Shown: positions 1 to 64,000 of the stretch, piece after piece
How positions within the stretch are numbered: position 1 is the stretch's first letter
Layout: the number at the start of each line of letters is the position of its first letter
DNA from: a virus
Taxonomy: Duplodnaviria; Heunggongvirae; Uroviricota; Caudoviricetes
DNA: 64,000 nt
Virus record (IMG/VR): IMGVR_UViG_3300009177_000029
Location: 105,064 to 169,063 of that record
Strand: one strand, 5' to 3'
Program-made: the position numbers and the translations under genes
The notes under the pieces: generated by a model
Databases searched by the model: none
Told to the model about the DNA's origin: nothing
What the model saw: only the letters and a program-made list of their open reading frames with translations

Positions 1-199
1 CACCTAGCTCACCATGCAGAGCATCAATCAAGTTTTCCAACTCATCGACGTCTGCTTCTTCCTTCGTAGTCATCCCATTGTCCTTGAACATCTGGTGTAG
101 TGACTCAACAAAGGCGATTGCGTCCAAAGCCTTTTCACGGGCTTCATCGGCTGGGTCGCGTTCCTCCTCAATCTGCTTGGCTGCTTCCTCGAAGTTCAT
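1..199 (-). CDS. hypothetical acidic protein (C-terminal part; gene continues beyond window start)
   Basis: Open minus-strand frame from ATG 199-197 to window edge (MNFEEAAKQIEEERDPADEAREKALDAIAFVESL...); ATGA overlap with upstream RHH gene stop; not in ORF track because truncated. Confidence 0.35.
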   Translation of the reverse strand, partial: MNFEEAAKQIEEERDPADEAREKALDAIAFVESLHQMFKDNGMTTKEEADVDELENLIDALHGELG

Positions 200-390
200 G
201 GCGTCACAGGCTCCACATCAGGAAGTGCTTCCTTGGCGATCATGCCCAATGAAACCATCACAGAGGTCTCGATGAACGATGATGCGCTGATGTTTGCTGC
301 TTCACAGTGCTTCCTCAGTGCATCGAGCACCGCAGGATCGATCGTGATAGACGTGCGCGTCTTGGCTTCCTTCTTCTGCTTTTCTTCCAT
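196..390 (-). CDS. ribbon-helix-helix (CopG/Arc-like) DNA-binding protein
   Basis: Internal Met of ORF 196..474; sequence KTRTSITIDPAVLDALRKHCEAANISASSFIE fits RHH beta-strand+two helices; starts 1 nt after GNAT stop. Confidence 0.4.
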   Translation of the reverse strand: MEEKQKKEAKTRTSITIDPAVLDALRKHCEAANISASSFIETSVMVSLGMIAKEALPDVEPVTP

Positions 391-391
391 T

Positions 392-811
392 TCAAACCTT
401 CCTTGTCCAGTACAGAGCGTCATCAGAGTTTCCCCAAGGCAAATCAGGCTTGTAGAGCTTGAATCCACTTGCAATCAGATTGTTGCTTGAGAAGACGTTA
501 TCTAGGTCAGTATACGTGATCACCGTTGATACGCCACAGCTTTTTGCCCAGAGCAAGCGCTTGCGAATCAATGCTTTCTGCAATCCAAGTCCACGATATT
601 CTGGAAGAACACCAGCGCGGCACAGATATACACGGCTCTTTTCCTTGAGGAAAACCGCACCTGCGTACGCAACTGGCGTCTTTCCATCGTATACGATCCA
701 CCACACACCCTCGTCAGTGTTGACTGGATGATGTTCCTTATAGTTGAACACAGTTGCATCAAGTGCATGTACAGCGTTCACATCTTTGGTCTGGCGGATT
801 CGTAGTTTCAT
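392..811 (-). CDS. GNAT family N-acetyltransferase
   Basis: 139 aa; acetyl-CoA binding motif A R-G-L-G-L-Q-K-A-L-I (Q/RxxGxG/A) and overall GNAT-size fold. Confidence 0.65.
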   Translation of the reverse strand: MKLRIRQTKDVNAVHALDATVFNYKEHHPVNTDEGVWWIVYDGKTPVAYAGAVFLKEKSRVYLCRAGVLPEYRGLGLQKALIRKRLLWAKSCGVSTVITYTDLDNVFSSNNLIASGFKLYKPDLPWGNSDDALYWTRKV

Positions 812-819
812 GGCTCACC

Positions 820-1668
820 TCAGGCGTTGCCGTCGTATACCTTTCCATTCCATGCGAAGTGACCATCGTTCATCACAACCACAAATGGGCTGCAATACTT
901 GTTATCTGGTCCGTAGAGTTCCAGAATGGTGAACCCGCGCTGCCAATCAGGGTCGTTGGCATACTCGTGGTCACCTGTCATGCAGGGATTGGCGATTGCG
1001 ACCGCTGTACGGCCGCGAGAGGTCTGGCACATCATCTGTGCGCGGTGGAAGTGCCCGAACACCTCCGAGGTGCCCATGGTCTTGGTGAGACGGTTGGCAG
1101 CTAGGTGCTTGCCTCCACCGTACTTACCAGACTGATTGTGGCCGTGACGAAGCACGAAGGGACCACACTGTAGGCCCTTGTTGACCGTATCCTCACGAGT
1201 CCACGTGATTCCCTTGCGAAGACCCTGCAAATAGCACTGATCTTCAAGGGTGAGACCGAGGGCGTCCTTCAACGCGTGGGCAGCATGCATGTGCAAGAAC
1301 TTCTGCCAGCGTTCATCGTGATTGCCTTCACAGATGATTAGCTGCACACCCGGATGGATGTCACGCAACTCGTTCATTTCCTTCACAAACATCTTGATCT
1401 GAGGGATGGCGTTCACAGGCGCACCGGGGCCCTGTGTGTATCTGCTCATCATTCCGAGGTCGATGAAGTCTCCAAGGACTACGACCTTATCAGGCTTGAC
1501 GTCTGCATACCACTTCTTGAATGCATTCCATGTTGCAGGGTCATGCAAATCGAAGTGAATGTCGCTCACAATGGCGACGAGTTCTGACTGGTTTGTTACG
1601 GCACTTAGCTTCTTTTTCTTTGTTGTCATGCAATCCTCATAGGCGAGTTCTCGGTCAGAGAAACCCAC
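820..1668 (-). CDS. calcineurin-like metallophosphoesterase (Ser/Thr phosphatase or Mre11-like)
   Basis: Motifs DIHFD (DxH), VVLGDFIDLG (GDxxDRG-like), GNHDE (GNHE), RHGH present in canonical order. Confidence 0.7.
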   Translation of the reverse strand: MGFSDRELAYEDCMTTKKKKLSAVTNQSELVAIVSDIHFDLHDPATWNAFKKWYADVKPDKVVVLGDFIDLGMMSRYTQGPGAPVNAIPQIKMFVKEMNELRDIHPGVQLIICEGNHDERWQKFLHMHAAHALKDALGLTLEDQCYLQGLRKGITWTREDTVNKGLQCGPFVLRHGHNQSGKYGGGKHLAANRLTKTMGTSEVFGHFHRAQMMCQTSRGRTAVAIANPCMTGDHEYANDPDWQRGFTILELYGPDNKYCSPFVVVMNDGHFAWNGKVYDGNA

Positions 1669-1982
1669 AGATCATGCACACGCTTGACGTATGCCGCTGG
1701 GAGCGTCTCTACGGGAGGCAGTTCTGACCGCGTGTCAGCCTTTGGCGTATTGGCGATGTTGGGGTGCGCAGAACTCAAACGTCCCGTTCTCGTCAACACA
1801 TTGAATGTCTTAGCAGCGTTCTGTCGGCTCAAGAAGCCTGCACAGCGTTGTGAACACGTAACACGCTTGCCAGTGGCTGCATAAGGTGTTTGACACACCA
1901 CACAGATCCTGGCGAAGTCACCTTCTGGTCCGTTCATCGTTCCTCCGTGTGTGAGTATGAGTCGTGCGCCGGAGTGTGTCAA
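1626..1982 (-). CDS. hypothetical zinc-ribbon protein
   Basis: ORF track; CVVCQ...CSQRC cysteine pairs; start uncertain (possibly internal Met). Confidence 0.3.
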   Translation of the reverse strand: MTHSGARLILTHGGTMNGPEGDFARICVVCQTPYAATGKRVTCSQRCAGFLSRQNAAKTFNVLTRTGRLSSAHPNIANTPKADTRSELPPVETLPAAYVKRVHDLWVSLTENSPMRIA

Positions 1983-1999
1983 GGTCGATCAGGAACTGC

Positions 2000-2305
2000 T
2001 CACTTACCAGGCTTGGTGAATGAATCCGAGGTCTTGTGTTTACCTGTGTCATCCTGCGGTGCCACAACTCGGCGCAAGTCTCGTGCACTTTCTTTTGACG
2101 ACCTTGTAATCGTCTTAGCTTCTGCGAGAGTAGCTCCCATTTCAGCAGCTACTGCGACGACAGAAGGCGGCACAACTTCAATCTTTACAGGCTTAGGCTC
2201 CATGTTGTACTCGACATGTTCCTCAAGACGACCAAGACGAAATCGAAGCTTGTTAAACTCGATTTCCAAGTCCTTGATCTTCCTTTGGAGTGCATCGAGA
2301 TCCAT
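2000..2305 (-). CDS. hypothetical coiled-coil protein
   Basis: ORF track; heptad-rich KIKDLEIEFNKLRFRLGRLEE; ATGA-type junction with neighbour at 2305. Confidence 0.35.
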   Translation of the reverse strand: MDLDALQRKIKDLEIEFNKLRFRLGRLEEHVEYNMEPKPVKIEVVPPSVVAVAAEMGATLAEAKTITRSSKESARDLRRVVAPQDDTGKHKTSDSFTKPGK

Positions 2306-2634
2306 CAGCGAGTCTTTGCCAACTGCAAGAGAAGTTCATGCATACGATCAAGCTTTTCATCTAGCTTACTAGTATTCTGCACAAGTTGATTCACGAGACC
2401 ACGCATTTCGGACATTTCATGCTTAGCAGCAAAAAGTTCCTTCGCGCGTGAACGTTCCTCTTCCAACTCTTGCTTGACGTGTGCCACCATCGCCTTGTGA
2501 GCAGCGTCAATGATGCCAGGCTTCTCTTCCTGGATCACAGATTGGGTTCGGGTCTTGTGAATCGCGAGTAGTGCCGGGATTGCCAGCGACGTGACTACAA
2601 GCGAAATGATTGCGATGATCTCAGCCATGCCCAT
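2305..2634 (-). CDS. hypothetical membrane-anchored coiled-coil protein
   Basis: N-terminal hydrophobic helix AEIIAIISLVVTSLAIPALLAI followed by charged coiled coil. Confidence 0.35.
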   Translation of the reverse strand: MGMAEIIAIISLVVTSLAIPALLAIHKTRTQSVIQEEKPGIIDAAHKAMVAHVKQELEEERSRAKELFAAKHEMSEMRGLVNQLVQNTSKLDEKLDRMHELLLQLAKTR

Positions 2635-2644
2635 AGGGAACTCC

Positions 2645-3013
2645 TCAGGACTGGTATTGAACTACGAAAGCTTCATAGGCCGACGTACCATCAGCGGCCT
2701 CAGCATAGACGTACGTACTCCCCCTAGAGTTGGCATCGTCTGATTCTGGAACAAACGGAATCTGAGACCATGGACCATACACAACGTCACGAGTTGGGTC
2801 CACAGCACCCGCACCCAGAGCCTTGTTACCAGAGAAGCGTACACGTACACCTCCGGCACCAACAAGAAGCAAGTGAATCTTGCCCTCGCTCAAGGATCTA
2901 TGCGTCTGCGTCTCAGCAGTACCTGTGCCCGCCAAACGCTGTGGCGTACGATTGCCAGGAACCTGGTCATCGACTAGTGGCGGAAGAGGGAAAAAGTTTC
3001 TGAACAACATCAT
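2645..3013 (-). CDS. hypothetical protein
   Basis: ORF track, 122 aa, co-oriented in operon. Confidence 0.3.
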   Translation of the reverse strand: MMLFRNFFPLPPLVDDQVPGNRTPQRLAGTGTAETQTHRSLSEGKIHLLLVGAGGVRVRFSGNKALGAGAVDPTRDVVYGPWSQIPFVPESDDANSRGSTYVYAEAADGTSAYEAFVVQYQS

Positions 3014-3077
3014 GACACCTCAGTATGGCATAGCCAGACAAGTATTCTAGCTTACCTAACTACCGAGGTCAATCGTA

Positions 3078-5051
3078 TCATCCGATTACACACATGTCGC
3101 CGTCACAAAAACGGGATGTGAGTTCATGCTTCGCGTCTGTAGTATCAAGAGGCGTAATACCGCTCTTGATCGACTCGTATTCGGTCTGCGAGATTGTTTC
3201 GTACGGTGCTTGTTCGTAGCCATGGTCTTCTAGTGGCAAGAACGACACACCCTTGAGTCGAGTCTCATACAGTTCCAAAGCGTACTTGATGTCCAACGCT
3301 TCTTCACTATCGAACGTGACCGTGACCGACACTTGGTTATCAGCCCAGAACTGCTGCATCTGTGCTGCAAGTTCAAGCTGTTCCCACATCGTCACGTCAT
3401 CCTTGCTTCGATCGTAGTTTCGTTCCTCAACCGGGAACGATGCCACCACCGTGTTCGGACTGTACTTATCCTTCTCGATTGGGTAACCGGCTGTACGCAA
3501 CTTCTCGACCAGTGGAGAAGTATCCTGCAAACGCACACGACGAATATAGTAACGTGCGTGAGGGAAGTGAATGCCTGGCGTGACACCTGGAAGCAAGCTG
3601 ACCGTGCCGGAAGGCTTTACACTCGTCACCTTGATGGATGTACGTACACAGAGCCAGTCAGCATACACGCGATCGAGATCACGAAGGTATTCGTAACCCT
3701 TATCACAGAACGTGCTGAGAAACTCGCGACGCCCGAACTTCTGCATTGCCTGGACGATACCGCTCATGGAGCAACCAATGCGTCGGTTGCGCATCATGAC
3801 CGTGTTCGTACGGTCATCATGCGTTGGCATCAGCGTGACAGTCTTCGCATACAAGTACGCGTACTTCAACGTCTTCTTGTAGTCTTCGAAGTTCTCATGC
3901 AAGCCCGGGAACGTTTCAACCAAGCAGCACAGTTCTCGGTCTTCCAAGGACTGTTCTACACATGGATTTGCACCCATGACACGCATGTCGGAGAAATCAG
4001 GCTCTCGTCCCATACGTCCGAACTTGCGAGCATTGTCCAACCACTGGTATCCAGGCTCACCGTTCTTGGAGGTCATACCAGCTACGATACCATAGGGCAT
4101 ACCGACCTCTGCAAACACAGAGTTGTTCGATGCCCAGCGGTGGTGCATCAATGCATCCTTATTCATGTCTGGATTCTTGAGCAACAAGAACTCTTCGTCT
4201 TGAGGATCACCAAAGGCAATCTCAGCAGAACGACGTACGTTACCTGCTACGACACAGCGTCCGATCAGGTTACAAATGTCCACAATCGCTGTGGAATCAA
4301 TAGTTTGACCGTACAATGGCTCAAAGATGGTTGAGATAGAGTGAACTAGCTCTTCCAGCGGCGCAGGACCGCTGGCGACTCCACCGAACCCTCGGATTGG
4401 TGCTCCGGCTGGTCGTACTCTAGAGTAATCGATTGTTTCCGGGATCGAGCCTCTGCCGACATGGGCATCGAGATAAACACGAAGCAGAGACACCCAACCC
4501 TCTCTAGTGTCCTCTACAACGAAAGTACCGTTGATTGAGGCAGGCTTCTGGATCTTGACGAGACCGACACCCTTGGTATCGAAGCCAACACCCACGCCGA
4601 GCATCAACATGTCCATCAACCAGCAGAATGGGTCTGCAAAGTCAACAGCAATACCCTTCGTCGAAACGAATCCGCAGTTATTGAGAGCTGCACCACCAAG
4701 ACGGTCGATAGCAGGAGAACCCATCATCCACAGACCACGACCAGGTGGAAGCCACTTGAAGGCCCACATGCGTCGGAACATTTCCTGAGCAGAACGCTGC
4801 GCCTTGCGGTCATCCCACGGAAGACGCAAGTTCTTGCAGTGACGCTTCTGCACGTCGTAGGTACCTTCGACTACGCGCTTGCACGTCTCCCAGAACTCTT
4901 CCAGAGACTCATCTGGCTTCGTGCGAGCATACGTACGCTTGTAGACAACATAGCCTAGGCCGTTGTAGCCCCAGGCTGGTTGTTTGTCTCGGTACTCGTC
5001 AAGGAAAGAATCGGAAAGCTTGAAAGATCGAATGGAATCAGCAGCACTCAT
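3078..5051 (-). CDS. nrdJ: ribonucleoside-triphosphate/diphosphate reductase, adenosylcobalamin-dependent (class II)
   Basis: 657 aa; N-terminal YVVYKRTYAR, LNNCGF, GVGVGF, active-site NPCVEQ (N-x-C-x-E) with CC pair, C-terminal Cys cluster; matches monomeric class II RNR architecture. Confidence 0.8.
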   Translation of the reverse strand: MSAADSIRSFKLSDSFLDEYRDKQPAWGYNGLGYVVYKRTYARTKPDESLEEFWETCKRVVEGTYDVQKRHCKNLRLPWDDRKAQRSAQEMFRRMWAFKWLPPGRGLWMMGSPAIDRLGGAALNNCGFVSTKGIAVDFADPFCWLMDMLMLGVGVGFDTKGVGLVKIQKPASINGTFVVEDTREGWVSLLRVYLDAHVGRGSIPETIDYSRVRPAGAPIRGFGGVASGPAPLEELVHSISTIFEPLYGQTIDSTAIVDICNLIGRCVVAGNVRRSAEIAFGDPQDEEFLLLKNPDMNKDALMHHRWASNNSVFAEVGMPYGIVAGMTSKNGEPGYQWLDNARKFGRMGREPDFSDMRVMGANPCVEQSLEDRELCCLVETFPGLHENFEDYKKTLKYAYLYAKTVTLMPTHDDRTNTVMMRNRRIGCSMSGIVQAMQKFGRREFLSTFCDKGYEYLRDLDRVYADWLCVRTSIKVTSVKPSGTVSLLPGVTPGIHFPHARYYIRRVRLQDTSPLVEKLRTAGYPIEKDKYSPNTVVASFPVEERNYDRSKDDVTMWEQLELAAQMQQFWADNQVSVTVTFDSEEALDIKYALELYETRLKGVSFLPLEDHGYEQAPYETISQTEYESIKSGITPLDTTDAKHELTSRFCDGDMCVIG

Positions 5052-5068
5052 TACTCATACCTATTTCT

Positions 5069-5377
5069 TCAACACAACGCCGCATACGTCGATTTGAGGT
5101 GAACGATCAGCTTAGCACGCTGCTCTTTGTCGATCGACAACAAAGGTGTCTCGATTGACGATTTGTGAAGCGTAGAACCCCGCGGCGTGTTTACTACATG
5201 GTAATCCTGGTAGATGCATATCTTACTGGAATCAGGTGTGATTGCGAGGCACTCAACAAACTCCCGAAGCCAGCATCCAGGAAGTCTCATCCCGGGCATA
5301 CCTGCTTGCTTGAAGTGAAAGCGTATGAACAGGTCATCGTCCTCACCCTTACACTCTATCTCTAGCGGAGTGCCCAT
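5069..5377 (-). CDS. hypothetical protein
   Basis: ORF track 102 aa. Confidence 0.3.
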   Translation of the reverse strand: MGTPLEIECKGEDDDLFIRFHFKQAGMPGMRLPGCWLREFVECLAITPDSSKICIYQDYHVVNTPRGSTLHKSSIETPLLSIDKEQRAKLIVHLKSTYAALC

Positions 5378-5378
5378 A

Positions 5379-5579
5379 TCAGTAATCCTTCTTCAAGACG
5401 GCAGGATCGAGCCATTCCTTCAACCCGTTGTTCCACTTGACCAGAACGCGGTCAAAGCGCTTCGGTCCCTTCTCGGAATCGTAACGATGGCGTTCGACGA
5501 TCTTACCAGAACTGCCAAACACATCATCGGCAGTTAGCAAACACACTCGCATACCAACGTACGGTTCTGTGCGTTTCAT
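5379..5579 (-). CDS. hypothetical protein
   Basis: ORF track 66 aa, tightly packed with neighbours. Confidence 0.3.
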   Translation of the reverse strand: MKRTEPYVGMRVCLLTADDVFGSSGKIVERHRYDSEKGPKRFDRVLVKWNNGLKEWLDPAVLKKDY

Positions 5580-5851
5580 GATTCCTCAGGGAATGCAGAC
5601 TTTAGTGCACGGATGATGAGACGCCACATGTTGTAGGACAAGCGTGGGTAGTCCTTGACCTCACCTGTCCTAGTCATCTTGCCACCGTCCCACGGAGCAC
5701 GTGTCTCACCCTTACGACAGACGCCGACCGTGTAGTCTCCACGATTCGGATCACCATTAGTGGTGTCGTCGTTTGCGATGTACATACGGCCCAGCTCCCG
5801 AGACCGAGACGGATGGACGGCACTGACGAGTTCAACCTTGACTACAATCAC
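5576..5851 (-). CDS. hypothetical protein
   Basis: ORF track 91 aa; 4-nt overlaps on both sides. Confidence 0.35.
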   Translation of the reverse strand: MIVVKVELVSAVHPSRSRELGRMYIANDDTTNGDPNRGDYTVGVCRKGETRAPWDGGKMTRTGEVKDYPRLSYNMWRLIIRALKSAFPEES

Positions 5852-6222
5852 AGCTTCCAGTCCTCGTCACGGAGCAGTTGTGAATCGAGGCCATGTCCGT
5901 TGATAGCAAGTTGTCGATACTCGATAGGCACACCACGCTTGATAGCGTCATCGATTCCGTACTGCATGCCCTTGCTGATTCCGAGGTCCGTGTAGACCAC
6001 CGTGGCCTGTGCTACCTGGCGCCAAGCGAAACCAGCTTGAATGCCATGGTTTCGCTCTTCTGGGATGAGGTCATTCAGCACACCATCCTGCGTGTACAGA
6101 AGATGGCTTGCGTACGGTGCCTCACCTCTCATGAGGCAATCCTTCATACACATGCGTGCGTAGCGAACGTTTGTCTCAACGTCACCAGCGTATGGTGACT
6201 CAAGAACTACCAATCGGTACAT
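5848..6222 (-). CDS. nucleoside 2-deoxyribosyltransferase-like (DUF4406-like) protein, tentative
   Basis: VVLESPYAGD...NVRYAR...GEAPYASHLLY pattern resembles the small phage/bacterial deoxyribosyltransferase-like family; assignment by memory only. Confidence 0.3.
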   Translation of the reverse strand: MYRLVVLESPYAGDVETNVRYARMCMKDCLMRGEAPYASHLLYTQDGVLNDLIPEERNHGIQAGFAWRQVAQATVVYTDLGISKGMQYGIDDAIKRGVPIEYRQLAINGHGLDSQLLRDEDWKL

Positions 6223-6225
6223 GTT

Positions 6226-6822
6226 TCACCTATTCCATGCCGGCTCGACTGCACGGTCGAGAACCGAAGGATTCATCATCTCCCAAGCCTGGGGACAGAC
6301 GAACACCATCCCGTACTTCTGCCACGTGCCAAGCACATAGCGATCATCCTCGAAGAAAAAGAACGGTCCCTTCAACTCCTCTTGATGAACGTAGTCGAGA
6401 AACATTTCTTCCTTCATCTGAGAAGCTGGCTTTCCAGTGTCCTTCATGGGTCGCATGATGAGGAAATCGCCATCTTGCTTGTACCCATGCTTGATGAGCC
6501 AAGCATCAGTCACGTAACGGTGCTTGGAGTTGCGTCCAGTCATGTACGTGATCGTGAATCCGTGTTCACGCATAGCGTTGATTACATCCAGAGAATGTGG
6601 CTGTGGTTCATCCAAAGCCATCAACTCAGGCTGTAGGAACTGGTCCCACGCTCCCTGAGGAGTGTGATGCTTCTCGCCTCCGCAGTTCTTGCAAACAGGT
6701 CGGTGTTCACCACCCATAGGCATCTTGCAGCCCGCACATACTCGCTTGAGCAAAACCGCGCGATGATCGTTGTTTGCGATCGTAGTGTCGATGTCAATGA
6801 TTGCAACAGGTGTCATGCTCAC
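6226..6822 (-). CDS. HAD-superfamily phosphatase with inserted zinc ribbon (polynucleotide 3'-phosphatase-like)
   Basis: HAD motif I IIDIDTTI (DxDxT), motif II YMTGRNS, motif IV FFFEDDRYV; CAGC...CKNCGG insertion. Confidence 0.55.
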   Translation of the reverse strand: MSMTPVAIIDIDTTIANNDHRAVLLKRVCAGCKMPMGGEHRPVCKNCGGEKHHTPQGAWDQFLQPELMALDEPQPHSLDVINAMREHGFTITYMTGRNSKHRYVTDAWLIKHGYKQDGDFLIMRPMKDTGKPASQMKEEMFLDYVHQEELKGPFFFFEDDRYVLGTWQKYGMVFVCPQAWEMMNPSVLDRAVEPAWNR

Positions 6823-7400
6823 ACCCTACCACGCCCACGCTTGTCGTCAACCACAACGCTCACATCCACTTGCATGACGCGCTTGGTTGGTCGAGACGAA
6901 TACACCTTTCCTGTGCGAAGTAGGACGTAGTGAACGTCTTGGTCATCGAGGTCGATCGAATCGATTACCATGTATACATTCGCAGGGTTGACAGCACTAG
7001 CGAACCTAAAGGTTTCACCCGGCCCCAGCTCTTCGAGCGGTAGTGACCCGGGGATAACGACTTGAACACGACGAGTGGATTGCGGATACCTACGGTCCAG
7101 TCGCAGTTCCCGAACTTGCCGAGCGTAGTAGGCGTCCCAGCCTTCACGCGGTTCCTCTTCCTGGAAGTCATCGTATGCATATTCATCTGGAAAGTAGTCT
7201 TCTGCTGCCATGGTTTCTCTCGTTTCGTATCTTGGTCGACAGTTACCGCATAGTGGGGACGACTGTCCACAGCTACACTCAGATCCGTCAGGGTTGTAAT
7301 CCGCTGGATACATACACGTCTCCTCTTTGATTCCTGGATCTTCTGATCCATCAGGATCTGATCTTCCAAGGAATCTACTTGACCTCTCGGTCCCTCTCAT
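6819..7400 (-). CDS. hypothetical acidic protein
   Basis: ORF track 193 aa. Confidence 0.35.
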   Translation of the reverse strand: MRGTERSSRFLGRSDPDGSEDPGIKEETCMYPADYNPDGSECSCGQSSPLCGNCRPRYETRETMAAEDYFPDEYAYDDFQEEEPREGWDAYYARQVRELRLDRRYPQSTRRVQVVIPGSLPLEELGPGETFRFASAVNPANVYMVIDSIDLDDQDVHYVLLRTGKVYSSRPTKRVMQVDVSVVVDDKRGRGRV

Positions 7401-7476
7401 TCAGTTGAGTCAGAACAATGGTACCCGGTATTACGGATGTTGTCAAGTGAGATCCTGCATGGGCGAATAGATCGTT

Positions 7477-7950
7477 TTACAAGAGGTCCCACTCGTATTC
7501 TATGTCGTCTTTAGGTACCACCACAACCTGTTGTACCGTTGGCACATGGACCAGTTGTTCTACCCATACCAGTAGTGGTTGGAACGGCAGGTTGACCATC
7601 AGTTCTGGCCATGTGAATATGTCCTCGTAAGCTAGCACTTGCTCGATCGAAGCTGACGCGTAGTCCGCGAACTCATCGACTAGAACATGAATGCCGCCAG
7701 AAGGTATGAGTTCGCCGCAAGGGTTTGCAGACTTCACGTGTCGCTGGACACTAAGTTGAATACTGTGCCTCTTGATTGGCTGCGGCTGATGTATGTCCTC
7801 AGGCATGTGTACGACAGGATTTGCATCCTTTCGTGTCATCATGTGCACCGTGTATTGTTCACCTTCATGCGTGAAATGGAAGAACGGCACAGGTTTCGCC
7901 CGGGGCATTGCTGGCGTCGTCATTTCCATAACAGGGAGAAGTGTGGACAT
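7477..7950 (-). CDS. hypothetical protein
   Basis: ORF track 157 aa. Confidence 0.35.
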   Translation of the reverse strand: MSTLLPVMEMTTPAMPRAKPVPFFHFTHEGEQYTVHMMTRKDANPVVHMPEDIHQPQPIKRHSIQLSVQRHVKSANPCGELIPSGGIHVLVDEFADYASASIEQVLAYEDIFTWPELMVNLPFQPLLVWVEQLVHVPTVQQVVVVPKDDIEYEWDLL

Positions 7951-8016
7951 ATCACCACCAAAAGGTAAACAAATACAAAGAAGATCAGATCATACTCGGG
8001 GAGTATAATGGGTTTG

Positions 8017-8430
8017 TTATTGTTGATCCCGGCGCTCGCGTGTATTATCCCTGTACATGATTGCTGTTGGATACAGGGTCAACACGGTTCCACCGAACGT
8101 ACACATGACCATCGCGCTGAGTAGTTCTGTGGTCCCCGTGAAGGTCGCCAGAGCCGCCAGGACCATCGCACCCACCGCCATAGCCTCACCACCCATGAGA
8201 ACGCCGTACAGAGCCACACGGGCGGCGGAAAGCGGCTTGCGGTCCCAGCCCACGAAGAACGGGAACAGCGACACAGCGATGACGCCCAGAACGGCTGCAA
8301 GGGCAACCTTCGTCTCAGAATCGAATGGACTGAGGAGCACGCCCCAGATCGCACCCATTGTGATACGTCCTAGGAACTTCGCTGGAAGAGCGACAAACGG
8401 ATGCCGGGTAAGTAGGCTGAACATGTTCAT
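8017..8430 (-). CDS. hypothetical integral membrane protein
   Basis: Four predicted hydrophobic helices (GAIWGVLLSPF, LAAVLGVIAVSLFPFFVGW, LYGVLMGG..AVGAMVLAALA, LSAMVMCTFGGTVLTLY). Confidence 0.4.
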   Translation of the reverse strand: MNMFSLLTRHPFVALPAKFLGRITMGAIWGVLLSPFDSETKVALAAVLGVIAVSLFPFFVGWDRKPLSAARVALYGVLMGGEAMAVGAMVLAALATFTGTTELLSAMVMCTFGGTVLTLYPTAIMYRDNTRERRDQQ

Positions 8431-8774
8431 TCCTCCTTGCCAGACAGCTCTTGTTTGATCACTTCCTCTTTCAGCACCTTGATTGCGAAGGTACCAATGA
8501 GCGTCCTCGGAACTATCCGAATCTGCCAGGTATCCTTCACAAAGTGGAACTGGATGTCGAAGTCCGCACCGACGACCATCGTACGGGTGAACTTGCGGAA
8601 AATCGCGCCAAGCAGCCCAGAAAACGGTCCGCTCTCAGCAAACGCTTGCTGGTAGAACTCCTGGCGAATGGAGCCGATCGTCGGCGGCACAGGAGGACCG
8701 GATGTGTTACTGTTGATGGACTGCTGTGCGGCTAGAGCCTGTTGCACAATCATCTGTCGAGAGTTTGCCATTGT
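8427..8774 (-). CDS. hypothetical protein
   Basis: Internal Met (MANSRQ) of ORF 8427..8843 chosen to limit overlap with upstream gene; start uncertain. Confidence 0.3.
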   Translation of the reverse strand, partial: TMANSRQMIVQQALAAQQSINSNTSGPPVPPTIGSIRQEFYQQAFAESGPFSGLLGAIFRKFTRTMVVGADFDIQFHFVKDTWQIRIVPRTLIGTFAIKVLKEEVIKQELSGKEE

Positions 8775-9264
8775 TGACCTCGTTTGGGGTGGTTGCGTCC
8801 ATATTACCACCCGCACACGCGTCGTCAAGGACCGTGAAGGCATGAGCCAACACTTTCAACTCGATGTTGATGTACTCTATTTTGAGATAGGGAATGTGTC
8901 CGACGTCGAGGGCTGAAAGCTCGTAGCCGCCAACAAACCTATCCACAGACTCAAGGTCGCCAGCCAACCCAGCGCGGTAAGCAGCTTCAATCTCTTGTTG
9001 AACCTGTGCTTGCTTAGCGTTGTGTGCCTCAACATCCGACATTGAGTGCGAGTTGTAGACCTGGCGATAGATAGTCGCTAGAGGTGCCATCCACGGCTGC
9101 CAGGAATACGTCCCATCATCGTCGCCCGAGTTCACGTGAATCATATGAGCCCACATATCATCCATTTCTTCTTTCGTGAAGATACGGGCGTGGTGTTCAT
9201 CAGTATGTTCGTCGTGAGCAGCTTTGGCCGACATATGCAGTTGGAGCAGTTCTTTCCTGTTCAT
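8707..9264 (-). CDS. member of GLWELA-motif paralog family
   Basis: Contains EAAYRAGLAGDLESVDRFVGGYELSALD and W-rich N-region similar to 9280..9639. Confidence 0.4.
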   Translation of the reverse strand: MNRKELLQLHMSAKAAHDEHTDEHHARIFTKEEMDDMWAHMIHVNSGDDDGTYSWQPWMAPLATIYRQVYNSHSMSDVEAHNAKQAQVQQEIEAAYRAGLAGDLESVDRFVGGYELSALDVGHIPYLKIEYINIELKVLAHAFTVLDDACAGGNMDATTPNEVNNGKLSTDDCATGSSRTAVHQQ

Positions 9265-9279
9265 GGTATCACCTACGTA

Positions 9280-9639
9280 TCACGACCCTTGATACGCTAG
9301 CTCCATCAAGCCGACGTAGCGGTTGTATGTGTCCCAATCTCGCTTGAGCCCAGCCTTGTACGCACGTTTCAGAGCTTCTGGGTCGCTAACGTGGCGATTC
9401 TTCTTGTAGATCTCGATGAGTGGGTTCATCCAGTCTTCATGACCGATCCAAGACGACATGGCCAACAAACCACAGCAATATCTGTGCAGACCAACCGTAT
9501 CATCCCGGTACATGCTCTTCACCCACCAATCATACGGATGGTCTAGGTTAATCCTCGTGAGCCAGAAGCAACATGTCCACAGTGACCCAATCGCCTCGTC
9601 GACCCGCTCGAATAGCCGTTCCAATGTCTTCATGGTCAA
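9280..9639 (-). CDS. member of GLWELA-motif paralog family
   Basis: C-terminus ALKRAYKAGLKRDWDTYNRYVGLMELAYQGS. Confidence 0.45.
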   Translation of the reverse strand: MTMKTLERLFERVDEAIGSLWTCCFWLTRINLDHPYDWWVKSMYRDDTVGLHRYCCGLLAMSSWIGHEDWMNPLIEIYKKNRHVSDPEALKRAYKAGLKRDWDTYNRYVGLMELAYQGS

Positions 9640-9850
9640 CTCCTAGTCTCAAGCTAAGGGCAGCAATAGGACGCAGCCAATCCAAGGCACGAGTAGAGTG
9701 TTGCTTCGTAGTACCCAAATACTGGTCCATGAGTTCGAACACGCGAGCAGTAATCTGAGCATGCTCTAGATACTCAAGCTGAATCTGCTTTCGAACAGCA
9801 GCATCCATGATCTTCTTTGGCTTCACAGGTTCACGCTCTCGTTTACGCAT
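9548..9850 (-). CDS. hypothetical protein, C-terminus resembles GLWELA family
   Basis: C-term TAIRAGRRGDWVTVDMLLLAHED; overlaps next gene by ~92 nt in another frame. Confidence 0.35.
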   Translation of the reverse strand: MRKREREPVKPKKIMDAAVRKQIQLEYLEHAQITARVFELMDQYLGTTKQHSTRALDWLRPIAALSLRLGVDHEDIGTAIRAGRRGDWVTVDMLLLAHED

Positions 9851-10302
9851 CAGTCCCTACCTAGCTCACGTTGAGTGTACAAGATCTCATACCTCTTGAG
9901 CAACCTCGCAGCGGCACCATTTCTCGGTAGGATGACGATTTCATCTTTACTATCTACACTGACAGAGAACCTAGGACGCGTACCAAGTGTAGTCCCAGCC
10001 TGCAACAATATGTTTTCGATTGCCGAGACACACTGTGCACGTGTTTGCCCATGGTTGTATATGTCCTGCACAGTACACTTTCGGATCACAGCCATCGCAG
10101 CATACTCAGCACAATGCTTTGCCCAAGTTTCCTGCAAATCAGCCGCTTTATTCATGATCTGGACGAAAGCCAACTCCGGCTCCGACAATCCAGATTCAGT
10201 CATACGATCCGCAACAGTTCTAACCTCAGCACTCATCCTCTGGATCCTGAAACTCAGCCGCAACAGCATCTTCCGACCACTGCATGACCGCAGCCTTGCC
10301 AA
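9850..10302 (-). CDS. hypothetical protein
   Basis: ORF track 150 aa. Confidence 0.35.
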   Translation of the reverse strand: MARLRSCSGRKMLLRLSFRIQRMSAEVRTVADRMTESGLSEPELAFVQIMNKAADLQETWAKHCAEYAAMAVIRKCTVQDIYNHGQTRAQCVSAIENILLQAGTTLGTRPRFSVSVDSKDEIVILPRNGAAARLLKRYEILYTQRELGRD

Positions 10303-10516
10303 ACTGGTTCTTTCCAGTGATACGGATGATCAAAGCATCCTTGTCAGGCACAACTGACACCTCAAACAAGTCAGTCTCATGTCCCTTCTTGAATGGCGAG
10401 CAAAACTCCATCAAATCCTCGATGAGAGTAGCACCATCCGCATACTGGTTCCTCTTGATGTTCGGTTGACGCTTGAGAACACGGTCAATGACTCGCCACA
10501 TAGCTTCGCTCTTCAT
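10226..10516 (-). CDS. hypothetical protein
   Basis: ORF track 96 aa; start possibly internal Met. Confidence 0.3.
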   Translation of the reverse strand: MKSEAMWRVIDRVLKRQPNIKRNQYADGATLIEDLMEFCSPFKKGHETDLFEVSVVPDKDALIIRITGKNQFGKAAVMQWSEDAVAAEFQDPEDEC

Positions 10517-10719
10517 GTTTGGTCCTTTCTACGAGGGTACAAGTTCATGGCACAGATAACACCGAACACAAAGTATATGTTGGACAGGATAGCGAACACA
10601 GCCGCAGTCCACGACACCCACCAACAAGCAACCCAGAAGCAAAACATGACCGCAAAGCAGCCAAGCATCCACTTCCACCACCTAAGATGAGCTTCCACGT
10701 CGTATGTCTCAGTAGTCAT
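10513..10719 (-). CDS. hypothetical small membrane protein
   Basis: 68 aa with two hydrophobic helices (CFAVMFCFWVACWWVSW, AAVFAILSNIYFVFGVICA). Confidence 0.35.
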   Translation of the reverse strand: MTTETYDVEAHLRWWKWMLGCFAVMFCFWVACWWVSWTAAVFAILSNIYFVFGVICAMNLYPRRKDQT

Positions 10720-10722
10720 ACG

Positions 10723-11421
10723 TTAGTCTAGCAGAGACCACTCAGTCTCAGCCACGACAATATCCGATTCCTCAATCACACCCATACGTTTACGCATCGC
10801 AAGGGCAACAAGCTTCCTCAAGCACTCATCTACATGCTTCAAGAACACTTCCTCAAACGCAGTGTCAGTCTCTTCCGAAGTATTAGGCGGCGGCATACCC
10901 ATTTCTGTGAAAAGTTGAGCCTGAATACTCTCACCTGGCCCCGATTCGAGGTCATTCATGGCAAAAGTATCATCCACCGACGTCCAAACACACGGTCTAG
11001 CGAACGCCCAAGAGTCTATGCCTTTGGTATGACACACAAAGTCGAACCAAACAGCCGTATTTAGGCCCGAAGAGTCCCTCAAAACACTCGCTTTAGTCAC
11101 TTTGAGCAGCATTTCGAACGATGTAGTGGTACCCACATCCGTACGGACAGGCAAACTGACCTCTAGAAACCCTTTATCGAGGGTATACGCAGCGAGTACC
11201 ACACCATCCGCATGCATAAACGACCCCTGTGTGTTCAACACACGCCTCTTTAGGTCCATCGTTCTAAGTGTGCCCATCCGAAACTCCTCCAATCCGAGCT
11301 TAGCACGCTCATACTGGCGATCCACTGAGAACGCCTCCCTACAAGATCCCGGCCGAAAATGAACTTTCTCTCCATGGCGGGTATCAACTGAGAGCGTCTC
11401 CCGCATGACACGTGTCAACAC
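10723..11421 (-). CDS. hypothetical protein (first gene of leftward arm)
   Basis: ORF track 232 aa; faces the non-coding repeat hub. Confidence 0.4.
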   Translation of the reverse strand: MLTRVMRETLSVDTRHGEKVHFRPGSCREAFSVDRQYERAKLGLEEFRMGTLRTMDLKRRVLNTQGSFMHADGVVLAAYTLDKGFLEVSLPVRTDVGTTTSFEMLLKVTKASVLRDSSGLNTAVWFDFVCHTKGIDSWAFARPCVWTSVDDTFAMNDLESGPGESIQAQLFTEMGMPPPNTSEETDTAFEEVFLKHVDECLRKLVALAMRKRMGVIEESDIVVAETEWSLLD

Positions 11422-11589
11422 CTATACTCGACGGGTACTATTTTTCAAAAATCTAATATCCGGAGGCAGGTACAGGACTTACCCGACCCCAAGGAATCCC
11501 TTTTGATACGTGCTTGTCAACCGTACCCCTTTTGATACATGGCCCATTCCGTGCATACGTATCTCCCCGGATACATGAGGAAATGTGTG

Positions 11590-12480
11590 CTATGTAGGAC
11601 AATGTAGGCACACAGGGACAGGGTGGGTACTCATCCCACATTCACTCTACTGTAGGTAATATGCACACATGTAGTATTACGTAGGGCAGTGTAGGTGTTA
11701 CCAGAATCGCAGAGACTGAGAATCAAACACGATTATACTAAGGCTAGAGTTTAGGTATTGAGAGACACTCCGCGCCGAGCCCTACGCGATCGCTATGTAG
11801 GACATTGCGCACACTTACCTACACATTGGCATACCAAAGCATTGCAAAACGCTATGTAGGCAAAGGCTTACATTGACTCACATGTAACCGATGCTCGAAT
11901 GTTCAGGCTTTGCAAGCGTAAGCCATTGCGGCGCCTATACGCCTCGCAGAGACACAATCGGGGCGAGCTACGGCTAGGTATGGGGAACGTTGTAAAGATC
12001 GATTCTGGCGAGGCTATGTAACACATTGATAGTATTAGAGAAACACATGTCAGTTTACAGCTTACATGTGGGTTTACGTAGTATTGACACCTACATCGCA
12101 GGCAATAGTCATGCCACCTACAGTGTGCGTTATGTAGGTGTTTGCACACATTGTGTGTAGTGTAAGGAAATGTGTTCCGAGGAAGGGAAATGTGGGCTTA
12201 GGTAGTATGCTGTAGGACAATACTCACACTGTAGGTGAATGTAGGCAAAGACTCACATCATAATATGATGTAGGTGTTTTGGTTACACTGTAGACAATGT
12301 GGGTAAGTGTAGGGAAAAGGTTTACACGTAGGGAAAGGTGAGGCTATGTAGGGAAATGTATGCGTTGTGGGATAGCTGTAGGTGACACTACGTGTATTGT
12401 ATAGGCACGTAGTGTCATTGGCACAACCTACATGTGTGGAAATGTAGTCTGGCACATGTGAGGCAATGTAGGTGCGAGCT
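11590..12480. repeat. dense array of short TGTAGG/CCTACA and CTCACA/CACACA motifs (>25 copies, both orientations, ~20-bp spacing) in divergent non-coding hub
   Basis: Direct reading: ctatgtaggacaatgtaggcacaca, actgtaggtaatatgcacacatgtag, ctcacactgtaggtgaatgtaggc, gctatgtagggaaatgta etc.; ORF-track ORFs here translate to low-complexity junk. Confidence 0.6.
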
Positions 12481-12635
12481 AAGCTCACGTAATCATTGAG
12501 GAATAGACCGATTTTACTATGGCGGTAAACGGCCGCCGGTGTGCCACATTGTGCCACGACGCAATAGGCCAATGAAAACAAGCATTTAGCTCGCATTGCC
12601 CCGATTCGCCACGTGCCCCGTAATGACCCGAAATC

Positions 12636-12729
12636 GCTAAGTATGCGAAATCATTAGGCTTACATTAGCACACATGAGTCGTTTCGGGGCAGTGTGAGGC
12701 ATCACACAGAGGCTAAGTATGCGAAATCA
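12636..12729. repeat. 18-bp direct repeat gctaagtatgcgaaatca (two copies, 12636-12653 and 12712-12729)
   Basis: Exact match seen in sequence in the non-coding region upstream of the rightward arm. Confidence 0.45.
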
Positions 12730-12872
12730 CTCGGATCCGCTATAGGTTGAAAGGCTGAACAAACTAGCAGTGTTGAAATAAGCTAATAGAATCGCTTACT
12801 TACGTCGTTGGCACGACGGCTGCAACGTCTCGCGTAGGCGCAAAGCCGCGGCGAGAGGCATCGAAAAAGCCT

Positions 12873-12900
12873 TTGACCGCTTCTCGTTCTCTGTTAGTGT
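12873..12900 (+). promoter_or_regulatory. candidate sigma70-like promoter for rightward arm
   Basis: TTGACC-N16-TAGTGT ~65 nt upstream of gene 12968; SD aagagga before ATG. Confidence 0.3.
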
Positions 12901-12967
12901 CTCCCTTCCCATTGTGGGAAAACCGTTCCGCCTCGGATGTTAAGGCGTGTCAGAAGAGGATCGCACC

Positions 12968-13243
12968 ATGGCCAATCGCACCGTCACGATCGAGGGTCGC
13001 AACGTCACGATCACGCGTGAGACCCCCAAGGGACCCAAGGTCACGCACGAGACGATCGTCTCGTTCGCGGAAGGGGGCGCCATCGCTTCCGAGTCGGCCC
13101 GTGTGGCGCTCGCACTGGCGCGCACCGATGGTGCGTACCGTCGCCAGGGTGCGGCCGCTGCGCGTCGTGCGCTGGCCCCGATGCGCGATGCACTCCGCTC
13201 GGCGCTGGACGCCTCGATCGCGGAAGCGCTCGCCGCGGAGTGA
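12968..13243 (+). CDS. hypothetical Ala/Arg-rich protein (GC-rich island)
   Basis: Met with SD aagagga 7 nt upstream (MANRTVTIEGRNVTITRETPKG...); ORF track 12947..13243. Confidence 0.4.
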   Translation: MANRTVTIEGRNVTITRETPKGPKVTHETIVSFAEGGAIASESARVALALARTDGAYRRQGAAAARRALAPMRDALRSALDASIAEALAAE

Positions 13244-13315
13244 GCTAGGCCGAAACCTAGGGGGCGCAAGCCCCCGATGGTCTGTGCGTTACGCGCACAC
13301 TGACGATGGCCCCAC

Positions 13316-13982
13316 TGTGAACACCATTTCACATAAGCACGCGCCCGACGCATTCGCCACGTGTGGCGTTTGCTTCGCCCTTGCCGTGCGTGCGGAACGT
13401 GGCCCCGTTGTGCGTGCGAGCGGCACCGATCGTGCGGCCGATGCGCCCGTGTGCGCGCCCGTGCTTCCGATCGCAACGGATCGCGTTGTGGCGCATGCGA
13501 TCGTCGATCACACGATCGCAGCGGTCAAGCGTGCGCGTGCTCTCACGTCGGATCCTCGTGTCATTCTCGGCGCTTTCGAGTCAACGCAAGTCAAGATCGG
13601 TGCGCCTGCTACGGCTGCGCGCTCCACTGTCACGCTTGCGGCTCGTGTCGAGTCGGGCGAGGCGATCGATGCGATCCACGCTCTAGACCGTGACAATACG
13701 GGCGCGTTGCCGCGTAACCGTATGCGCGTGCGTGGCTCGCATGGCAGTGCAGGCCCGTCCGAGGCGCCTCAGGCGTTCCCGACGGCTGATACCGTCACGG
13801 GCGCCCGTGAGGGAGCACGCGGTAAGGCGTGCGCTGATATGGTGCGCCTTTGCGAGCGCTATCGTACGTCCAGCGGGCGCGATAAGGCGCTCGCGCGTGA
13901 CGCAATCCGCTTCCTACTCGACACGTGGCAGGATGACGCGGTGCGAAATGCCGCGATCTCCGGAGGATTCCCCGCACGCTGA
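13316..13982 (+). CDS. hypothetical protein (GC-rich island)
   Basis: C-terminal two-thirds of ORF 12873..13982 looks protein-like; its N-terminal part overlaps 12968..13243 and is RS-rich, so that part is wrong-frame; start guessed at GTG 13316. Confidence 0.3.
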
Positions 13983-14015
13983 AACGGTATCACATATGCG
14001 CGCAGCCGATACCGG

Positions 14016-14155
14016 GGCGCCCACTAACCCAAGCGTAAACGCTACGCCCGACGTGTATCCGCTGATACACTAGGCTCTAAGTGTTTACCGCGACGCTACC
14101 AAGCGAGCGACCCTCACGGGCGAGCGACTAAGGTATGCGTGGGTTAGTGGGCGCC
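14016..14155. repeat. 140-bp element bounded by 16-bp perfect (22-bp imperfect) inverted repeats ggcgcccactaaccca / tgggttagtgggcgcc with internal hairpins
   Basis: Seen directly; internal gtgtatc-cgct-gatacac hairpin and duplicated gcgagcgac. Confidence 0.45.
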
Positions 14156-14356
14156 TTAGCGCGTTATCATGGAGTTTATGACAAACGCTGGTAAAGCCTA
14201 TCTTTTCGTTAGGTTACGGTCGGAATCCAACACGGGTGTAGAGTTAGATCCACCACGTGTGAAAGAGATTCCGTATCGGCCGCTACCGACTGTGCGTAAA
14301 TGCACATGTTCTTACCATGGCGATCGAGTCTACTGCTATTGCAGCAAGGGGTGATC

Positions 14357-14842
14357 ATGCGTATCGCAATCGTGTGTCTGCTACTTCTCGCGGGATGCTC
14401 TGAGATCGTGCGGCCGAACACGCGTCTACTCGACGCGGATAGCGGGCCGATGGTCGGCGATGGCTCGACGTTGCCCGATACGGGCACGGGAGACACGGAT
14501 AGCGGCTCACCCGTGGATCCTGACGCGGGCTCGGATGCTGGCGCGATGGGAACGTGTGACATGTTCCCCGCTGGTAGCGTGGCCATGGTCGCGCAAAACG
14601 ATTGTGGCTTCGCTGCCACACAGATCGCGGTGAGTGAGGTCGACTGCCCCCACCACATGCTTTCGGGACACATGACGATCGTGTGTGATCACACGTATCG
14701 CACGGTTCCCGTGACGTCGGATGCACTCGAAATCGACTGCGATGGTGGTACGTTCTTCTGTGCTACTGTTCTCGGCGCCGATGGTACACTCACGGTTGAG
14801 TGTACCTCGCCCGGGGGATCGTCCTGCTCTCTCACGTTCTGA
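14357..14842 (+). CDS. Cys-rich secreted lipoprotein
   Basis: Signal peptide MRIAIVCLLLLAGC with lipobox LLAGC; SD gcaaggggtg; Asp/Gly-rich linker then 10 Cys. Confidence 0.5.
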   Translation: MRIAIVCLLLLAGCSEIVRPNTRLLDADSGPMVGDGSTLPDTGTGDTDSGSPVDPDAGSDAGAMGTCDMFPAGSVAMVAQNDCGFAATQIAVSEVDCPHHMLSGHMTIVCDHTYRTVPVTSDALEIDCDGGTFFCATVLGADGTLTVECTSPGGSSCSLTF

Positions 14843-14856
14843 GAAAGGTATGAATC

Positions 14857-14973
14857 ATGCGCTTGGTACGCACGTTCCTCCTGTTCACCATCCTCGTTCT
14901 CGTGGCCGGATGGGTCGCGGGGCAGTACATCGGCGATCACATGCATTTCGAGCCTGTCGCGGGCTCGCACTAG
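14857..14973 (+). CDS. small single-pass membrane peptide (38 aa)
   Basis: MRLVRTFLLFTILVLVAGWVAGQYIG..; SD gaaagg 9 nt upstream; alternative frame in ORF track is His/Arg junk. Confidence 0.3.
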   Translation: MRLVRTFLLFTILVLVAGWVAGQYIGDHMHFEPVAGSH

Positions 14974-14975
14974 CC

Positions 14976-15140
14976 ATGGTGCGTTTCGTCACGAAACATC
15001 CGTGGCTCACGGTGCTTCTCATGCTCTGTGCGTCGTGTGTGGCGTTCGGCCCCGCGGCGACTGGCGCATGGATTCACTACCACGGCATACAGGCAATCGT
15101 CGGCGCGTGGCGCTTCGTGCGCACGTTGATCGCTGGCTAA
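14976..15140 (+). CDS. small membrane protein (54 aa)
   Basis: MVRFVTKHPWLTVLLMLCASCVAFGPAATGAWIHY..; internal Met of ORF 14721..15140. Confidence 0.3.
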   Translation: MVRFVTKHPWLTVLLMLCASCVAFGPAATGAWIHYHGIQAIVGAWRFVRTLIAG

Positions 15141-15280
15141 TGGTCCCGTGGAATGTGGTCAACGCAATGTTGACCGTTATGTGGTCGCGCTATTGGTGGC
15201 TTCGCGACAACAAGCGCGAGGCCGAAGCCTATCACCTCGAAATGGCAATCATTTCGGCAACTAAGGCGTTGAAATCATGA
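15140..15280 (+). CDS. small hypothetical protein (46 aa)
   Basis: TAATG overlap with previous; MVPWNVVNAMLTVMWSRYWWL... Confidence 0.25.
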   Translation: MVPWNVVNAMLTVMWSRYWWLRDNKREAEAYHLEMAIISATKALKS

Positions 15281-15432
15281 TGCGAATCAAAGCCTTCGTG
15301 TCTCGCGATGCTCTGGTCCTCTGGACGTTGCGTGGACGCTTCCGCACGTGTCGCTACATGCTGCGATGGGTCGATCTGTGGATCGCGGGATGGTCCCTTG
15401 CGATTCTCGTGATCGCGTTCTTCCGAGGGTGA
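15277..15432 (+). CDS. small membrane protein (51 aa)
   Basis: ATGA overlap; ...WVDLWIAGWSLAILVIAFF hydrophobic helix. Confidence 0.25.
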   Translation: MMRIKAFVSRDALVLWTLRGRFRTCRYMLRWVDLWIAGWSLAILVIAFFRG

Positions 15433-15435
15433 AAC

Positions 15436-15621
15436 ATGAATCTCTTCGTGTTGTTCATGGGTTGGCGCGGCTGTTTCATGGTCGTTGCTCAATCGCGCGG
15501 CGAAGCGTTGCGCCTCATCTTGGATCAAGGTGCGGCGGAATACTACGAGAAACCGATCAAACAGGAAGATCTCAAGGTCTATCCTGTGGGTGAGGTCGTG
15601 CGCTGCTGGGGCGATGAGTGA
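15436..15621 (+). CDS. small hypothetical protein (61 aa)
   Basis: ORF track. Confidence 0.3.
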   Translation: MNLFVLFMGWRGCFMVVAQSRGEALRLILDQGAAEYYEKPIKQEDLKVYPVGEVVRCWGDE

Positions 15622-15739
15622 AACGCCCGGTCAAGGTGCCACGTCCAGCGCCAAAGGTTTATCGTATCGATAGACCACACTGCAAAAACATTCTGTGTGT
15701 CAACTTCGCACGAATCAACTGCGATGTGTTGGAGAAGCC

Positions 15740-15988
15740 ATGCTCCTCAAAGATGCACTGATCAAAGTGGGCTTTGCGTGTGCAGGCGGTGAGGTACGCC
15801 GCAAGTGTATGCAAGGTGCGGTCAAGGTCAACAATGTGCGTGTGGATGATTCCACGCTCACGTTGATCGATGGTAAACACAAGCTGACAGTAGGTCGATT
15901 CTCGTGTTACCTCGAAATCAAGCGCGGTGGATTGATTACCACCGTGCAATACCTCGATCCAGTCAAGATCGGGACAGTAAAGCTTTGA
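15740..15988 (+). CDS. S4-like RNA-binding domain protein
   Basis: LLKDALIKVGFACAGGEVRRKCMQGAVKVNNVRVDDSTLTLIDGKHKL matches S4 pattern (R/KLD..L...G...S..E..R.i..G.VkVNg..V.d....v..gD). Confidence 0.4.
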   Translation: MLLKDALIKVGFACAGGEVRRKCMQGAVKVNNVRVDDSTLTLIDGKHKLTVGRFSCYLEIKRGGLITTVQYLDPVKIGTVKL

Positions 15989-16027
15989 CGTCAGAGCCAC
16001 ACTCAAAAGGTGTGGCTTTTTGGCGTT

Positions 16028-16498
16028 ATGGGAAACCTCTACATCATGATCGGCGTTCCTGGCAGCGGCAAGAGCACAGAAGCGAAGCGCATCATGCGCA
16101 CGCATAGTGTGATTCGTGAACGCGTCGAGATCGTCTCCGCGGACACATACTTCATGAACGAGAACGGCGATTATGCCTTCAATCCCAAGGGTTTGGGTGA
16201 GGCGCACGCCGAGTGCTTCCGTGATGCATGTGACTACGCCACGCGTGGTGTGGACTGCATCATCGTGGACAACACGAACCTGACCAACGTTGAGCGAGCG
16301 CCCTACTATCAGTTGGGTGTGGCGTTCGGCTACAAGGTGCACATGGTGTGGGTGCATCCCGGCCTCACGTGTGAGGAGTTGGGCGCACGCAACGTGCACG
16401 GCGTCAGTGCGGAAAAGATTCGCACGATGTTCCAGCGGTTCGAAGGCGTATTGCCGCCGCATTGGAAAGTCCAACAGCACAACGTCAACGGGGTGTGA
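16028..16498 (+). CDS. P-loop polynucleotide kinase-like protein (T4 Pnk kinase-domain-like)
   Basis: Walker A IMIGVPGSGKST at N-terminus, IIVDNTNL (Pnk-like D-x-T-N) and small size. Confidence 0.6.
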   Translation: MGNLYIMIGVPGSGKSTEAKRIMRTHSVIRERVEIVSADTYFMNENGDYAFNPKGLGEAHAECFRDACDYATRGVDCIIVDNTNLTNVERAPYYQLGVAFGYKVHMVWVHPGLTCEELGARNVHGVSAEKIRTMFQRFEGVLPPHWKVQQHNVNGV

Positions 16499-16500
16499 CC

Positions 16501-16956
16501 ATGTTCGCCGATCTCAACGACCTTCACGACTTCTGTCGAGAGACGTTCTACTACATCCACGAGGGTGCAGGGCGTGCCGCGTACGACAACCCGTATCAAC
16601 CGGGTTGGGTCGTGAAGGTGCCTCGCAACCTCGCCACACACGAGACGGGCGGGCTCGGACAACAAGCATATGAGATCAGTGTGCTCAAGCGCATTGCTCA
16701 TCTTCCGTTCTGTCCGAAGTTCTGGGTCGAGTACATCCCGACCAAAGAGAACTTCTCGATTCCTGTCATCCACATGGAAAAGGTTGTGCCTCTCACGGGT
16801 GACGAGAAGGTCACGCATCTTCCGTGGTGGTGCAGGTACATCCACGATGGTGCGCAAATCGGCTGGACGAACAAGGGCGGAATCGTTCCGTACGATCTCG
16901 GCTACTTCGTGGAAGTCGAGGATCTAGTCCAAGCGGCAGCGGCGCAGCCACTGTGA
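16501..16956 (+). CDS. hypothetical protein (possible atypical kinase-like)
   Basis: IHDGAQIGWTNKGGIVPYDLGYF weakly resembles catalytic-loop/DFG region of small atypical kinases. Confidence 0.35.
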   Translation: MFADLNDLHDFCRETFYYIHEGAGRAAYDNPYQPGWVVKVPRNLATHETGGLGQQAYEISVLKRIAHLPFCPKFWVEYIPTKENFSIPVIHMEKVVPLTGDEKVTHLPWWCRYIHDGAQIGWTNKGGIVPYDLGYFVEVEDLVQAAAAQPL

Positions 16957-17091
16957 ACGCGACACAAGCCATTGCAGCAACCCTACTCCTCATCGGTCTC
17001 GTGCTGATGTTCATGTTCATGTTCATGTGGAGGTATCTGTGAAAAAGCTTCCTCCGGTGTTCCCAATCAAGTTCCCTGCACCACTGCCGAA

Positions 17092-17292
17092 GTGATGGGC
17101 ACGTTCAAATACTACACGACTCTTGCAGTCGTGAAGGAATGGCGTGTCTATCACTTGTGGGTTGACCGCTTCGGCGTGTTCAACCCTGTAGGTGTAGGCT
17201 TCGATCGTGACGGCTACTACATTCGTGTAGAGAAGTTCGAAGCGACCGAAGAACGTGTGGCATGTATGGCCACGTGGATTGCTGAGCGTTGA
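17092..17292 (+). CDS. hypothetical protein
   Basis: ORF track 66 aa. Confidence 0.25.
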   Translation: MMGTFKYYTTLAVVKEWRVYHLWVDRFGVFNPVGVGFDRDGYYIRVEKFEATEERVACMATWIAER

Positions 17293-17406
17293 CTCTGGGC
17301 AGGGCTTTGGAAGCGCTTGTGCCTCATATGCACAAGTATGACCGTTCGATTCGGTCCCGCACCATTCGTGTCATAGTGGCACGTACCAAAGAGAGGAAAG
17401 GTTTCT

Positions 17407-18129
17407 ATGAGCCAAGAGAAGAAGACCGAGACCGCCGCCGAGAAGACCAACAAGCTCATCCCCGAGATGCGCACGACGATGCTGCCCGCCATCACCGAGA
17501 AGCTCGGCGCGATCGTCGGCTTCGCGTTCGATGCGTTCCTGCTGCTCGTCTCGCGCGTCTGCGAAGACGTGTTCAAGATGCAGGCCGATTTCCAGCTCGT
17601 GAAGATGGTCATCGAAGCGCACAAGGCGCAGTCGAAGCTCGATGCCGAGACGATCAAGGATCTCAACCGTCGTCTCTCCGACATGACGTCGGCGCGTGAC
17701 ACGGCCACGTCCCTGCTCAACGCACGCATCGCGGAGCTGGACGATCTCAAGCGTCGCACGAGTGGTGCGCTGCTGACACTCGGACAGGTGTGCGGCGTCG
17801 GTGGAGGCACGCAGTTCGAGCCCGTGCACGTCACCCGTGGTGACCTGACGTTCGAGGAAGCGTTCTACCTCTTCATGGGACGCAAGATCGAGGCCATCAA
17901 GTGCTACCGTGAGCGCACGGGTCGTGGTCTCGCGGACAGCAAGGCGGCGGTCGAGGGCTACAGCCCGAACTCGAAGCTGTGGCAGGACATGAAGACGCTC
18001 ACCGAGCGCTGGGGCCAGGGCTGCTACGTCGCAACGAACCCGCCGAACAACGGCCGTGACCTCATGATGCAGGATCTGCGCGTCCAGCCCAAGGCGTTGA
18101 CGAGCACGTACGTCTCGCGACTCGGGTGA
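17407..18129 (+). CDS. protein with ribosomal L7/L12 C-terminal-like domain
   Basis: SD agaggaaagg; FEEAFYLFMGRKIEAIKCYRERTGRGLADSKAAVE parallels L7/L12 CTD [24 protein letters not shown]; N-terminal helical part. Confidence 0.5.
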   Translation: MSQEKKTETAAEKTNKLIPEMRTTMLPAITEKLGAIVGFAFDAFLLLVSRVCEDVFKMQADFQLVKMVIEAHKAQSKLDAETIKDLNRRLSDMTSARDTATSLLNARIAELDDLKRRTSGALLTLGQVCGVGGGTQFEPVHVTRGDLTFEEAFYLFMGRKIEAIKCYRERTGRGLADSKAAVEGYSPNSKLWQDMKTLTERWGQGCYVATNPPNNGRDLMMQDLRVQPKALTSTYVSRLG

Positions 18130-18136
18130 TCCACTC

Positions 18137-18214
18137 GGCACAAGCGGAAACGTTTGTGCCACTTATTGAGTAGAGGAGACGGGGCTGTTAAGCGGCTCCT
18201 CTACTCAATAAGTG
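18137..18214 (+). terminator. tandem stem-loops after gene 17407..18129 (7-bp stem, then 19-bp perfect stem)
   Basis: ggcacaa-N10-ttgtgcc; ccacttattgagtagaggag-N17-ctcctctactcaataagtg; no U-tract. Confidence 0.4.
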
Positions 18215-18245
18215 TAGGGTGTGACAACTAAAGAAGAGGTGTAAC

Positions 18246-18560
18246 ATGAATGCAATCGTTCTCGCGTCGGATTCCCTCAGTCATCTTCACATCTTCATGT
18301 GCCTTGGTCTCGTGTGCATGGGCACGATGATCGCCACGATGGGCGGCGCCATGTTGGCATGGTCGATGCTTCCGTTCTCGCCCTCGGATGCCATGTCCGA
18401 GCCGAGCGAGTTCCATTCGACCGCGGCGCAGCAGCGGTATGCCGCCACGCAGTGGAAGCTCGCAAACGTTCGCGCTGAGCGTGCACGTCTTCTGCTGGAG
18501 CCCAGTGACTCCACTCTCGCCACGCGTATCGAAGGCGTGCGTTCCATCGTGGTGTGCTGA
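18246..18560 (+). CDS. hypothetical membrane protein
   Basis: HIFMCLGLVCMGTMIATMGGAMLAWSMLPF hydrophobic segment; SD agaagaggtg. Confidence 0.35.
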   Translation: MNAIVLASDSLSHLHIFMCLGLVCMGTMIATMGGAMLAWSMLPFSPSDAMSEPSEFHSTAAQQRYAATQWKLANVRAERARLLLEPSDSTLATRIEGVRSIVVC

Positions 18561-19393
18561 TGCATACCTATGCTGGTGAATCCCCGTCCAAGACTCTTAC
18601 GCGCATCCTGTATTGGGAGACGCTGAAAGAGCACTTGGGCCATGACTTCAAAGACTCTCACCTCGTATTGTGTGGTGAGGGTGGCGACGTGCGACAAGCA
18701 CAAGCGCTCAATGCAGGTCCGGTTACGGCCGTAGACCTCGACAAAGAGCGTCTCAACAAGGCCAAGCGTGCGTTCCAGCGTCAGCATGGAAATCTGCGCC
18801 GCCACGATTTCGTGCACGGCAACATGTGTGAGATCGAAGGCAAGTTCGCACACGTGTTGCTCGACTGGTGCGAAGTGGTGCGCCCCGAGACGATGGAACG
18901 CAGCTTGCGTATCCTCGATCGCACGCTTCGTGAAGGCGGCATGTTCGGTCTGTGCTTCTCGTATGGGATGCAAGGCCGACCACGCAAGGGTCAACCGCCC
19001 TTGTTCGCCTGCATCGAGGGCGAGACGCGTGAAGAGAAGGTCATGCGGCGTATCAAGTACGTCAATAGCTGGCTGCAACTTCACTGCGGAAAAGCTGCGC
19101 CTGCGATGGTGGGCGCGTGGTACTACGACTCATCGACGGCCGAGAAGAAGGGCTCGCCGATGGTCTACATGCTGTTCGACACCTCAAAGCCCTTCACTGG
19201 CATTCCCAAGCCGGTGTTGTGCAAGTGGAACGAAGAGCAGCGTGAACAGGAGGCACGTGAAGCCTTCGAAGATCACAAGGGCTCATACTTCGCAGACTCG
19301 TCACGCGTGTCTGACAGGTTCATGTTGAACCCGAAGAAGATCGGTGCGTGGCATGCGTGGCAGACCATGCGAGCGAGGAAACATGCGCCTTAA
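18554..19393 (+). CDS. putative class I SAM-dependent methyltransferase
   Basis: HLVLCGEGGD (motif I-like), VTAVDLDKERL (acidic end of beta2), VLLDWCE (motif IV-like); tentative. Confidence 0.4.
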   Translation: MLMHTYAGESPSKTLTRILYWETLKEHLGHDFKDSHLVLCGEGGDVRQAQALNAGPVTAVDLDKERLNKAKRAFQRQHGNLRRHDFVHGNMCEIEGKFAHVLLDWCEVVRPETMERSLRILDRTLREGGMFGLCFSYGMQGRPRKGQPPLFACIEGETREEKVMRRIKYVNSWLQLHCGKAAPAMVGAWYYDSSTAEKKGSPMVYMLFDTSKPFTGIPKPVLCKWNEEQREQEAREAFEDHKGSYFADSSRVSDRFMLNPKKIGAWHAWQTMRARKHAP

Positions 19394-19706
19394 ATGCAGC
19401 GTCAAAGAGCTGGGTGATGTGATGTACAAGTCATTCACTCAACACATGCTTCCTCCGGTCGAGCTGAATCGCAGCGACTGCTCATACGTCGTAGGTGAAA
19501 TCATGGCCACGTTCCGAGACAACAGCGAGATTCATCCTGGCCATCAGCTCTTGCGTGAGCGCATCCCGAACACGCATCGACGGCGCACGCTGGTGATTGA
19601 TATGTGTGCGTTTGGTGTGAAAGACACCATGTTCCGTCGCAACGTGGCGATTCTGTTCACGGACGAAGAGATCGAACAGATCGAAGCGTTCATCAACAGC
19701 ATCTAA
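19383..19706 (+). CDS. hypothetical protein
   Basis: Internal Met of ORF 19344..19706. Confidence 0.3.
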   Translation: MRLKCSVKELGDVMYKSFTQHMLPPVELNRSDCSYVVGEIMATFRDNSEIHPGHQLLRERIPNTHRRRTLVIDMCAFGVKDTMFRRNVAILFTDEEIEQIEAFINSI

Positions 19707-19718
19707 TCGACCGCGCGC

Positions 19719-20006
19719 ATGGCCACGCATCCGTCCATCATCGCAGAGCGCAAGCGTTTGCGTAGGTTGGGATTCTTTCCCACCGCCGGACGTGTGCTAT
19801 CCCACCAGCGCCTTGGTGCTCACTACATGCGTGTGGTAGAGTACCACACCAACGGTTTCTCGTCTCTGTATGTTGAGGCATACGAGACACATGCCAAAGC
19901 TCGCAAGGCTAAGATTGTGCCTTTGAATGAGCTGGTGCACCTAGTTCAAAACGTTTCTCCTCGCGAGTACAAAGCGATCACGAGTCGCAGAAAGCCACGA
20001 ACATGA
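19719..20006 (+). CDS. hypothetical protein
   Basis: ORF track 95 aa. Confidence 0.3.
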   Translation: MATHPSIIAERKRLRRLGFFPTAGRVLSHQRLGAHYMRVVEYHTNGFSSLYVEAYETHAKARKAKIVPLNELVHLVQNVSPREYKAITSRRKPRT

Positions 20007-20191
20007 AGCTCACACTCAAGGTCACGAAGAAGACGACAATCACGCTTTCCGATCTGGGAAAGCTTCTCGGCATGAACATCACGGCTGTCGAGCTGAATCA
20101 CAGCCATGACTATCGTGGTGATACGTGTGGTCTCGCACAGAGCATCACCATCACCTCGGAGACCGAGGAAGCGCGTGAGGTGCCACAGTGA
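20003..20191 (+). CDS. hypothetical protein
   Basis: ORF track 62 aa, ATGA overlap. Confidence 0.3.
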   Translation: MKLTLKVTKKTTITLSDLGKLLGMNITAVELNHSHDYRGDTCGLAQSITITSETEEAREVPQ

Positions 20192-20289
20192 CCAAGCAAG
20201 AAATCTTCGACGAGATCATCGCGCCCTCAGGCATGGTGCTTGCGGGCGTGGTGTTCGCGTGGTTGGTGTGGATGATCTAGGAGGTTCTC

Positions 20290-20547
20290 ATGACTCTCAA
20301 CACTGCCTTCGGGCGACGGTTCACGGAAACCGTTTTCGTGTCCAAGACCGATGCAACGGGCAAGCCGGTGGGCTACGATCGCGTGCCGGCGATCTGGGAC
20401 CACCACGATCAGCCGGTCGCCGATCGTGCGTACTACCCGGGCGACCCGATGAGCGCGGCGAGCCGTGTGCTCACGCAGAAGACCGTCAAGGCCAAGGCCG
20501 AGCGTGATGCTCGTGAGGCCTCCAACAAGGCCCGCACGCGTCGCTGA
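20290..20547 (+). CDS. hypothetical protein
   Basis: ORF track 85 aa; SD ctaggagg upstream. Confidence 0.35.
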   Translation: MTLNTAFGRRFTETVFVSKTDATGKPVGYDRVPAIWDHHDQPVADRAYYPGDPMSAASRVLTQKTVKAKAERDAREASNKARTRR

Positions 20548-21000
20548 GTGCTTCACAGACTGTCGTGAGACAGGCAGCTTGTAGCAGGCGAGGAGTATAG
20601 TTAGTGGTACATATAGCCTTCAATGGCGAGTGTAAAGTAAGATGGCGTCACACCACTAACGTGCCGCGACATAGTATGCTCTTGATTCTGCTACATGTCG
20701 TCAAGCGTATAGAGCGCGGGTACGCACCCACAATCTAACGAGGGTCGGCACACCATGCTTCGCTAATCAATCGGTTTCTCTGTCGAGAGTTGGCCGCCTC
20801 ACCCTACTTGTATTCATGTGGCCCACGCTGATTCCTTCTAGGTGCATAGAAGAGGGAGCGTGTCATAAAGCACCAATCCATCGTCAATCGATGGCGACTC
20901 CACACATGTTGTGGACAGTCGCATGGACGTTGAGAGGTTCCTCACACCCACCTCTCGCCTACTCAACGTCCATGCTAGTGTCTACACCACGAGGAAACAC

Positions 21001-21171
21001 ATGTCACAACACTACGAGACCAATGACAAGTTCGTGCCGCTCGTCAATCGCATTCGTATGCTTCTCGCATACATGAGCGAGGAAGACGTAGCACGTAAGC
21101 TCGTGGGAGAAGGTCAATCGCCAGCCGACGTGTGGCTGTGCGTCATGGCAGCGCGGATTCTCGACAAATGA
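21001..21171 (+). CDS. hypothetical protein (56 aa)
   Basis: Internal Met with SD gaggaaacac; first gene after 440-bp non-coding gap. Confidence 0.3.
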   Translation: MSQHYETNDKFVPLVNRIRMLLAYMSEEDVARKLVGEGQSPADVWLCVMAARILDK

Positions 21172-21440
21172 TTCACTACCGCATATCGCGGGACTACACA
21201 GCGTGTGGTGCTGCCATACGTGCAGTAGTGTCGATTGGGGATGAGTGGAATACCTATCCCAAAGCGCTACTGCACACACTCGAAGACAAGCATGGCAACA
21301 TGAACACTTTCGGGTGTCCAGGTTGTGTGCGATCAGACGTCTTTTGTGAAGCAATCGCTGCGGTTGAAATGGGCATGTATTCATCACAAGAGTGGCATAC
21401 GCATCTTGTAGGCACATGGAAAGGTGCCGATGATGCCTGA
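21168..21440 (+). CDS. hypothetical Cys-containing protein
   Basis: ATGA overlap; 90 aa. Confidence 0.35.
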   Translation: MIHYRISRDYTACGAAIRAVVSIGDEWNTYPKALLHTLEDKHGNMNTFGCPGCVRSDVFCEAIAAVEMGMYSSQEWHTHLVGTWKGADDA

Positions 21441-21509
21441 GACGCGCATCGTGCTCTTCATCGTAGTCATTCTGCTAGTGTTCGCACTAGGGCAATCGCT
21501 GGGTGCACA

Positions 21510-21821
21510 ATGAGCGAGGAAACACATGTGGAAAACCCATCTTCACAGCCTGATTCGGCAAGCGAGGGAAGCGGAGATCAAGAAGTGGTCTTCCTTCCTT
21601 GTCGCCGATGTGCCTCATGCGACGGATCAGCACATCCAGCCAGTGGATGTGAGTATTCTCCCACCATGCTCATCTGCGGACGCTGCATCCGTGAAGCATG
21701 GCGCTGGATCAAGGGACACACCAACCTCGACAAACGAGTAGGTGCCAAAGTCAAGGGTGCCGCTCGTGTGAGCTTCTACGAAGCCGCAGGAAGGAACAGG
21801 CCCATCGACAATGGAATCTGA
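21510..21821 (+). CDS. hypothetical Cys-rich protein
   Basis: ORF track 103 aa, CRRCASCDG...CGRC. Confidence 0.3.
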   Translation: MSEETHVENPSSQPDSASEGSGDQEVVFLPCRRCASCDGSAHPASGCEYSPTMLICGRCIREAWRWIKGHTNLDKRVGAKVKGAARVSFYEAAGRNRPIDNGI

Positions 21822-22650
21822 GATCAGACACTACGTATCAAATACATGGATCAGTCCGCAGCCTACCGCGTGTGGATTGACCGGGCAAAGTGTGCCACCG
21901 AATAGCTGTATCGGCTATCCGGGCAAGCACATTACTTGTGCTGAGTGTCTCGATAGCTATGCCTACGAGCAGGATGAGATCGAGTACGATCTCTACGAGA
22001 CCACACAGAACTCCAAGCCTGTGGCTTGGATGCGCAGGCAATCACTGAGTCGCCTCGACAACAAAGAGGTGAATCATGTCATTGGTATGCTCGCGAGCGA
22101 GAATCCAGGAAACACAGACGAAGAAGCACACAAACAGTGGTGGGAGCGCTGCTGGTACTTCGTTGGTTGTGTAATCAACCACTATCCTGGCTTTGTAATG
22201 AAGCTAGTACGGCCTTTGGCACGACAAAAGCCGCGTGGTGCGTTGTTTCCTGTTGAGGCTGCACGTCTTTTGAACTTTCGTCGTGCGCTAGGATTGTCCA
22301 TGACTTCGGTGGCGTCCAGCGCCAACCCAATCTACAGCCTTCCTCGCGATCTGGCAGCGAAGATCGGCTTCGCACCGATAGGCCATGTGCAGCCGTGTGT
22401 GGATCAAGACGAGTATGCACAGCGCATATTCGAACACCAGCAGACAGGCCAGCGCTTGGGTCAAGCAATGTTCAATGCATTGTATGACCTGTGTCCTGAG
22501 CTTGCCAACAGCATCAGAGGCACGGACGCCGATTGTTTCCACAACGACAAGCTGGTTGCACCGTTCATGCAGCGTGCTATCGGTGTGTTCACAGACGAAG
22601 AAATGCTCCAAGGTGCTCGTCACATTCTCAAGCAAGTAGGAAAGCCATGA
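21811..22650 (+). CDS. hypothetical protein
   Basis: ORF track 279 aa. Confidence 0.4.
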   Translation: MESEIRHYVSNTWISPQPTACGLTGQSVPPNSCIGYPGKHITCAECLDSYAYEQDEIEYDLYETTQNSKPVAWMRRQSLSRLDNKEVNHVIGMLASENPGNTDEEAHKQWWERCWYFVGCVINHYPGFVMKLVRPLARQKPRGALFPVEAARLLNFRRALGLSMTSVASSANPIYSLPRDLAAKIGFAPIGHVQPCVDQDEYAQRIFEHQQTGQRLGQAMFNALYDLCPELANSIRGTDADCFHNDKLVAPFMQRAIGVFTDEEMLQGARHILKQVGKP

Positions 22651-23633
22651 CCAACTTCGACGATCCTCGCATCGCAGTCATCGAGACGACGCCCATGTGG
22701 GCGGGTGATCTCGCCATCACGGACGTGGACAACGCGCTCAAGGCCGAGGGCCTCGATGATGCGTTGCTTCCGGCACAGCCTTCGCGTGCGGTCGCGATGC
22801 GCCGTGCGTTCCAGGAGTGTGCGCCGCGTGGTGCTCGCATCGATCCGCTGCCGGCTGGCATGGGAGTTGCTATGTCCCTCAAGGACGTGGCTGCTCTCGA
22901 TCTCGAAGCCCTGGCCACGGCGTCGGGTCACGACGTGCGATCGGCTGCGTCGTACCACACGCAGTTCTCGGCAAAGATTCTCGTGCAGAACATCAACGCC
23001 TCGGAGATCGAGACGCTGACGTTCACGCCCGACGATCACGTGATGACTCCGCTCGTGCGTGAGGTCTATCGCGCCAAGCGTGAGCAGTACAAGGCCAGCG
23101 AGGATCTCTCGGTCTGGTTCTCGCAGACCATCATCCCGGCTGTGGGTGGTGTCGGCAAGCGCTCGCGTGGTGGTGTGTACTACGTGCCCGCTGCTCGTCG
23201 TGAGGTGCTGCTCAAGGTCGCGTCGGCGCTAAGCAAGCTCTCGCAATCGCATGCGATTCAGCGCATGGTGGCGGGTGTGAGCATCCCCGTCTACCAGCTC
23301 ACGCACGGTGGAAAGCTGTGCCTCGAACCGCGCTACTCGGACGATTCCGCTGCGATGGAGATCCTCATCGACGGCGTGATTCGGGATACCGACAGTGCCC
23401 TCGACGGCCTGTCGGATGCTCTCGACGTGAAGGAGGGCAAGCGTCCGCTGGGCAAGCGTGGGCTGGCCACCAAGAAGAAGGAAGCTGCCGTGCTCGAAGC
23501 ACAGCTCGCCTCGTGGGAAAGTGTGTGCAGCGTTTCCCTCGATCTTCTGCGCAACCGCCTCAGTGAAATGCAGGCGGCGATCGGCACCGCAGAGCTGGCT
23601 GCCGAGCTGGCCGATGCCGAGGCCGACAAGTGA
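22647..23633 (+). CDS. hypothetical protein (upstream partner of macro-domain gene)
   Basis: ATGA overlap with previous; 328 aa; GTGA-coupled to macro gene. Confidence 0.4.
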   Translation: MTNFDDPRIAVIETTPMWAGDLAITDVDNALKAEGLDDALLPAQPSRAVAMRRAFQECAPRGARIDPLPAGMGVAMSLKDVAALDLEALATASGHDVRSAASYHTQFSAKILVQNINASEIETLTFTPDDHVMTPLVREVYRAKREQYKASEDLSVWFSQTIIPAVGGVGKRSRGGVYYVPAARREVLLKVASALSKLSQSHAIQRMVAGVSIPVYQLTHGGKLCLEPRYSDDSAAMEILIDGVIRDTDSALDGLSDALDVKEGKRPLGKRGLATKKKEAAVLEAQLASWESVCSVSLDLLRNRLSEMQAAIGTAELAAELADAEADK

Positions 23634-24130
23634 CCATCATTCACTACGTCCGTGGTGATGCCACGGAGCCACGTGGTGATGGACACAAGATCATCGTGCA
23701 TTGCTGCAACGATATCGGTGCTTGGGGCGCTGGTTTCGTACTGGCAATCTCGAAAAAGTGGCCGCATGTCGAGGATGCGTATCGTGCTCTCGGAAGCTAC
23801 GCGCTGGGTGACGTCCAGTTCGTGAAGGCAACCGAAGATATCACGGTCGCGAACATCATCGGCCAGCACGGAATCGGCGGCATGTCTCGTGCCTTGGATA
23901 GTGGTAGAAAGCTGTCCGCAGGATATCGCGACAAGCATCCACCGATTCGGTACGAAGCGATCGAGCAGGGCCTGAGGGTCGTGCGCTATCGTGCCACGAA
24001 TCATGCGCATCTTGCTTCGGTTCACATGCCTCGCATGGGCTGTGGCCTGGCTGGTGGTTCGTGGGACACGATGGAGCCGATCATCGCGAAGGCTCTACAA
24101 GATCTCGAAGTGACGGTCTACGACTTCTGA
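23630..24130 (+). CDS. macro-domain protein (ADP-ribose binding/hydrolase)
   Basis: GDATEP (GDITE-like), IVHCCNDIGAWGAGFVLAI (glycine-rich ADP-ribose pocket), HMPRMGCGLAGGSWDTMEPII. Confidence 0.7.
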   Translation: MTIIHYVRGDATEPRGDGHKIIVHCCNDIGAWGAGFVLAISKKWPHVEDAYRALGSYALGDVQFVKATEDITVANIIGQHGIGGMSRALDSGRKLSAGYRDKHPPIRYEAIEQGLRVVRYRATNHAHLASVHMPRMGCGLAGGSWDTMEPIIAKALQDLEVTVYDF

Positions 24131-24137
24131 GGACAAC

Positions 24138-24581
24138 ATGGGATATAGCGACGAGTGGAAATACATCCTGCGTGAAGAGCTTCCGTATTACATGGATGCT
24201 CGAATCGACAACGAGCCATTTTCACTCGTCGTTCATCCCAGACTTCTCAAAGAGCTTACCAAGACTGCGGGTTCATTGCAGTTCACGCCACAGATTTTGG
24301 TGGATGGGGTCAACTATCACTTCAAGTGCAGCACGATACTTCGTCGCACCGACCTTAGTGACCCTTTCTTAGCCAACCGAGTTCCATCACGATCCGAAGT
24401 GGATTACTCCACTTGGTATCTGTGGAAGACCGTACGGGATCCCAGGTCCATTCGAGAACAGCAAAGCACGTACATAGGTAACGCCGTGGCTGGTTGGTAT
24501 TCCAGTCACATCGCAATCGTGACGTCCATGCTGGGCCTCAATGATAAGGACGAGAGACGCGAATGGAAGCCACCAACATAG
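24138..24581 (+). CDS. hypothetical protein
   Basis: ORF track 147 aa. Confidence 0.35.
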   Translation: MGYSDEWKYILREELPYYMDARIDNEPFSLVVHPRLLKELTKTAGSLQFTPQILVDGVNYHFKCSTILRRTDLSDPFLANRVPSRSEVDYSTWYLWKTVRDPRSIREQQSTYIGNAVAGWYSSHIAIVTSMLGLNDKDERREWKPPT

Positions 24582-24753
24582 CCGCTCGGCACGCATGCAG
24601 CAAATGCTTGCGCAAGGTGTTGAGTGTGAGGCTTCGCACTTGTCCTGCCACTTGTCTTCTGGTACGTATCTGTGATGGATGCGTCGTCCAGCAACGACAA
24701 GCGCACAACCTGCGTTATGCTCTGAGAAGCATGCGTCAGGCAAAGATGCTGTG

Positions 24754-24990
24754 ATGGATGAGATCATAGAGATGATCGATATCTGTGTGGATGCAAGATG
24801 CAGACGCATAGAAGTATCAGGTCAACTCTGGGAAACGCTGAGGGATTGGTACGAAGACCAAGACCTAGATAAGTACACCGACCGTCCTTATGGACGGTAC
24901 AAGTTCTATAGGATTGGCGTGAAAACGTTTCAGTTCTGTTCACAAAGACAGTTTCTGGGTGTCCTGCAACACAAGCTAGAGAGGGAATGA
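24754..24990 (+). CDS. hypothetical protein
   Basis: Internal Met of ORF 24679..24990. Confidence 0.3.
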   Translation: MDEIIEMIDICVDARCRRIEVSGQLWETLRDWYEDQDLDKYTDRPYGRYKFYRIGVKTFQFCSQRQFLGVLQHKLERE

Positions 24991-24993
24991 GAA

Positions 24994-26139
24994 ATGCTCC
25001 ACGCAGACATGCTCGCGATCGCAATCCAAGTCAACGTCACCACCCTGTGCACGGGCAAGCCCGGCATCGGCAAGACGGCCATCGTTCGTGCCATCACGAA
25101 GCAGATCGAGCTGGCCAAGCATGGTGGCAAGGGCTTCCCGTTCGTCGTGACGAACGCGGCTCAGGGCATGGCCGAGGACATCGGCGGTGCTCAGGTGCCG
25201 AATCACGAGAACAAGACGATGGAAGGCTACATCATGGGCGCCATCAAGACGTTCGTGATTCACGGCAAGGGCGTCCATCTGTGCGACGAGTACGGCTCGG
25301 CGAACAACAACTACCGTGCTGCCATGCTCTCGGTGAACGAGGGTCGTCTGTACGGCGACCATCATCTGCCGAACGTGGCAGTCGTGTGCTGCATGAATCC
25401 GCCCGACATCGCCACGAACGGTGCGGACATGACGCCGCCCGAGAGCAATCGTTTCTTCTGGCTGCCGTGGAACCTCGAAGACTCGGCGTGGTTCGACTAC
25501 ATGCTGGGTGGCAACGGTGCGGCAACGCAGGTTCCCATCCTGCCCGACAAGTGGGAGGATAGCTATCTTCCCAAGGCCAAGAGCCTCATCGTCTCGTTCC
25601 TCAAGCGCAATCCGAAGCGCATCCACGACATGCCGCCCCCGGAGAAGGCCACTCAACCGTGGCCGTCCAATCGTTCGTGGGAGTACGCGGCTCTCATGCT
25701 CGGTGCGACTCGTGCGGCGGGCTTCGATCTCGCGTCCGACCACGTGCATGCTGCGGTCTGTGGCTGCATCGGTACGGCCGTGGGTGACGAGTTTTTCGCG
25801 TGGGTGAAGGACATGGATCTCCCCGATCCGGAAGAGCTTCTCGCAGATCCCGCCAACGCTCACAAGCTGATCCATTCGCGCCACGATCGTGCGATGGTCA
25901 CGCTCGAAGCGATGGCAGCGGCTGCGTGCGAGAAGTCCAACAAGAACTTCCCGAAGCGCTGGGAGGCTGCGTGGGAGATCCTGCGTCCGGTCATCCAGTC
26001 GCATCAGGATCGCGCCGAGCCCGCGGCGAAGATCCTCGCACGAAACAAGCCGCCTGGATGCAACTTCCCGCAGGAAGCTGCCGCGCTGCTCAAGGTTCGC
26101 CGTGAGGTCGGCATCAGTTCCTCGGGTGTGGCTCGATAG
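24994..26139 (+). CDS. MoxR-type AAA+ ATPase (AAA_5/CbbQ-like)
   Basis: Walker A CTGKPGIGKTA; Walker B HLCDEYGSANNNYRAAMLSVNE; sensor CCMNPPD...NRF matching MoxR ATqNP...DRF. Confidence 0.75.
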   Translation: MLHADMLAIAIQVNVTTLCTGKPGIGKTAIVRAITKQIELAKHGGKGFPFVVTNAAQGMAEDIGGAQVPNHENKTMEGYIMGAIKTFVIHGKGVHLCDEYGSANNNYRAAMLSVNEGRLYGDHHLPNVAVVCCMNPPDIATNGADMTPPESNRFFWLPWNLEDSAWFDYMLGGNGAATQVPILPDKWEDSYLPKAKSLIVSFLKRNPKRIHDMPPPEKATQPWPSNRSWEYAALMLGATRAAGFDLASDHVHAAVCGCIGTAVGDEFFAWVKDMDLPDPEELLADPANAHKLIHSRHDRAMVTLEAMAAAACEKSNKNFPKRWEAAWEILRPVIQSHQDRAEPAAKILARNKPPGCNFPQEAAALLKVRREVGISSSGVAR

Positions 26140-26192
26140 TTCGTCAGCCCTGGTTGCGATTACTAGATCAATACAGGGCTATGAGGTAAACA

Positions 26193-26372
26193 ATGCTGGA
26201 AAAGTGGTTCGACTATCTCATTCTGGCGTGGCTTCTTGAGCGTACAGAGGATGCGTACAAACGCCGTCATCCTGCAATCAAGAGCAAGGCGTTTGGTAAA
26301 GCAGCCCATGATCTAGCTACGGGCATGATTCGTGCTCGCAACCGCATCATCTACGAAGGGATTGTCAAATGA
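26193..26372 (+). CDS. small hypothetical protein (59 aa)
   Basis: SD gaggtaaaca; ATGA overlap with next gene. Confidence 0.3.
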   Translation: MLEKWFDYLILAWLLERTEDAYKRRHPAIKSKAFGKAAHDLATGMIRARNRIIYEGIVK

Positions 26373-27271
26373 ATCAGCCGTTGCGTCCCGGAATGCGTCC
26401 GAGCAAGTTCGGTCCCAATCCGCTCGTGAACAAGGAAGAAACGGTGGATGATATCATCCAGCGTGGGCGGATGCTCGCAGAGCACAACGTCCGCAGTTTC
26501 ATTCCTGGCCTGCGAGCTTCGAACATCCTGATCGAGCCTCGCATCCCGACGATGGGCATCGACAAATACTGGCGCACGTACTGGAATCCACGTGCGGTTA
26601 TGTGGATGGTGCGTGCGGCTCAGGCTGTGAGCAAGCAGCATCCGTGTCGTACGTGTGGTGCATCTTCGCATCACAAGTATGCCTACATCGCGGGCATCTG
26701 GATTCACGAGATCGGTCATCAGGTCTTCCGCCATCGTACGCGCATGGACGAGGCCGGGTTCACGAACCGCAGCAAGGGTAACATCGCCCAAGATGCGGAA
26801 ATGAATGACGATATCCCCGAGATCGGTCAAGCGGCCGAGAAGTGGGGCGCTCTACCTCAGAACGATTCTCCCACACCGGCAATGTGTTTGCCGAGTCGTG
26901 TGATGGTCGATCAGGCCGAGTACGACAAGTGGAACAAGCTGGGCACGGCTGCCTTCAAGATGCTGACTGGCAAAGACATGTGGGATGTGTATCATCCCGT
27001 CGGTGCTGGTCAGCCTGGCATGAAGGAGATTCCGTTCCTGGTGTTCCCGGAAGCGATTCCGACGGCACCGAACGTGTGGACGAAGCTCGACAAGCACAAG
27101 ATCTTCGAGGTCTACTACGAGCAGATTCCCGATCCGGTGGACATGACTGTCACGATCGTGGCCATGTCGCAGGACAAGTCTGGTAACATGACCGGCACCG
27201 CGACGTGTGATATCATCTTCGAAGGCGCTCAGCAGGACGTGGCTGCACAGGGAGTAGGAGAAGATAAATGA
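26369..27271 (+). CDS. putative zinc metallopeptidase-like protein (DUF2201_N-like) partner of MoxR ATPase
   Basis: HExxH motif HEIGHQVFRH; position between AAA+ and vWA genes. Confidence 0.5.
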   Translation: MNQPLRPGMRPSKFGPNPLVNKEETVDDIIQRGRMLAEHNVRSFIPGLRASNILIEPRIPTMGIDKYWRTYWNPRAVMWMVRAAQAVSKQHPCRTCGASSHHKYAYIAGIWIHEIGHQVFRHRTRMDEAGFTNRSKGNIAQDAEMNDDIPEIGQAAEKWGALPQNDSPTPAMCLPSRVMVDQAEYDKWNKLGTAAFKMLTGKDMWDVYHPVGAGQPGMKEIPFLVFPEAIPTAPNVWTKLDKHKIFEVYYEQIPDPVDMTVTIVAMSQDKSGNMTGTATCDIIFEGAQQDVAAQGVGEDK

Positions 27272-28281
27272 GCACGCTCACGATCGACTCGCCCGTTCCT
27301 GGTCTTCGTCTCAAGCCGGACGGAAAGATCAAGGAAATCAGGGGCAAGGGCACGCCTGGTGATGCGGTTGTCGTCACGCTCGACAATCATGTGCTGGGTG
27401 TTGTCGAGGTCGATGCCAACGGTGACTGGTGCCTCAAGGGCAGCGGCTCCGGTGATGGCGACGGCCAAGGCAAGCCCGATTCCCGGGGCAACGGTGGCCC
27501 TGGAAAGGGCGAACAGGAAATGTCCGACCACGGCAGCGGCTCCGATGGAGAAGCCCGTGGATGGGAAGCTGGTGACCCTGGCGAAAACGGCAACCCTGCT
27601 GGCATCGCCGAGGCTGAGGGTCAGGCTGTTCGTCGTGACGTGGCCACCAAGATCAAGGACCCGTCAAACAACCGTGGCACGCTCCCCGCTGGGTGGAACG
27701 TGTGGGCGGATACGATGCTACAGCCGCCGAAGGTTCGGTGGCAAGACAAGCTCCGTGCCATCGCTCGCCAGGCTGTCCAGCGTGTGCGTGGCGAACGTAT
27801 GAGCACGTATCGTCGGCTTGCACGCACCTCGATCGTGAGCAACTTCGGGGTCATCAAGCCCACGACGTACGATATTGTGCCCACGGTCGTCATCGTCGTG
27901 GATACGTCCGGATCGATGGGTGCAGGCAAAGGTTCGCGCCTGGAACGTGCTCTGTCCGAGTGTGAGGCCATCCTCAAGCTCAACAAGGTCAAGAGCTACT
28001 TCCTCGATTGCGACGCAAACGTGTACGGTACGGCACAGGACATCAAGTCCGTGTGCAAGGCGCAAGTGCATGGTGGTGGTGGCACGGATATGGCACTCGG
28101 TGTCCGTGCAGCACTCAAGAACAAGCCCAAGCCCGATATCATCGTGCTTCTCACGGACGGTGAGACTCCGTGGCCTGAGGCTCACGAACTGACGAAGATC
28201 AAGATGATCACGTGCATCTGTGGTCCGATCGGAGAGGAACGTATCCCGTCGTACATGAATCCCATCTTCGTGGACGACTGA
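27268..28281 (+). CDS. von Willebrand factor A (vWA, DUF2201-like) domain protein
   Basis: MIDAS VVIVVDTSGSMG (DxSxS), later GGGTDM and LLTDGE; Gly/Asp-rich low-complexity N-terminus. Confidence 0.65.
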   Translation: MSTLTIDSPVPGLRLKPDGKIKEIRGKGTPGDAVVVTLDNHVLGVVEVDANGDWCLKGSGSGDGDGQGKPDSRGNGGPGKGEQEMSDHGSGSDGEARGWEAGDPGENGNPAGIAEAEGQAVRRDVATKIKDPSNNRGTLPAGWNVWADTMLQPPKVRWQDKLRAIARQAVQRVRGERMSTYRRLARTSIVSNFGVIKPTTYDIVPTVVIVVDTSGSMGAGKGSRLERALSECEAILKLNKVKSYFLDCDANVYGTAQDIKSVCKAQVHGGGGTDMALGVRAALKNKPKPDIIVLLTDGETPWPEAHELTKIKMITCICGPIGEERIPSYMNPIFVDD

Positions 28282-28518
28282 AAGAGTTCGGCAACTCACG
28301 CCAACCAAATAAAGCTGATAGCTGTATCGTAGAAACGGTCGATACAGAAGGAGCCACTAAACGTTTACACCGTATTGATCGCAGCGGTGAAGAAGTGAGT
28401 AGCGATTCCCTGTTGCAGAACGGTGGGTTATCCGTTCTGCACCCTAATCAATACAGCAGACGGTTGGTAAGTCTGAATGGAGCAGAAATCTCTGCTGTGT
28501 TGATTCGGGAGGTGTGGT

Positions 28519-28758
28519 ATGAAGGTCAAGTACGGAAAAGGCAAGACCGAGTTTGGTCCCGGAGTTAGCATCGAACTGTCCGGTGAAGACGTGGCAGTTG
28601 CGATCGATGCGTTCCTCGTCGCGAACCACGTAAACGTGCAGGGTCCTCGCACGATCACTGTGAACGGCGAGCTGTGCAAGACGGGACATATCTATGTTGA
28701 TCCCTCCGGCTGGGTAGAGGACAAAAACTCGTACTGGTCTGGACGAGGCCCGAAGTGA
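28519..28758 (+). CDS. hypothetical protein
   Basis: ORF track 79 aa; SD gggaggtg. Confidence 0.35.
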   Translation: MKVKYGKGKTEFGPGVSIELSGEDVAVAIDAFLVANHVNVQGPRTITVNGELCKTGHIYVDPSGWVEDKNSYWSGRGPK

Positions 28759-28902
28759 AAGCCACGCTGGCGTTTCTTCGCATGCGTGCTCTGGCCACTG
28801 CCACCGAGCGGATGGACATTCACAAACATCCAGCGGTCGTGAAGATCGAGTTGGATCTACAACGCAAGTTCAAGACAGCACTCCACAACCAACAGGTTTC
28901 CG

Positions 28903-29370
28903 ATGTCAACTAGCCCCATCGTCGAGTTCTATTGCCGACAAGGCACGGACTGCAACGGCCGTCGTTTCGGTTACTTCATGCAAATGAATGACGAGGAACG
29001 TGAGTACGTGCACGACTACATCCAGTGGATGTTTCCGCTGATGGAGGGCAGTCGGTTCAATCCCGATGCGCCGGTCCTCACAACAGAGGACGTGAGTGAA
29101 CTCACGCAACATCCAACGGCTCAGTACCGTCTGCACCTGGCCATGCTACGAATGCAAGTGTTCTATCACGAGAACAAGCATTGGCGTGTGGAAGGTGACC
29201 ACAACCACATACGTATCACACGCATCCTCAAGTGCCTGACTCTTCTGGGAGCCAAAGACTTGGCCAAAGAGTTCTACGACTTCCTGTGTTCCTGTGAAGA
29301 ACAGTCCGAGTTCCAGAAGGCGTGGCCTTTCTGGCACGCGGCCATGCAAACGACCGCGCCCGCGGTGTAG
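28903..29370 (+). CDS. OGFr_N-like (opioid growth factor receptor conserved-region-like) protein, tentative
   Basis: FYCRQG...YVHDYIQWMFPLMEGSRFNPDAPVLT...MLRMQVFYHEN recalls OGFr conserved region (IQWLFPL, FN..AP.L). Confidence 0.4.
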   Translation: MSTSPIVEFYCRQGTDCNGRRFGYFMQMNDEEREYVHDYIQWMFPLMEGSRFNPDAPVLTTEDVSELTQHPTAQYRLHLAMLRMQVFYHENKHWRVEGDHNHIRITRILKCLTLLGAKDLAKEFYDFLCSCEEQSEFQKAWPFWHAAMQTTAPAV

Positions 29371-29378
29371 GGGTTCAC

Positions 29379-31595
29379 ATGCAGATTCCCGAGACTACCA
29401 TCGACGTCGAAATGGACAGCATCGAGTCGGAAGACGTCGAGATGGGCGTGGAGCTGAGTGCTCACGCATATGGTGTCCTCAGCAAAGGCTTGTACTCGGA
29501 TCCCTTCCGAGCCATCGTGCGTGAGTTGTGCTGCAATGCACGTGACGCACAGGTGGACAACGGGAACGCGGAAAAACCTTTCGAGGTTTGCCTGCCCAAT
29601 CCGATGGCGCCAGTATTCTCAGTCCGTGATTACGGGAAGGGAATCGCGCCGGAGAACATCAAGACTCTGTATACGTACTTCAAGAGTACGAAACAGGCAT
29701 CGAATCTACAGACTGGTTTCTTCGGTCTGGGATCCAAGAGCCCGTTCGCGTACACGAAGAAGTTCACGTGTATCAGTCGTCACGAGGGCGTGAAGTATCA
29801 CTTCTCTGTTCACCTCAACGCGAACGGGAAGCCCGGTACGCTGCTTCTGGCACAGAATCCGACGGATGAGGCTTCTGGTCTCGAAGTCTCGTTCTCTGTC
29901 GAGCCTCAGGATTTCGCGAACTTCCACAACGCAGCACGCCGTGCGTTGACGCCGTTCGCGATCAAGCCGACCATCCATGGAGTACACGGTAAGTTCTTCC
30001 AGGAAGAGCCCAAGCCTTTCCTGGAAGGACAGGGCTGGAAGCTGTACTCGAACCAATATGACCGCACGACGGGTCGTTATGGTTCGACGGCAGTTTCTTC
30101 CCTGACTGCACGCATGGGATATGTGGACTATCCCGTCGATGCGCAGGGCAAGAGCGGCATCAGCAAGAATGCGTCACAGCTTTGTGGCGCTCTGCTGTTG
30201 ATCGAGTTCCCCACTGGTGCGTTCGAGATCACGCCTGCGCGTGAAGCAATCCAGTGGACGGAATACAGCATCAACAACATCAACGAGCGGCTCGAAAGCA
30301 TCTACGAAGAGTTGGTGGCTCACGTCACCGAGAAGGTGTCGAAGGCTTCTTCTCTCTGGAAGGCAAACATTGCTTTCCAGAAGCTGATCGAGAATGGTCC
30401 GCTAGGTCAGTTGGGCATCCGGCCTACGTGGAATGGCCGGTCTGTCACCGGCAGTATGCACATTCCACACGAGTTCGATCTTCGCGCCATTCGTGCGACG
30501 ATGCCACGTCGTGATACAGAAGGCAAGAACGCAGCATCTGTCACGGAACTGTCTCAGCCGGTTCGTCCGCATGAGACACACTTCTACTACACAGACTTCA
30601 CTGGTTCGATGGCTCGAATCGTGAACTACGTACGTGACAAGTTCGCACGGAACCAGGAGTGTTACGTAATCGTTCCCATTCGCGAAGTCGAGGAGACTGA
30701 TCCTCGTCATGCGGAGTGGATGGTTCGTCATCCTAGTTCGCTGAACAATCCGTTCAATCCGAAGATTCTCAAGCGCAAGCCGACCTTCGACAAGGGAAAG
30801 CTTCCTGAGTTCCTCAAAGCCTTTGGCATCGAGGAGTCGGATGTGACGATGTGTTCGACGGTGCCACAGCGCCCTCGTGCAGCATCCTCACGACAAGCTC
30901 GCCTTGTGGGATCGAAGGCACGTGCCTTCTCGTTCAAGACGGAAGCATGGGGATCTGCGGCGGATCGGTATTGGGACGAAGCCGAGGTCGATCTGGCTGC
31001 GGTGAAAGAGGGCGTGTACGTCCAACTGGATTCGTGGCATCTTGTCAACACTGTGTTGGGCAAGCGTCCTCGTGAGTTCAAGTCGTGGCTCGAAGACTTC
31101 ACTGGCGCTGGTTTGACTTTGCCTCAACTCATTGGGGTGAAGACTGCTGACATCAAGAAGTTCGAGAAAGCTTCGAACTGGATCACGCTCGATCAGTACG
31201 TGCTGCGTACTCTGAAAGAGAAGTGGGCAGATCCCGAGTTCCAGTTGTGCTACAAGACGTGGTTGCTTCACGACCACGATACGTACTTCGAACACCTCGC
31301 AGCCTTCCAAGACAAGAAAGGATTGTCCGCTGGCTTCAAGAAGCTCGTCGAGCAGATTCACAAGGTCGTCACCACTGGTCCCACGACGCGTCACTTCCAC
31401 ACTTGTCTGCCTGGTTCGGCAGACTTTTACGGTGAGACTCAAACTGTGGACGGTGTTACGAATGCCCTTGTGACTCAGGCACTCAAGAGCTATCCTCTGT
31501 TGCCTGCGCTACTCGCAGACCGTCCCTCTCACTGGACCGTTCCCTACAAAGCAGTCATCGAATACTGCAAGCTCATCGACAACCAAGAAAGGTAG
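29379..31595 (+). CDS. rIIA: rIIA-like GHKL (histidine kinase/Hsp90-like) ATPase protein
   Basis: Bergerat-fold boxes: N box ELCCNARDAQ, G1 VRDYGKGI, G2 GFFGLGSKS; ~738 aa; followed by rIIB-size gene. Confidence 0.5.
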   Translation: MQIPETTIDVEMDSIESEDVEMGVELSAHAYGVLSKGLYSDPFRAIVRELCCNARDAQVDNGNAEKPFEVCLPNPMAPVFSVRDYGKGIAPENIKTLYTYFKSTKQASNLQTGFFGLGSKSPFAYTKKFTCISRHEGVKYHFSVHLNANGKPGTLLLAQNPTDEASGLEVSFSVEPQDFANFHNAARRALTPFAIKPTIHGVHGKFFQEEPKPFLEGQGWKLYSNQYDRTTGRYGSTAVSSLTARMGYVDYPVDAQGKSGISKNASQLCGALLLIEFPTGAFEITPAREAIQWTEYSINNINERLESIYEELVAHVTEKVSKASSLWKANIAFQKLIENGPLGQLGIRPTWNGRSVTGSMHIPHEFDLRAIRATMPRRDTEGKNAASVTELSQPVRPHETHFYYTDFTGSMARIVNYVRDKFARNQECYVIVPIREVEETDPRHAEWMVRHPSSLNNPFNPKILKRKPTFDKGKLPEFLKAFGIEESDVTMCSTVPQRPRAASSRQARLVGSKARAFSFKTEAWGSAADRYWDEAEVDLAAVKEGVYVQLDSWHLVNTVLGKRPREFKSWLEDFTGAGLTLPQLIGVKTADIKKFEKASNWITLDQYVLRTLKEKWADPEFQLCYKTWLLHDHDTYFEHLAAFQDKKGLSAGFKKLVEQIHKVVTTGPTTRHFHTCLPGSADFYGETQTVDGVTNALVTQALKSYPLLPALLADRPSHWTVPYKAVIEYCKLIDNQER

Positions 31596-31602
31596 ACCGC
31601 AA

Positions 31603-32712
31603 ATGTCCAAGAAAATCGCATACATGCTCCTCGATCGCCACCTCTCCATCGTCATCGACGGCCATCCGCACGAGATCGATGCCAAGCATCCGCATCGCGC
31701 GCAGATCATCGCGCTCCTCAAGCGCCCGGAGGGTGAGACCGAGAAGGCCGAGGGTGTTCGTGCCGAGGCGCTGCTCAAGGCCATCAAGGCAGACAAGCTC
31801 GATCTTCGTGTCCTCGCCAACAAGGTTGGCTGGGAGGACGTGAAGGTAGACCACGGCGTGGTCACCGTCAAGGGCAAGCCGATGCGCACGTCCCTGACGC
31901 AGCGTATCGTCGAGTTGCAGGCCGCTGGTCTGCCGTACGATGCGTTCGTGCGCTTCCTCGTGAATCTCCAAGAGAATCCGAGCCAGGAGAGTCGTGACGC
32001 TCTGTTCGATTTCCTCGAACGCGGCCGCTTTCCGCTCACGGACGATGGCTGCTTCCTCGGCTACAAAGGTGTGGTCGAAGGCGTGCTCAACGGCAAGAAA
32101 ACGCTGGTCGATCAGCACTCGCACTCGTTCGATATGTCTCCGGGCAACGTCCACGAGATGCCGCGTGACAAGGTGGACGACAACCGCAACTCCGCGTGTG
32201 GTGCAGGCTTCCACGTCGGCACGATCGACCATGCTCGTGGCTTCGGTGCGCACATGATCGTCGTGAAGGTCAATCCTCGCGATGCGGTGAGCGTTCCCAC
32301 GTCGGACACGACCAAGCTTCGCTGCTGCCGCTACGAAGTCGTGAACGAGTTCAAGGATGCGCGGAACGCGAGGGAACTGGCACTTCCGGTCTACACGGAC
32401 AGCCAGATCAAGGATCGTCACTTCGAGAGCAAGACCGTGGTGGCTCAGCCGGCTTCCTCGCTCTCGGACCTGACGCGTGACCAGTTGGTTCGCAAGGCTG
32501 TGGACTCGCAGCTCGTGGAGTCGGTCAACGAGGCTCGCATGCTCGGCAAGGATCTGCTCGTCAAGACTCTCACGCTCGGCGCACTGCCGTTCGACGAGAT
32601 GACGATGACGGAGCTTGCGGCTCTGGCGGTTCGTCGTCATCACTTCACGAGTGATTCGGCGGCTCGCAAGGCTGGTCGTGCGAAGATGATCGCGTCGCTC
32701 ACTGCGGCATGA
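31603..32712 (+). CDS. rIIB: rIIB-like protein (tentative)
   Basis: 369 aa gene 8 nt downstream of rIIA-like; size/position as T4 rIIB; no direct motif recognised. Confidence 0.35.
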   Translation: MSKKIAYMLLDRHLSIVIDGHPHEIDAKHPHRAQIIALLKRPEGETEKAEGVRAEALLKAIKADKLDLRVLANKVGWEDVKVDHGVVTVKGKPMRTSLTQRIVELQAAGLPYDAFVRFLVNLQENPSQESRDALFDFLERGRFPLTDDGCFLGYKGVVEGVLNGKKTLVDQHSHSFDMSPGNVHEMPRDKVDDNRNSACGAGFHVGTIDHARGFGAHMIVVKVNPRDAVSVPTSDTTKLRCCRYEVVNEFKDARNARELALPVYTDSQIKDRHFESKTVVAQPASSLSDLTRDQLVRKAVDSQLVESVNEARMLGKDLLVKTLTLGALPFDEMTMTELAALAVRRHHFTSDSAARKAGRAKMIASLTAA

Positions 32713-33299
32713 ATCTGAAAGAAGCTGCATACTCACTACAACGTGAGGCGTGGCGAGGATTGGTAAAAGATATGTACGGTCGCACACCTTCTATCCCAAC
32801 CTTTCCGCTGGCCACGGACTGGCGTTCGAATGGACGTCCCGCAGATCCGAGGAGCAGCTTCTACATGATTTGTCCGAACTGCAAGCAAGAACTCATGATT
32901 CCGGATCGCGGGCATGGGAATGCTTTGCGACGTCACAAGCGTGGAACGAACTGCCGACGTGACACCGAAATCCTCAGCATGAATGCGAAGGGTTTCTTCA
33001 CGTTCGGCGGTCGTCACACCAGCAAGCATTCACGATGGCTCATCCCGTTCTCCAAGCGCGGTAAGTGGTTGGAGTTCTTCCCTGAGACTATCGTGAGCTT
33101 CGTGCGCTGGAAGCACGGTGGCACGGTGCCACAGTTCGCGAACAATGACCTGCAAGCGTTCCTGCGTCAAACCATTGACGAACAACAGAATACGCTGGCT
33201 GGTCTCGTGTTGCAGCACGAGTACGCGAAAGAGGATGGTTTGTTCGGTATCCCGGATGACTCCACATGGGAAGGCGCGATCATCAATCCACCTTTCTGA
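32709..33299 (+). CDS. hypothetical protein with Cys/His cluster
   Basis: ORF track 196 aa; CPNCKQE...HG..H..C. Confidence 0.35.
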   Translation: MNLKEAAYSLQREAWRGLVKDMYGRTPSIPTFPLATDWRSNGRPADPRSSFYMICPNCKQELMIPDRGHGNALRRHKRGTNCRRDTEILSMNAKGFFTFGGRHTSKHSRWLIPFSKRGKWLEFFPETIVSFVRWKHGGTVPQFANNDLQAFLRQTIDEQQNTLAGLVLQHEYAKEDGLFGIPDDSTWEGAIINPPF

Positions 33300-33346
33300 T
33301 TGACAACGACGGTTCCTGGTAATATCCTACCAACTCGGAGGCTCGA

Positions 33347-33565
33347 ATGAAGAATCGAAAGCAGTTCAAGGGTGCTGGCTTCAACCTCGAAGCGGCAAAC
33401 ATGTCGGTCACGTGCGCGGTGGAGGAAGCTCGCAAGCGTGGCTATCTGTCGCCCCGTGATTGCGAGGGTCTCACCCACGCGGAGACGGACCAGTACATGC
33501 GGCTCTGTCGCATGGAGTGGGGTGTGACGGAGTGGGAGAACAGTCGCGTGCAGGAGGCTGCGTGA
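33347..33565 (+). CDS. hypothetical protein
   Basis: ORF track 72 aa. Confidence 0.3.
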   Translation: MKNRKQFKGAGFNLEAANMSVTCAVEEARKRGYLSPRDCEGLTHAETDQYMRLCRMEWGVTEWENSRVQEAA

Positions 33566-33936
33566 TGGACAAGCTTCTCGAAGGTTTCGTCGCGATCATC
33601 CTCGGCGTGCTCGTGCTGGCTTTCAGCGTGCTCGTCGGTGCGGCAATCACCGTGCCACTGGTTCTTCTGAGTGCGTACATCGGCCAGGATCTCTGGGCCA
33701 TGTACATCCTTCCGCTCTGCGGAGTTCCGGTGCCCAGCATCTGGATCATGGCTGGTCTGATGGTCGTGGTTCGCTTCTTCAAGGGTGTGGAGTTCCCCAA
33801 GGAAGAGGATAAGGACAAGAACAAGAAGAAGAGCGAGACTCCGATGTGGGATGCGGCGAAGCCGTTCGTCTTCCAGCTTCTCTTCCTGCTCATCATGTGG
33901 GGCGAGGCGAATCTCTGCTTCTGGTTGGCGTCGTGA
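33565..33936 (+). CDS. integral membrane protein (3-4 TM)
   Basis: ATGA overlap; helices FVAIILGVLVLAFSVLVGAAITVPLVLL, IWIMAGLMVVVRFF, FVFQLLFLLIMW. Confidence 0.4.
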   Translation: MDKLLEGFVAIILGVLVLAFSVLVGAAITVPLVLLSAYIGQDLWAMYILPLCGVPVPSIWIMAGLMVVVRFFKGVEFPKEEDKDKNKKKSETPMWDAAKPFVFQLLFLLIMWGEANLCFWLAS

Positions 33937-34199
33937 TGCGCACGGCAATCCTTTTGTGTGCACTGCTCGCAGGTTGCGAGGTCAGTGATGACACGGCGGA
34001 TCATGCGCTTCACAACGAGGGTCTCCACCGTGCCACGTATGGCGGTCCTGCCGTCTTCTCGTGTCACGATGGTGATGATTGGTCACGAACCTTCCTGGCG
34101 TATCGCACGGTCCTCGATCGTGACGGGCGTCCGGAGGAACAACAGGTGTCCGGAGTCATCTGTTGTGGCTTTCTCACCTGTGTGGTGAGAGTCGACTGA
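33936..34199 (+). CDS. small lipoprotein
   Basis: GTGATG overlap; MRTAILLCALLAGC lipobox. Confidence 0.4.
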   Translation: MRTAILLCALLAGCEVSDDTADHALHNEGLHRATYGGPAVFSCHDGDDWSRTFLAYRTVLDRDGRPEEQQVSGVICCGFLTCVVRVD

Positions 34200-34301
34200 T
34201 CTACGAGGGCTGCGTCTCATTAATCGCAGGGTTCCCTAGATGACATGTGGCAGTGTCAACCTGTCTTTTAACCAGGTTAGTTTGTATCATCCGGTCTACG
34301 A

Positions 34302-34325
34302 TTGTACGTGCGGCCGCACGTACAA
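34302..34325. promoter_or_regulatory. 24-bp perfect palindrome ttgtacgtgcggccgcacgtacaa
   Basis: Self-complementary over all 24 nt, in 225-bp intergenic region upstream of gene 34425. Confidence 0.5.
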
Positions 34326-34424
34326 CGGCGATAGATTGGGCTCATGATACAGCATTTGTGGGTTCGATTCCCACCTAGGGTATTGGGTAGCAATCTCGCT
34401 ATTCATGTTTGATCGGAGAAGTGT

Positions 34425-34880
34425 ATGCGCACAGAGATCGAAATGGAGAATGGTCGGAAGCGTGAAGAGCACATTCGCATCGACTTGCAGGGTCTTTGCG
34501 GGGAGTGCAACCTCAACTGGTTCTCGTACCAGGAGTGTGCCAACTGCAAGGAGATCGTCGAGAACTGTGCGTGCAAGAAGGAGAAGCGCGCACATCGCAC
34601 GGTCTACTTCATCCACGAGAACGGTGTGACGACCGGAGCGAAGTACCTCCGCAAGCAGGAGATGGCAGAGAACGTGCTTGCGTTCTCTATCCATCGTCTC
34701 GTGCCGAAGAATCGCAACCGCGATTTCGTGGCATGGGCAGGCGTCAGGGGCGCTCGCATCCTCACGACGATGAGCGAGGAGTCGCGCAACGAGGTTCGTC
34801 GTGCGAAGGCGGCTCTCGAAGCCATGAAGGAAGCGTCTGCCGCTGGTGAGACGGTGGCGGTCACGGAGGTGGCGTCATGA
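34425..34880 (+). CDS. zinc-finger protein
   Basis: CGECN...CANCKEIVENCAC cysteine cluster; SD ggagaag. Confidence 0.4.
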   Translation: MRTEIEMENGRKREEHIRIDLQGLCGECNLNWFSYQECANCKEIVENCACKKEKRAHRTVYFIHENGVTTGAKYLRKQEMAENVLAFSIHRLVPKNRNRDFVAWAGVRGARILTTMSEESRNEVRRAKAALEAMKEASAAGETVAVTEVAS

Positions 34881-35068
34881 TTCCCGCGAACTTCCCGCAT
34901 CGTCACGAGAAGCGTGCCAAGGAAGCGGTCGAGCGCCAGGAAGCGTTCGGAAAGCTTTCCCCGCAGCAGCGTCTGACCCTTCTCGATGCTCGCCTCGGTG
35001 CGGGTGTCGGTGCGAAGCGTCAGCGTGCGAAGCTGTCCAAGCTGATCGAGAAGGCAAGCAAGAAGTAG
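34877..35068 (+). CDS. hypothetical basic protein
   Basis: ORF track 63 aa, ATGA overlap. Confidence 0.3.
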   Translation: MIPANFPHRHEKRAKEAVERQEAFGKLSPQQRLTLLDARLGAGVGAKRQRAKLSKLIEKASKK

Positions 35069-35102
35069 TCTCAACCGCAACACAACGAAAGGAAACAAGA
35101 AA

Positions 35103-35495
35103 ATGGCAAAGCTCACGGCGTCCCAGAATCAGTGTGTCAGTCAGATCATGACGGCCTTGCAGGGTCAGATCTACCTCTACGGTGATGCGGGCAACGAGAT
35201 GCGCCGAAACGTCGAGCGCATCATGGGCACGAAGAACGGAGCAGTCATTCTGACTGCCTTGCAGAACGCCCTCTCGCGTGCGCAGTCCGACAGTGTGCAG
35301 CTCAACTCTCAGATGACTGCCAGTCGGCAACGGATCGAGTCGCTCGTGCGAGACAACCAGCGTCTGACGGACGATCGTGCTCGTGAGCAGCGTGAACACA
35401 GTGCGCGCAACCAGGAAGTGGCCGACCTGTTGGCCATCCTCAGCCAGACGACGCAGGCTCTCACGAAGAAGAGCATTCACGGTCGAGGCTACTGA
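35103..35495 (+). CDS. hypothetical coiled-coil protein
   Basis: ORF track 130 aa; SD aaaggaaaca. Confidence 0.35.
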   Translation: MAKLTASQNQCVSQIMTALQGQIYLYGDAGNEMRRNVERIMGTKNGAVILTALQNALSRAQSDSVQLNSQMTASRQRIESLVRDNQRLTDDRAREQREHSARNQEVADLLAILSQTTQALTKKSIHGRGY

Positions 35496-35497
35496 AC

Positions 35498-35857
35498 ATG
35501 AGTGCCTGGAACGACAGTGGATGCAGCGATGGCCAGGATTTGGACGACTCCGGTTGTTCCGATGGCGAGTCGGAGGACGTGAGCAAGGCCGCAATCGAGG
35601 CCGAGTACAAGAAGACCTTCGAGCGCATCAAGCCCCAGATCTTGGAGTGCTGCAAGATGGCAGAGCAGGCGTACAAGGACGCCGTTCGTCTTGCGGAGGC
35701 TCATGGCGTTCCGTTCAACGCGAACGTCATCGGGCGTCATCACACGTACATTCCTCAGATTCCTGAGGAGAAGCGTGAGGTGGTGAACGCGGTGGCTGGT
35801 ACCTGGATCAACAGTGAGAGTGAAGGCGGCTGGACGAATAGCAGTACAAACTGCTGA
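35498..35857 (+). CDS. tandem paralog 1 (GIPF...GW..S..C family)
   Basis: AEAHGVPFNANV...GGWTNSSTNC; shares layout with next two genes. Confidence 0.4.
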   Translation: MSAWNDSGCSDGQDLDDSGCSDGESEDVSKAAIEAEYKKTFERIKPQILECCKMAEQAYKDAVRLAEAHGVPFNANVIGRHHTYIPQIPEEKREVVNAVAGTWINSESEGGWTNSSTNC

Positions 35858-35866
35858 GGAGGAAAC

Positions 35867-36178
35867 ATGTACGACGAAGATGACGAAGACGATACGGACG
35901 AGAAGACGCCAGAGCAGCAGGAACTGGAAAACAAGTTCCGAGCGACTGTCGAGAAGTACATGCCTGAGATCGAGGAGAAGCTGAGTGCGGCTTCGAAGCT
36001 CATCGACGAGGCATGTGCGATCTCGGAGAAGCACGGAATCCCGTTCCACGGAATCACGAACAACGTCAGTGACACCTATCGTCCGGAGAACATTCCGGAT
36101 GTGAGTGATGACCTCATCGACGAACTGTGCGGCGCGTACGGCGAGTACGAGGGCTGGCAGCACTCGGGGCTTTGCTGA
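35867..36178 (+). CDS. tandem paralog 2
   Basis: TVEKYMPEIEEKL...SEKHGIPFHG...LIDELCGAYGEYEGWQHSGLC. Confidence 0.4.
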   Translation: MYDEDDEDDTDEKTPEQQELENKFRATVEKYMPEIEEKLSAASKLIDEACAISEKHGIPFHGITNNVSDTYRPENIPDVSDDLIDELCGAYGEYEGWQHSGLC

Positions 36179-36180
36179 TC

Positions 36181-36468
36181 ATGGCGGATCAAAAGAGCGT
36201 CGAGGAAGCGTTCCGCAAGACTGTGGAAGAGCACGGTCCGGAGATCGAAGCACAGGTCGAGAAGGCACGGGAAGCCATTCGTGAAGCTGTGAAGCTTTCG
36301 AAGCAGTACGGAATCCCGTTCCGTGGTCCGCCGGGGAACTACAGCGATAGTTACATCCCGGAGTCGATGCCCAAGGACTTGGACACGGATCTGATCGACG
36401 AGCTGACTGGCGCGTACTACGGAGAGTACAGCGACGGTTACCCGGGTTGGCAAACCAGTCACTGCTGA
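36181..36468 (+). CDS. tandem paralog 3
   Basis: TVEEHGPEIEAQV...SKQYGIPFRG...LIDELTGAYYGEYSDGYPGWQTSHC. Confidence 0.4.
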   Translation: MADQKSVEEAFRKTVEEHGPEIEAQVEKAREAIREAVKLSKQYGIPFRGPPGNYSDSYIPESMPKDLDTDLIDELTGAYYGEYSDGYPGWQTSHC

Positions 36469-36478
36469 GGAGACGAAC

Positions 36479-37387
36479 ATGTTGCTCATCGGAAGTCGTG
36501 CACTAGCTATTCGAGCGCCCAAGATCCTTGGCCGCAAGCCTTTGGATTTCGACTTCATTGCCACTGAGGCGGAAGCCAACCAGTGGATCAGTGAAAACGC
36601 GGAGCTTCTCGGCGAGTCTCGTATCTACATGGTCAATCCCCACAAGCTCATTGTGGAAGGATCGGTCCCTGTGGAGTTCGAGCTTATCGAGCCGGATAGT
36701 AGTGCACGGCTTCTGGTGGATGCAGCCGTGGCAGATCCTGCCACGATCGATACGGGCAAGTTCGGACTTGTTCCGAGCTTGAACACGCTGTTTCTCATCA
36801 AGAGTTCGCACAAGTATCTCAAGAACAGCCCACACTTCTGGAAGACGGCTGTGGATTACCACATGATGAAGGCTGCCGGTGCAATCATCGAGCCTCACAT
36901 GATGGACGTGCTCAAGCTGCGTGAGAAGGAAACCTACACGTACAAGCACCCGAAGCTGAATGTCTCGAAGAAGCAGTTCTTCGATGGCGATCAAGTCAAC
37001 TATGTGCATGATCACGACTCGATTCACGAGGCGGTCAAGCACCTGGACAAGCCTGCGTATCGGTACTTCTCTGCCGATGGTGAACAGGTGAAGTCTGACA
37101 AGACCAAGTTCTTCAACTGTTCGCGTGAAGTGCAGTTGTTCTCGGTCTTGGAGGAAAGCTATGTGCTTTCCATCGAGCGCTCGCAAGTGCCACATCCTGG
37201 TGTGATGACGCCAGAAGCGAGTTTTCGATTTGCACTCAGCAAGGTATGTAGTAGCATTGCCTCTGGGTGGTGGCGCGCATACGCCTACGAGAACATGTTC
37301 ACGGTTCTAAACATGTACTCGGAAACATACATGGACAAGTTCCGAGAGGGTCTCGCCAATGGCACCGTCAAACCGCACGTTCGATAA
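36479..37387 (+). CDS. putative Pol-beta-superfamily nucleotidyltransferase-like protein
   Basis: N-terminal LIGSRALAI...DFDFI fits minimal NTase hG[GS]-x(9-16)-DxD pattern; tentative. Confidence 0.3.
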   Translation: MLLIGSRALAIRAPKILGRKPLDFDFIATEAEANQWISENAELLGESRIYMVNPHKLIVEGSVPVEFELIEPDSSARLLVDAAVADPATIDTGKFGLVPSLNTLFLIKSSHKYLKNSPHFWKTAVDYHMMKAAGAIIEPHMMDVLKLREKETYTYKHPKLNVSKKQFFDGDQVNYVHDHDSIHEAVKHLDKPAYRYFSADGEQVKSDKTKFFNCSREVQLFSVLEESYVLSIERSQVPHPGVMTPEASFRFALSKVCSSIASGWWRAYAYENMFTVLNMYSETYMDKFREGLANGTVKPHVR

Positions 37388-37610
37388 CAAGTTCCTCGAC
37401 AACGTTCACTACGTGACGTGGGGAATGAAAGACGCAGCGTGCAAGTCAGCGACGCTTGTGCAATCGTCAGCGTTTCTGTCGTCTGTGACGTGCAAGAAGT
37501 GTCGCAACTCGAAGGTCTTCAAGGAACACACCATCCTCAAAGAAGTAGGCTGCAATGGCAACTTCACGGAGTTCTACGAAGCGCTCAAAGAGCGTGTTGT
37601 CCTAGACTGA
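37359..37610 (+). CDS. hypothetical protein
   Basis: ORF track 83 aa; overlaps previous gene end. Confidence 0.25.
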   Translation: MAPSNRTFDNKFLDNVHYVTWGMKDAACKSATLVQSSAFLSSVTCKKCRNSKVFKEHTILKEVGCNGNFTEFYEALKERVVLD

Positions 37611-37651
37611 ATGCGTGGCAGGGAGCGTAGTACCATGCTAGGCTCCCTGCC

Positions 37652-38461
37652 ATGACTACCTACTTCAACGACCACCTCGACTACGCCAGAGACCCAACAA
37701 ATGGACACTATCTGCTACGCTATCGCGTATGCAAACAGTGTCTTCATACATTTGATCCCGAGCCCGTTGAACCTGCATATCCCAGAGTTCAAAACGCGGA
37801 GACAAAGGCAGAGTATGATCAAGAAATGGTCATGTTCCAGCGCCGTCACGATGTTTGGGAAAAGGACGTTCTAGACCACCTACAAGGGCATCCGCTCATC
37901 AAGTGTGAGCACTGTGCCACTGTAGTGAAGAAAAGTGCCCTCAAAGCTCACCAGAAAACCTTTGGCTGTACGGTCATGCGTAGACAAAGGATCATGGAAG
38001 AGAAGGGCTTCAAGAACATACAAGAAGACTATAGCATCATGTCTTCGGTAGTGAATGTTCTTGCTATCAAGATGCTACATGATACGGCATACAGTAACGA
38101 CCACTTTGATAGCGAAGAGGTACGCGAGCTGATCCATCATGAACGCGACGAAGCCAAGCGCCTGCTGACCCGTCTAGGAGGCATCAGGTTGGCCTATACG
38201 CGGTATAACAAGATCAACCCGAACCTGGATGCGGATGACCCGGCACAGGGCTGGCAGCTCGTTGCATGGGCTCCTGGTGACACGGCGCTCGCACTCAAGG
38301 AAGTCTTCAAGAAATGGCACAGAATCCCATGGAATCAAACGTCGCAAAATCTGGACGTGAAGATGGAGGCGTACTACCGCATGTGGGAGTGGCTCCAATC
38401 CGACGACGATACACGTTTTGCGATGATCGGTCTCTGGGAGCTAGCCGACGCTCCGTTGTAA
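37652..38461 (+). CDS. GLWELA-family paralog with C2HC zinc finger
   Basis: CEHCATVVKKSALKAHQKTFGC + RRQRIMEEKGF; C-term FAMIGLWELADAPL. Confidence 0.45.
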   Translation: MTTYFNDHLDYARDPTNGHYLLRYRVCKQCLHTFDPEPVEPAYPRVQNAETKAEYDQEMVMFQRRHDVWEKDVLDHLQGHPLIKCEHCATVVKKSALKAHQKTFGCTVMRRQRIMEEKGFKNIQEDYSIMSSVVNVLAIKMLHDTAYSNDHFDSEEVRELIHHERDEAKRLLTRLGGIRLAYTRYNKINPNLDADDPAQGWQLVAWAPGDTALALKEVFKKWHRIPWNQTSQNLDVKMEAYYRMWEWLQSDDDTRFAMIGLWELADAPL

Positions 38462-38508
38462 GCGAACCTACACAGGTTAGCTACGACGATGTGCTTGCTC
38501 GTCGCGAA

Positions 38509-38994
38509 ATGTGGGAGCAGATCCTACAGGACATCCCTGTCCTTGTGGGCAAGGTAGACCCGCAGGCACACAAGAAAGGCAATGCTCTCTGTGTGTATTG
38601 TGGTCAGCTCTTCACATTCGGAATGCTTCCGCGCCACGAGAAGTCCTTCGAGTGCATCGCTCGCCGTAATGCGTTTCGAGCCTACGAGGATGGATACGTC
38701 CAGTACCACCGAGGATACAACGCTGGCACTCTGAGCCGCTCTACGTGGGCACAACCCTTTCTCAAGACATACAAGTCTGAGACTGGCAAAGAGCGTTGGG
38801 ACAAGCCACTCATGCTTGTCGAGCGCTATTGGGCACGAGATTGGTGGCTTCCCATAGCCTACATGACTCGTGACCTGTCTGCACCCATCCGACACTTGCA
38901 CATGAAAAATGTGCTAGAGCTGTACGAAGCGGGTGACATGGACGGCATCGACGCACTTGTTGGTGGCATCGAACTTGCTAAGGCTGCACTATGA
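38509..38994 (+). CDS. GLWELA-family paralog with C2HC zinc finger
   Basis: CVYCGQLFTFGMLPRHEKSFEC; C-term LELYEAGDMDGIDALVGGIELAKAAL; start chosen at internal Met. Confidence 0.4.
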   Translation: MWEQILQDIPVLVGKVDPQAHKKGNALCVYCGQLFTFGMLPRHEKSFECIARRNAFRAYEDGYVQYHRGYNAGTLSRSTWAQPFLKTYKSETGKERWDKPLMLVERYWARDWWLPIAYMTRDLSAPIRHLHMKNVLELYEAGDMDGIDALVGGIELAKAAL

Positions 38995-39320
38995 CTGTGC
39001 CATATGTCTCGAATCCAGTACCAATGTGGTTGCAGGAAGCCGGGCGTTTCACCCGTCTCAAGGATCTGAGACTCGTGTCGAATGACCCCAATCCTAACAC
39101 CGCACGGGCACGTGTACGAGACAGATGGATTCAGTTGTATCCATCAAGGGCATTCTATCATCCATTCGCCATTCAGCTCTACAAGATTCTGTCAAAGAAC
39201 ACCTTGTATGTGAATGTTGATACGTTGGAAGAGAAATACTTCACGGCGTTAGAGCGTTGGCACAAAGGTGATCCAGACTTCGACGCGTGGCTCGGAATCA
39301 TGGAGCTAGCCAATGACTGA
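38991..39320 (+). CDS. GLWELA-family paralog
   Basis: C-term ALERWHKGDPDFDAWLGIMELAND. Confidence 0.4.
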   Translation: MTVPYVSNPVPMWLQEAGRFTRLKDLRLVSNDPNPNTARARVRDRWIQLYPSRAFYHPFAIQLYKILSKNTLYVNVDTLEEKYFTALERWHKGDPDFDAWLGIMELAND

Positions 39321-39891
39321 ATCTCGAAGGCTCCGCAAGATGCGTGCCGATGAAGCACGTAGGCGTGAAGAACAGTTCATGCACCAAGGTCTGATGAGGC
39401 CAAATGATTGGGCCGAAGAGTGGATGGCCGTATCAGAGGAAAGGCTTGATCGCCTGGTCAAAGCTGGCCTAGTTCGGCTTGGTCCTAAGCCATACGAACC
39501 AAAGCTTGGCCCTAACGAATGGCGCATAGCGGCTCGTCAGCCTATGTTCGTAGAGCCGATGGCCCTGTCGGTGTACCGACACCTCGAAAAGAAGTACCAA
39601 AACGAATTCAATGGTACAGCCCACGAAAACTTCGAGAAAGAGTTCTTCGACATCATCCAGAAATGGCTGGATGACAAGTCCTGTGAAGACGCTATTCTCG
39701 GAACCCTTGAGCTAGAGGCAGAGAGCTTCGAGAAGCTCGATGTGACTATGCTCCGAGGAATCTCTCCACAACAACAGCGTGCTTCTCTAACTGCACTACA
39801 ACACGTCGAGAACATGCTGTATAAACAAACAATACTGACTGAGGAGGACATGTATGGTCTCGACGCACTCATCGAATCCGATGACCCTTGA
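39313..39891 (+). CDS. hypothetical protein, divergent GLWELA-family-like
   Basis: KWLDDKSCEDAILGTLELEAE segment. Confidence 0.35.
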   Translation: MTESRRLRKMRADEARRREEQFMHQGLMRPNDWAEEWMAVSEERLDRLVKAGLVRLGPKPYEPKLGPNEWRIAARQPMFVEPMALSVYRHLEKKYQNEFNGTAHENFEKEFFDIIQKWLDDKSCEDAILGTLELEAESFEKLDVTMLRGISPQQQRASLTALQHVENMLYKQTILTEEDMYGLDALIESDDP

Positions 39892-40195
39892 CGAAGACGG
39901 ACTACCGGCTCTCATCGAGCCGAAACCTGTGGGATATCGGGAGCCTGCCGGACATGCTCCTCCCGAGCCACCTGCACGGTTCTTCATTGTGTACATACGC
40001 AGTGAAGCTGCCAGTCGCGTCGCACGGGCACCAACGCTTGTCGTGGAAGAGTTCGATCTCCAAGAGGAAGTCGAAGCTCGTGTCATCGAGTTGAACATCC
40101 AGGGCATGACCAACGACGCACCATACGTCTTCTATGGTCACAAGAGTCGTCCGAAGGTCGAAGTCGAGAAACTCTATCGCGTGGAGTACAAGTGA
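39854..40195 (+). CDS. hypothetical protein
   Basis: ORF track 113 aa. Confidence 0.35.
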   Translation: MVSTHSSNPMTLDEDGLPALIEPKPVGYREPAGHAPPEPPARFFIVYIRSEAASRVARAPTLVVEEFDLQEEVEARVIELNIQGMTNDAPYVFYGHKSRPKVEVEKLYRVEYK

Positions 40196-40350
40196 TGCAC
40201 TGGTGTCATGAAGAAACCCTGGCTCTGTTGAGCCTCATTCCGTTCGCAACGTACTACATCGCATGGCTGCGTGTGTGGTGGCACAAGAAGTTCCCCAAGA
40301 AGTGTCCACATCACAATCATGATCAAGAGACTCACAAGGATCAGGAGTGA
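40195..40350 (+). CDS. small membrane protein (51 aa)
   Basis: TGATG overlap; LALLSLIPFATYYIAWLRVWW helix. Confidence 0.3.
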   Translation: MHWCHEETLALLSLIPFATYYIAWLRVWWHKKFPKKCPHHNHDQETHKDQE

Positions 40351-40491
40351 TTCTGGGATCACGCACGATATCAACGTCAGGATCCATGGTTCGATATTAC
40401 CGTGAGCCTGTCAAGGTATGAAACGTGACACCGTGATGATTGTCACATACGATCCGCTGGCTGAGTGCTACAACGCAAACTGAGGTGACCC

Positions 40492-40824
40492 ATGAAGGTG
40501 TTTCTTGTCGAAATGACTGTGACGGTTCCGGTGGTGGCAGAGGACGAGGATGCGGCTGTGATGGTGCTCGCGAACGATCCCGAAATCGTTTCGGACGTCA
40601 TTAATCAGCAGTGTGCTCACTTGGCCGAGGGTGATGACAGCGACGTGATTCTCGTTGCCCATGAGCTTCGTGCCGAAGACATCACTGGTGCCGATGCTGA
40701 CTGGTCGGACGTAGTGCCATTCGGTGACGAGTCCGATGCCACCATCGCAGAACGTCTGCTCGACGAGCCCGAGGAAGAGTCTTCGGACGGCCTGTGGAGC
40801 GAGCCTCAGCACGAAGACGACTGA
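40492..40824 (+). CDS. hypothetical highly acidic protein
   Basis: ORF track 110 aa, D/E-rich; SD gaggtgaccc. Confidence 0.35.
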   Translation: MKVFLVEMTVTVPVVAEDEDAAVMVLANDPEIVSDVINQQCAHLAEGDDSDVILVAHELRAEDITGADADWSDVVPFGDESDATIAERLLDEPEEESSDGLWSEPQHEDD

Positions 40825-41051
40825 TGGCTATCAAACGCCAAGTACAGACCCTAGACAGTACAAACCAAGTAGAATGGTTGTACAGAGATCAAATCTTCCA
40901 GACAGACGAAGAAGCCAGCGTTTGGGTTTCTTTTGTCGTTGGCGCACTGCATGGCAGGAGTGAGTCTGAGGCTTGTCGAATGGCAGACAGACTTCTTGAT
41001 CAGTTTCGAATCCGCAGATACGAAGACACTGACGTTGGGAGGATTCCGTAA
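40824..41051 (+). CDS. hypothetical protein
   Basis: TGATG overlap; internal Met of ORF 40794..41051. Confidence 0.3.
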   Translation: MAIKRQVQTLDSTNQVEWLYRDQIFQTDEEASVWVSFVVGALHGRSESEACRMADRLLDQFRIRRYEDTDVGRIP

Positions 41052-41566
41052 TGGGTCTAATCAAGCAAGATAAGATGGAGTCGGGGCTTACTCCGGAGAA
41101 AATCATGGAGTTGGCGCACAAGGCACGTGCTGCCTGGTCGGGAAAGTTCTCTTCTGAGAAGCAAATCAAGGAGGTTGTGTTCGAGCGACTCAATACAGCT
41201 TTCGAAAGTGTGATTCTCAACACGCTCGGCATCAAGAAGGATACGTGGGACGGTTGGAAGATCGATGAGACCAACGGTCGCCGCACGGAGCTTTCGCGCC
41301 GCATCGCCTCGGAAGCCGAGAAGGTCGTTCCGCTTCTCATGGAGAAGCACAAGAAGCTTTTCACCGAGGACGTGCTGACCAAAGAGCAGGTTCTTGGCCT
41401 CAAGAAATACTACAGCGAACAGGTCATGTACAAGATGCGAGATGCTGTTTGCAAGCTGGCAGACGCCAACGCTGAGGCGATTGCTAGGGAACTCATGGCT
41501 GAGGAGACTGCTATGGTAGAAGACCTTCTCAATCGAGATCTGGGTGGAGAGGAGCTTGCCAAGTGA
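41051..41566 (+). CDS. hypothetical protein
   Basis: ORF track 171 aa. Confidence 0.4.
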   Translation: MGLIKQDKMESGLTPEKIMELAHKARAAWSGKFSSEKQIKEVVFERLNTAFESVILNTLGIKKDTWDGWKIDETNGRRTELSRRIASEAEKVVPLLMEKHKKLFTEDVLTKEQVLGLKKYYSEQVMYKMRDAVCKLADANAEAIARELMAEETAMVEDLLNRDLGGEELAK

Positions 41567-41708
41567 ATCCCGAAGAAGACAAGGACATCGAAAAGCTTCG
41601 AGACGAAGCTTTCTGGGATGATGATGGCGCTCTCGTGTTCGAAGAGGACGACGAGGACGACTACAACGATCGAGCATTGGGCCGCGAATACTGAGAACGA
41701 GGAGCACC

Positions 41709-42635
41709 ATGGTTGAGCTATTCCAGAATCCAAACGTTGCGACCGCTCTAGTTGAGCGACTTCCTTGCGCTTTTGCGCCCAGCGTCGATGGCAAGATGGG
41801 AACGCACTACGCCATGGTGCTCCTCGACAAGAAGGGCAACGTAATCTACGTTGGCTCTGAGTGTGAGCACAAGCACGGCGAAGGTGTCCAGGTTCTCCAC
41901 GAAATGGGTGACCAGGATTCCACGCTGTGTTATGTGGTCACTGCCGCTTTCCGCAAAGCTTTGCGGACGCTACACGATCATCCTGATGCGGTACTCAATG
42001 AGAAGGATCATCGACCGAAGGATGCGAACATCCTCACGGGTCACATGTGGCAAATGTTCTCGAAGGTGTTTTCGGACAGCATCGAGAAGCACAACAAGCA
42101 TGTGTACGAGCGCACGGTCTGTGACTGGTCTCGGCATGACTTTCGCCTTGCTGCATTGCAGCGGACGGTGAATCAAGTGACGGGTTCGTTGCTCGGACTT
42201 CCCAAGACGATCGAGACGGGTAGTTGGCCGGGCAAGGGAACTGTGCTGGGTGCTACCGTCGTCGAACAGGTGGAGTATCCGCTCGTGCTGGACGTCAAGT
42301 ACAGTGAGTGCTACACGATGCACTTCCACAACTGGTCGCGAAGCTTCGCGACTCGTGAGGCTGGCTCGTGGACTGTGGACGAGGACGCAATCAAGTCCTT
42401 CGCCAAGGACAATCACACCACGTTCGAACGTGCTGGTCGCTTCTCGAAGCTGTATGACGAGCGACGCTGCCTGTTCTGTGCGGAAGATTTCCAGCGGATG
42501 AGCAAGCATACTCAGGGAGCACGGCACATCGACCGCGTTCTTGAGATCGCTAAGCTGACGTGCAAGGCTACGAGTCGTATGGGCTTGCAGATGCTCAACA
42601 ATCCCCGAACTCGTTCTGTCTTCATCAAGAGGTAA
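41709..42635 (+). CDS. hypothetical protein
   Basis: ORF track 308 aa; SD gaggagcacc. Confidence 0.4.
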   Translation: MVELFQNPNVATALVERLPCAFAPSVDGKMGTHYAMVLLDKKGNVIYVGSECEHKHGEGVQVLHEMGDQDSTLCYVVTAAFRKALRTLHDHPDAVLNEKDHRPKDANILTGHMWQMFSKVFSDSIEKHNKHVYERTVCDWSRHDFRLAALQRTVNQVTGSLLGLPKTIETGSWPGKGTVLGATVVEQVEYPLVLDVKYSECYTMHFHNWSRSFATREAGSWTVDEDAIKSFAKDNHTTFERAGRFSKLYDERRCLFCAEDFQRMSKHTQGARHIDRVLEIAKLTCKATSRMGLQMLNNPRTRSVFIKR

Positions 42636-42637
42636 TC

Positions 42638-42922
42638 ATGTCCGAAACTCGCTACGGCATCCTACAAGTTCCGGAGAGTCACTGCGGATCGCAGCGGTCT
42701 CCGTTCCATGTCTTCCACGAGCAGAAGAACGACTGTTTCATGGTCGTTCCTGCGCCGCCTGGAATCGACGTGGAGACCTTCATCGAAGCTGGTGAGCCGG
42801 ACTTCACCTTGGAGTTCATCGTCACGATCTGGGCCAAGGACGAAGCCGAGGCACAGAAGCGGAAGGATGAGATCGAAGCGTGGCATCGCCTTGACGGTGC
42901 TACGGGTCCGAGCTATCACTGA
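42638..42922 (+). CDS. hypothetical protein
   Basis: Internal Met of ORF 42560..42922 just after previous stop. Confidence 0.35.
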   Translation: MSETRYGILQVPESHCGSQRSPFHVFHEQKNDCFMVVPAPPGIDVETFIEAGEPDFTLEFIVTIWAKDEAEAQKRKDEIEAWHRLDGATGPSYH

Positions 42923-42925
42923 ACG

Positions 42926-43213
42926 ATGGAAGCCACACTCACCGAGTATCGCGTTCGCTACATCCAGGCAGTCTTCACTGCCAAGCGTTTGTTGGACATG
43001 GCTGACGAAGCGAAAGCTTTGGACATTGCCAGTGACAAACCAAACCAGCCTTCGGCACACGATTGCCTGGTTGCAGCGGCCGAACAGTACACAAAGCGTT
43101 TCGAAGCCATCGCAATCGAAGCGTTCAAGGCGTTTCCTGGTGAGGCGGCCAGGGCATTGGCCTTCGACGCGAGTTCTACGCACCTCTCCGCACCCGAAGA
43201 ACCCAAAGCATGA
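42926..43213 (+). CDS. hypothetical protein
   Basis: ORF track 95 aa. Confidence 0.3.
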   Translation: MEATLTEYRVRYIQAVFTAKRLLDMADEAKALDIASDKPNQPSAHDCLVAAAEQYTKRFEAIAIEAFKAFPGEAARALAFDASSTHLSAPEEPKA

Positions 43214-43497
43214 CTCATACTCCGACTGGTGTCTTGTCATTCGTAGCGACCTACATGGATGAGGCTCGTGAACGAGAGCGACGTGCCACCAGTCTGAGTG
43301 AGACTGAGGCATACCACAGCGCTATCACGATGGCACTAGAAGCGAAGATGCTGAAAGAGAAGGCAGGAATCGAGTTCCTTCTCTGGGCTCTTGCAGCCTT
43401 GGCCATGCCCGCTGAGCCGAATCCATGGCAAGAGCATCTTGCCAAAGAGAAGGCAGAGCGTGAGAAGAAAGAACAAGCAAAGAAGGAGATGAACTGA
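43210..43497 (+). CDS. hypothetical protein
   Basis: ORF track 95 aa, ATGA overlap. Confidence 0.3.
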   Translation: MTHTPTGVLSFVATYMDEARERERRATSLSETEAYHSAITMALEAKMLKEKAGIEFLLWALAALAMPAEPNPWQEHLAKEKAEREKKEQAKKEMN

Positions 43498-43946
43498 TGG
43501 GTGTCCATAAGAAGGTGAGTAGTGCTCGTGGTGTAGCCACTCACAGAGCTTCACAGCCGTCAGGTCAGTGGCTGGACGACTACGGCAATCCTGCTCCGTC
43601 TCCGAACGCTTCGTACTCCGACCAGGAAACGATTCGTGCACTGACGAAGAAGCCACCCGCAGGCAATCCTGACCCGAACAACTACAAGGTTGTCAAGGCC
43701 AAGGAACTTGCAGGACACCTGATTCTGCAACTCAACTACCCAGATTGTACGAACTACGAGGGAAACAAGATTCTCGTGTTCAAGGGCATCACGTTGATCG
43801 ACCTCATCAATCAGCGCAAGATCGACCCACACTTCTTCAAGCACAGTCAGTACAAGTCTCCGATTGCTCGATTCGAGCCAACGGACATGGGCTGGATCAT
43901 GGCAGAAACCTTCGTGACTGCATGGTCAACCGTGAGGACGCGATGA
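43497..43946 (+). CDS. hypothetical protein
   Basis: ORF track 149 aa. Confidence 0.35.
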   Translation: MGVHKKVSSARGVATHRASQPSGQWLDDYGNPAPSPNASYSDQETIRALTKKPPAGNPDPNNYKVVKAKELAGHLILQLNYPDCTNYEGNKILVFKGITLIDLINQRKIDPHFFKHSQYKSPIARFEPTDMGWIMAETFVTAWSTVRTR

Positions 43947-44140
43947 CACCGTTGGAAGCTCTTGAAGAGCGTAAGCGAACTGCACCAGAACAGAAGATCA
44001 ACGCCTGCTTGCCAGCAGGATCACCTATGTACTTCTACTGCAAAATGTGTGGGCACCTTGCAGACAAGTTGCCAGAAAGCTACACCTGGCGTCCAAAGCA
44101 ACTCTGTGCGGACTGTCAGGCACTGAAAGACACACAATGA
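43943..44140 (+). CDS. small zinc-ribbon protein
   Basis: ATGA overlap; CKMCG...CADC. Confidence 0.3.
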   Translation: MTPLEALEERKRTAPEQKINACLPAGSPMYFYCKMCGHLADKLPESYTWRPKQLCADCQALKDTQ

Positions 44141-44319
44141 AGTACACAATCGCAGTCTCTTGTACGGTGACCATCAACGTCGAGACCGACGAGCTAGACG
44201 AGGCGCATGCTATCGCACAGAGCCGTGTCGATGACGCACTGCAAACTCTCATCAACGACCGAACCTTTCCAGGAATCATCCGCGCTGAAACGTGGAATAC
44301 CGAGGAAACTGACGAATGA
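44137..44319 (+). CDS. small hypothetical protein
   Basis: ATGA overlap; 60 aa. Confidence 0.3.
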   Translation: MKYTIAVSCTVTINVETDELDEAHAIAQSRVDDALQTLINDRTFPGIIRAETWNTEETDE

Positions 44320-45392
44320 AATACCTCAATGAAGGCGACAAGCACTACGTACAAGGCTCTGGTAAGAGCCCGTATGAGATTAAGAAGGTCGGTGGTGTGG
44401 TCTCTTGTTCGTGCCCTGCATGGCGCAATCTAGGAGGTTCCATCGACAATCGTGTGTGCAAGCACATCAAGAAGGAAATCGATCCTACTTGTTTGCTGCC
44501 ACAGGCACAGACTCAAGCGGTTGCGTCCGGTAATCCTTTCCCGGCAACTGCACCTAAGGCGACCCTCGCACCATCGCAGCCTAAGGCTGTGGAGGCACCG
44601 CCTCTTCTCTTGGCTCATTCCTTTGAGAATGAGGATCCGACTGGCTGGTGGATGAGCGAAAAGCTCGATGGTGTTCGTGCCTATTGGGACGGTGAGAAGT
44701 TCATCAGCCGATTGGGCAACGAATACCATGCGCCTGCTTGGTTCAAGGCTGCGATGCCGCAAGGTGTGAAGCTTGACGGTGAGTTGTTCATGGGACGGAA
44801 ACGTTTCCAGGAAACCGTATCTACCGTTCGTAAGCTCGTGCCTGATGACAACGAATGGAAGGGCATCATGTACATGGTGTTTGATGTGTTGGATAACCCA
44901 GACACGTTTGAAGCACGTGTGACATACATCAACAAGCTGCGAAATCCACCGCAGCGTGGTGTAGGTGGACAATATCAGAACACAGAATACTGGCTACCTT
45001 TGGGACAACAGAAGTGTAATGGTGTTGACCATCTTCGTGCCGAGCTTGCGCGTGTGGAGGCTCTCGGTGCAGAGGGTCTCATGCTGCGCCAGCCTGGTTC
45101 AAAGTATGAGGCAGGCCGTAGCCATACGCTTCTAAAGGTCAAGTCGTTCTTCGACGCTGAGGCTGTCATCGTCGGGAAAGAGCCAGGTAAGGGCAAGCAC
45201 AAGGGTCGCATGGGCGCACTTGTTTGTCAGATGCCTGACGGCAATACGTTTGCTGTTGGTTCTGGGTTCACAGACAAGCAGCGTGAGAATCCTCCTGCGG
45301 TCGGTACGACTATCACGTATCGATACCAGGAACTCACCAAAGATGGTAAGCCTCGATTTCCAACCTTCGTTTCTGCTAGGGACTACGAATGA
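44316..45392 (+). CDS. ATP-dependent DNA ligase with N-terminal Cys/His zinc-binding region
   Basis: Motif I SEKLDGVRAYW (KxDGxR), III LDGELF, IV/V EGLMLRQPGSKYEAGRSHTLLKVK, VI PRFPTF; N-terminal CSCPAWRN...CKH. Confidence 0.85.
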   Translation: MKYLNEGDKHYVQGSGKSPYEIKKVGGVVSCSCPAWRNLGGSIDNRVCKHIKKEIDPTCLLPQAQTQAVASGNPFPATAPKATLAPSQPKAVEAPPLLLAHSFENEDPTGWWMSEKLDGVRAYWDGEKFISRLGNEYHAPAWFKAAMPQGVKLDGELFMGRKRFQETVSTVRKLVPDDNEWKGIMYMVFDVLDNPDTFEARVTYINKLRNPPQRGVGGQYQNTEYWLPLGQQKCNGVDHLRAELARVEALGAEGLMLRQPGSKYEAGRSHTLLKVKSFFDAEAVIVGKEPGKGKHKGRMGALVCQMPDGNTFAVGSGFTDKQRENPPAVGTTITYRYQELTKDGKPRFPTFVSARDYE

Positions 45393-45646
45393 CTGACCGA
45401 AGTGCAGCGGCTAAGAAAGCCTGGGTGACGATTCGACGCAAGCGTGAGACCAAGAAGCGCATCGAACGCAGCCAGCAAGAAGCCAAGATCAAAGAGTTCA
45501 CACGAGAATCCTTTGCTCTGTTCGCTGTGAACGAGGAAGTGATCTACAACAACAAGCGCACTGTCATCACGGCTGTGCAGCCGGATCGTGTGCAAGTCCG
45601 TGGAAATGCGAACTGGATTTCCATCAACGACGTGAGGGAACTGTGA
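45389..45646 (+). CDS. hypothetical basic protein
   Basis: ORF track 85 aa. Confidence 0.35.
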   Translation: MTDRSAAAKKAWVTIRRKRETKKRIERSQQEAKIKEFTRESFALFAVNEEVIYNNKRTVITAVQPDRVQVRGNANWISINDVREL

Positions 45647-46086
45647 GCTACATCATCTTTTGGTCGATCATCGCTGGCTACGTGCTAGGTTTCGGTCATG
45701 CACGGTTCAGTGACTACGCACTGAGGAACAAGATGTGGCCATACAACAAGCCTGACAACCATGAGCGTGGCATGCTCAACAAAGACGGTCCGTATCGTGA
45801 GCCTGCAAAGGTTCCGTTCATGGTCACTCGGGATCAGCAGCAAGCGCTGGCAGACCTTGGTTACTCCAAGGATCAGCGTTCACAGATGAAGCCTGAGGAA
45901 GTGCACACGATCATCGAGAAGCAGACTGGCCCGAAGGTTGTTCGGAGTGGGCCAAAGCAGTTTCAGGAAGATTGCATCGACTGTGGCACTGTATTCACGT
46001 ACACGTTTGCAGACACGTTCAACACCTTTGGTGGACGTGATGTAAAGTGTCCGAGTTGCGGAAAGCACAACATTCATCTAGCTTGA
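45643..46086 (+). CDS. hypothetical protein with N-terminal TM helix and C-terminal zinc ribbon
   Basis: YIIFWSIIAGYVLGF; CIDCG...CPSCGKH. Confidence 0.35.
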   Translation: MSYIIFWSIIAGYVLGFGHARFSDYALRNKMWPYNKPDNHERGMLNKDGPYREPAKVPFMVTRDQQQALADLGYSKDQRSQMKPEEVHTIIEKQTGPKVVRSGPKQFQEDCIDCGTVFTYTFADTFNTFGGRDVKCPSCGKHNIHLA

Positions 46087-46298
46087 GTTCACCCGGTCGC
46101 TGGATCCTGTGAGCGCGCTCATGGGTCGCTTGCGCATCATCGAGGCTGATTTAGTTCAAAGCGACTGTCAGTCTGCACAGTAGGCCGCCAGGTGCACTGA
46201 GGAGACAAGAGTAACGTTCCTTGTGGGTGCAGTGAAAGCAACGGTTCTACACTTGGTGTTGTTATCCTGGTTCGATTCCGGGAGGCTGGATAGGAGAA

Positions 46299-47705
46299 AT
46301 GACAATGCGTTCAAACCTGATTCTCGATACGGATAGCTACAAGGCAAGTCATGAGGGTATGTACCCGCCTGGCATGGACAGCATGTTCTCCTACTTGGAG
46401 AGTCGTGGTGGTCTGTACAAGCACACGGTGTTCTTCGGGTTGCAGTATCTTCTCCGCGAGTATCTCTCCACTCCGATCACGCCTGCGGATGTGATCGAGG
46501 CGGAAATGTTCTTCAAGGACCATGGCGAGCCGTTCAACGCTGGTCCGTGGAACAAGTGCATCGAGAAGTTCGGTGGCTATCTGCCGATCATCATTCGTGC
46601 CGTCGAAGAGGGAACCGTAGTTCCTACGCACAACATCCTCATGAGTGTCGAGTCCTCGGGCAAGGACCCTGAGGTTGCGTCAATCGTTTCCTACATGGAG
46701 ACGATGCTCATGCGCATGTGGTATCCCATCACGGTGGCTACCACGAGCTACGAGTGCAAGCGTGTCATCATGCGGCACCTCAAGAAGACATCGGATGACC
46801 CGAAGGCCGAGATTGGCTTCAAGCTTCACGACTTCGGTGGGCGTGGTGTATCGTCGAGGGAAAGCGCCGGGATTGGTGGCGCTGCGCACCTTGCGAACTT
46901 CATGGGCAGTGATACGGTCGAGGGCATTCGCCTTGCGAACCTCGTGTACCACTCGCAGATGAGTGGTTTCAGCATCCCTGCAACCGAGCACTCTACCATT
47001 ACCTCTTGGGGTCGAGACAAGGAAGACGAAGCCTATGCGAACCTCGTCAAGCGCTTCTGCAAGCCCGGTGCACTCGTCGCCTGTGTCTCGGATTCGTATG
47101 ACCTGTACCGCGTTGTGGAACAGGTTTGGGGAGGTGACATTGGTCGAATGGTTGAGAGTAGTGGTGCTACTCTGGTCATTCGCCCTGATAGTGGAGACCC
47201 TGCGAGTGTTGTGTGTAATGTGCTCGACCTGATGAAGCGCAAGGTTGGCATGAGCATGAACAGCAAGGGTTACTACGTCCTTCCGAAGCACTTCCGCATC
47301 ATTCAGGGAGACGGCGTGAATCCTGTGTCCATCGACGAGATTCTCACGAAGATGGAACTCAGCGGTTACAGTGGCACGAACATCGCGTTTGGCATGGGTG
47401 GCGCACTGCTACAGAAGGTCGACCGTGATACGCAGAAGTTTGCGTACAAGTGTTCGTCCTGCACTGTGAACGGTGTCAAGCGTGACGTGTTCAAGGATCC
47501 GGTCACGGATCATGGCAAGATGAGCAAGCGCGGTGAGCTTGACCTCATCGAGAACGAGCGCGGTGACTTTCAGACGGTCACGCGTACGAGTCTCACGGAC
47601 GACAAGAGTCTACTCAAGGTCGTCTACAAGCCCGGCTTGATCGTACTCAACCAGGATCTGCAATCGATTCGCGGACGTATCGATGCAGCTCTAGATCAAG
47701 AGTAA
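46299..47705 (+). CDS. nadV: nicotinamide phosphoribosyltransferase
   Basis: N-terminal LILDTDSYKASH signature of NAMPT/NadV family, 468 aa, GGG/RPDSGD segments. Confidence 0.85.
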   Translation: MTMRSNLILDTDSYKASHEGMYPPGMDSMFSYLESRGGLYKHTVFFGLQYLLREYLSTPITPADVIEAEMFFKDHGEPFNAGPWNKCIEKFGGYLPIIIRAVEEGTVVPTHNILMSVESSGKDPEVASIVSYMETMLMRMWYPITVATTSYECKRVIMRHLKKTSDDPKAEIGFKLHDFGGRGVSSRESAGIGGAAHLANFMGSDTVEGIRLANLVYHSQMSGFSIPATEHSTITSWGRDKEDEAYANLVKRFCKPGALVACVSDSYDLYRVVEQVWGGDIGRMVESSGATLVIRPDSGDPASVVCNVLDLMKRKVGMSMNSKGYYVLPKHFRIIQGDGVNPVSIDEILTKMELSGYSGTNIAFGMGGALLQKVDRDTQKFAYKCSSCTVNGVKRDVFKDPVTDHGKMSKRGELDLIENERGDFQTVTRTSLTDDKSLLKVVYKPGLIVLNQDLQSIRGRIDAALDQE

Positions 47706-47706
47706 C

Positions 47707-47880
47707 ATGAAAGCCCACTCGTGGACACCCATTCCGGTTGGTAAACGAGCGAAAACAACATTGAACTGGCCCATGTGCTCCGCATGTGGGCTTGTTCGCT
47801 TGAAGAACTCTGCTACAGAACGCGCGGTACGTGAACCGTGTGACCCAGAAGGCGAACTCAAGAAAGGTAAGAAGCGATGA
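47707..47880 (+). CDS. small Cys-containing protein (57 aa)
   Basis: Reading frame ending in ATGA overlap with next gene; CSACG motif. Confidence 0.25.
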   Translation: MKAHSWTPIPVGKRAKTTLNWPMCSACGLVRLKNSATERAVREPCDPEGELKKGKKR

Positions 47881-48287
47881 CTACGTATCGCGAAGACAGC
47901 AGAGCCGAAGAAATCAAGGCACTGACTGCAAGGCTTACGCACGCGAATAACTTGCTTCGTAACAAAGAAGCAAGGGTTGTCCAACTAGAGGCATCCAATC
48001 AGAGTCTTGAACAACAGATCCGTGAGACGGACCATACGCGTAGAGACCGGATGGAACGAATCGTACAGTATTCGAAAGCTTTCACGGCTCTCTGTCTCAC
48101 CGTGTCTGTTTGCTTGTTTAGCCGTGGTTGTATGGACTCTATCACAGAGCACGATACGCAAGAACAAGTGGAAGCGGCTGCTCGATGTTCGCGGGTGTGT
48201 GAGCTAAGTCATGCGGAAGTGTTGACTTGTCGTGCACAATGGGTATCGTGTATTGACGATACTCACGTTGAAGGCCATCAGTTCTGA
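47877..48287 (+). CDS. hypothetical coiled-coil protein
   Basis: ORF track 136 aa. Confidence 0.35.
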   Translation: MTTYREDSRAEEIKALTARLTHANNLLRNKEARVVQLEASNQSLEQQIRETDHTRRDRMERIVQYSKAFTALCLTVSVCLFSRGCMDSITEHDTQEQVEAAARCSRVCELSHAEVLTCRAQWVSCIDDTHVEGHQF

Positions 48288-48294
48288 GGAAACC

Positions 48295-49401
48295 ATGAAT
48301 CTCGAAAAGCTTCGTGATAGTGCGGTCCCGCCTCGCGTCTATGTGATTGCGACGGGAGCCGGGTCTTCCATCCAGCAAAAGCTTTGGCGCCTTCCTGGCG
48401 CCAGCAAGTATCTCGTGGGCGCACAGTTCCCGTATGCTTGCGAAGCTACTCAAGAAGTATTGGGCTTCAAGCCTGACCACTTCGTGAGCGTCGAGACGGC
48501 CATCGCGCTTGCACAACGCGCCTACTACCATGCACTGGCTGCGAAGCGTCCTGGGGCTGCTGTGGGCCTGGGAATGACGTGTTCTGTGGCCAGTCTCGAA
48601 GAGCATCGTGGCGAGCACCGTATTATCACTGCGGTGGTAACTGACAACGTTTGTTTGTACGAAGAGTTTCCGCTCAAGAAGGGCGTCGGAAAGAAGACTC
48701 GTGCAGACGATGATGAGGCTGCTGAGGGCACGGCTCTTGCCATGCTTGCAACGGCACTCGGTCAGACGGTCAACGAGGACATCGCGCCTGTGGATGGCCA
48801 GGCTCTAGGTCGAAAGGTTTGGTTCGAGCGTCCACTTCATGTGCATGGCGCGTGTTCTGGTGTTCCGCTGAATGGTACACCGAAGCGTCCTGGTGCGCGA
48901 TTGTTGTTCGTGCCAGGTGCGTTCAACCCACTACACGAGGGTCACGAAAACCTGATTCATGCTGCGAAGTTGACCAGCGGAAGAGAGCCGATTCTGTCCA
49001 TCACGGCCAATCCACCGCACAAGCCGCACTTGACAGTACCTGAAATGATCGCTAAGGTACGACACCTGAAAGACCACGCAGTCTACTTCAACCAGGATCC
49101 ACTGTTCATCGATCAGGCGCGTCGCTTTCCTGGCGCAGCGTTTGCAATCGGTGCTGATGCGATGCATCGCATGCTCGACCCCAAGTGGTGTCCTGTTGAG
49201 CCCATGCTTGAGGAGTTCAAGCAGCTCGATACCAAGTTCTATGTCAGTTCACGACTCGTCGGAACTGAGTACATGGACTCTCTGGAAGTTCTGCGTGCCC
49301 ACAACATGAGCCTAAAGTATGTGGGCATGTTCCATGGAGTCGAAGTGCCACGTCTAGACATTTCTTCAACCCAAATCCGCAACGCACAAACGAAAGAGTG
49401 A
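48295..49401 (+). CDS. nicotinamide-nucleotide adenylyltransferase domain protein (C-terminal NMNAT; N-terminal domain unknown)
   Basis: FVPGAFNPLHEGHENL (HxGH nucleotidyltransferase motif) with downstream ISSTQIR; SD tgaggaaacc. Confidence 0.55.
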   Translation: MNLEKLRDSAVPPRVYVIATGAGSSIQQKLWRLPGASKYLVGAQFPYACEATQEVLGFKPDHFVSVETAIALAQRAYYHALAAKRPGAAVGLGMTCSVASLEEHRGEHRIITAVVTDNVCLYEEFPLKKGVGKKTRADDDEAAEGTALAMLATALGQTVNEDIAPVDGQALGRKVWFERPLHVHGACSGVPLNGTPKRPGARLLFVPGAFNPLHEGHENLIHAAKLTSGREPILSITANPPHKPHLTVPEMIAKVRHLKDHAVYFNQDPLFIDQARRFPGAAFAIGADAMHRMLDPKWCPVEPMLEEFKQLDTKFYVSSRLVGTEYMDSLEVLRAHNMSLKYVGMFHGVEVPRLDISSTQIRNAQTKE

Positions 49402-49404
49402 ACC

Positions 49405-49629
49405 ATGGCAGCCGATAAGAAGACTCAGGTCGATGATCCTCACCGCCATCGCGTCTCTGGAATCAGTGGACGCACCGCAGGCAAGATGCACCGTCAGTTC
49501 CGTGCAAAGCCTTCGAGCGAGCGTCGTGGCCTTCGTCAGAAGGTTGCGCTTCGTCCCATGGGCAAGGGCCGTTTCGCGAACGGCTGCAAGTACAGCACGA
49601 TGGCTGGCGAACCGATCCCGGGGTGCTGA
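49405..49629 (+). CDS. hypothetical basic protein
   Basis: ORF track 74 aa. Confidence 0.3.
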   Translation: MAADKKTQVDDPHRHRVSGISGRTAGKMHRQFRAKPSSERRGLRQKVALRPMGKGRFANGCKYSTMAGEPIPGC

Positions 49630-49630
49630 A

Positions 49631-49834
49631 ATGCTTCTCACTGCACGTGAACAGCAACTCATGCTCTTCGCAGTTCGTGCTGGCTACTTTGCCGGCATGA
49701 GTCGCGAAAAGACTTCTGACGAAGTGTTGATCAAGAAGGCGACGGATTACTTCGTCAAGGTCAACACGCCCGTCGAAGGCAACAACATTTCCAAGGCTCC
49801 TACCAACAACGACCACGAACAGGACGGTAACTGA
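49631..49834 (+). CDS. hypothetical protein
   Basis: Met just after previous stop; internal part of ORF 49433..49834. Confidence 0.3.
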   Translation: MLLTAREQQLMLFAVRAGYFAGMSREKTSDEVLIKKATDYFVKVNTPVEGNNISKAPTNNDHEQDGN

Positions 49835-50112
49835 TGGAAACCATGCAGCAACTTCGCAACGCTCATCGTCTCGCGACCCTCAGCAAGCGCATCGAGACGA
49901 AGGGCGACGGCAAGAAGGTCAAGACGGTCACCCGTATCTCCAACATCACGCTCAAGGCTTTCGCAGAGCAGAATGGTGTGGCGGGGATCATCACTCGCGC
50001 TCACCAGGCCGCGAACAAGCCTCGCTCTCCGGAGAAGAAGGAACGCACGCGAGCCGCCTCGACTGCCAAGAAGACGAAGAAGGACAAGAAGTCTTCCACG
50101 GTGACGAAGTGA
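49834..50112 (+). CDS. hypothetical protein with lysine-rich C-terminal tail
   Basis: ORF track; KKERTRAASTAKKTKKDKKSS. Confidence 0.35.
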   Translation: METMQQLRNAHRLATLSKRIETKGDGKKVKTVTRISNITLKAFAEQNGVAGIITRAHQAANKPRSPEKKERTRAASTAKKTKKDKKSSTVTK

Positions 50113-50606
50113 GAACATACCTTTTCGTGGTGCCACAGCAAGCGTCTGTGAACCATCACGACTTCAAGGACAAGCTGATTGCCGAGAATGTCAAGATTCT
50201 CAAGGGAGAAGAGTTCCCGGCAACAGCTTTCCTGAGCGTGAAGGATCTCATTGGTGACCCCAATGTGCACCTTTCGGACAGTCTGTGTGCAAAGCTTGTG
50301 CCTCGCAACGACTGCAATGTGTTGAAGCGTGAGCCCGTACTGGACGAGCACGGCACGCAGCGGCACATCAAGGCTGAGCTTCTCTGGCACTATTCCTGGG
50401 GTGACCAGGATATCTCGTCTCTTCCGCAGGATCTGCTGGAAGCGATAGCATGGGACTTGCACGACCACCCTAACTTCGTGCACTTGTGTGTCGTCGATGA
50501 CACTCCTGAAAAAGTCCTTGACGAGTCAGAAGAGGAAGAGTATGATTCTTCCTCGAACGACGAATCGCCCGTAGAAACAGCCGAAAACGAGGAACATCAT
50601 GAGTGA
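50109..50606 (+). CDS. hypothetical protein with acidic tail
   Basis: ORF track 165 aa. Confidence 0.35.
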   Translation: MRTYLFVVPQQASVNHHDFKDKLIAENVKILKGEEFPATAFLSVKDLIGDPNVHLSDSLCAKLVPRNDCNVLKREPVLDEHGTQRHIKAELLWHYSWGDQDISSLPQDLLEAIAWDLHDHPNFVHLCVVDDTPEKVLDESEEEEYDSSSNDESPVETAENEEHHE

Positions 50607-50949
50607 AGATCAGAACTGTGAATGTGGTGACCCGGAATGCGGAAACGGCAAGGAAGCCTCTTGGGAAGAGGGCGTCAACGACGTCTTCGACAAGGCTTTC
50701 GACTCCATCGAGGAGTTGGTGAACCGCGGTGAGAAGCCCATCGCACTCTGCATCTTCTCGATCAGTGAGAAGGGAAACCTGGTCTATGAAACGGCCGGTA
50801 TTGGTCCTTCCGCCATGACCGCGATGCTTCTGTCCGAGTGTTGTCTACAGGTGAGCGATCGCCTGGAAGAGCAGGCGCTAGCAACGCCTGGCTTCAAGGA
50901 CATGCTGGCAAAGATGGAGTCTGCTGAGAAGCAGACGTCGAAGAGCTGA
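50599..50949 (+). CDS. hypothetical protein
   Basis: ORF track 116 aa. Confidence 0.35.
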   Translation: MSEDQNCECGDPECGNGKEASWEEGVNDVFDKAFDSIEELVNRGEKPIALCIFSISEKGNLVYETAGIGPSAMTAMLLSECCLQVSDRLEEQALATPGFKDMLAKMESAEKQTSKS

Positions 50950-50996
50950 AACAGAGAACCCTAACCCAAACCAAGAAACAAGAAAAGAGAAATACC

Positions 50997-51383
50997 ATGA
51001 CCACCGAGAACACGACCGAGACGACCACGACGACTGTTGACATCAACGCCCTCATCGCCACGATGAACGCCCGCAAGGCTGACGTCGAGACGGCACAGCT
51101 CGCCTACGAGGCTGCGCTTCGTGAGGTTGCAACCGTCAAGCCGACGTTCCAGATCGGCGACCAGTGGTACCAGATTCGCCACCGCAAGGATTCGAAGCTG
51201 GGCCGCCCGCTGACGTACATCTGTGAGCTGGATGCCGAGCCCAAGACGTGGCTTGGTGGCAAGCGTGGCCCGCGCACCACGGCGACCGCTTCGGCGCCTG
51301 CGGCAGAGGCGACCATGCAGCACGTGGCTGATGGTGTCGCAGCAGAGGCCGAGACGAGCGAGACCGTCGTCGTCATCGACTGA
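50997..51383 (+). CDS. hypothetical protein
   Basis: ORF track 128 aa. Confidence 0.35.
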   Translation: MTTENTTETTTTTVDINALIATMNARKADVETAQLAYEAALREVATVKPTFQIGDQWYQIRHRKDSKLGRPLTYICELDAEPKTWLGGKRGPRTTATASAPAAEATMQHVADGVAAEAETSETVVVID

Positions 51384-51388
51384 TCCTA

Positions 51389-51417
51389 GAGGGCTCAAGT
51401 CACAAGCTTGAGCCCTC
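51389..51417 (+). terminator. 11-bp perfect stem-loop gagggctcaag-N7-cttgagccctc after gene 50997..51383
   Basis: Seen directly; no U-tract; 10-mer gagggctcaa recurs at 51583. Confidence 0.4.
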
Positions 51418-51615
51418 ACTTCTAAGTAGTAGGCTGGTGTCAAGGAGGCGGTCTGTGGCGAGTTACATGCCTGATCTGACACTGGTGATGGGCGCATGGC
51501 CACATCCTAACACTGACACTCGCGCAGGGCGTTCGTGCCCGTAAACGTGCGGGTCCGTGAAGGGACTGATTTGCTCTACTGCTTAGAGTTGAGGGCTCAA
51601 CAACAAAGGAAACAT

Positions 51616-51966
51616 ATGGCTGCTCATCTACATGAACTGTTCTATCGCTGCAAGAACGAAGACGGCACGGTCACCCTGACACTCTTCTCAAGTCTCTCCC
51701 GCAACTCTACGGAGTGTGGAGGTGACCTTCTCAAGCTCATCGATGGGCTTGCGAAAGAGAAAAAGCACCTGACGGAGAGTCGCGACGCCATCCTCTACAA
51801 GATCGACGGTGTTTGCGAGTACATGATTTCTCGTGAGTTCTATCTTTGGCCCAACAACGAGGGAAACCATGACCGAAAGAATCCTGGCAAGGGACAGCAG
51901 AGGCGCGACCGCTACGAATCACGAGGTTCGAGAAGCCCTCGCCCACCTCAGCCACGAGCAGCTTGA
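51616..51966 (+). CDS. hypothetical protein (3' end may be frameshifted into next ORF)
   Basis: SD aaaggaaaca; C-terminal ~45 aa looks like wrong-frame translation of overlapping ORF 51833..52042. Confidence 0.3.
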   Translation: MAAHLHELFYRCKNEDGTVTLTLFSSLSRNSTECGGDLLKLIDGLAKEKKHLTESRDAILYKIDGVCEYMISREFYLWPNNEGNHDRKNPGKGQQRRDRYESRGSRSPRPPQPRAA

Positions 51967-52042
51967 TCGCTACTGGCGGGCAGTGAAGGTGTGGTTCAAT
52001 CCGCAGTCGAAGACCTTCGAGTTCGAAGACAGGAACGTCTGA
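51833..52042 (+). CDS. hypothetical protein
   Basis: ORF track 69 aa, overlaps previous by 134 nt. Confidence 0.3.
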   Translation: MSSIFGPTTRETMTERILARDSRGATATNHEVREALAHLSHEQLDRYWRAVKVWFNPQSKTFEFEDRNV

Positions 52043-52248
52043 TGGTCCTCCTAGACTTGATTGTCGCCGTGATTGCTACAGTCGTGATCTTTTCCCTTGG
52101 ATTCGGAATCTCCAAGGCACACAGTCGTACTCTTCAACGAGAGTATGAGCGCGGTGTCTTGGATGGGCAGAACAAGGCAGAAGCTTACGTGCATTCCGTT
52201 GTGAGAGAAGTGCTAACCCAGGAACTCAAGAAGGATATCTACCGATGA
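52042..52248 (+). CDS. small membrane protein
   Basis: TGATG overlap; LLDLIVAVIATVVIFSLGFGI helix. Confidence 0.3.
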   Translation: MVLLDLIVAVIATVVIFSLGFGISKAHSRTLQREYERGVLDGQNKAEAYVHSVVREVLTQELKKDIYR

Positions 52249-53108
52249 ACAAGATGCTCATGATTCTTTTGGTCGCTCTCAGTTCCCTCATGGCCATTGG
52301 CTGTGGATGTACTACGGTCGCTCCGGGTACGGTCGGAATCGCAGTGGGCTGGAATGGTGTGGATGACAACATCCGTCATCCGGGTATGGTGGTGTACAAT
52401 CCCATCACTACCAGCATCCTTCCGATGAGCACGCAGACCGAGGTCTACGAGATGGCTGGACAGGACAGCATCCATGTGCTCACGCAGGATCAGCTTTCGG
52501 TGGACTTGGAGGTCACTGTCTCGTTCCACTTGAATGAGACCGACGCCGTTCAGGTGTACACGCTCTACAGTGCGGACTATGCGGGTCGTATCATCCACCC
52601 GATTGTTCGTACCGCAGTTCGTGACGCTGCGTCGCAATCCACGGCACTCGCACTGGTGGATCACCGTGATGAGCTACAGGCTCGCATGGAGTCTATGGTG
52701 CATGACCAGATTGTGTCCACTCTATCAAGTCGTGGTCTACCGGCAGACAGCTTTGTCGTGGAGAACGTGCTTCTTCGCAACATCGACTTGCCGCAGAGTC
52801 TGGACGACAGTATTGCAGCCGTCCAGCAGCAGCACCAAGCCACGCAGCGTCAGTTGGAGCTACAGGCTACTGCAACGGCAGAGGCTGAGAGTGCTCGCAT
52901 CCGAGCCGAAGGTGCTGCACGTGCAGCAGTTGCCGCAGCACAGGGTCAGGCGGATGCAAACCGTCTTCTCGCCCAGAGCTTGACGCCTGCGGTTCTTGAG
53001 TCTCGTCGGATCGAGCTGACTGGACAGCTTCTCGCGAACGAGCACACCCGTACGATCGTTCTCCCAAGCGGAACTACGCCGCTTTTGCAAATGGCCTCTG
53101 ATCAGTGA
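52245..53108 (+). CDS. SPFH/band-7 (HflC/K-, YqiK-like) lipoprotein
   Basis: Signal/lipobox LMAIGCGC; SPFH core and Ala/Glu/Gln-rich coiled coil EAESARIRAEGAARAAVAAAQGQADANRLLAQSL. Confidence 0.6.
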   Translation: MNKMLMILLVALSSLMAIGCGCTTVAPGTVGIAVGWNGVDDNIRHPGMVVYNPITTSILPMSTQTEVYEMAGQDSIHVLTQDQLSVDLEVTVSFHLNETDAVQVYTLYSADYAGRIIHPIVRTAVRDAASQSTALALVDHRDELQARMESMVHDQIVSTLSSRGLPADSFVVENVLLRNIDLPQSLDDSIAAVQQQHQATQRQLELQATATAEAESARIRAEGAARAAVAAAQGQADANRLLAQSLTPAVLESRRIELTGQLLANEHTRTIVLPSGTTPLLQMASDQ

Positions 53109-53131
53109 ACAACAAGAAAGGAAAGTGAAAC

Positions 53132-53566
53132 ATGGCAATCAAGCGATACACGAAGGATAGCAAGGACGTTCTCATTCTGCGAGCATGTGCGCCGGACATG
53201 ACGAGCCGTGATGGCTTCAAGTACCCGCGTCGTGGCCCGGTGTCGGATGTCTCCGGACAGTTCGTACGGAACACGAGCTGTGGCAATGGTTTGCACGGAT
53301 GGTTGTGGGGTCGTGGCGCACGAGACGTCATTCCGCACTACGCGCGTCCTGTTGGCAAGTGGCTCGTGCTACGTGTTGAGCGCAACACGGTGTGCGGCTT
53401 GGGCGGAAAGGTCAAGTTTCCGCGAGGCTCCGTCGTGTTCTGTGGAACGAAGCGTGAAGCTGGCGCGTACATCCGCGCTCGTCGTCCACTAGAGCATGAC
53501 TTTAATGTCTACGGTCACATTGATCGTGGCATGGAGATCTCTCCGAGCGGCGGTGACAAGTTCTGA
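53132..53566 (+). CDS. hypothetical protein
   Basis: ORF track 144 aa; SD aaaggaaagtg. Confidence 0.35.
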   Translation: MAIKRYTKDSKDVLILRACAPDMTSRDGFKYPRRGPVSDVSGQFVRNTSCGNGLHGWLWGRGARDVIPHYARPVGKWLVLRVERNTVCGLGGKVKFPRGSVVFCGTKREAGAYIRARRPLEHDFNVYGHIDRGMEISPSGGDKF

Positions 53567-53710
53567 GCTTGCGGTAGTACGTAAGCCGTGCTATTCTTCT
53601 CGCGGGAGTTAAGATGCGTTTACCTCGTGATTTGCATGTTGTTGCCATGATTACCGGACGAAAGGGTGGAGCCTTCAAGGACACTCGGTCTGGTCGTGGT
53701 GGCACGCGCA

Positions 53711-53737
53711 ATACTCAGCAAGAGCTACTTGCTGAGT
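53711..53737. promoter_or_regulatory. perfect 11-bp palindromic hairpin tactcagcaag-agct-acttgctgagta
   Basis: Seen directly ~30 nt upstream of gene 53765. Confidence 0.4.
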
Positions 53738-53764
53738 ACGAGGACTCCCGCGAGGAGAGTCACG

Positions 53765-54622
53765 ATGGGCAGGAAAGTAGATCTAGAAAGAGCAGCACTA
53801 GTTGAGAAGCTTGGCGTAAGCAAGACCAAAAACTGGTCGAAGAAAGAGCTTCTAGAAATGGAAGCCAAGCGAGTAGCCAAGGAAGAAAAAGCAGCCGAGA
53901 AGAAGGCAATGACGGACATGATTGCAGGTCCGCCACCAACAATGCCAGCGGCTGAGCTACAGATTCCGTACGACCTACGCACCACACCGGATGACCCGTT
54001 CAATGGCCTCACAGAGCGTCAGAAGAACATCGCGCGTCTCCGTATGCGAGGTCTGTCACAGCAGACGATTGCCAACCTAGTTGGTGTCGCACAACCAATC
54101 ATTTCCAAGGAACTGGCGCGTATCAAGGAATGGCAAGCTGAGCAAGGCGCTAGCGTTGACCAAGCCGCTACAGTTGGCCACGTTCGATCAGTGTATTCCG
54201 AAGTGACAGAGGCGGCATGGCTTCTGTTCTCGAAGGCACAGAACGCTATGTTGGGTGAGAACCCCAATCCGAACGCGTTCGCCGATTCAGTGAAAGCACT
54301 TGCAGTCGTAACATCCTCGACGCAAGCACATACCAAGTTCCTCATGGACATGGGTATGTTGAAGAAGGCAGCACAAGAGATCAAGCACGTCATTGAGCCG
54401 TCTCCGTTCATCGCAAACTGGAAAGACGGATCTGCGAAGAAGAAGCTTGCGGACACGCTCGTTTCGAGTCAGCTTCCAGCATTGCCTGAGCCTACACCTG
54501 ACGACGTGATTGAGGGTGAGGTTCAAGAACAAGAAGTTGACATCGTGGTGCCGGCACCAAAGGTTTCTGATTTGGCTGAGCCTACGCCCGATGTAGAGGA
54601 GATTGAGCTTGAAGCCGAATAA
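53765..54622 (+). CDS. HTH (sigma-70 region-4-like) protein; possible terminase small subunit or transcription regulator
   Basis: LTERQKNIARLRMRGLSQQTIANLVGVAQPIISKELARI fits sigma70_r4 HTH; acidic C-terminus. Confidence 0.4.
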   Translation: MGRKVDLERAALVEKLGVSKTKNWSKKELLEMEAKRVAKEEKAAEKKAMTDMIAGPPPTMPAAELQIPYDLRTTPDDPFNGLTERQKNIARLRMRGLSQQTIANLVGVAQPIISKELARIKEWQAEQGASVDQAATVGHVRSVYSEVTEAAWLLFSKAQNAMLGENPNPNAFADSVKALAVVTSSTQAHTKFLMDMGMLKKAAQEIKHVIEPSPFIANWKDGSAKKKLADTLVSSQLPALPEPTPDDVIEGEVQEQEVDIVVPAPKVSDLAEPTPDVEEIELEAE

Positions 54623-55367
54623 TCAGTACGACCTAAGCCAGAACGCTAGGATGCACGCAGACAAGCATCCCTGTGTACCAGATCCGTATAGCCGCAATGG
54701 ATTCTTCGTAGAATCGGAGTTTCCTATGGCGAGTGAGTCGGTTGAGTACACTGACGGTATAGACACTTGGACTGAACAAGATGCTTGCAGCGGCACTCTG
54801 CCGGAGAGAAAACTCGACTCTTTGGAGAAAGAGTTTGAGAAGGGCATGGCCATCAGTATTGAAGAGCAGTTCGCTAAACGCGGATTTGTTAACGTCCCAA
54901 AGACTGTCATCGAACGCCTAGAAGCTCAGGCACGTGAAATAGTCAATGGGGCGTCCATGCCAGGTGTAGTGTGTGCCGAGGTCAACGTACAGCCTGAGTA
55001 TGAAGAGATCTTGGACGGTCGTCTCATCAAAGACATGGACGGCATTGAGGCAATGGTTCGTGTAGTCTCGAAGCATATCGAGATGGCCGAGGGCCTTGGT
55101 GCCAATGAGGATGGAACACTGGCTGTAGACCTGACTGCGGAAGAGTGGTCCTGGTTGGTGGTCTACGCGCAGTATTTTCAACAAGGTAAACCTGTACGCT
55201 TCCATGACGACTCTTGGACGATGCCGAAGCAGCATCATGGGTTTGCCAACCGTAAACCTGTTACCTTCACGCACCCTGTTACCTTCACGCACACCGCGAT
55301 TGAGAAACCGCGAGAACTTACCGAAGCTGAGAAACTACAGGAACGCATCAGGAAGGGACTGATATGA
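54603..55367 (+). CDS. hypothetical protein
   Basis: ORF track 254 aa. Confidence 0.35.
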   Translation: MSLKPNNQYDLSQNARMHADKHPCVPDPYSRNGFFVESEFPMASESVEYTDGIDTWTEQDACSGTLPERKLDSLEKEFEKGMAISIEEQFAKRGFVNVPKTVIERLEAQAREIVNGASMPGVVCAEVNVQPEYEEILDGRLIKDMDGIEAMVRVVSKHIEMAEGLGANEDGTLAVDLTAEEWSWLVVYAQYFQQGKPVRFHDDSWTMPKQHHGFANRKPVTFTHPVTFTHTAIEKPRELTEAEKLQERIRKGLI

Positions 55368-55942
55368 CATCCGTACGAATGATTGAGGCAATCCGTTACG
55401 CTACGCTCATGCATGGGACGCAGAAGCGTAAGGCGGCTAACCGCATGCACGTCCCGTACATGGTTCACCCTCTTGAGGTGACTGCCATTCTGATCGAGAA
55501 TGGTGTGACGGACGAAGACACGCTCATCGCCGCCGTCCTACACGATGTGCTTGAGGATTGCCGTGACAACGGAGCCAATGAGGAAGCTATCCGAAACAAG
55601 TTCGGTGAAGCAGTTCTCGGCTACGTCCTTGAGAACACGGACGACAAGGCACTCGATAAGAACGAGCGCAAGCGTTTGCAGGTTATCAACGCAGTTCACA
55701 AGAGTGCGCCCGCAGCACTCGTGAAGGCGGCCGATAAGACCAGCAACATGCGAGACATTGTGCGTGTTCCTCCGGGTTGGCCGCCTCACATCATCCGAGC
55801 GTACGTGCAGAATGCACGTGACGTCGTGAAGGCGCTTCCTGCGGAAACGTGTAACGCAGGCATTCGTGCAGCGTTCTACCAGGCGTCTCAGGATGCCTTG
55901 GATGCGGCTGCCGAGATGGAGGCCAATGCCAAGAAAGTCTAA
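55364..55942 (+). CDS. HD-domain metal-dependent phosphohydrolase
   Basis: HPLEV...LHDVLED (H...HD...D) motifs; ATGA overlap. Confidence 0.6.
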   Translation: MTSVRMIEAIRYATLMHGTQKRKAANRMHVPYMVHPLEVTAILIENGVTDEDTLIAAVLHDVLEDCRDNGANEEAIRNKFGEAVLGYVLENTDDKALDKNERKRLQVINAVHKSAPAALVKAADKTSNMRDIVRVPPGWPPHIIRAYVQNARDVVKALPAETCNAGIRAAFYQASQDALDAAAEMEANAKKV

Positions 55943-55961
55943 GAAGTCTCGTGGCGAGACG

Positions 55962-56321
55962 ATGAAGGTTATCGAAGCTCTCGCGGAGATTCTAGACGAA
56001 GTTGAACCCGAAACGAAAGAGGTTCAACTCCCGGTTCTTAACTGTAGCACCGGCTGTATTCAGAAAGCTATGGCAGCTCAGATCGTACTCGAAGCACTGG
56101 CTTCTACGATCTGGGAACCGGCTGAGTACAAGCACAACGGCTATGAGTATCTTGTCACTGATATCTCACTTGTAGTATTGACCAAGGATCGCCAAACGTT
56201 TGGAGTCACTATCCAAGCCATCAACAATCCGCGAGAGGAGAAGGAAGATATCCTTCTCCACAAGTTCTTGACCAACTACGTACCTGTGAGGCAGATCAAT
56301 GTCAAAGACTATCAGTCGTAA
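55962..56321 (+). CDS. hypothetical protein
   Basis: Internal Met of ORF 55866..56321; alternative start 55926. Confidence 0.3.
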   Translation: MKVIEALAEILDEVEPETKEVQLPVLNCSTGCIQKAMAAQIVLEALASTIWEPAEYKHNGYEYLVTDISLVVLTKDRQTFGVTIQAINNPREEKEDILLHKFLTNYVPVRQINVKDYQS

Positions 56322-56559
56322 AGCTCGGCATCGTCAGGTCTTCACGTTCGTGCTGTTCCATGGCAACTTCATGCACTCAATCGCGAAGCAAGCGTTTGTA
56401 GGAGTCGAGGATGCGAGGGAATCTGCCCGGAGTAAGATTGACTCGATGTGCCAGAAGCTAGGCATTGGCAAGTCCTACTTCACCTTCGAAGTGCTGCCTC
56501 TTCGTCTCATCAGTGAGACGAAACGCCCGAAGAAGTCACTGTCTCGCGGACCCTATTGA
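56299..56559 (+). CDS. hypothetical protein
   Basis: ORF track 86 aa. Confidence 0.3.
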   Translation: MSKTISRKARHRQVFTFVLFHGNFMHSIAKQAFVGVEDARESARSKIDSMCQKLGIGKSYFTFEVLPLRLISETKRPKKSLSRGPY

Positions 56560-56583
56560 CACGCGGCCGAGCCGCGTTATAGT
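56556..56583 (+). promoter_or_regulatory. sigma70-like promoter TTGACA-N16-TATAGT with hairpin spacer, upstream of HerA-like ATPase gene
   Basis: ttgaca 56556-56561, spacer acgcggc-cga-gccgcgt palindrome, tatagt 56578-56583, then SD ggag and ATG 56612. Confidence 0.4.
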
Positions 56584-56611
56584 AACGACTCACTCAAACG
56601 GAGATTGGAAC

Positions 56612-57958
56612 ATGACCAATATGATCGACCTTGGTTCCAAGACGGACCGTGACGGCAAGCTCATTCCTGTCAGCCTCAAGGCTGCTGCCCTCACGACCCA
56701 CGCGTGCATTGTTGGTGCGACTGGCTCCGGTAAGACGGGTCTGATCATCGGCATGATCGAAGACATGGTGCGCCAGGGTATTCCTTGCGCAGTCATCGAC
56801 ATCAAGGGTGACATGGCGAATATCGCTCTACAGCCGAGCGGTGAGATTCGCGACAAGATGAGCATCCGCTTCCTCACGCCAGGGGCAGACCACGGTGAGG
56901 CAGTCAACATTTTCAGTGGCATTGCGAACCCGGACCGAATCACGTCCACGGTGAGCACGCTCTGCAAGATGATTGGTGTGGAGAGTGATCCGCTGCGCTC
57001 CAAGCCGCATGCACTGATCTCGAACATCATCCAACACCGTCTCAAGAACAACCTGCCGATCACCATCATCGACGTGATGCAGGGCATTCAGGATCCGCCT
57101 TTCGCATACCTCGGTATGATGGAGGTGGACGATGTGATGCCTGCTGCCTCGCGTGGAAAACTTGCGGCGAAGTTGAACAACCTGCTCGCAGCGCCTGGCT
57201 TCCAGACGTGGCGTGAAGGTATCGACATCAACATCGATCGCCTGTTCCGTGCACCGGCTGGCAAGACGCCTGTGATCATCTTCTCGGTGGCTCACCTCGT
57301 GGATGACACGGAGCGTACATTCGGCATCAGCATGTTCCTTGAGGAAATGGTTTCCTGGATGCGCAAGCAGCCGGGTACGAACGACCTCAAGTCGTGTCTG
57401 ATTCTCGACGAAATGTATGGTGTGATGCCTCCGGCACCGCACAACCCGCCGACGAAGAAGCCGCTGCTGACGATGCTCAAGCAGGCTCGTGCACACGGTC
57501 TGGGCGTCATGATCTGTAGCCAGAATCCCATGGACCTGGACTACAAGGGCATGTCGAACGCACAGACGTGGCTCGTGGGTCGTCTACAGACGGAGCGTGA
57601 CCGTGACCGTGTGGTCAAGGGAATCTCGTCGTCTACTTCACAGGATGAGCGTGTGTTGGGTACTACGATCGCTCGGTTGCAGCCTCGTCAGTTCCTTGTC
57701 GTGCGCCCGAATGGCACGGCAGTGTTCACGACGAAGGATTGCAGCGCGACGCTACAGGGTCCTATGTCTCCTGCTGAGATTCGCTATCTCTTCGAGACGG
57801 GTATCACGGACGAGCTTGGGCTCATGGACAAGCTGGCAATCCAGCTTGACCTGGCACGAGCGGACTTCGAGGCTCACCCGAAGGACGAAACGAAGTGGAA
57901 GGCTTTGGAGGATATCCAGGCCCAGATCGATGCGGAAGCAAGCAAGGTAGGTCGATAA
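56612..57958 (+). CDS. HerA/FtsK-superfamily P-loop ATPase (DUF87/DUF853-like)
   Basis: Walker A IVGATGSGKTG followed by AVIDIKGD; Walker B CLILDEMYG; ICSQNPMDLD (QrP-like) motif. Confidence 0.5.
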   Translation: MTNMIDLGSKTDRDGKLIPVSLKAAALTTHACIVGATGSGKTGLIIGMIEDMVRQGIPCAVIDIKGDMANIALQPSGEIRDKMSIRFLTPGADHGEAVNIFSGIANPDRITSTVSTLCKMIGVESDPLRSKPHALISNIIQHRLKNNLPITIIDVMQGIQDPPFAYLGMMEVDDVMPAASRGKLAAKLNNLLAAPGFQTWREGIDINIDRLFRAPAGKTPVIIFSVAHLVDDTERTFGISMFLEEMVSWMRKQPGTNDLKSCLILDEMYGVMPPAPHNPPTKKPLLTMLKQARAHGLGVMICSQNPMDLDYKGMSNAQTWLVGRLQTERDRDRVVKGISSSTSQDERVLGTTIARLQPRQFLVVRPNGTAVFTTKDCSATLQGPMSPAEIRYLFETGITDELGLMDKLAIQLDLARADFEAHPKDETKWKALEDIQAQIDAEASKVGR

Positions 57959-57959
57959 C

Positions 57960-58283
57960 ATGCACGAAGAATCTGATGATGATGAAGTGGTGCCTCTCGA
58001 TTTCAATGAAGAACTCGGGGACTACTCACTACCTGACAACGTACGTCGTGCGCTAGTGCTGGCATGTCTGCGCCGCTTCATCACAGATCCTGATCTATTC
58101 GATCCGGACGATTTCAACGAGGCTGACAACAAGTTGGCTAACGCCGTTATGTTTCATGGCCCGTACGACGATTTCCAGATTGCGATGGAAAAGGCTGTAC
58201 GGATGCGCGCAATCGTGGTAACACCTCATTGTGTGTGGACCGAAGAGAGCAAACCTCATTACATCGTGAGTCTTTCGAACTAG
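57960..58283 (+). CDS. hypothetical acidic protein
   Basis: ORF track 107 aa. Confidence 0.3.
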   Translation: MHEESDDDEVVPLDFNEELGDYSLPDNVRRALVLACLRRFITDPDLFDPDDFNEADNKLANAVMFHGPYDDFQIAMEKAVRMRAIVVTPHCVWTEESKPHYIVSLSN

Positions 58284-58290
58284 GAGCACC

Positions 58291-58908
58291 ATGCTGAACC
58301 GTCTACGCCTCATGTTTCTGAACGCTTGTGTCTACATTGCAGCCAAACTTACTGCTGCGGCACAGTACATCTTCTCGGCTAGTGTTGGCCTCGCCATGAA
58401 ATGGGAGGCCAAGGAAGGTAAGCCGACAGCGGCAGTGGCAAAGGTCGAAGTGGCAAAGGAAGAGCCTGCTCCGGTCGCGGAGAAGCCCTCGGAGCGCCAT
58501 CGTCGACGTCGTAGGGAACGTACCAACGTCGAGGCTCCAAAGGCTGCTGAGGCGCCCACAGAGGCCGCAAAGCCAGCCCCGAAGGATCGACAGGCACTGG
58601 CACCAGAAGTCAATCCTTTCAGTGCGGGTGGCGTCGATGGTCCAGTTCCAATGTGCATGGATCCGCTGCCTACGTTCGTCATCTTCGAGGCAATGTTCAA
58701 CAAGAAGTACGGACGTAATGGTCGCTGCCCACTGAATGTGAGTGGGAATGCTCACGCATACACTGCACTGGAACTCTACACACTGCTTAGTAGGATCCAG
58801 TCGGATGGTGAGAAGGCCGGTCCTGTATACAACGCGCTCTATGGCACGTGTGTCAGCGTCATCCTGCACCAGCACGGGAAGCAGATTCAGGCAAAGGAAC
58901 TCAACTGA
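58291..58908 (+). CDS. hypothetical membrane-anchored protein with Ala/Pro/Lys-rich linker
   Basis: N-terminal hydrophobic helix; [14 protein letters not shown] low-complexity. Confidence 0.35.
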
Positions 58909-59300
58909 TGAAGCTCGCAGTCTGTATGGTCGTCTACAATCCGGAGGGAAAGCTGTGCATCGTTTCTCGAAAGAAGCGTGCTGGCGACTGGAACTTGCCT
59001 GGTGGCAAGGTTGACCCAGGTGAGACTCCCTCCGCAGCGGCTCTTCGCGAGCTAGTAGAGGAGACAGGGCTCTTGGGTCACAAACCCAAGTATGTCTTCT
59101 CTTCGGCTATCGAGGACTACTGTGTGGACTGTTATGTCATCCAAAGCTATCAAGGTGACATTCAGCAGATCGAGGGTGAAGGTGAGGTTCGTTGGGGTAG
59201 CTGGGACGACTTGCTACAGCCGGAACGTGCCTTCTTCGAGTACAACACGAAGCTTTACGAGCACCTCGTGAAGTTGGACATGGCGAACGTGAAGAAATGA
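58908..59300 (+). CDS. Nudix hydrolase
   Basis: Nudix box [23 protein letters not shown] (Gx5Ex7REUxEExGU). Confidence 0.75.
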
Positions 59301-60103
59301 GACAGTATCTCACCAACCTAGATCCCGAAGACGAGAAGCGGGCGCAAGCCGCAGCCACGAACAAATCTTTCGTCAATCGTCATCGATCAAATCAGTATCC
59401 GAAGACGTGGTGTGCGCAGTGCGGACACTTCTTTGGCAGCGAACCGTCGTGGGGTTCTCATGCAGATAGGCCAGCACACTTCTACGACCTACCAAGGCAT
59501 GAGAGGAAAGCAATCCTAGTCAAGTTGGAGACACCGGAGTACAAGCTGTTTCACAACAGTGTTGAACTTCACATGATCGATAAGCACCACTTTAAGAAGT
59601 GCGATCAATGTGGTGTACTCGTCAAGAACATCAAGACACATCAGAAGTCTATCGCGTGTTTGTGTACGGCCAAGCAGCGCCAGATGGAAGACCAAGGCTA
59701 CATGCAGGTTGGTCACATGATGGCTGTGTTCGAGGAGCTACTGCAAGACGACTTGCAAGCGCGTCTGTCGAAGGTCGGTGATGTAGTCGAGTTCGACCGA
59801 ATCAACGAAGAGTTCGAAGCAGAGAAGAAAGAGTTGGTCAAATCTCTCGCTATCCAGAACGTGGTGAGTGACTACTCCAAAGCTCAAAACTCCTTCGGAA
59901 ATACGTTGGGTTGGCAGTGGCGTCCTTGGGTGCCGCTTGACATCGGAGAAGGATTACTCTTTCTCTACAAACACATCAAGAAGAGCAACGATCGCAAGAA
60001 ACTACCCGGATACCTACAAGAGTTGAGAAACTTCACGAAAGCCGATGACGCAGGCAAGCAAGCAATCCTTGGCCTGTGGGAGTTGGCGGAAATGGTACCA
60101 TGA
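59297..60103 (+). CDS. GLWELA-family paralog with C2HC zinc fingers
   Basis: CAQCGHFF..H; [20 protein letters not shown] + [11 protein letters not shown]; C-term [12 protein letters not shown]. Confidence 0.45.
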
Positions 60104-60672
60104 AGATTCTATTCCTAGACGTCGATGGTGTGCTCAATGATGAGCAGACGTGCAAACGCGCTACATGGAAGGATGACCGAACGTTCTTCCGTCCTCTGTA
60201 CGTTGAGCGTGTCAATCGCATTCTGGCAGCTACAGGTGCCAAGCTAGTAATCTCTTCGTCGTGGCGTGTTCGTTACTCCACTCTCGAAGAGCTAAAGGCT
60301 GCGTTCCACAAGTTTGGCTTTGACCCAGATCTGGTCATTGACAAGACGCCAACTGGATACCGCAGTCGCCGGATGAGTGAGACTATGTACCGTGGTCTCG
60401 AAATCCAGCACTGGCTCTCGGACAACGCTGAGAATCACGACGTGGAATCAATCGTGATTCTTGACGATGACCAGGATATGCTCCATCTTGACCATCGTCT
60501 GATTCGCACTGAGGGATTTCGAGTTCCACTAGATGGCGGAATCAGCGAAGCTCAGGTTGCCGAAGCAATCGCACTGTTCAATACGCCCGACGATGTGCAC
60601 AAGCGCTTTGATTGGGACCAGTTTGTAGACAATCGCCAAGCCCACCTCAACTACTTGAAGGACAAGTCATGA
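60100..60672 (+). CDS. HAD-superfamily hydrolase (RNA-repair 'Swiss-army-knife' HAD-like)
   Basis: Motif I ILFLDVDGVLN, VISSSWR, ILDDD. Confidence 0.5.
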   Translation: MKILFLDVDGVLNDEQTCKRATWKDDRTFFRPLYVERVNRILAATGAKLVISSSWRVRYSTLEELKAAFHKFGFDPDLVIDKTPTGYRSRRMSETMYRGLEIQHWLSDNAENHDVESIVILDDDQDMLHLDHRLIRTEGFRVPLDGGISEAQVAEAIALFNTPDDVHKRFDWDQFVDNRQAHLNYLKDKS

Positions 60673-61076
60673 CTACCTGTTGCACGCCAGCGAAGATCCA
60701 GTACCTCCACGATCCCAAGGTTCCTCAGCGAGTTCTTACTCTCGTGTCCCGTGTGAACGGCGACAAGGTGGAGTATGGCTTTTCCTTGAACCGTCCCACC
60801 CGTTGGGTGAAGGCTGCTTTCAAGGACCGTCGCTACGAGGACTTGATCAAGGGCGACCAGTTCTCCAAGCAGCGCGGCCGTCAGATCGCGGAAGGTCGCT
60901 TGAACGCGGAGCCGATGGTGGCCGACCTTGTGGGTCGTGAACCTGACGTGGCCATTCTCGAAACGCTTCGTGATGCGAGCGACAATGCGTTGATTCGCAG
61001 GATTGCCCAGGGCGCTCTCTCCCACAGGGAGTTGAGCGAAGCACTCGCAAAGCTGCAAGCGTTGGTCACGAAGTGA
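60669..61076 (+). CDS. hypothetical protein
   Basis: ATGA overlap; 135 aa. Confidence 0.35.
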   Translation: MTTCCTPAKIQYLHDPKVPQRVLTLVSRVNGDKVEYGFSLNRPTRWVKAAFKDRRYEDLIKGDQFSKQRGRQIAEGRLNAEPMVADLVGREPDVAILETLRDASDNALIRRIAQGALSHRELSEALAKLQALVTK

Positions 61077-61130
61077 CGGGACTAGGGAGACTGCCTACGG
61101 GTGGTCTCCCTCTTCTTGTTTGGAGAAACT

Positions 61131-61781
61131 ATGACTATCAATCTATCCCTAGAACAGCGTGCACACTTGGCTACCTTGTACGGCGAGCCACAACGCAGGT
61201 ATCACACACTTGCACACGTTCACCAGCTTCTGCGCGAAATCGAAACCTTGAAGGTCGATCAAAAGACCAAGGAAATCCTCGAAGTCGCAGCGTGGTTCCA
61301 TGACTCGATCTACGATCCTCTTGCTCCAAAAGGCAAGAACGAAAACGACAGTCATCAGCTACTTATGTACTCGACACTAGGAAACCTGACCGGGAAACTA
61401 GCTGCCGGATACTGCATTCTGGCGACAAAAGACCATATCGTACCCGCAGATACGACTCCCGAAAACCAGGAAACGATAAAGCTGTTCCTGGATCTAGATC
61501 TCTCGATCCTGGGTCAGTCAGAGGACGACTATCTCACGTATGCTGTGCAAGTGGGGCAGGAATACATCCTCGCGGGTCTACCGGAAGAGAAGTACATTGC
61601 TGGACGTATGGTCTTCTTGCAAAAGAAGCTCAGTGCCCATGCTCCGCGTCACATCTATCATACCCAGGAGTTCCGTAACAGGTATGAAGCCGCTGCGCGA
61701 TTCAACATCCAAGATGAGTTGAATCGTTTGCAGGCAATGCTTGACCGCAAGAAGACACCAGCGCCAGAGTACAAACTCTGA
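61131..61781 (+). CDS. HD-domain phosphohydrolase-like protein
   Basis: RRYHTLAHVHQ...AAWFHDSIYDP (H..H...HD..D). Confidence 0.45.
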   Translation: MTINLSLEQRAHLATLYGEPQRRYHTLAHVHQLLREIETLKVDQKTKEILEVAAWFHDSIYDPLAPKGKNENDSHQLLMYSTLGNLTGKLAAGYCILATKDHIVPADTTPENQETIKLFLDLDLSILGQSEDDYLTYAVQVGQEYILAGLPEEKYIAGRMVFLQKKLSAHAPRHIYHTQEFRNRYEAAARFNIQDELNRLQAMLDRKKTPAPEYKL

Positions 61782-61802
61782 TTACTGCTCTACGTCTACT
61801 AG

Positions 61803-62237
61803 TTGGCCTCTAATGTTGATGACTTGAAGCCTAGTGACCTTTGCGCGGTCATAGGTTGGCTTCTCATCGGTATGAGCCTTAGGCTCGGGCACAAGCGTTT
61901 CGGTACGCTCCGGACACAGAATATCGATCGTGATGACCATACTGCCTCCTGTCTATACAGTATGGTCATACAAATCTGGTTTGTCAACATGCACACTCCT
62001 GTAGCGTTATTTAACAGAGCCCGGGTGTTACACGAGCTAGTGTTTCGCCCGCCACGTCCTCCGTTCAAGTATCAGGAATGGATGGACTCATTGGCTGACC
62101 ACGTAATCTACAGACGCACAGGAAAGTACGTGGACTTCAACGCCTTGAAAGAGGCGTACGAGGCTGGACTAAGCGGTGACATGGACAAAGTAGACCTCTA
62201 TCTCGGTATGCACCAACTAGCAAAGGAAGAAGACTAA
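61803..62237 (+). CDS. GLWELA-family paralog
   Basis: C-term LKEAYEAGLSGDMDKVDLYLGMHQLAKEED; start uncertain. Confidence 0.4.
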   Translation: MASNVDDLKPSDLCAVIGWLLIGMSLRLGHKRFGTLRTQNIDRDDHTASCLYSMVIQIWFVNMHTPVALFNRARVLHELVFRPPRPPFKYQEWMDSLADHVIYRRTGKYVDFNALKEAYEAGLSGDMDKVDLYLGMHQLAKEED

Positions 62238-62501
62238 ATGCCGTGTACGTACTATACCCCGGGTGAAGAAGCTGCGATGGCGAACGCTGAAAACCGCAAG
62301 CTCGCAGAGCAAGTCAACCAGTTGACACGTTTGCTCTGTCTGGCTTCCACGGTCGTCGTTGAGCAAAAGAAGCTCAAGGTGCCACAGTACAACGAGCTTG
62401 TAGACTGGTGGGAAGCGCACAAGAAGCACGACATAGAGCGAATCAAGAAGGAAGCCCTGGCCAAGCTCACGGCAGAGGAACGCAAAGCTTTGGGCCTATG
62501 A
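62238..62501 (+). CDS. hypothetical coiled-coil protein
   Basis: ORF track 87 aa. Confidence 0.3.
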   Translation: MPCTYYTPGEEAAMANAENRKLAEQVNQLTRLLCLASTVVVEQKKLKVPQYNELVDWWEAHKKHDIERIKKEALAKLTAEERKALGL

Positions 62502-62848
62502 TGCTGCGTCACTCGAAGAACTATCTACGCTTCATCTTTGTAGCGGAGCTACTAGCTCGTGCCACGGCATTTGTAGCTGCGATGTTCAAGGTCTTGTTCT
62601 GGTTCCGTTATCCGATTGAGGATTGGCCGCACTTCAAGATCTGGATCAACGCCGTCTATTCTCACAAGCGAACGTACCCCTACCTCTTCTGGGAGAAACA
62701 CATGAGACACTTCTATATCAAGCTACACATCCTTCGTCGTGAGCTAGAAGACTACAACGAAGAGGTCACAGGCTTCTTGAAGGAAGACGAAAAGAAGCCT
62801 GTTCTTGCTCCTCGCAAGCCACTCACGTGGCGGGACACGGTGCTGTGA
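62498..62848 (+). CDS. hypothetical membrane protein
   Basis: ATGA overlap; FIFVAELLARATAFVAAMFKVLFWF. Confidence 0.3.
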   Translation: MMLRHSKNYLRFIFVAELLARATAFVAAMFKVLFWFRYPIEDWPHFKIWINAVYSHKRTYPYLFWEKHMRHFYIKLHILRRELEDYNEEVTGFLKEDEKKPVLAPRKPLTWRDTVL

Positions 62849-63285
62849 TGGCCTTCGACCCTACTACTCCGAAGATTGCGGTTGATATCGTCCTTCGCTG
62901 CGGTCGAAAGATTGCTGTGATCGAGCGCAAGTGGCCACCGCTAGGCTTTGCTCTCCCTGGTGGCTTCGTGGACGTCGGAGAAACTCTGATGCATGCAGCT
63001 TGCCGTGAGACTCAAGAGGAAACTGGCATTGTCATCGGAGAAGACCAACTGCAAAGTCTGGGCTACCTAGATGACCCGAAGCGTGACCCACGACGTCACG
63101 TAATCTCGTTTGGGTTTATCGCCCACCTTGCTCCTATTCAAATCGAGTATGCCGCCGCGGCTGATGACGCAAAAAGCCTCCGCTGGGTGGATATCTTCGA
63201 CTACAAGAAGGAAGGCATCGAGTTCGTCATGCAACACGATATCTTTGTCACTCGTGCCGATCGTCACGTTCACTGGCTTCCATGA
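62848..63285 (+). CDS. Nudix hydrolase (second copy)
   Basis: Nudix box GFVDVGETLMHAACRETQEETGI; TGATG overlap. Confidence 0.7.
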   Translation: MAFDPTTPKIAVDIVLRCGRKIAVIERKWPPLGFALPGGFVDVGETLMHAACRETQEETGIVIGEDQLQSLGYLDDPKRDPRRHVISFGFIAHLAPIQIEYAAAADDAKSLRWVDIFDYKKEGIEFVMQHDIFVTRADRHVHWLP

Positions 63286-63623
63286 GCGAACACGAGTCTC
63301 CGGTCTACATCCCTAGAATGCACAAGTTTGGTTGGAAGAAACCAACACTGAATGGCCATATCAGCCTCGTGCGTTCTAGGTTACCTGCTTCGCAGATAGC
63401 TCAGTGGGATGCATTGTTCGATGATCCGGAAGGGTTCATACCTTCGTGGGTGGTTGACTTCCTGTGTATGGAATACGCGGAACGCCACGTGAAGCACCCA
63501 CGCGACTCCAAGTATTTTGGCTGGGAGTTGAAACCCATTTCCAAAGAGTTGCTGCAAGCAGCTTTCGATAAAGACTGGATGAAGTTCGACAGTATCATCG
63601 GCTTGTACGAGTTGGCCAAATGA
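63282..63623 (+). CDS. GLWELA-family paralog
   Basis: C-term LLQAAFDKDWMKFDSIIGLYELAK; starts MSEH like next gene. Confidence 0.4.
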   Translation: MSEHESPVYIPRMHKFGWKKPTLNGHISLVRSRLPASQIAQWDALFDDPEGFIPSWVVDFLCMEYAERHVKHPRDSKYFGWELKPISKELLQAAFDKDWMKFDSIIGLYELAK

Positions 63624-63979
63624 GTGAACACGCACTTCTACTTCCATGTTTGCTAGGCAGCGACGGCAACACCGAACGCTCTAGAGCATTCAATCTCATC
63701 CTGTCTTCTATGCCTTGGCCTGAGAGCGACAAGTGGTACGCCTTGTTCAAGAGCCAAGCAGGTTACGCACCTATGTGGGCGCTAACATTGCTGCAATACT
63801 CGAAAGAGTTTGAGCGTAGATACGACCAGGATGACCAAGGTAGAAGTGGCTGGATCACACAACCTAAATATACCATTCCACAAGAGTGGATAGACGCGTT
63901 CCATGCAGGTCTCAAGAACGACTGGCAGACGTTCGACAGTGTGCTAGGACTATGGGAGCTTTCTAAAGCAAAGGACTGA
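63620..63979 (+). CDS. GLWELA-family paralog
   Basis: C-term WIDAFHAGLKNDWQTFDSVLGLWELSKAKD. Confidence 0.4.
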   Translation: MSEHALLLPCLLGSDGNTERSRAFNLILSSMPWPESDKWYALFKSQAGYAPMWALTLLQYSKEFERRYDQDDQGRSGWITQPKYTIPQEWIDAFHAGLKNDWQTFDSVLGLWELSKAKD

Positions 63980-64000
63980 ATGGACAATAACACACTACGC

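Follow-up and report, generated by a model that had tools for sequence, protein, structure and literature searches.

Does an ATPase of the HerA/FtsK superfamily, encoded in the non-structural arm of a tailed phage, package DNA, act together with an HD hydrolase encoded just upstream, or work alone? The question is raised by a locus on a 64,000-nucleotide stretch of uncultured tailed-phage DNA (hereafter, the window), which the original prediction had read as a candidate module of HD hydrolase, sigma70-like promoter and ATPase. Phages carrying this ATPase have no cultured representative; knowing its function would allow a gene that recurs in uncultured soil phages to be annotated, and would probably also shed light on a bacterial family of ~800-aa proteins. 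Here, we report an analysis of the locus that removes two tempting misannotations, the PHROG label "terminase large subunit" and an "HD-HerA defence-like module".

The ATPase and its closest known systems

The gene was found at the position and with the length first given for it:

56612..57958, + strand: ATPase ORF of 448 aa (ATG at 56612, stop codon ending at 57958), a HerA/FtsK-superfamily (DUF87/DUF853-type) P-loop ATPase

Its product carries Walker A GATGSGKT (residues 35 to 42, nt 56714-56737), VIDIKGD (residues 61 to 67), Walker B LILDE (residues 263 to 267, with D266-E267 at nt 57407-57412) and CSQNPMDLD (residues 301 to 309). All four had been picked out from the sequence, and all are invariant or nearly so in alignments of 27 to 65 homologues; the KGD motif, said to follow Walker A directly, is indeed present but lies 18 residues further on, in the next strand. 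In the family alignment 53 columns are invariant, among them K41, D63/K65/G66/D67, D266/E267, Q304/N305 and, of the arginines, R293, R333 and R359. Profile scores exceeded the Pfam cut-offs for HerA_C (PF05872; 39.3 bits, cut-off 22; match spanning residues 19 to 88 only) and DUF87 (PF01935; 35.4 bits, cut-off 23.2), and stayed below those of FtsK_SpoIIIE (15.8 bits, cut-off 24) and of the NCBIfam HerA equivalogs (21 to 21.5 bits, cut-offs 800 to 970). Together with a HerA-like AlphaFold2 model, these scores uphold the predicted superfamily identity, with FtsK_SpoIIIE itself below threshold. The predicted lack of transmembrane segments (highest Kyte-Doolittle 19-residue mean, 1.43) and of a terminase nuclease domain (Pfam scan and AlphaFold2 model) was likewise confirmed.

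In the AlphaFold2 model (pLDDT 94), the protein is the motor alone, in which a RecA-like core containing a helical insert is preceded by a short beta-hairpin at the N-terminus and followed by a helical hairpin at the C-terminus. All 448 residues are covered by the HerA-like core and helical hairpin (model and Foldseek), and the model has no HAS barrel, just the beta-hairpin (residues 4 to 23) before Walker A. The best Foldseek matches were HerA structures 9x1m and 4d2i (E values of 2e-16 to 6e-16), and the top 50 were mostly HerA hexamers, with the DndH C-domain and TdpAB also among them. Motifs and modelled fold together show that the protein is an ASCE P-loop ATPase with intact catalytic motifs, which adds a member to the already known HerA/FtsK superfamily and resembles DUF853/YjgR-type proteins.

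The best structural match, the archaeal/bacterial HerA helicase of HerA-NurA end resection (4d2i, 9x1m; query-normalised TM score, 0.58 to 0.61), has the RecA-like core and helical insert in common with the phage protein but shares only ~15 to 17% identity with it and possesses the HAS domain that the phage protein lacks. The HAS barrel serves as the binding platform for NurA, SIR2 or DUF4297. A NurA-like neighbour was found neither by Pfam, PHROG and PADLOC scans of the window neighbours nor among the Pfam annotations precomputed for related loci; some small ORFs stayed without an assignment. With phmmer, residues 27 to 312 aligned with residues 25 to 313 of Escherichia coli YjgR (E value, 9e-7), and HerA was also matched. 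YjgR (DUF853/HerA_C family, PF05872; PDB 11kk) is a stand-alone P-loop ATPase like the phage protein, with Walker A ~30 to 40 residues from the N-terminus, D-x-KGD following strand 2 and QNP as the sensor motif; to our knowledge, it also has no HAS barrel, and we know of no function for it. The similarity is distant, and an invariant proline-rich loop after Walker B, PP-x-P-x-NPPTKKP, is the phage family's own. Full-text literature searches turned up no paper that has YjgR, or DUF853 in phages, as its main subject.

Anti-phage HerA proteins (SIR2-HerA/Nezha, DUF4297-HerA) have the same fold and give partial HMM matches. A phage-carried defence or superinfection-exclusion ATPase related to them, or to MADS Mad8, was weighed. 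PADLOC matched mad8 (E value, 2.4e-12; residues 16 to 333) and several HerA models, but the NCBIfam model HerA_antiphage (NF042943) gave 30 bits against a cut-off of 800, and Pfam and PADLOC scans found no SIR2, DUF4297 or other effector partner beside the ATPase. The phage protein further differs in having no HAS platform, and in being a recurrent phage-encoded gene kept across deep phage lineages, unlike typical cargo. We consider a defence role very unlikely.

Promoter region and neighbouring genes

Three signals precede the ATPase gene:

56556..56583, + strand: sigma70-type promoter-like TTGACA-N16-TATAGT, 28 nt upstream of the ATG
56561..56577, + strand: inverted repeat (7-bp stem, 3-nt loop) within the promoter spacer, beginning two bases past the stop codon of the upstream ORF
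56600..56604, + strand: Shine-Dalgarno GGAGA, 7 nt before the ATG

The promoter-like site, noticed originally as sigma70-like, agrees with the consensus at 11 of 12 positions, with a spacer of 16 nt against an optimum of 17 nt. It is the sole exact match to TTGACA-N16-TATAGT within the window and the best-scoring site in an 18-kb scan (46000-64000), where promoter-like sites as a class were as frequent as expected by chance (9 observed, 8.8 expected). Among related phage loci, L004 and L007 have TTGACAC as -35 element at the same distance from the start codon (56 to 60 nt) and keep GGAGA-N-CTGGAAC-ATG. The site is thus a plausible sigma70-type promoter, judged by consensus match and by a position conserved in two relatives.

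The palindromic hairpin reported in the spacer is present; its folding energy was -13.1 kcal/mol (z, -1.9), and 10 of 200 shuffles folded as well. L004 has a stem of different sequence at the same place (z, -2.6), and L007 has none.

A T7-promoter-like string had also been noted there, AACGACTCACT. It occurs once, and near-matches were found 17 times against 22.8 expected; with no repetition and near-matches at or below expectation, the T7-type reading was rejected as chance.

The surrounding genes agree with the description first given of them (an HTH protein, an uncharacterised protein, an HD protein, small ORFs and a Nudix enzyme):

53765..54622, + strand: LuxR/GerE / sigma-region-4 HTH protein (C2), 285 aa; C-terminal half helical, tail acidic
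54726..55367, + strand: protein called at 213 aa (254 aa if read as the longest ORF, from 54603)
55364..55942, + strand: HD gene, predicted Mesh1-type small alarmone hydrolase (HD_4), 192 aa
55962..56321, + strand: small conserved protein (C13)
56299..56559, + strand: lineage-specific ORF of 86 aa, whose stop codon overlaps the -35 hexamer
57960..58283, + strand: 107-aa protein downstream of the ATPase (C3)
58291..58908, + strand: 205-aa protein downstream of the ATPase (C4)
60669..61076, + strand: 135-aa protein (C1) with the motif D-x-F-x-K-x-x-G-R-x-I-A-x-G-R

The ATPase had been called an orphan, which holds in part only, since it belongs to a recurrent block with the LuxR/sigma-region-4 HTH protein and two small proteins. 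The HTH protein, of which PDB and PHROG profiles recognised the HTH alone, recurs as an upstream neighbour and is found in 12 of 17 phage loci. C13 occurs in 9 of the 17 loci, usually right after the HTH gene in relatives, and had no Pfam or PHROG match. In four distant lineages, C1 immediately precedes the ATPase gene, and C3 and C4, for which Pfam, PHROG and PADLOC scans gave no family matches, are confined to relatives whose ATPase is ~60% identical or more. The protein at 54726..55367 had no homologue in related loci, and the 86-aa ORF fell in no cluster. The ATPase gene sits in a + strand non-structural arm with ribonucleotide reductase (RNR), DNA ligase, NAD salvage genes, Nudix enzymes, Dam and a CCA-adding enzyme; DNA-metabolism genes near the ATPase in relatives encode ligase, RNase_T-like exonuclease, RNase HII, RtcB and Dam.

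The HD gene and the terminase

The HD gene scored 53.5 bits against HD_4 (cut-off, 27.2), and residues 3 to 165 of its 192 aligned with Mesh1 of Drosophila (E value, 3e-29) and human (6e-27). Residues H35, H60-D61, E64-D65, D124 and N128 fall in matched columns of the Mesh1 alignment, which we take to be those of the metal-binding and catalytic residues. No difference from Mesh1 and other small alarmone hydrolases was found, and the protein looks like an ordinary single-domain member. On this alignment, it is a predicted full-length Mesh1-type (p)ppGpp/alarmone hydrolase, with (p)ppGpp, (p)ppApp, NADPH or modified tRNA ends as candidate substrates.

Of 17 phage lineages, 4 have an HD_4 gene next to the ATPase, in two gene orders: the window and L004 show HD-HerA, whereas L005 and L012 show HerA-HD-AAA. 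It was not found within 6 to 10 kb of the ATPase in the other 13, which include L008 and L009 with 60 to 65% identical ATPases, and L007, L010 and L014 with an upstream flank too short for this search. A further 47 phage records have annotated Mesh1-type HD homologues and no such ATPase. In the window, the HD gene sits between C2 and C13, which adjoin each other in several other lineages. Because adjacency is limited to four lineages and HD genes occur without the ATPase, the proposed module is not obligate, and the idea of a functional unit of HD hydrolase, promoter and ATPase was not supported; the HD gene is a separate, facultative accessory neighbour, not an obligate partner.

A true HD-HerA module would be one in which the ATPase forms complexes with the Mesh1-type hydrolase, and in relatives with an AAA+ protein, and regulates the HD enzyme, by analogy with defence systems in which SIR2 or DUF4297 is assembled and activated by HerA hexamers. 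The recurrent adjacency in two gene orders favours it, as do an AAA+ gene (610- to 665-aa product) adjoining the ATPase in L004, L005, L007 and L012, and the fact that the closest solved structures after archaeal HerA are HerA-effector complexes. The distribution of the HD genes, the missing HAS barrel and the absence of the AAA+ gene from the window count against it, and we regard such a scaffold as unlikely.

PHROG 2666, labelled "terminase large subunit", matched the ATPase (E value, 1.9e-14) over residues 261 to 366 only. Contig L181 comes from the same phage (4 of 10,381 overlapping nt differ from the window) and encodes, at 15257-17053 and beside a ParB_N gene, a 598-aa gpA-type TerL (GpA_ATPase) that matches annotated TerL genes of cultured phages over ~90% of its length. 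This gene lies ~10.9 kb downstream of the ATPase on the opposite strand, and six related loci have a TerL within 10 kb (L005, L008/L010, L012, L177 and L178). The true terminase was therefore located elsewhere, as had been anticipated, in this phage and in relatives. The ATPase did not prove to be a terminase with a C-terminal RNase-H-like nuclease; that candidate was rejected given the separate gpA-type TerL in the same phage and the lack of any terminase or nuclease Pfam match, and the PHROG label is a misannotation.

A packaging role could still take the form of a second FtsK/HerA-type packaging ATPase, as in membrane-containing viruses, and PRD1/A32-type packaging ATPases were among the weak structural matches. 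Against packaging in either form stand the separate TerL genes, the missing nuclease domain and the position of the gene in the non-structural arm, among metabolic genes and behind a sigma70-type promoter; we hold it to be extremely improbable.

Distribution and possible role

The ATPase occurs in every related phage locus retrieved, the loci having been chosen by searching with the ATPase gene itself, and is strongly conserved in sequence among them. Carriers are uncultured tailed-phage contigs of up to ~170 kb. The short phage-type ATPases (387 to 452 aa) form one separate clade, present only on uncultured phage contigs; 50,697 phage records held no homologue beyond P-loop similarity.

Our best guess, in which we place about half of our confidence, is that the protein acts on its own as an ATP-driven DNA translocase encoded in the early/middle, non-structural arm. 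The gene would have a host-type (sigma70) promoter of its own (a consensus match only), from which host RNA polymerase would therefore probably transcribe it in the early or middle phase of infection. On the analogy of HerA, FtsK and DUF853 proteins, the product would most likely assemble as a hexameric ring, which would spend ATP to move along double-stranded DNA, probably during phage DNA replication, recombination, concatemer handling or host-DNA handling, and not packaging. DNA translocation is an analogy here, because HerA-superfamily rings also move proteins (VirB4, EssC-type) or just scaffold effectors (SIR2-HerA). Counting against the translocase reading, no nuclease or obvious DNA-processing partner consistently adjoins the ATPase in the loci compared. 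Synteny among the related phages speaks weakly for linkage, and just as weakly against it.

The closest sequence relatives (36 to 40% identity over ~390 aa) are an uncharacterised, chromosomal bacterial family of ~800-aa proteins annotated as "DUF87 domain-containing" or "ATP-binding protein", which is the sister clade of the phage ATPases. Its members have the same motifs and likewise no HAS barrel, but carry an additional ~400-aa C-terminal coiled-coil region with a hydrophobic segment. They have no conserved neighbour, are flanked by housekeeping-like genes and lie outside defence islands and mobile elements. The want of a conserved neighbour in this sister clade speaks for a self-contained ATPase function.

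The phage protein might instead be a truncated copy of the host homologue that enters mixed rings and hijacks or poisons a host function. It matches the N-terminal ATPase of the bacterial family, misses the coiled-coil half and falls in a separate clade of short forms, all of which would suit such a mimic; against it, the bacterial homologues are not found in defence islands or mobile elements, and the catalytic residues are all strictly conserved in the phage clade, two members of which carry a Hint+LAGLIDADG intein exactly in the P-loop. This conservation and the persistence of the inteins argue for an active enzyme rather than a decoy, and a mimic appears improbable. Equally doubtful in our view is the broader proposal of a motor-only derivative of the bacterial family used outside classical replication, repair and packaging: it may form mixed rings with the host protein and take over a host process, or it may be an early cytoplasmic DNA pump that finishes internalisation of the ~170-kb genome. 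If true, this proposal would for the first time offer a functional way into the phage clade as well as the very widespread bacterial family.

Relatives at E values of ≤1e-30 comprised 1,475 clusters (50% identity), most of them of the ~800-aa family, and a scan of one genome per species found more than 597 stretches encoding a relative of the ATPase. The bacterial family is represented in Planctomycetota, Acidobacteriota, Chloroflexota, Myxococcota and some archaea.

The ATPase and its superfamily

The open reading frame at 56612..57958 (plus strand) is genuine, and its 448-aa product carries the motifs named in the original prediction, namely, Walker A (GATGSGKT, residues 35 to 42), VIDIKGD (residues 61 to 67), Walker B (LILDE, residues 263 to 267), and CSQNPMDLD (residues 301 to 309), all four invariant or near-invariant in two homologue alignments (27 and 65 sequences). 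AVIDIKGD had been described as directly following Walker A; the motif is present, 18 residues later and on the next strand. Assignment to the HerA/FtsK superfamily held, with scores above the Pfam cut-offs for HerA_C (39.3 bits; cut-off, 22) and DUF87 (35.4 bits; cut-off, 23.2) and below that for FtsK_SpoIIIE, as did the predicted lack of transmembrane (TM) segments, no 19-residue stretch reaching TM-like hydrophobicity (maximum, 1.43).

A confident AlphaFold2 model (pLDDT, 94; pTM, 0.89) was searched against the PDB with Foldseek and matched chiefly HerA hexamers, led by Thermococcus HerA-NurA (9x1m, 2e-16) and Sulfolobus HerA (4d2i, 6e-16), with SIR2-HerA, DUF4297-HerA, the DndH C-domain, and TdpAB ranked lower. 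The best solved relatives by sequence were a bacterial HerA (8wiv) and Escherichia coli YjgR (11kk), the latter aligning across residues 27 to 312. Unlike canonical HerA, the modeled protein has no HAS barrel, since a beta-hairpin is all that precedes Walker A; its architecture is of the DUF853/YjgR type, and a C-terminal helical hairpin (residues 404 to 446) is restricted to closer relatives.

PADLOC matched the ATPase to mad8 and HerA at sub-family level. NCBIfam equivalogs (HerA, anti-phage HerA, CedB/CedD, and TraD included) all scored 20 to 33 bits against cut-offs of 366 to 970, so the protein lies within the superfamily yet in no named functional family. A phage-borne defense ATPase is very improbable. 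Confidence in the identity claims is high: the protein is an intact HerA-superfamily motor, a new addition to a known superfamily, and neither it nor its large bacterial sister family has an assigned function. Literature searches on YjgR, DUF853, and DUF87 in phages turned up no functional study of any of the three.

By analogy with HerA, the ATPase would assemble as a hexameric ring moving along double-stranded DNA; it would be expressed early or mid-infection and may help to replicate or recombine phage DNA, handle its concatemers, or act on host DNA. We suggest only tentatively that it is a DNA translocase, and the best explanation overall stands at an even chance.

Terminase and relatives of the ATPase

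Within PHROGs, the ATPase matched an uncharacterised family and phrog_2666 ("terminase large subunit"), the latter over residues 261 to 366 only. No homologue of the terminase large subunit (TerL) was found in the window. A near-identical contig of the same phage (L181), retrieved via the final complete gene in the window and differing from window positions 53620-64000 at 4 of 10,381 positions, carries a 598-aa GpA_ATPase gene on the strand opposite to the ATPase (window-equivalent, ~68876-70672), ~10.9 kb past the ATPase stop codon and followed by ParB_N and DegT-like genes. It aligns over ~90% of its length with annotated TerL proteins of Thermus, Bordetella, and other phages (24 to 29% identity), and the TerL-ParB_N pair recurs 2 to 7 kb downstream of the ATPase in related loci (L005/L006, L008/L010, L012, L177, and L178). 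The true terminase, which was to be sought elsewhere in the genome, is thus encoded separately just outside the window, as the original prediction that the ATPase is not a terminase implied. The phrog_2666 label was rejected accordingly, and a packaging motor is hardly credible. A recurrent neighbor (C2, with an N-terminal HTH, a helical domain, and an acidic tail) was considered as a possible terminase small subunit; it matched no TerS family, and only its LuxR/sigma-r4 HTH was recognised.

A word-indexed search returned homologues of ~390 to 450 aa, down to ~40% identity and all on metagenomic contigs of up to 169 to 172 kb, followed at lower ranks by bacterial proteins of 500 to 780 aa labeled only "DUF87/DUF853/ATP-binding." An exhaustive HMMER scan gave 1,475 50%-identity clusters (E ≤ 1e-30), and the majority of the top 150 were ~750 to 860 aa long. 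Stretches coding for a relative numbered at least 565 in metagenomes and at least 597 with one genome per species; the relatives listed included Planctomycetota, Acidobacteriota, Chloroflexota, Myxococcota, Verrucomicrobiota, and a few archaea. Among 50,697 deposited phage genomes, tblastn with the ATPase found no homologue beyond the P-loop (its single hit, in a Klebsiella phage, was a P-loop match of 54 residues), and comparing the 2.6-kb region with phage records at the DNA level gave zero matches. The best structural match in BFVD was a DUF853-like Klebsiella phage protein.

The ~800-aa bacterial family is very widespread and uncharacterised (e.g., Schlesneria sp. T3-172, L165, and Adhaeretor mobilis HG15A2, L173). 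Its N-terminal ATPase is 36 to 40% identical to the phage protein. The bacterial proteins add a C-terminal half of ~400 aa that is coiled coil and contains a hydrophobic segment. A conserved operon partner was sought around the bacterial homologues and none was found (best neighbor cluster, 12 of 131 loci); the commonest Pfam families in 105 flanking genes were amidohydrolase, OmpA, and MOFRL/DUF4147, with MscL and ferritin also present. These homologues stand alone in a heterogeneous housekeeping context, not in defense islands or mobile elements.

The shared N-terminal domain would suit a motor-only phage mimic of the ~800-aa host protein. In a neighbor-joining tree, the short phage-type ATPases form one deep clade apart from the long bacterial proteins, and the ATPase is consistently retained in that clade. 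Two members (P0134 and P0139) contain an intein exactly within the P-loop (GSGK|C...HN|TG), with Hint and LAGLIDADG domains identified by Pfam. Inteins and homing endonucleases tend to settle at conserved positions in enzymes that matter for replication, repair, and packaging, and the P-loop inteins fit better with an active, selected ATPase than with a decoy; we regard the mimic as unlikely. The extra length of these two proteins had been considered as a Rosetta-stone domain fusion, which was rejected as they hold inteins and no fused partner.

Neighboring genes and the upstream region

Neighbors were compared across 17 distinct phage-type loci using jackhmmer on all open reading frames.

Recurrent genes near the ATPase (window coordinates; loci with a homologue)
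53765-54622, C2, LuxR/sigma-r4 HTH protein; 12 of 17
55364-55942, plus strand, HD_4 protein, 192 aa; 4 of 17
55962-56321, C13, small protein; 9 of 17
60669-61076, C1; 11 of 17 (in L005, L011, L012, and L013 it immediately precedes the ATPase)
Not in the window, AAA+ gene, 610 to 665 aa; 4 of 17

The HD protein scored 53.5 bits against HD_4, was matched by RelA/SpoT N-terminal hydrolase models, and aligned over most of its length to Mesh1 (Drosophila, E = 3e-29; human, 6e-27). H35, H60-D61, E64-D65, D124, and N128 fall in matched columns, which we take to correspond to the metal-binding and catalytic residues of Mesh1, and from its sequence the protein is classed as a putative Mesh1-type small alarmone hydrolase.

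The original prediction joined this gene and the ATPase in one candidate module, which the comparison did not support. HD_4 was found in only 4 of the 17 loci (the upstream flank was too short to judge in 3), ordered HD-HerA in L004 as in the window, HerA-[GIY-YIG]-HD-AAA in L005, and HerA-HD...AAA in L012, and none of 47 phage records with HD homologues carried this ATPase. The two differing arrangements leave a small probability of a functional link, such as an HD/AAA+ effector scaffold; the absence of a HAS platform and the abundance of relatives without HD disfavor one, and the scaffold is improbable. The HD gene is probably independent of the ATPase, which has no obligate enzymatic partner. 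C13 lies directly after C2 or within ~230 nt of it in L008, L011, L013, L178, and L179; in the window, an uncharacterised 213-aa gene and the HD gene sit between them, and the HD gene thus behaves as facultative cargo. In several relatives C2 and C13 adjoin each other, often with an overlap. C1, followed for clues to function (12 relatives in a second homology search; decent AlphaFold2 model, pLDDT 85), gave no match in a PDB profile search. In L005, the HD_4-AAA+ pair has a GIY-YIG/NUMOD3 homing-endonuclease gene on either side (11240-11890 and 14733-15347), one separating HD_4 from the HerA-like gene and the other lying past the AAA+ gene.

The predicted TTGACA-16-TATAGT site before the ATPase is present (56556..56583), agrees with the consensus at 11 of 12 positions, and scores highest in 46000-64000, where promoter-like sites are no commoner than chance; the window holds no second exact match. 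In L004 and L007 (ATPases 75 to 78% identical), the -35 TTGACAC recurs 56 to 60 nt before the start codon, with TAGGGT or TAAGGT 16 nt further on and a conserved GGAGA-N-CTGGAAC-ATG beyond that; the arrangement is absent from more distant relatives. The spacer does form the predicted 7-bp palindromic hairpin (3-nt loop, 56561-56577; -13.1 kcal/mol; z, -1.9), starting two bases past the stop of an upstream 86-aa open reading frame. The L004 spacer also forms a stem, of other sequence (z, -2.6), and that of L007 none, giving only modest support for a conserved element. The site is a plausible candidate for a host-type promoter that overlaps the upstream transcript at its end. The T7-promoter-like string occurs once, its near-matches are not enriched, and it is treated as coincidence.

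The surrounding genome arm

The ATPase lies in a plus-strand, non-structural arm that also encodes a HAD enzyme, Dam, DNA ligase, and, among the genes named below, the class II ribonucleotide reductase, the MoxR-like AAA and VWA proteins, the HSP90/GHKL-type ATPase, NAMPT, NMNAT, both Nudix enzymes, NADAR, YAcAr, and the CCA-adding enzyme.

Other features of the window (window coordinates)
3078-5051, minus strand, class II (B12-dependent) ribonucleotide reductase, at the window's start
17293-17363, single tRNA-Met (CAT)
24994-26139, plus strand, dynein/MoxR-like AAA (weak match)
27268-28281, plus strand, VWA (DUF2201) protein
29322-31595, plus strand, HSP90/GHKL-type ATPase, 757 aa
46299-47705, NAMPT (NAMPT_N and NAPRTase)
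48295-49401, NMNAT-like CTP_transf_like protein
52245-53108, SPFH/Band_7 protein, phage-encoded, with an N-terminal hydrophobic, lipoprotein-like leader
58908-59300 and 62848-63285, Nudix enzymes
61131-61781, second protein with an H...HD-like motif (HVHQLL...WFHDSIYDP), weak DUF7180 match only

No Rfam family scored anywhere in the window. The AAA, VWA, and HSP90/GHKL genes share one plus-strand block. NAMPT and NMNAT lie side by side (precomputed Pfam) with the two Nudix genes nearby, and NADAR and YAcAr genes follow just past the window (L181, 12462-13575); the set presumably resembles phage NAD+ salvage/reconstitution (NARP2-like) and ADP-ribose processing. A CCA-adding enzyme/poly(A) polymerase-family gene (L181, 14071-15270; window-equivalent, ~67690-68889) directly precedes the convergent TerL gene; taken with the Mesh1-like hydrolase, and with RtcB in L178, this gene may point to cargo for tRNA repair or counter-defense. 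The region's strongest terminator-like hairpin (61084-61111, 12 bp) precedes the gene at 61131-61781.
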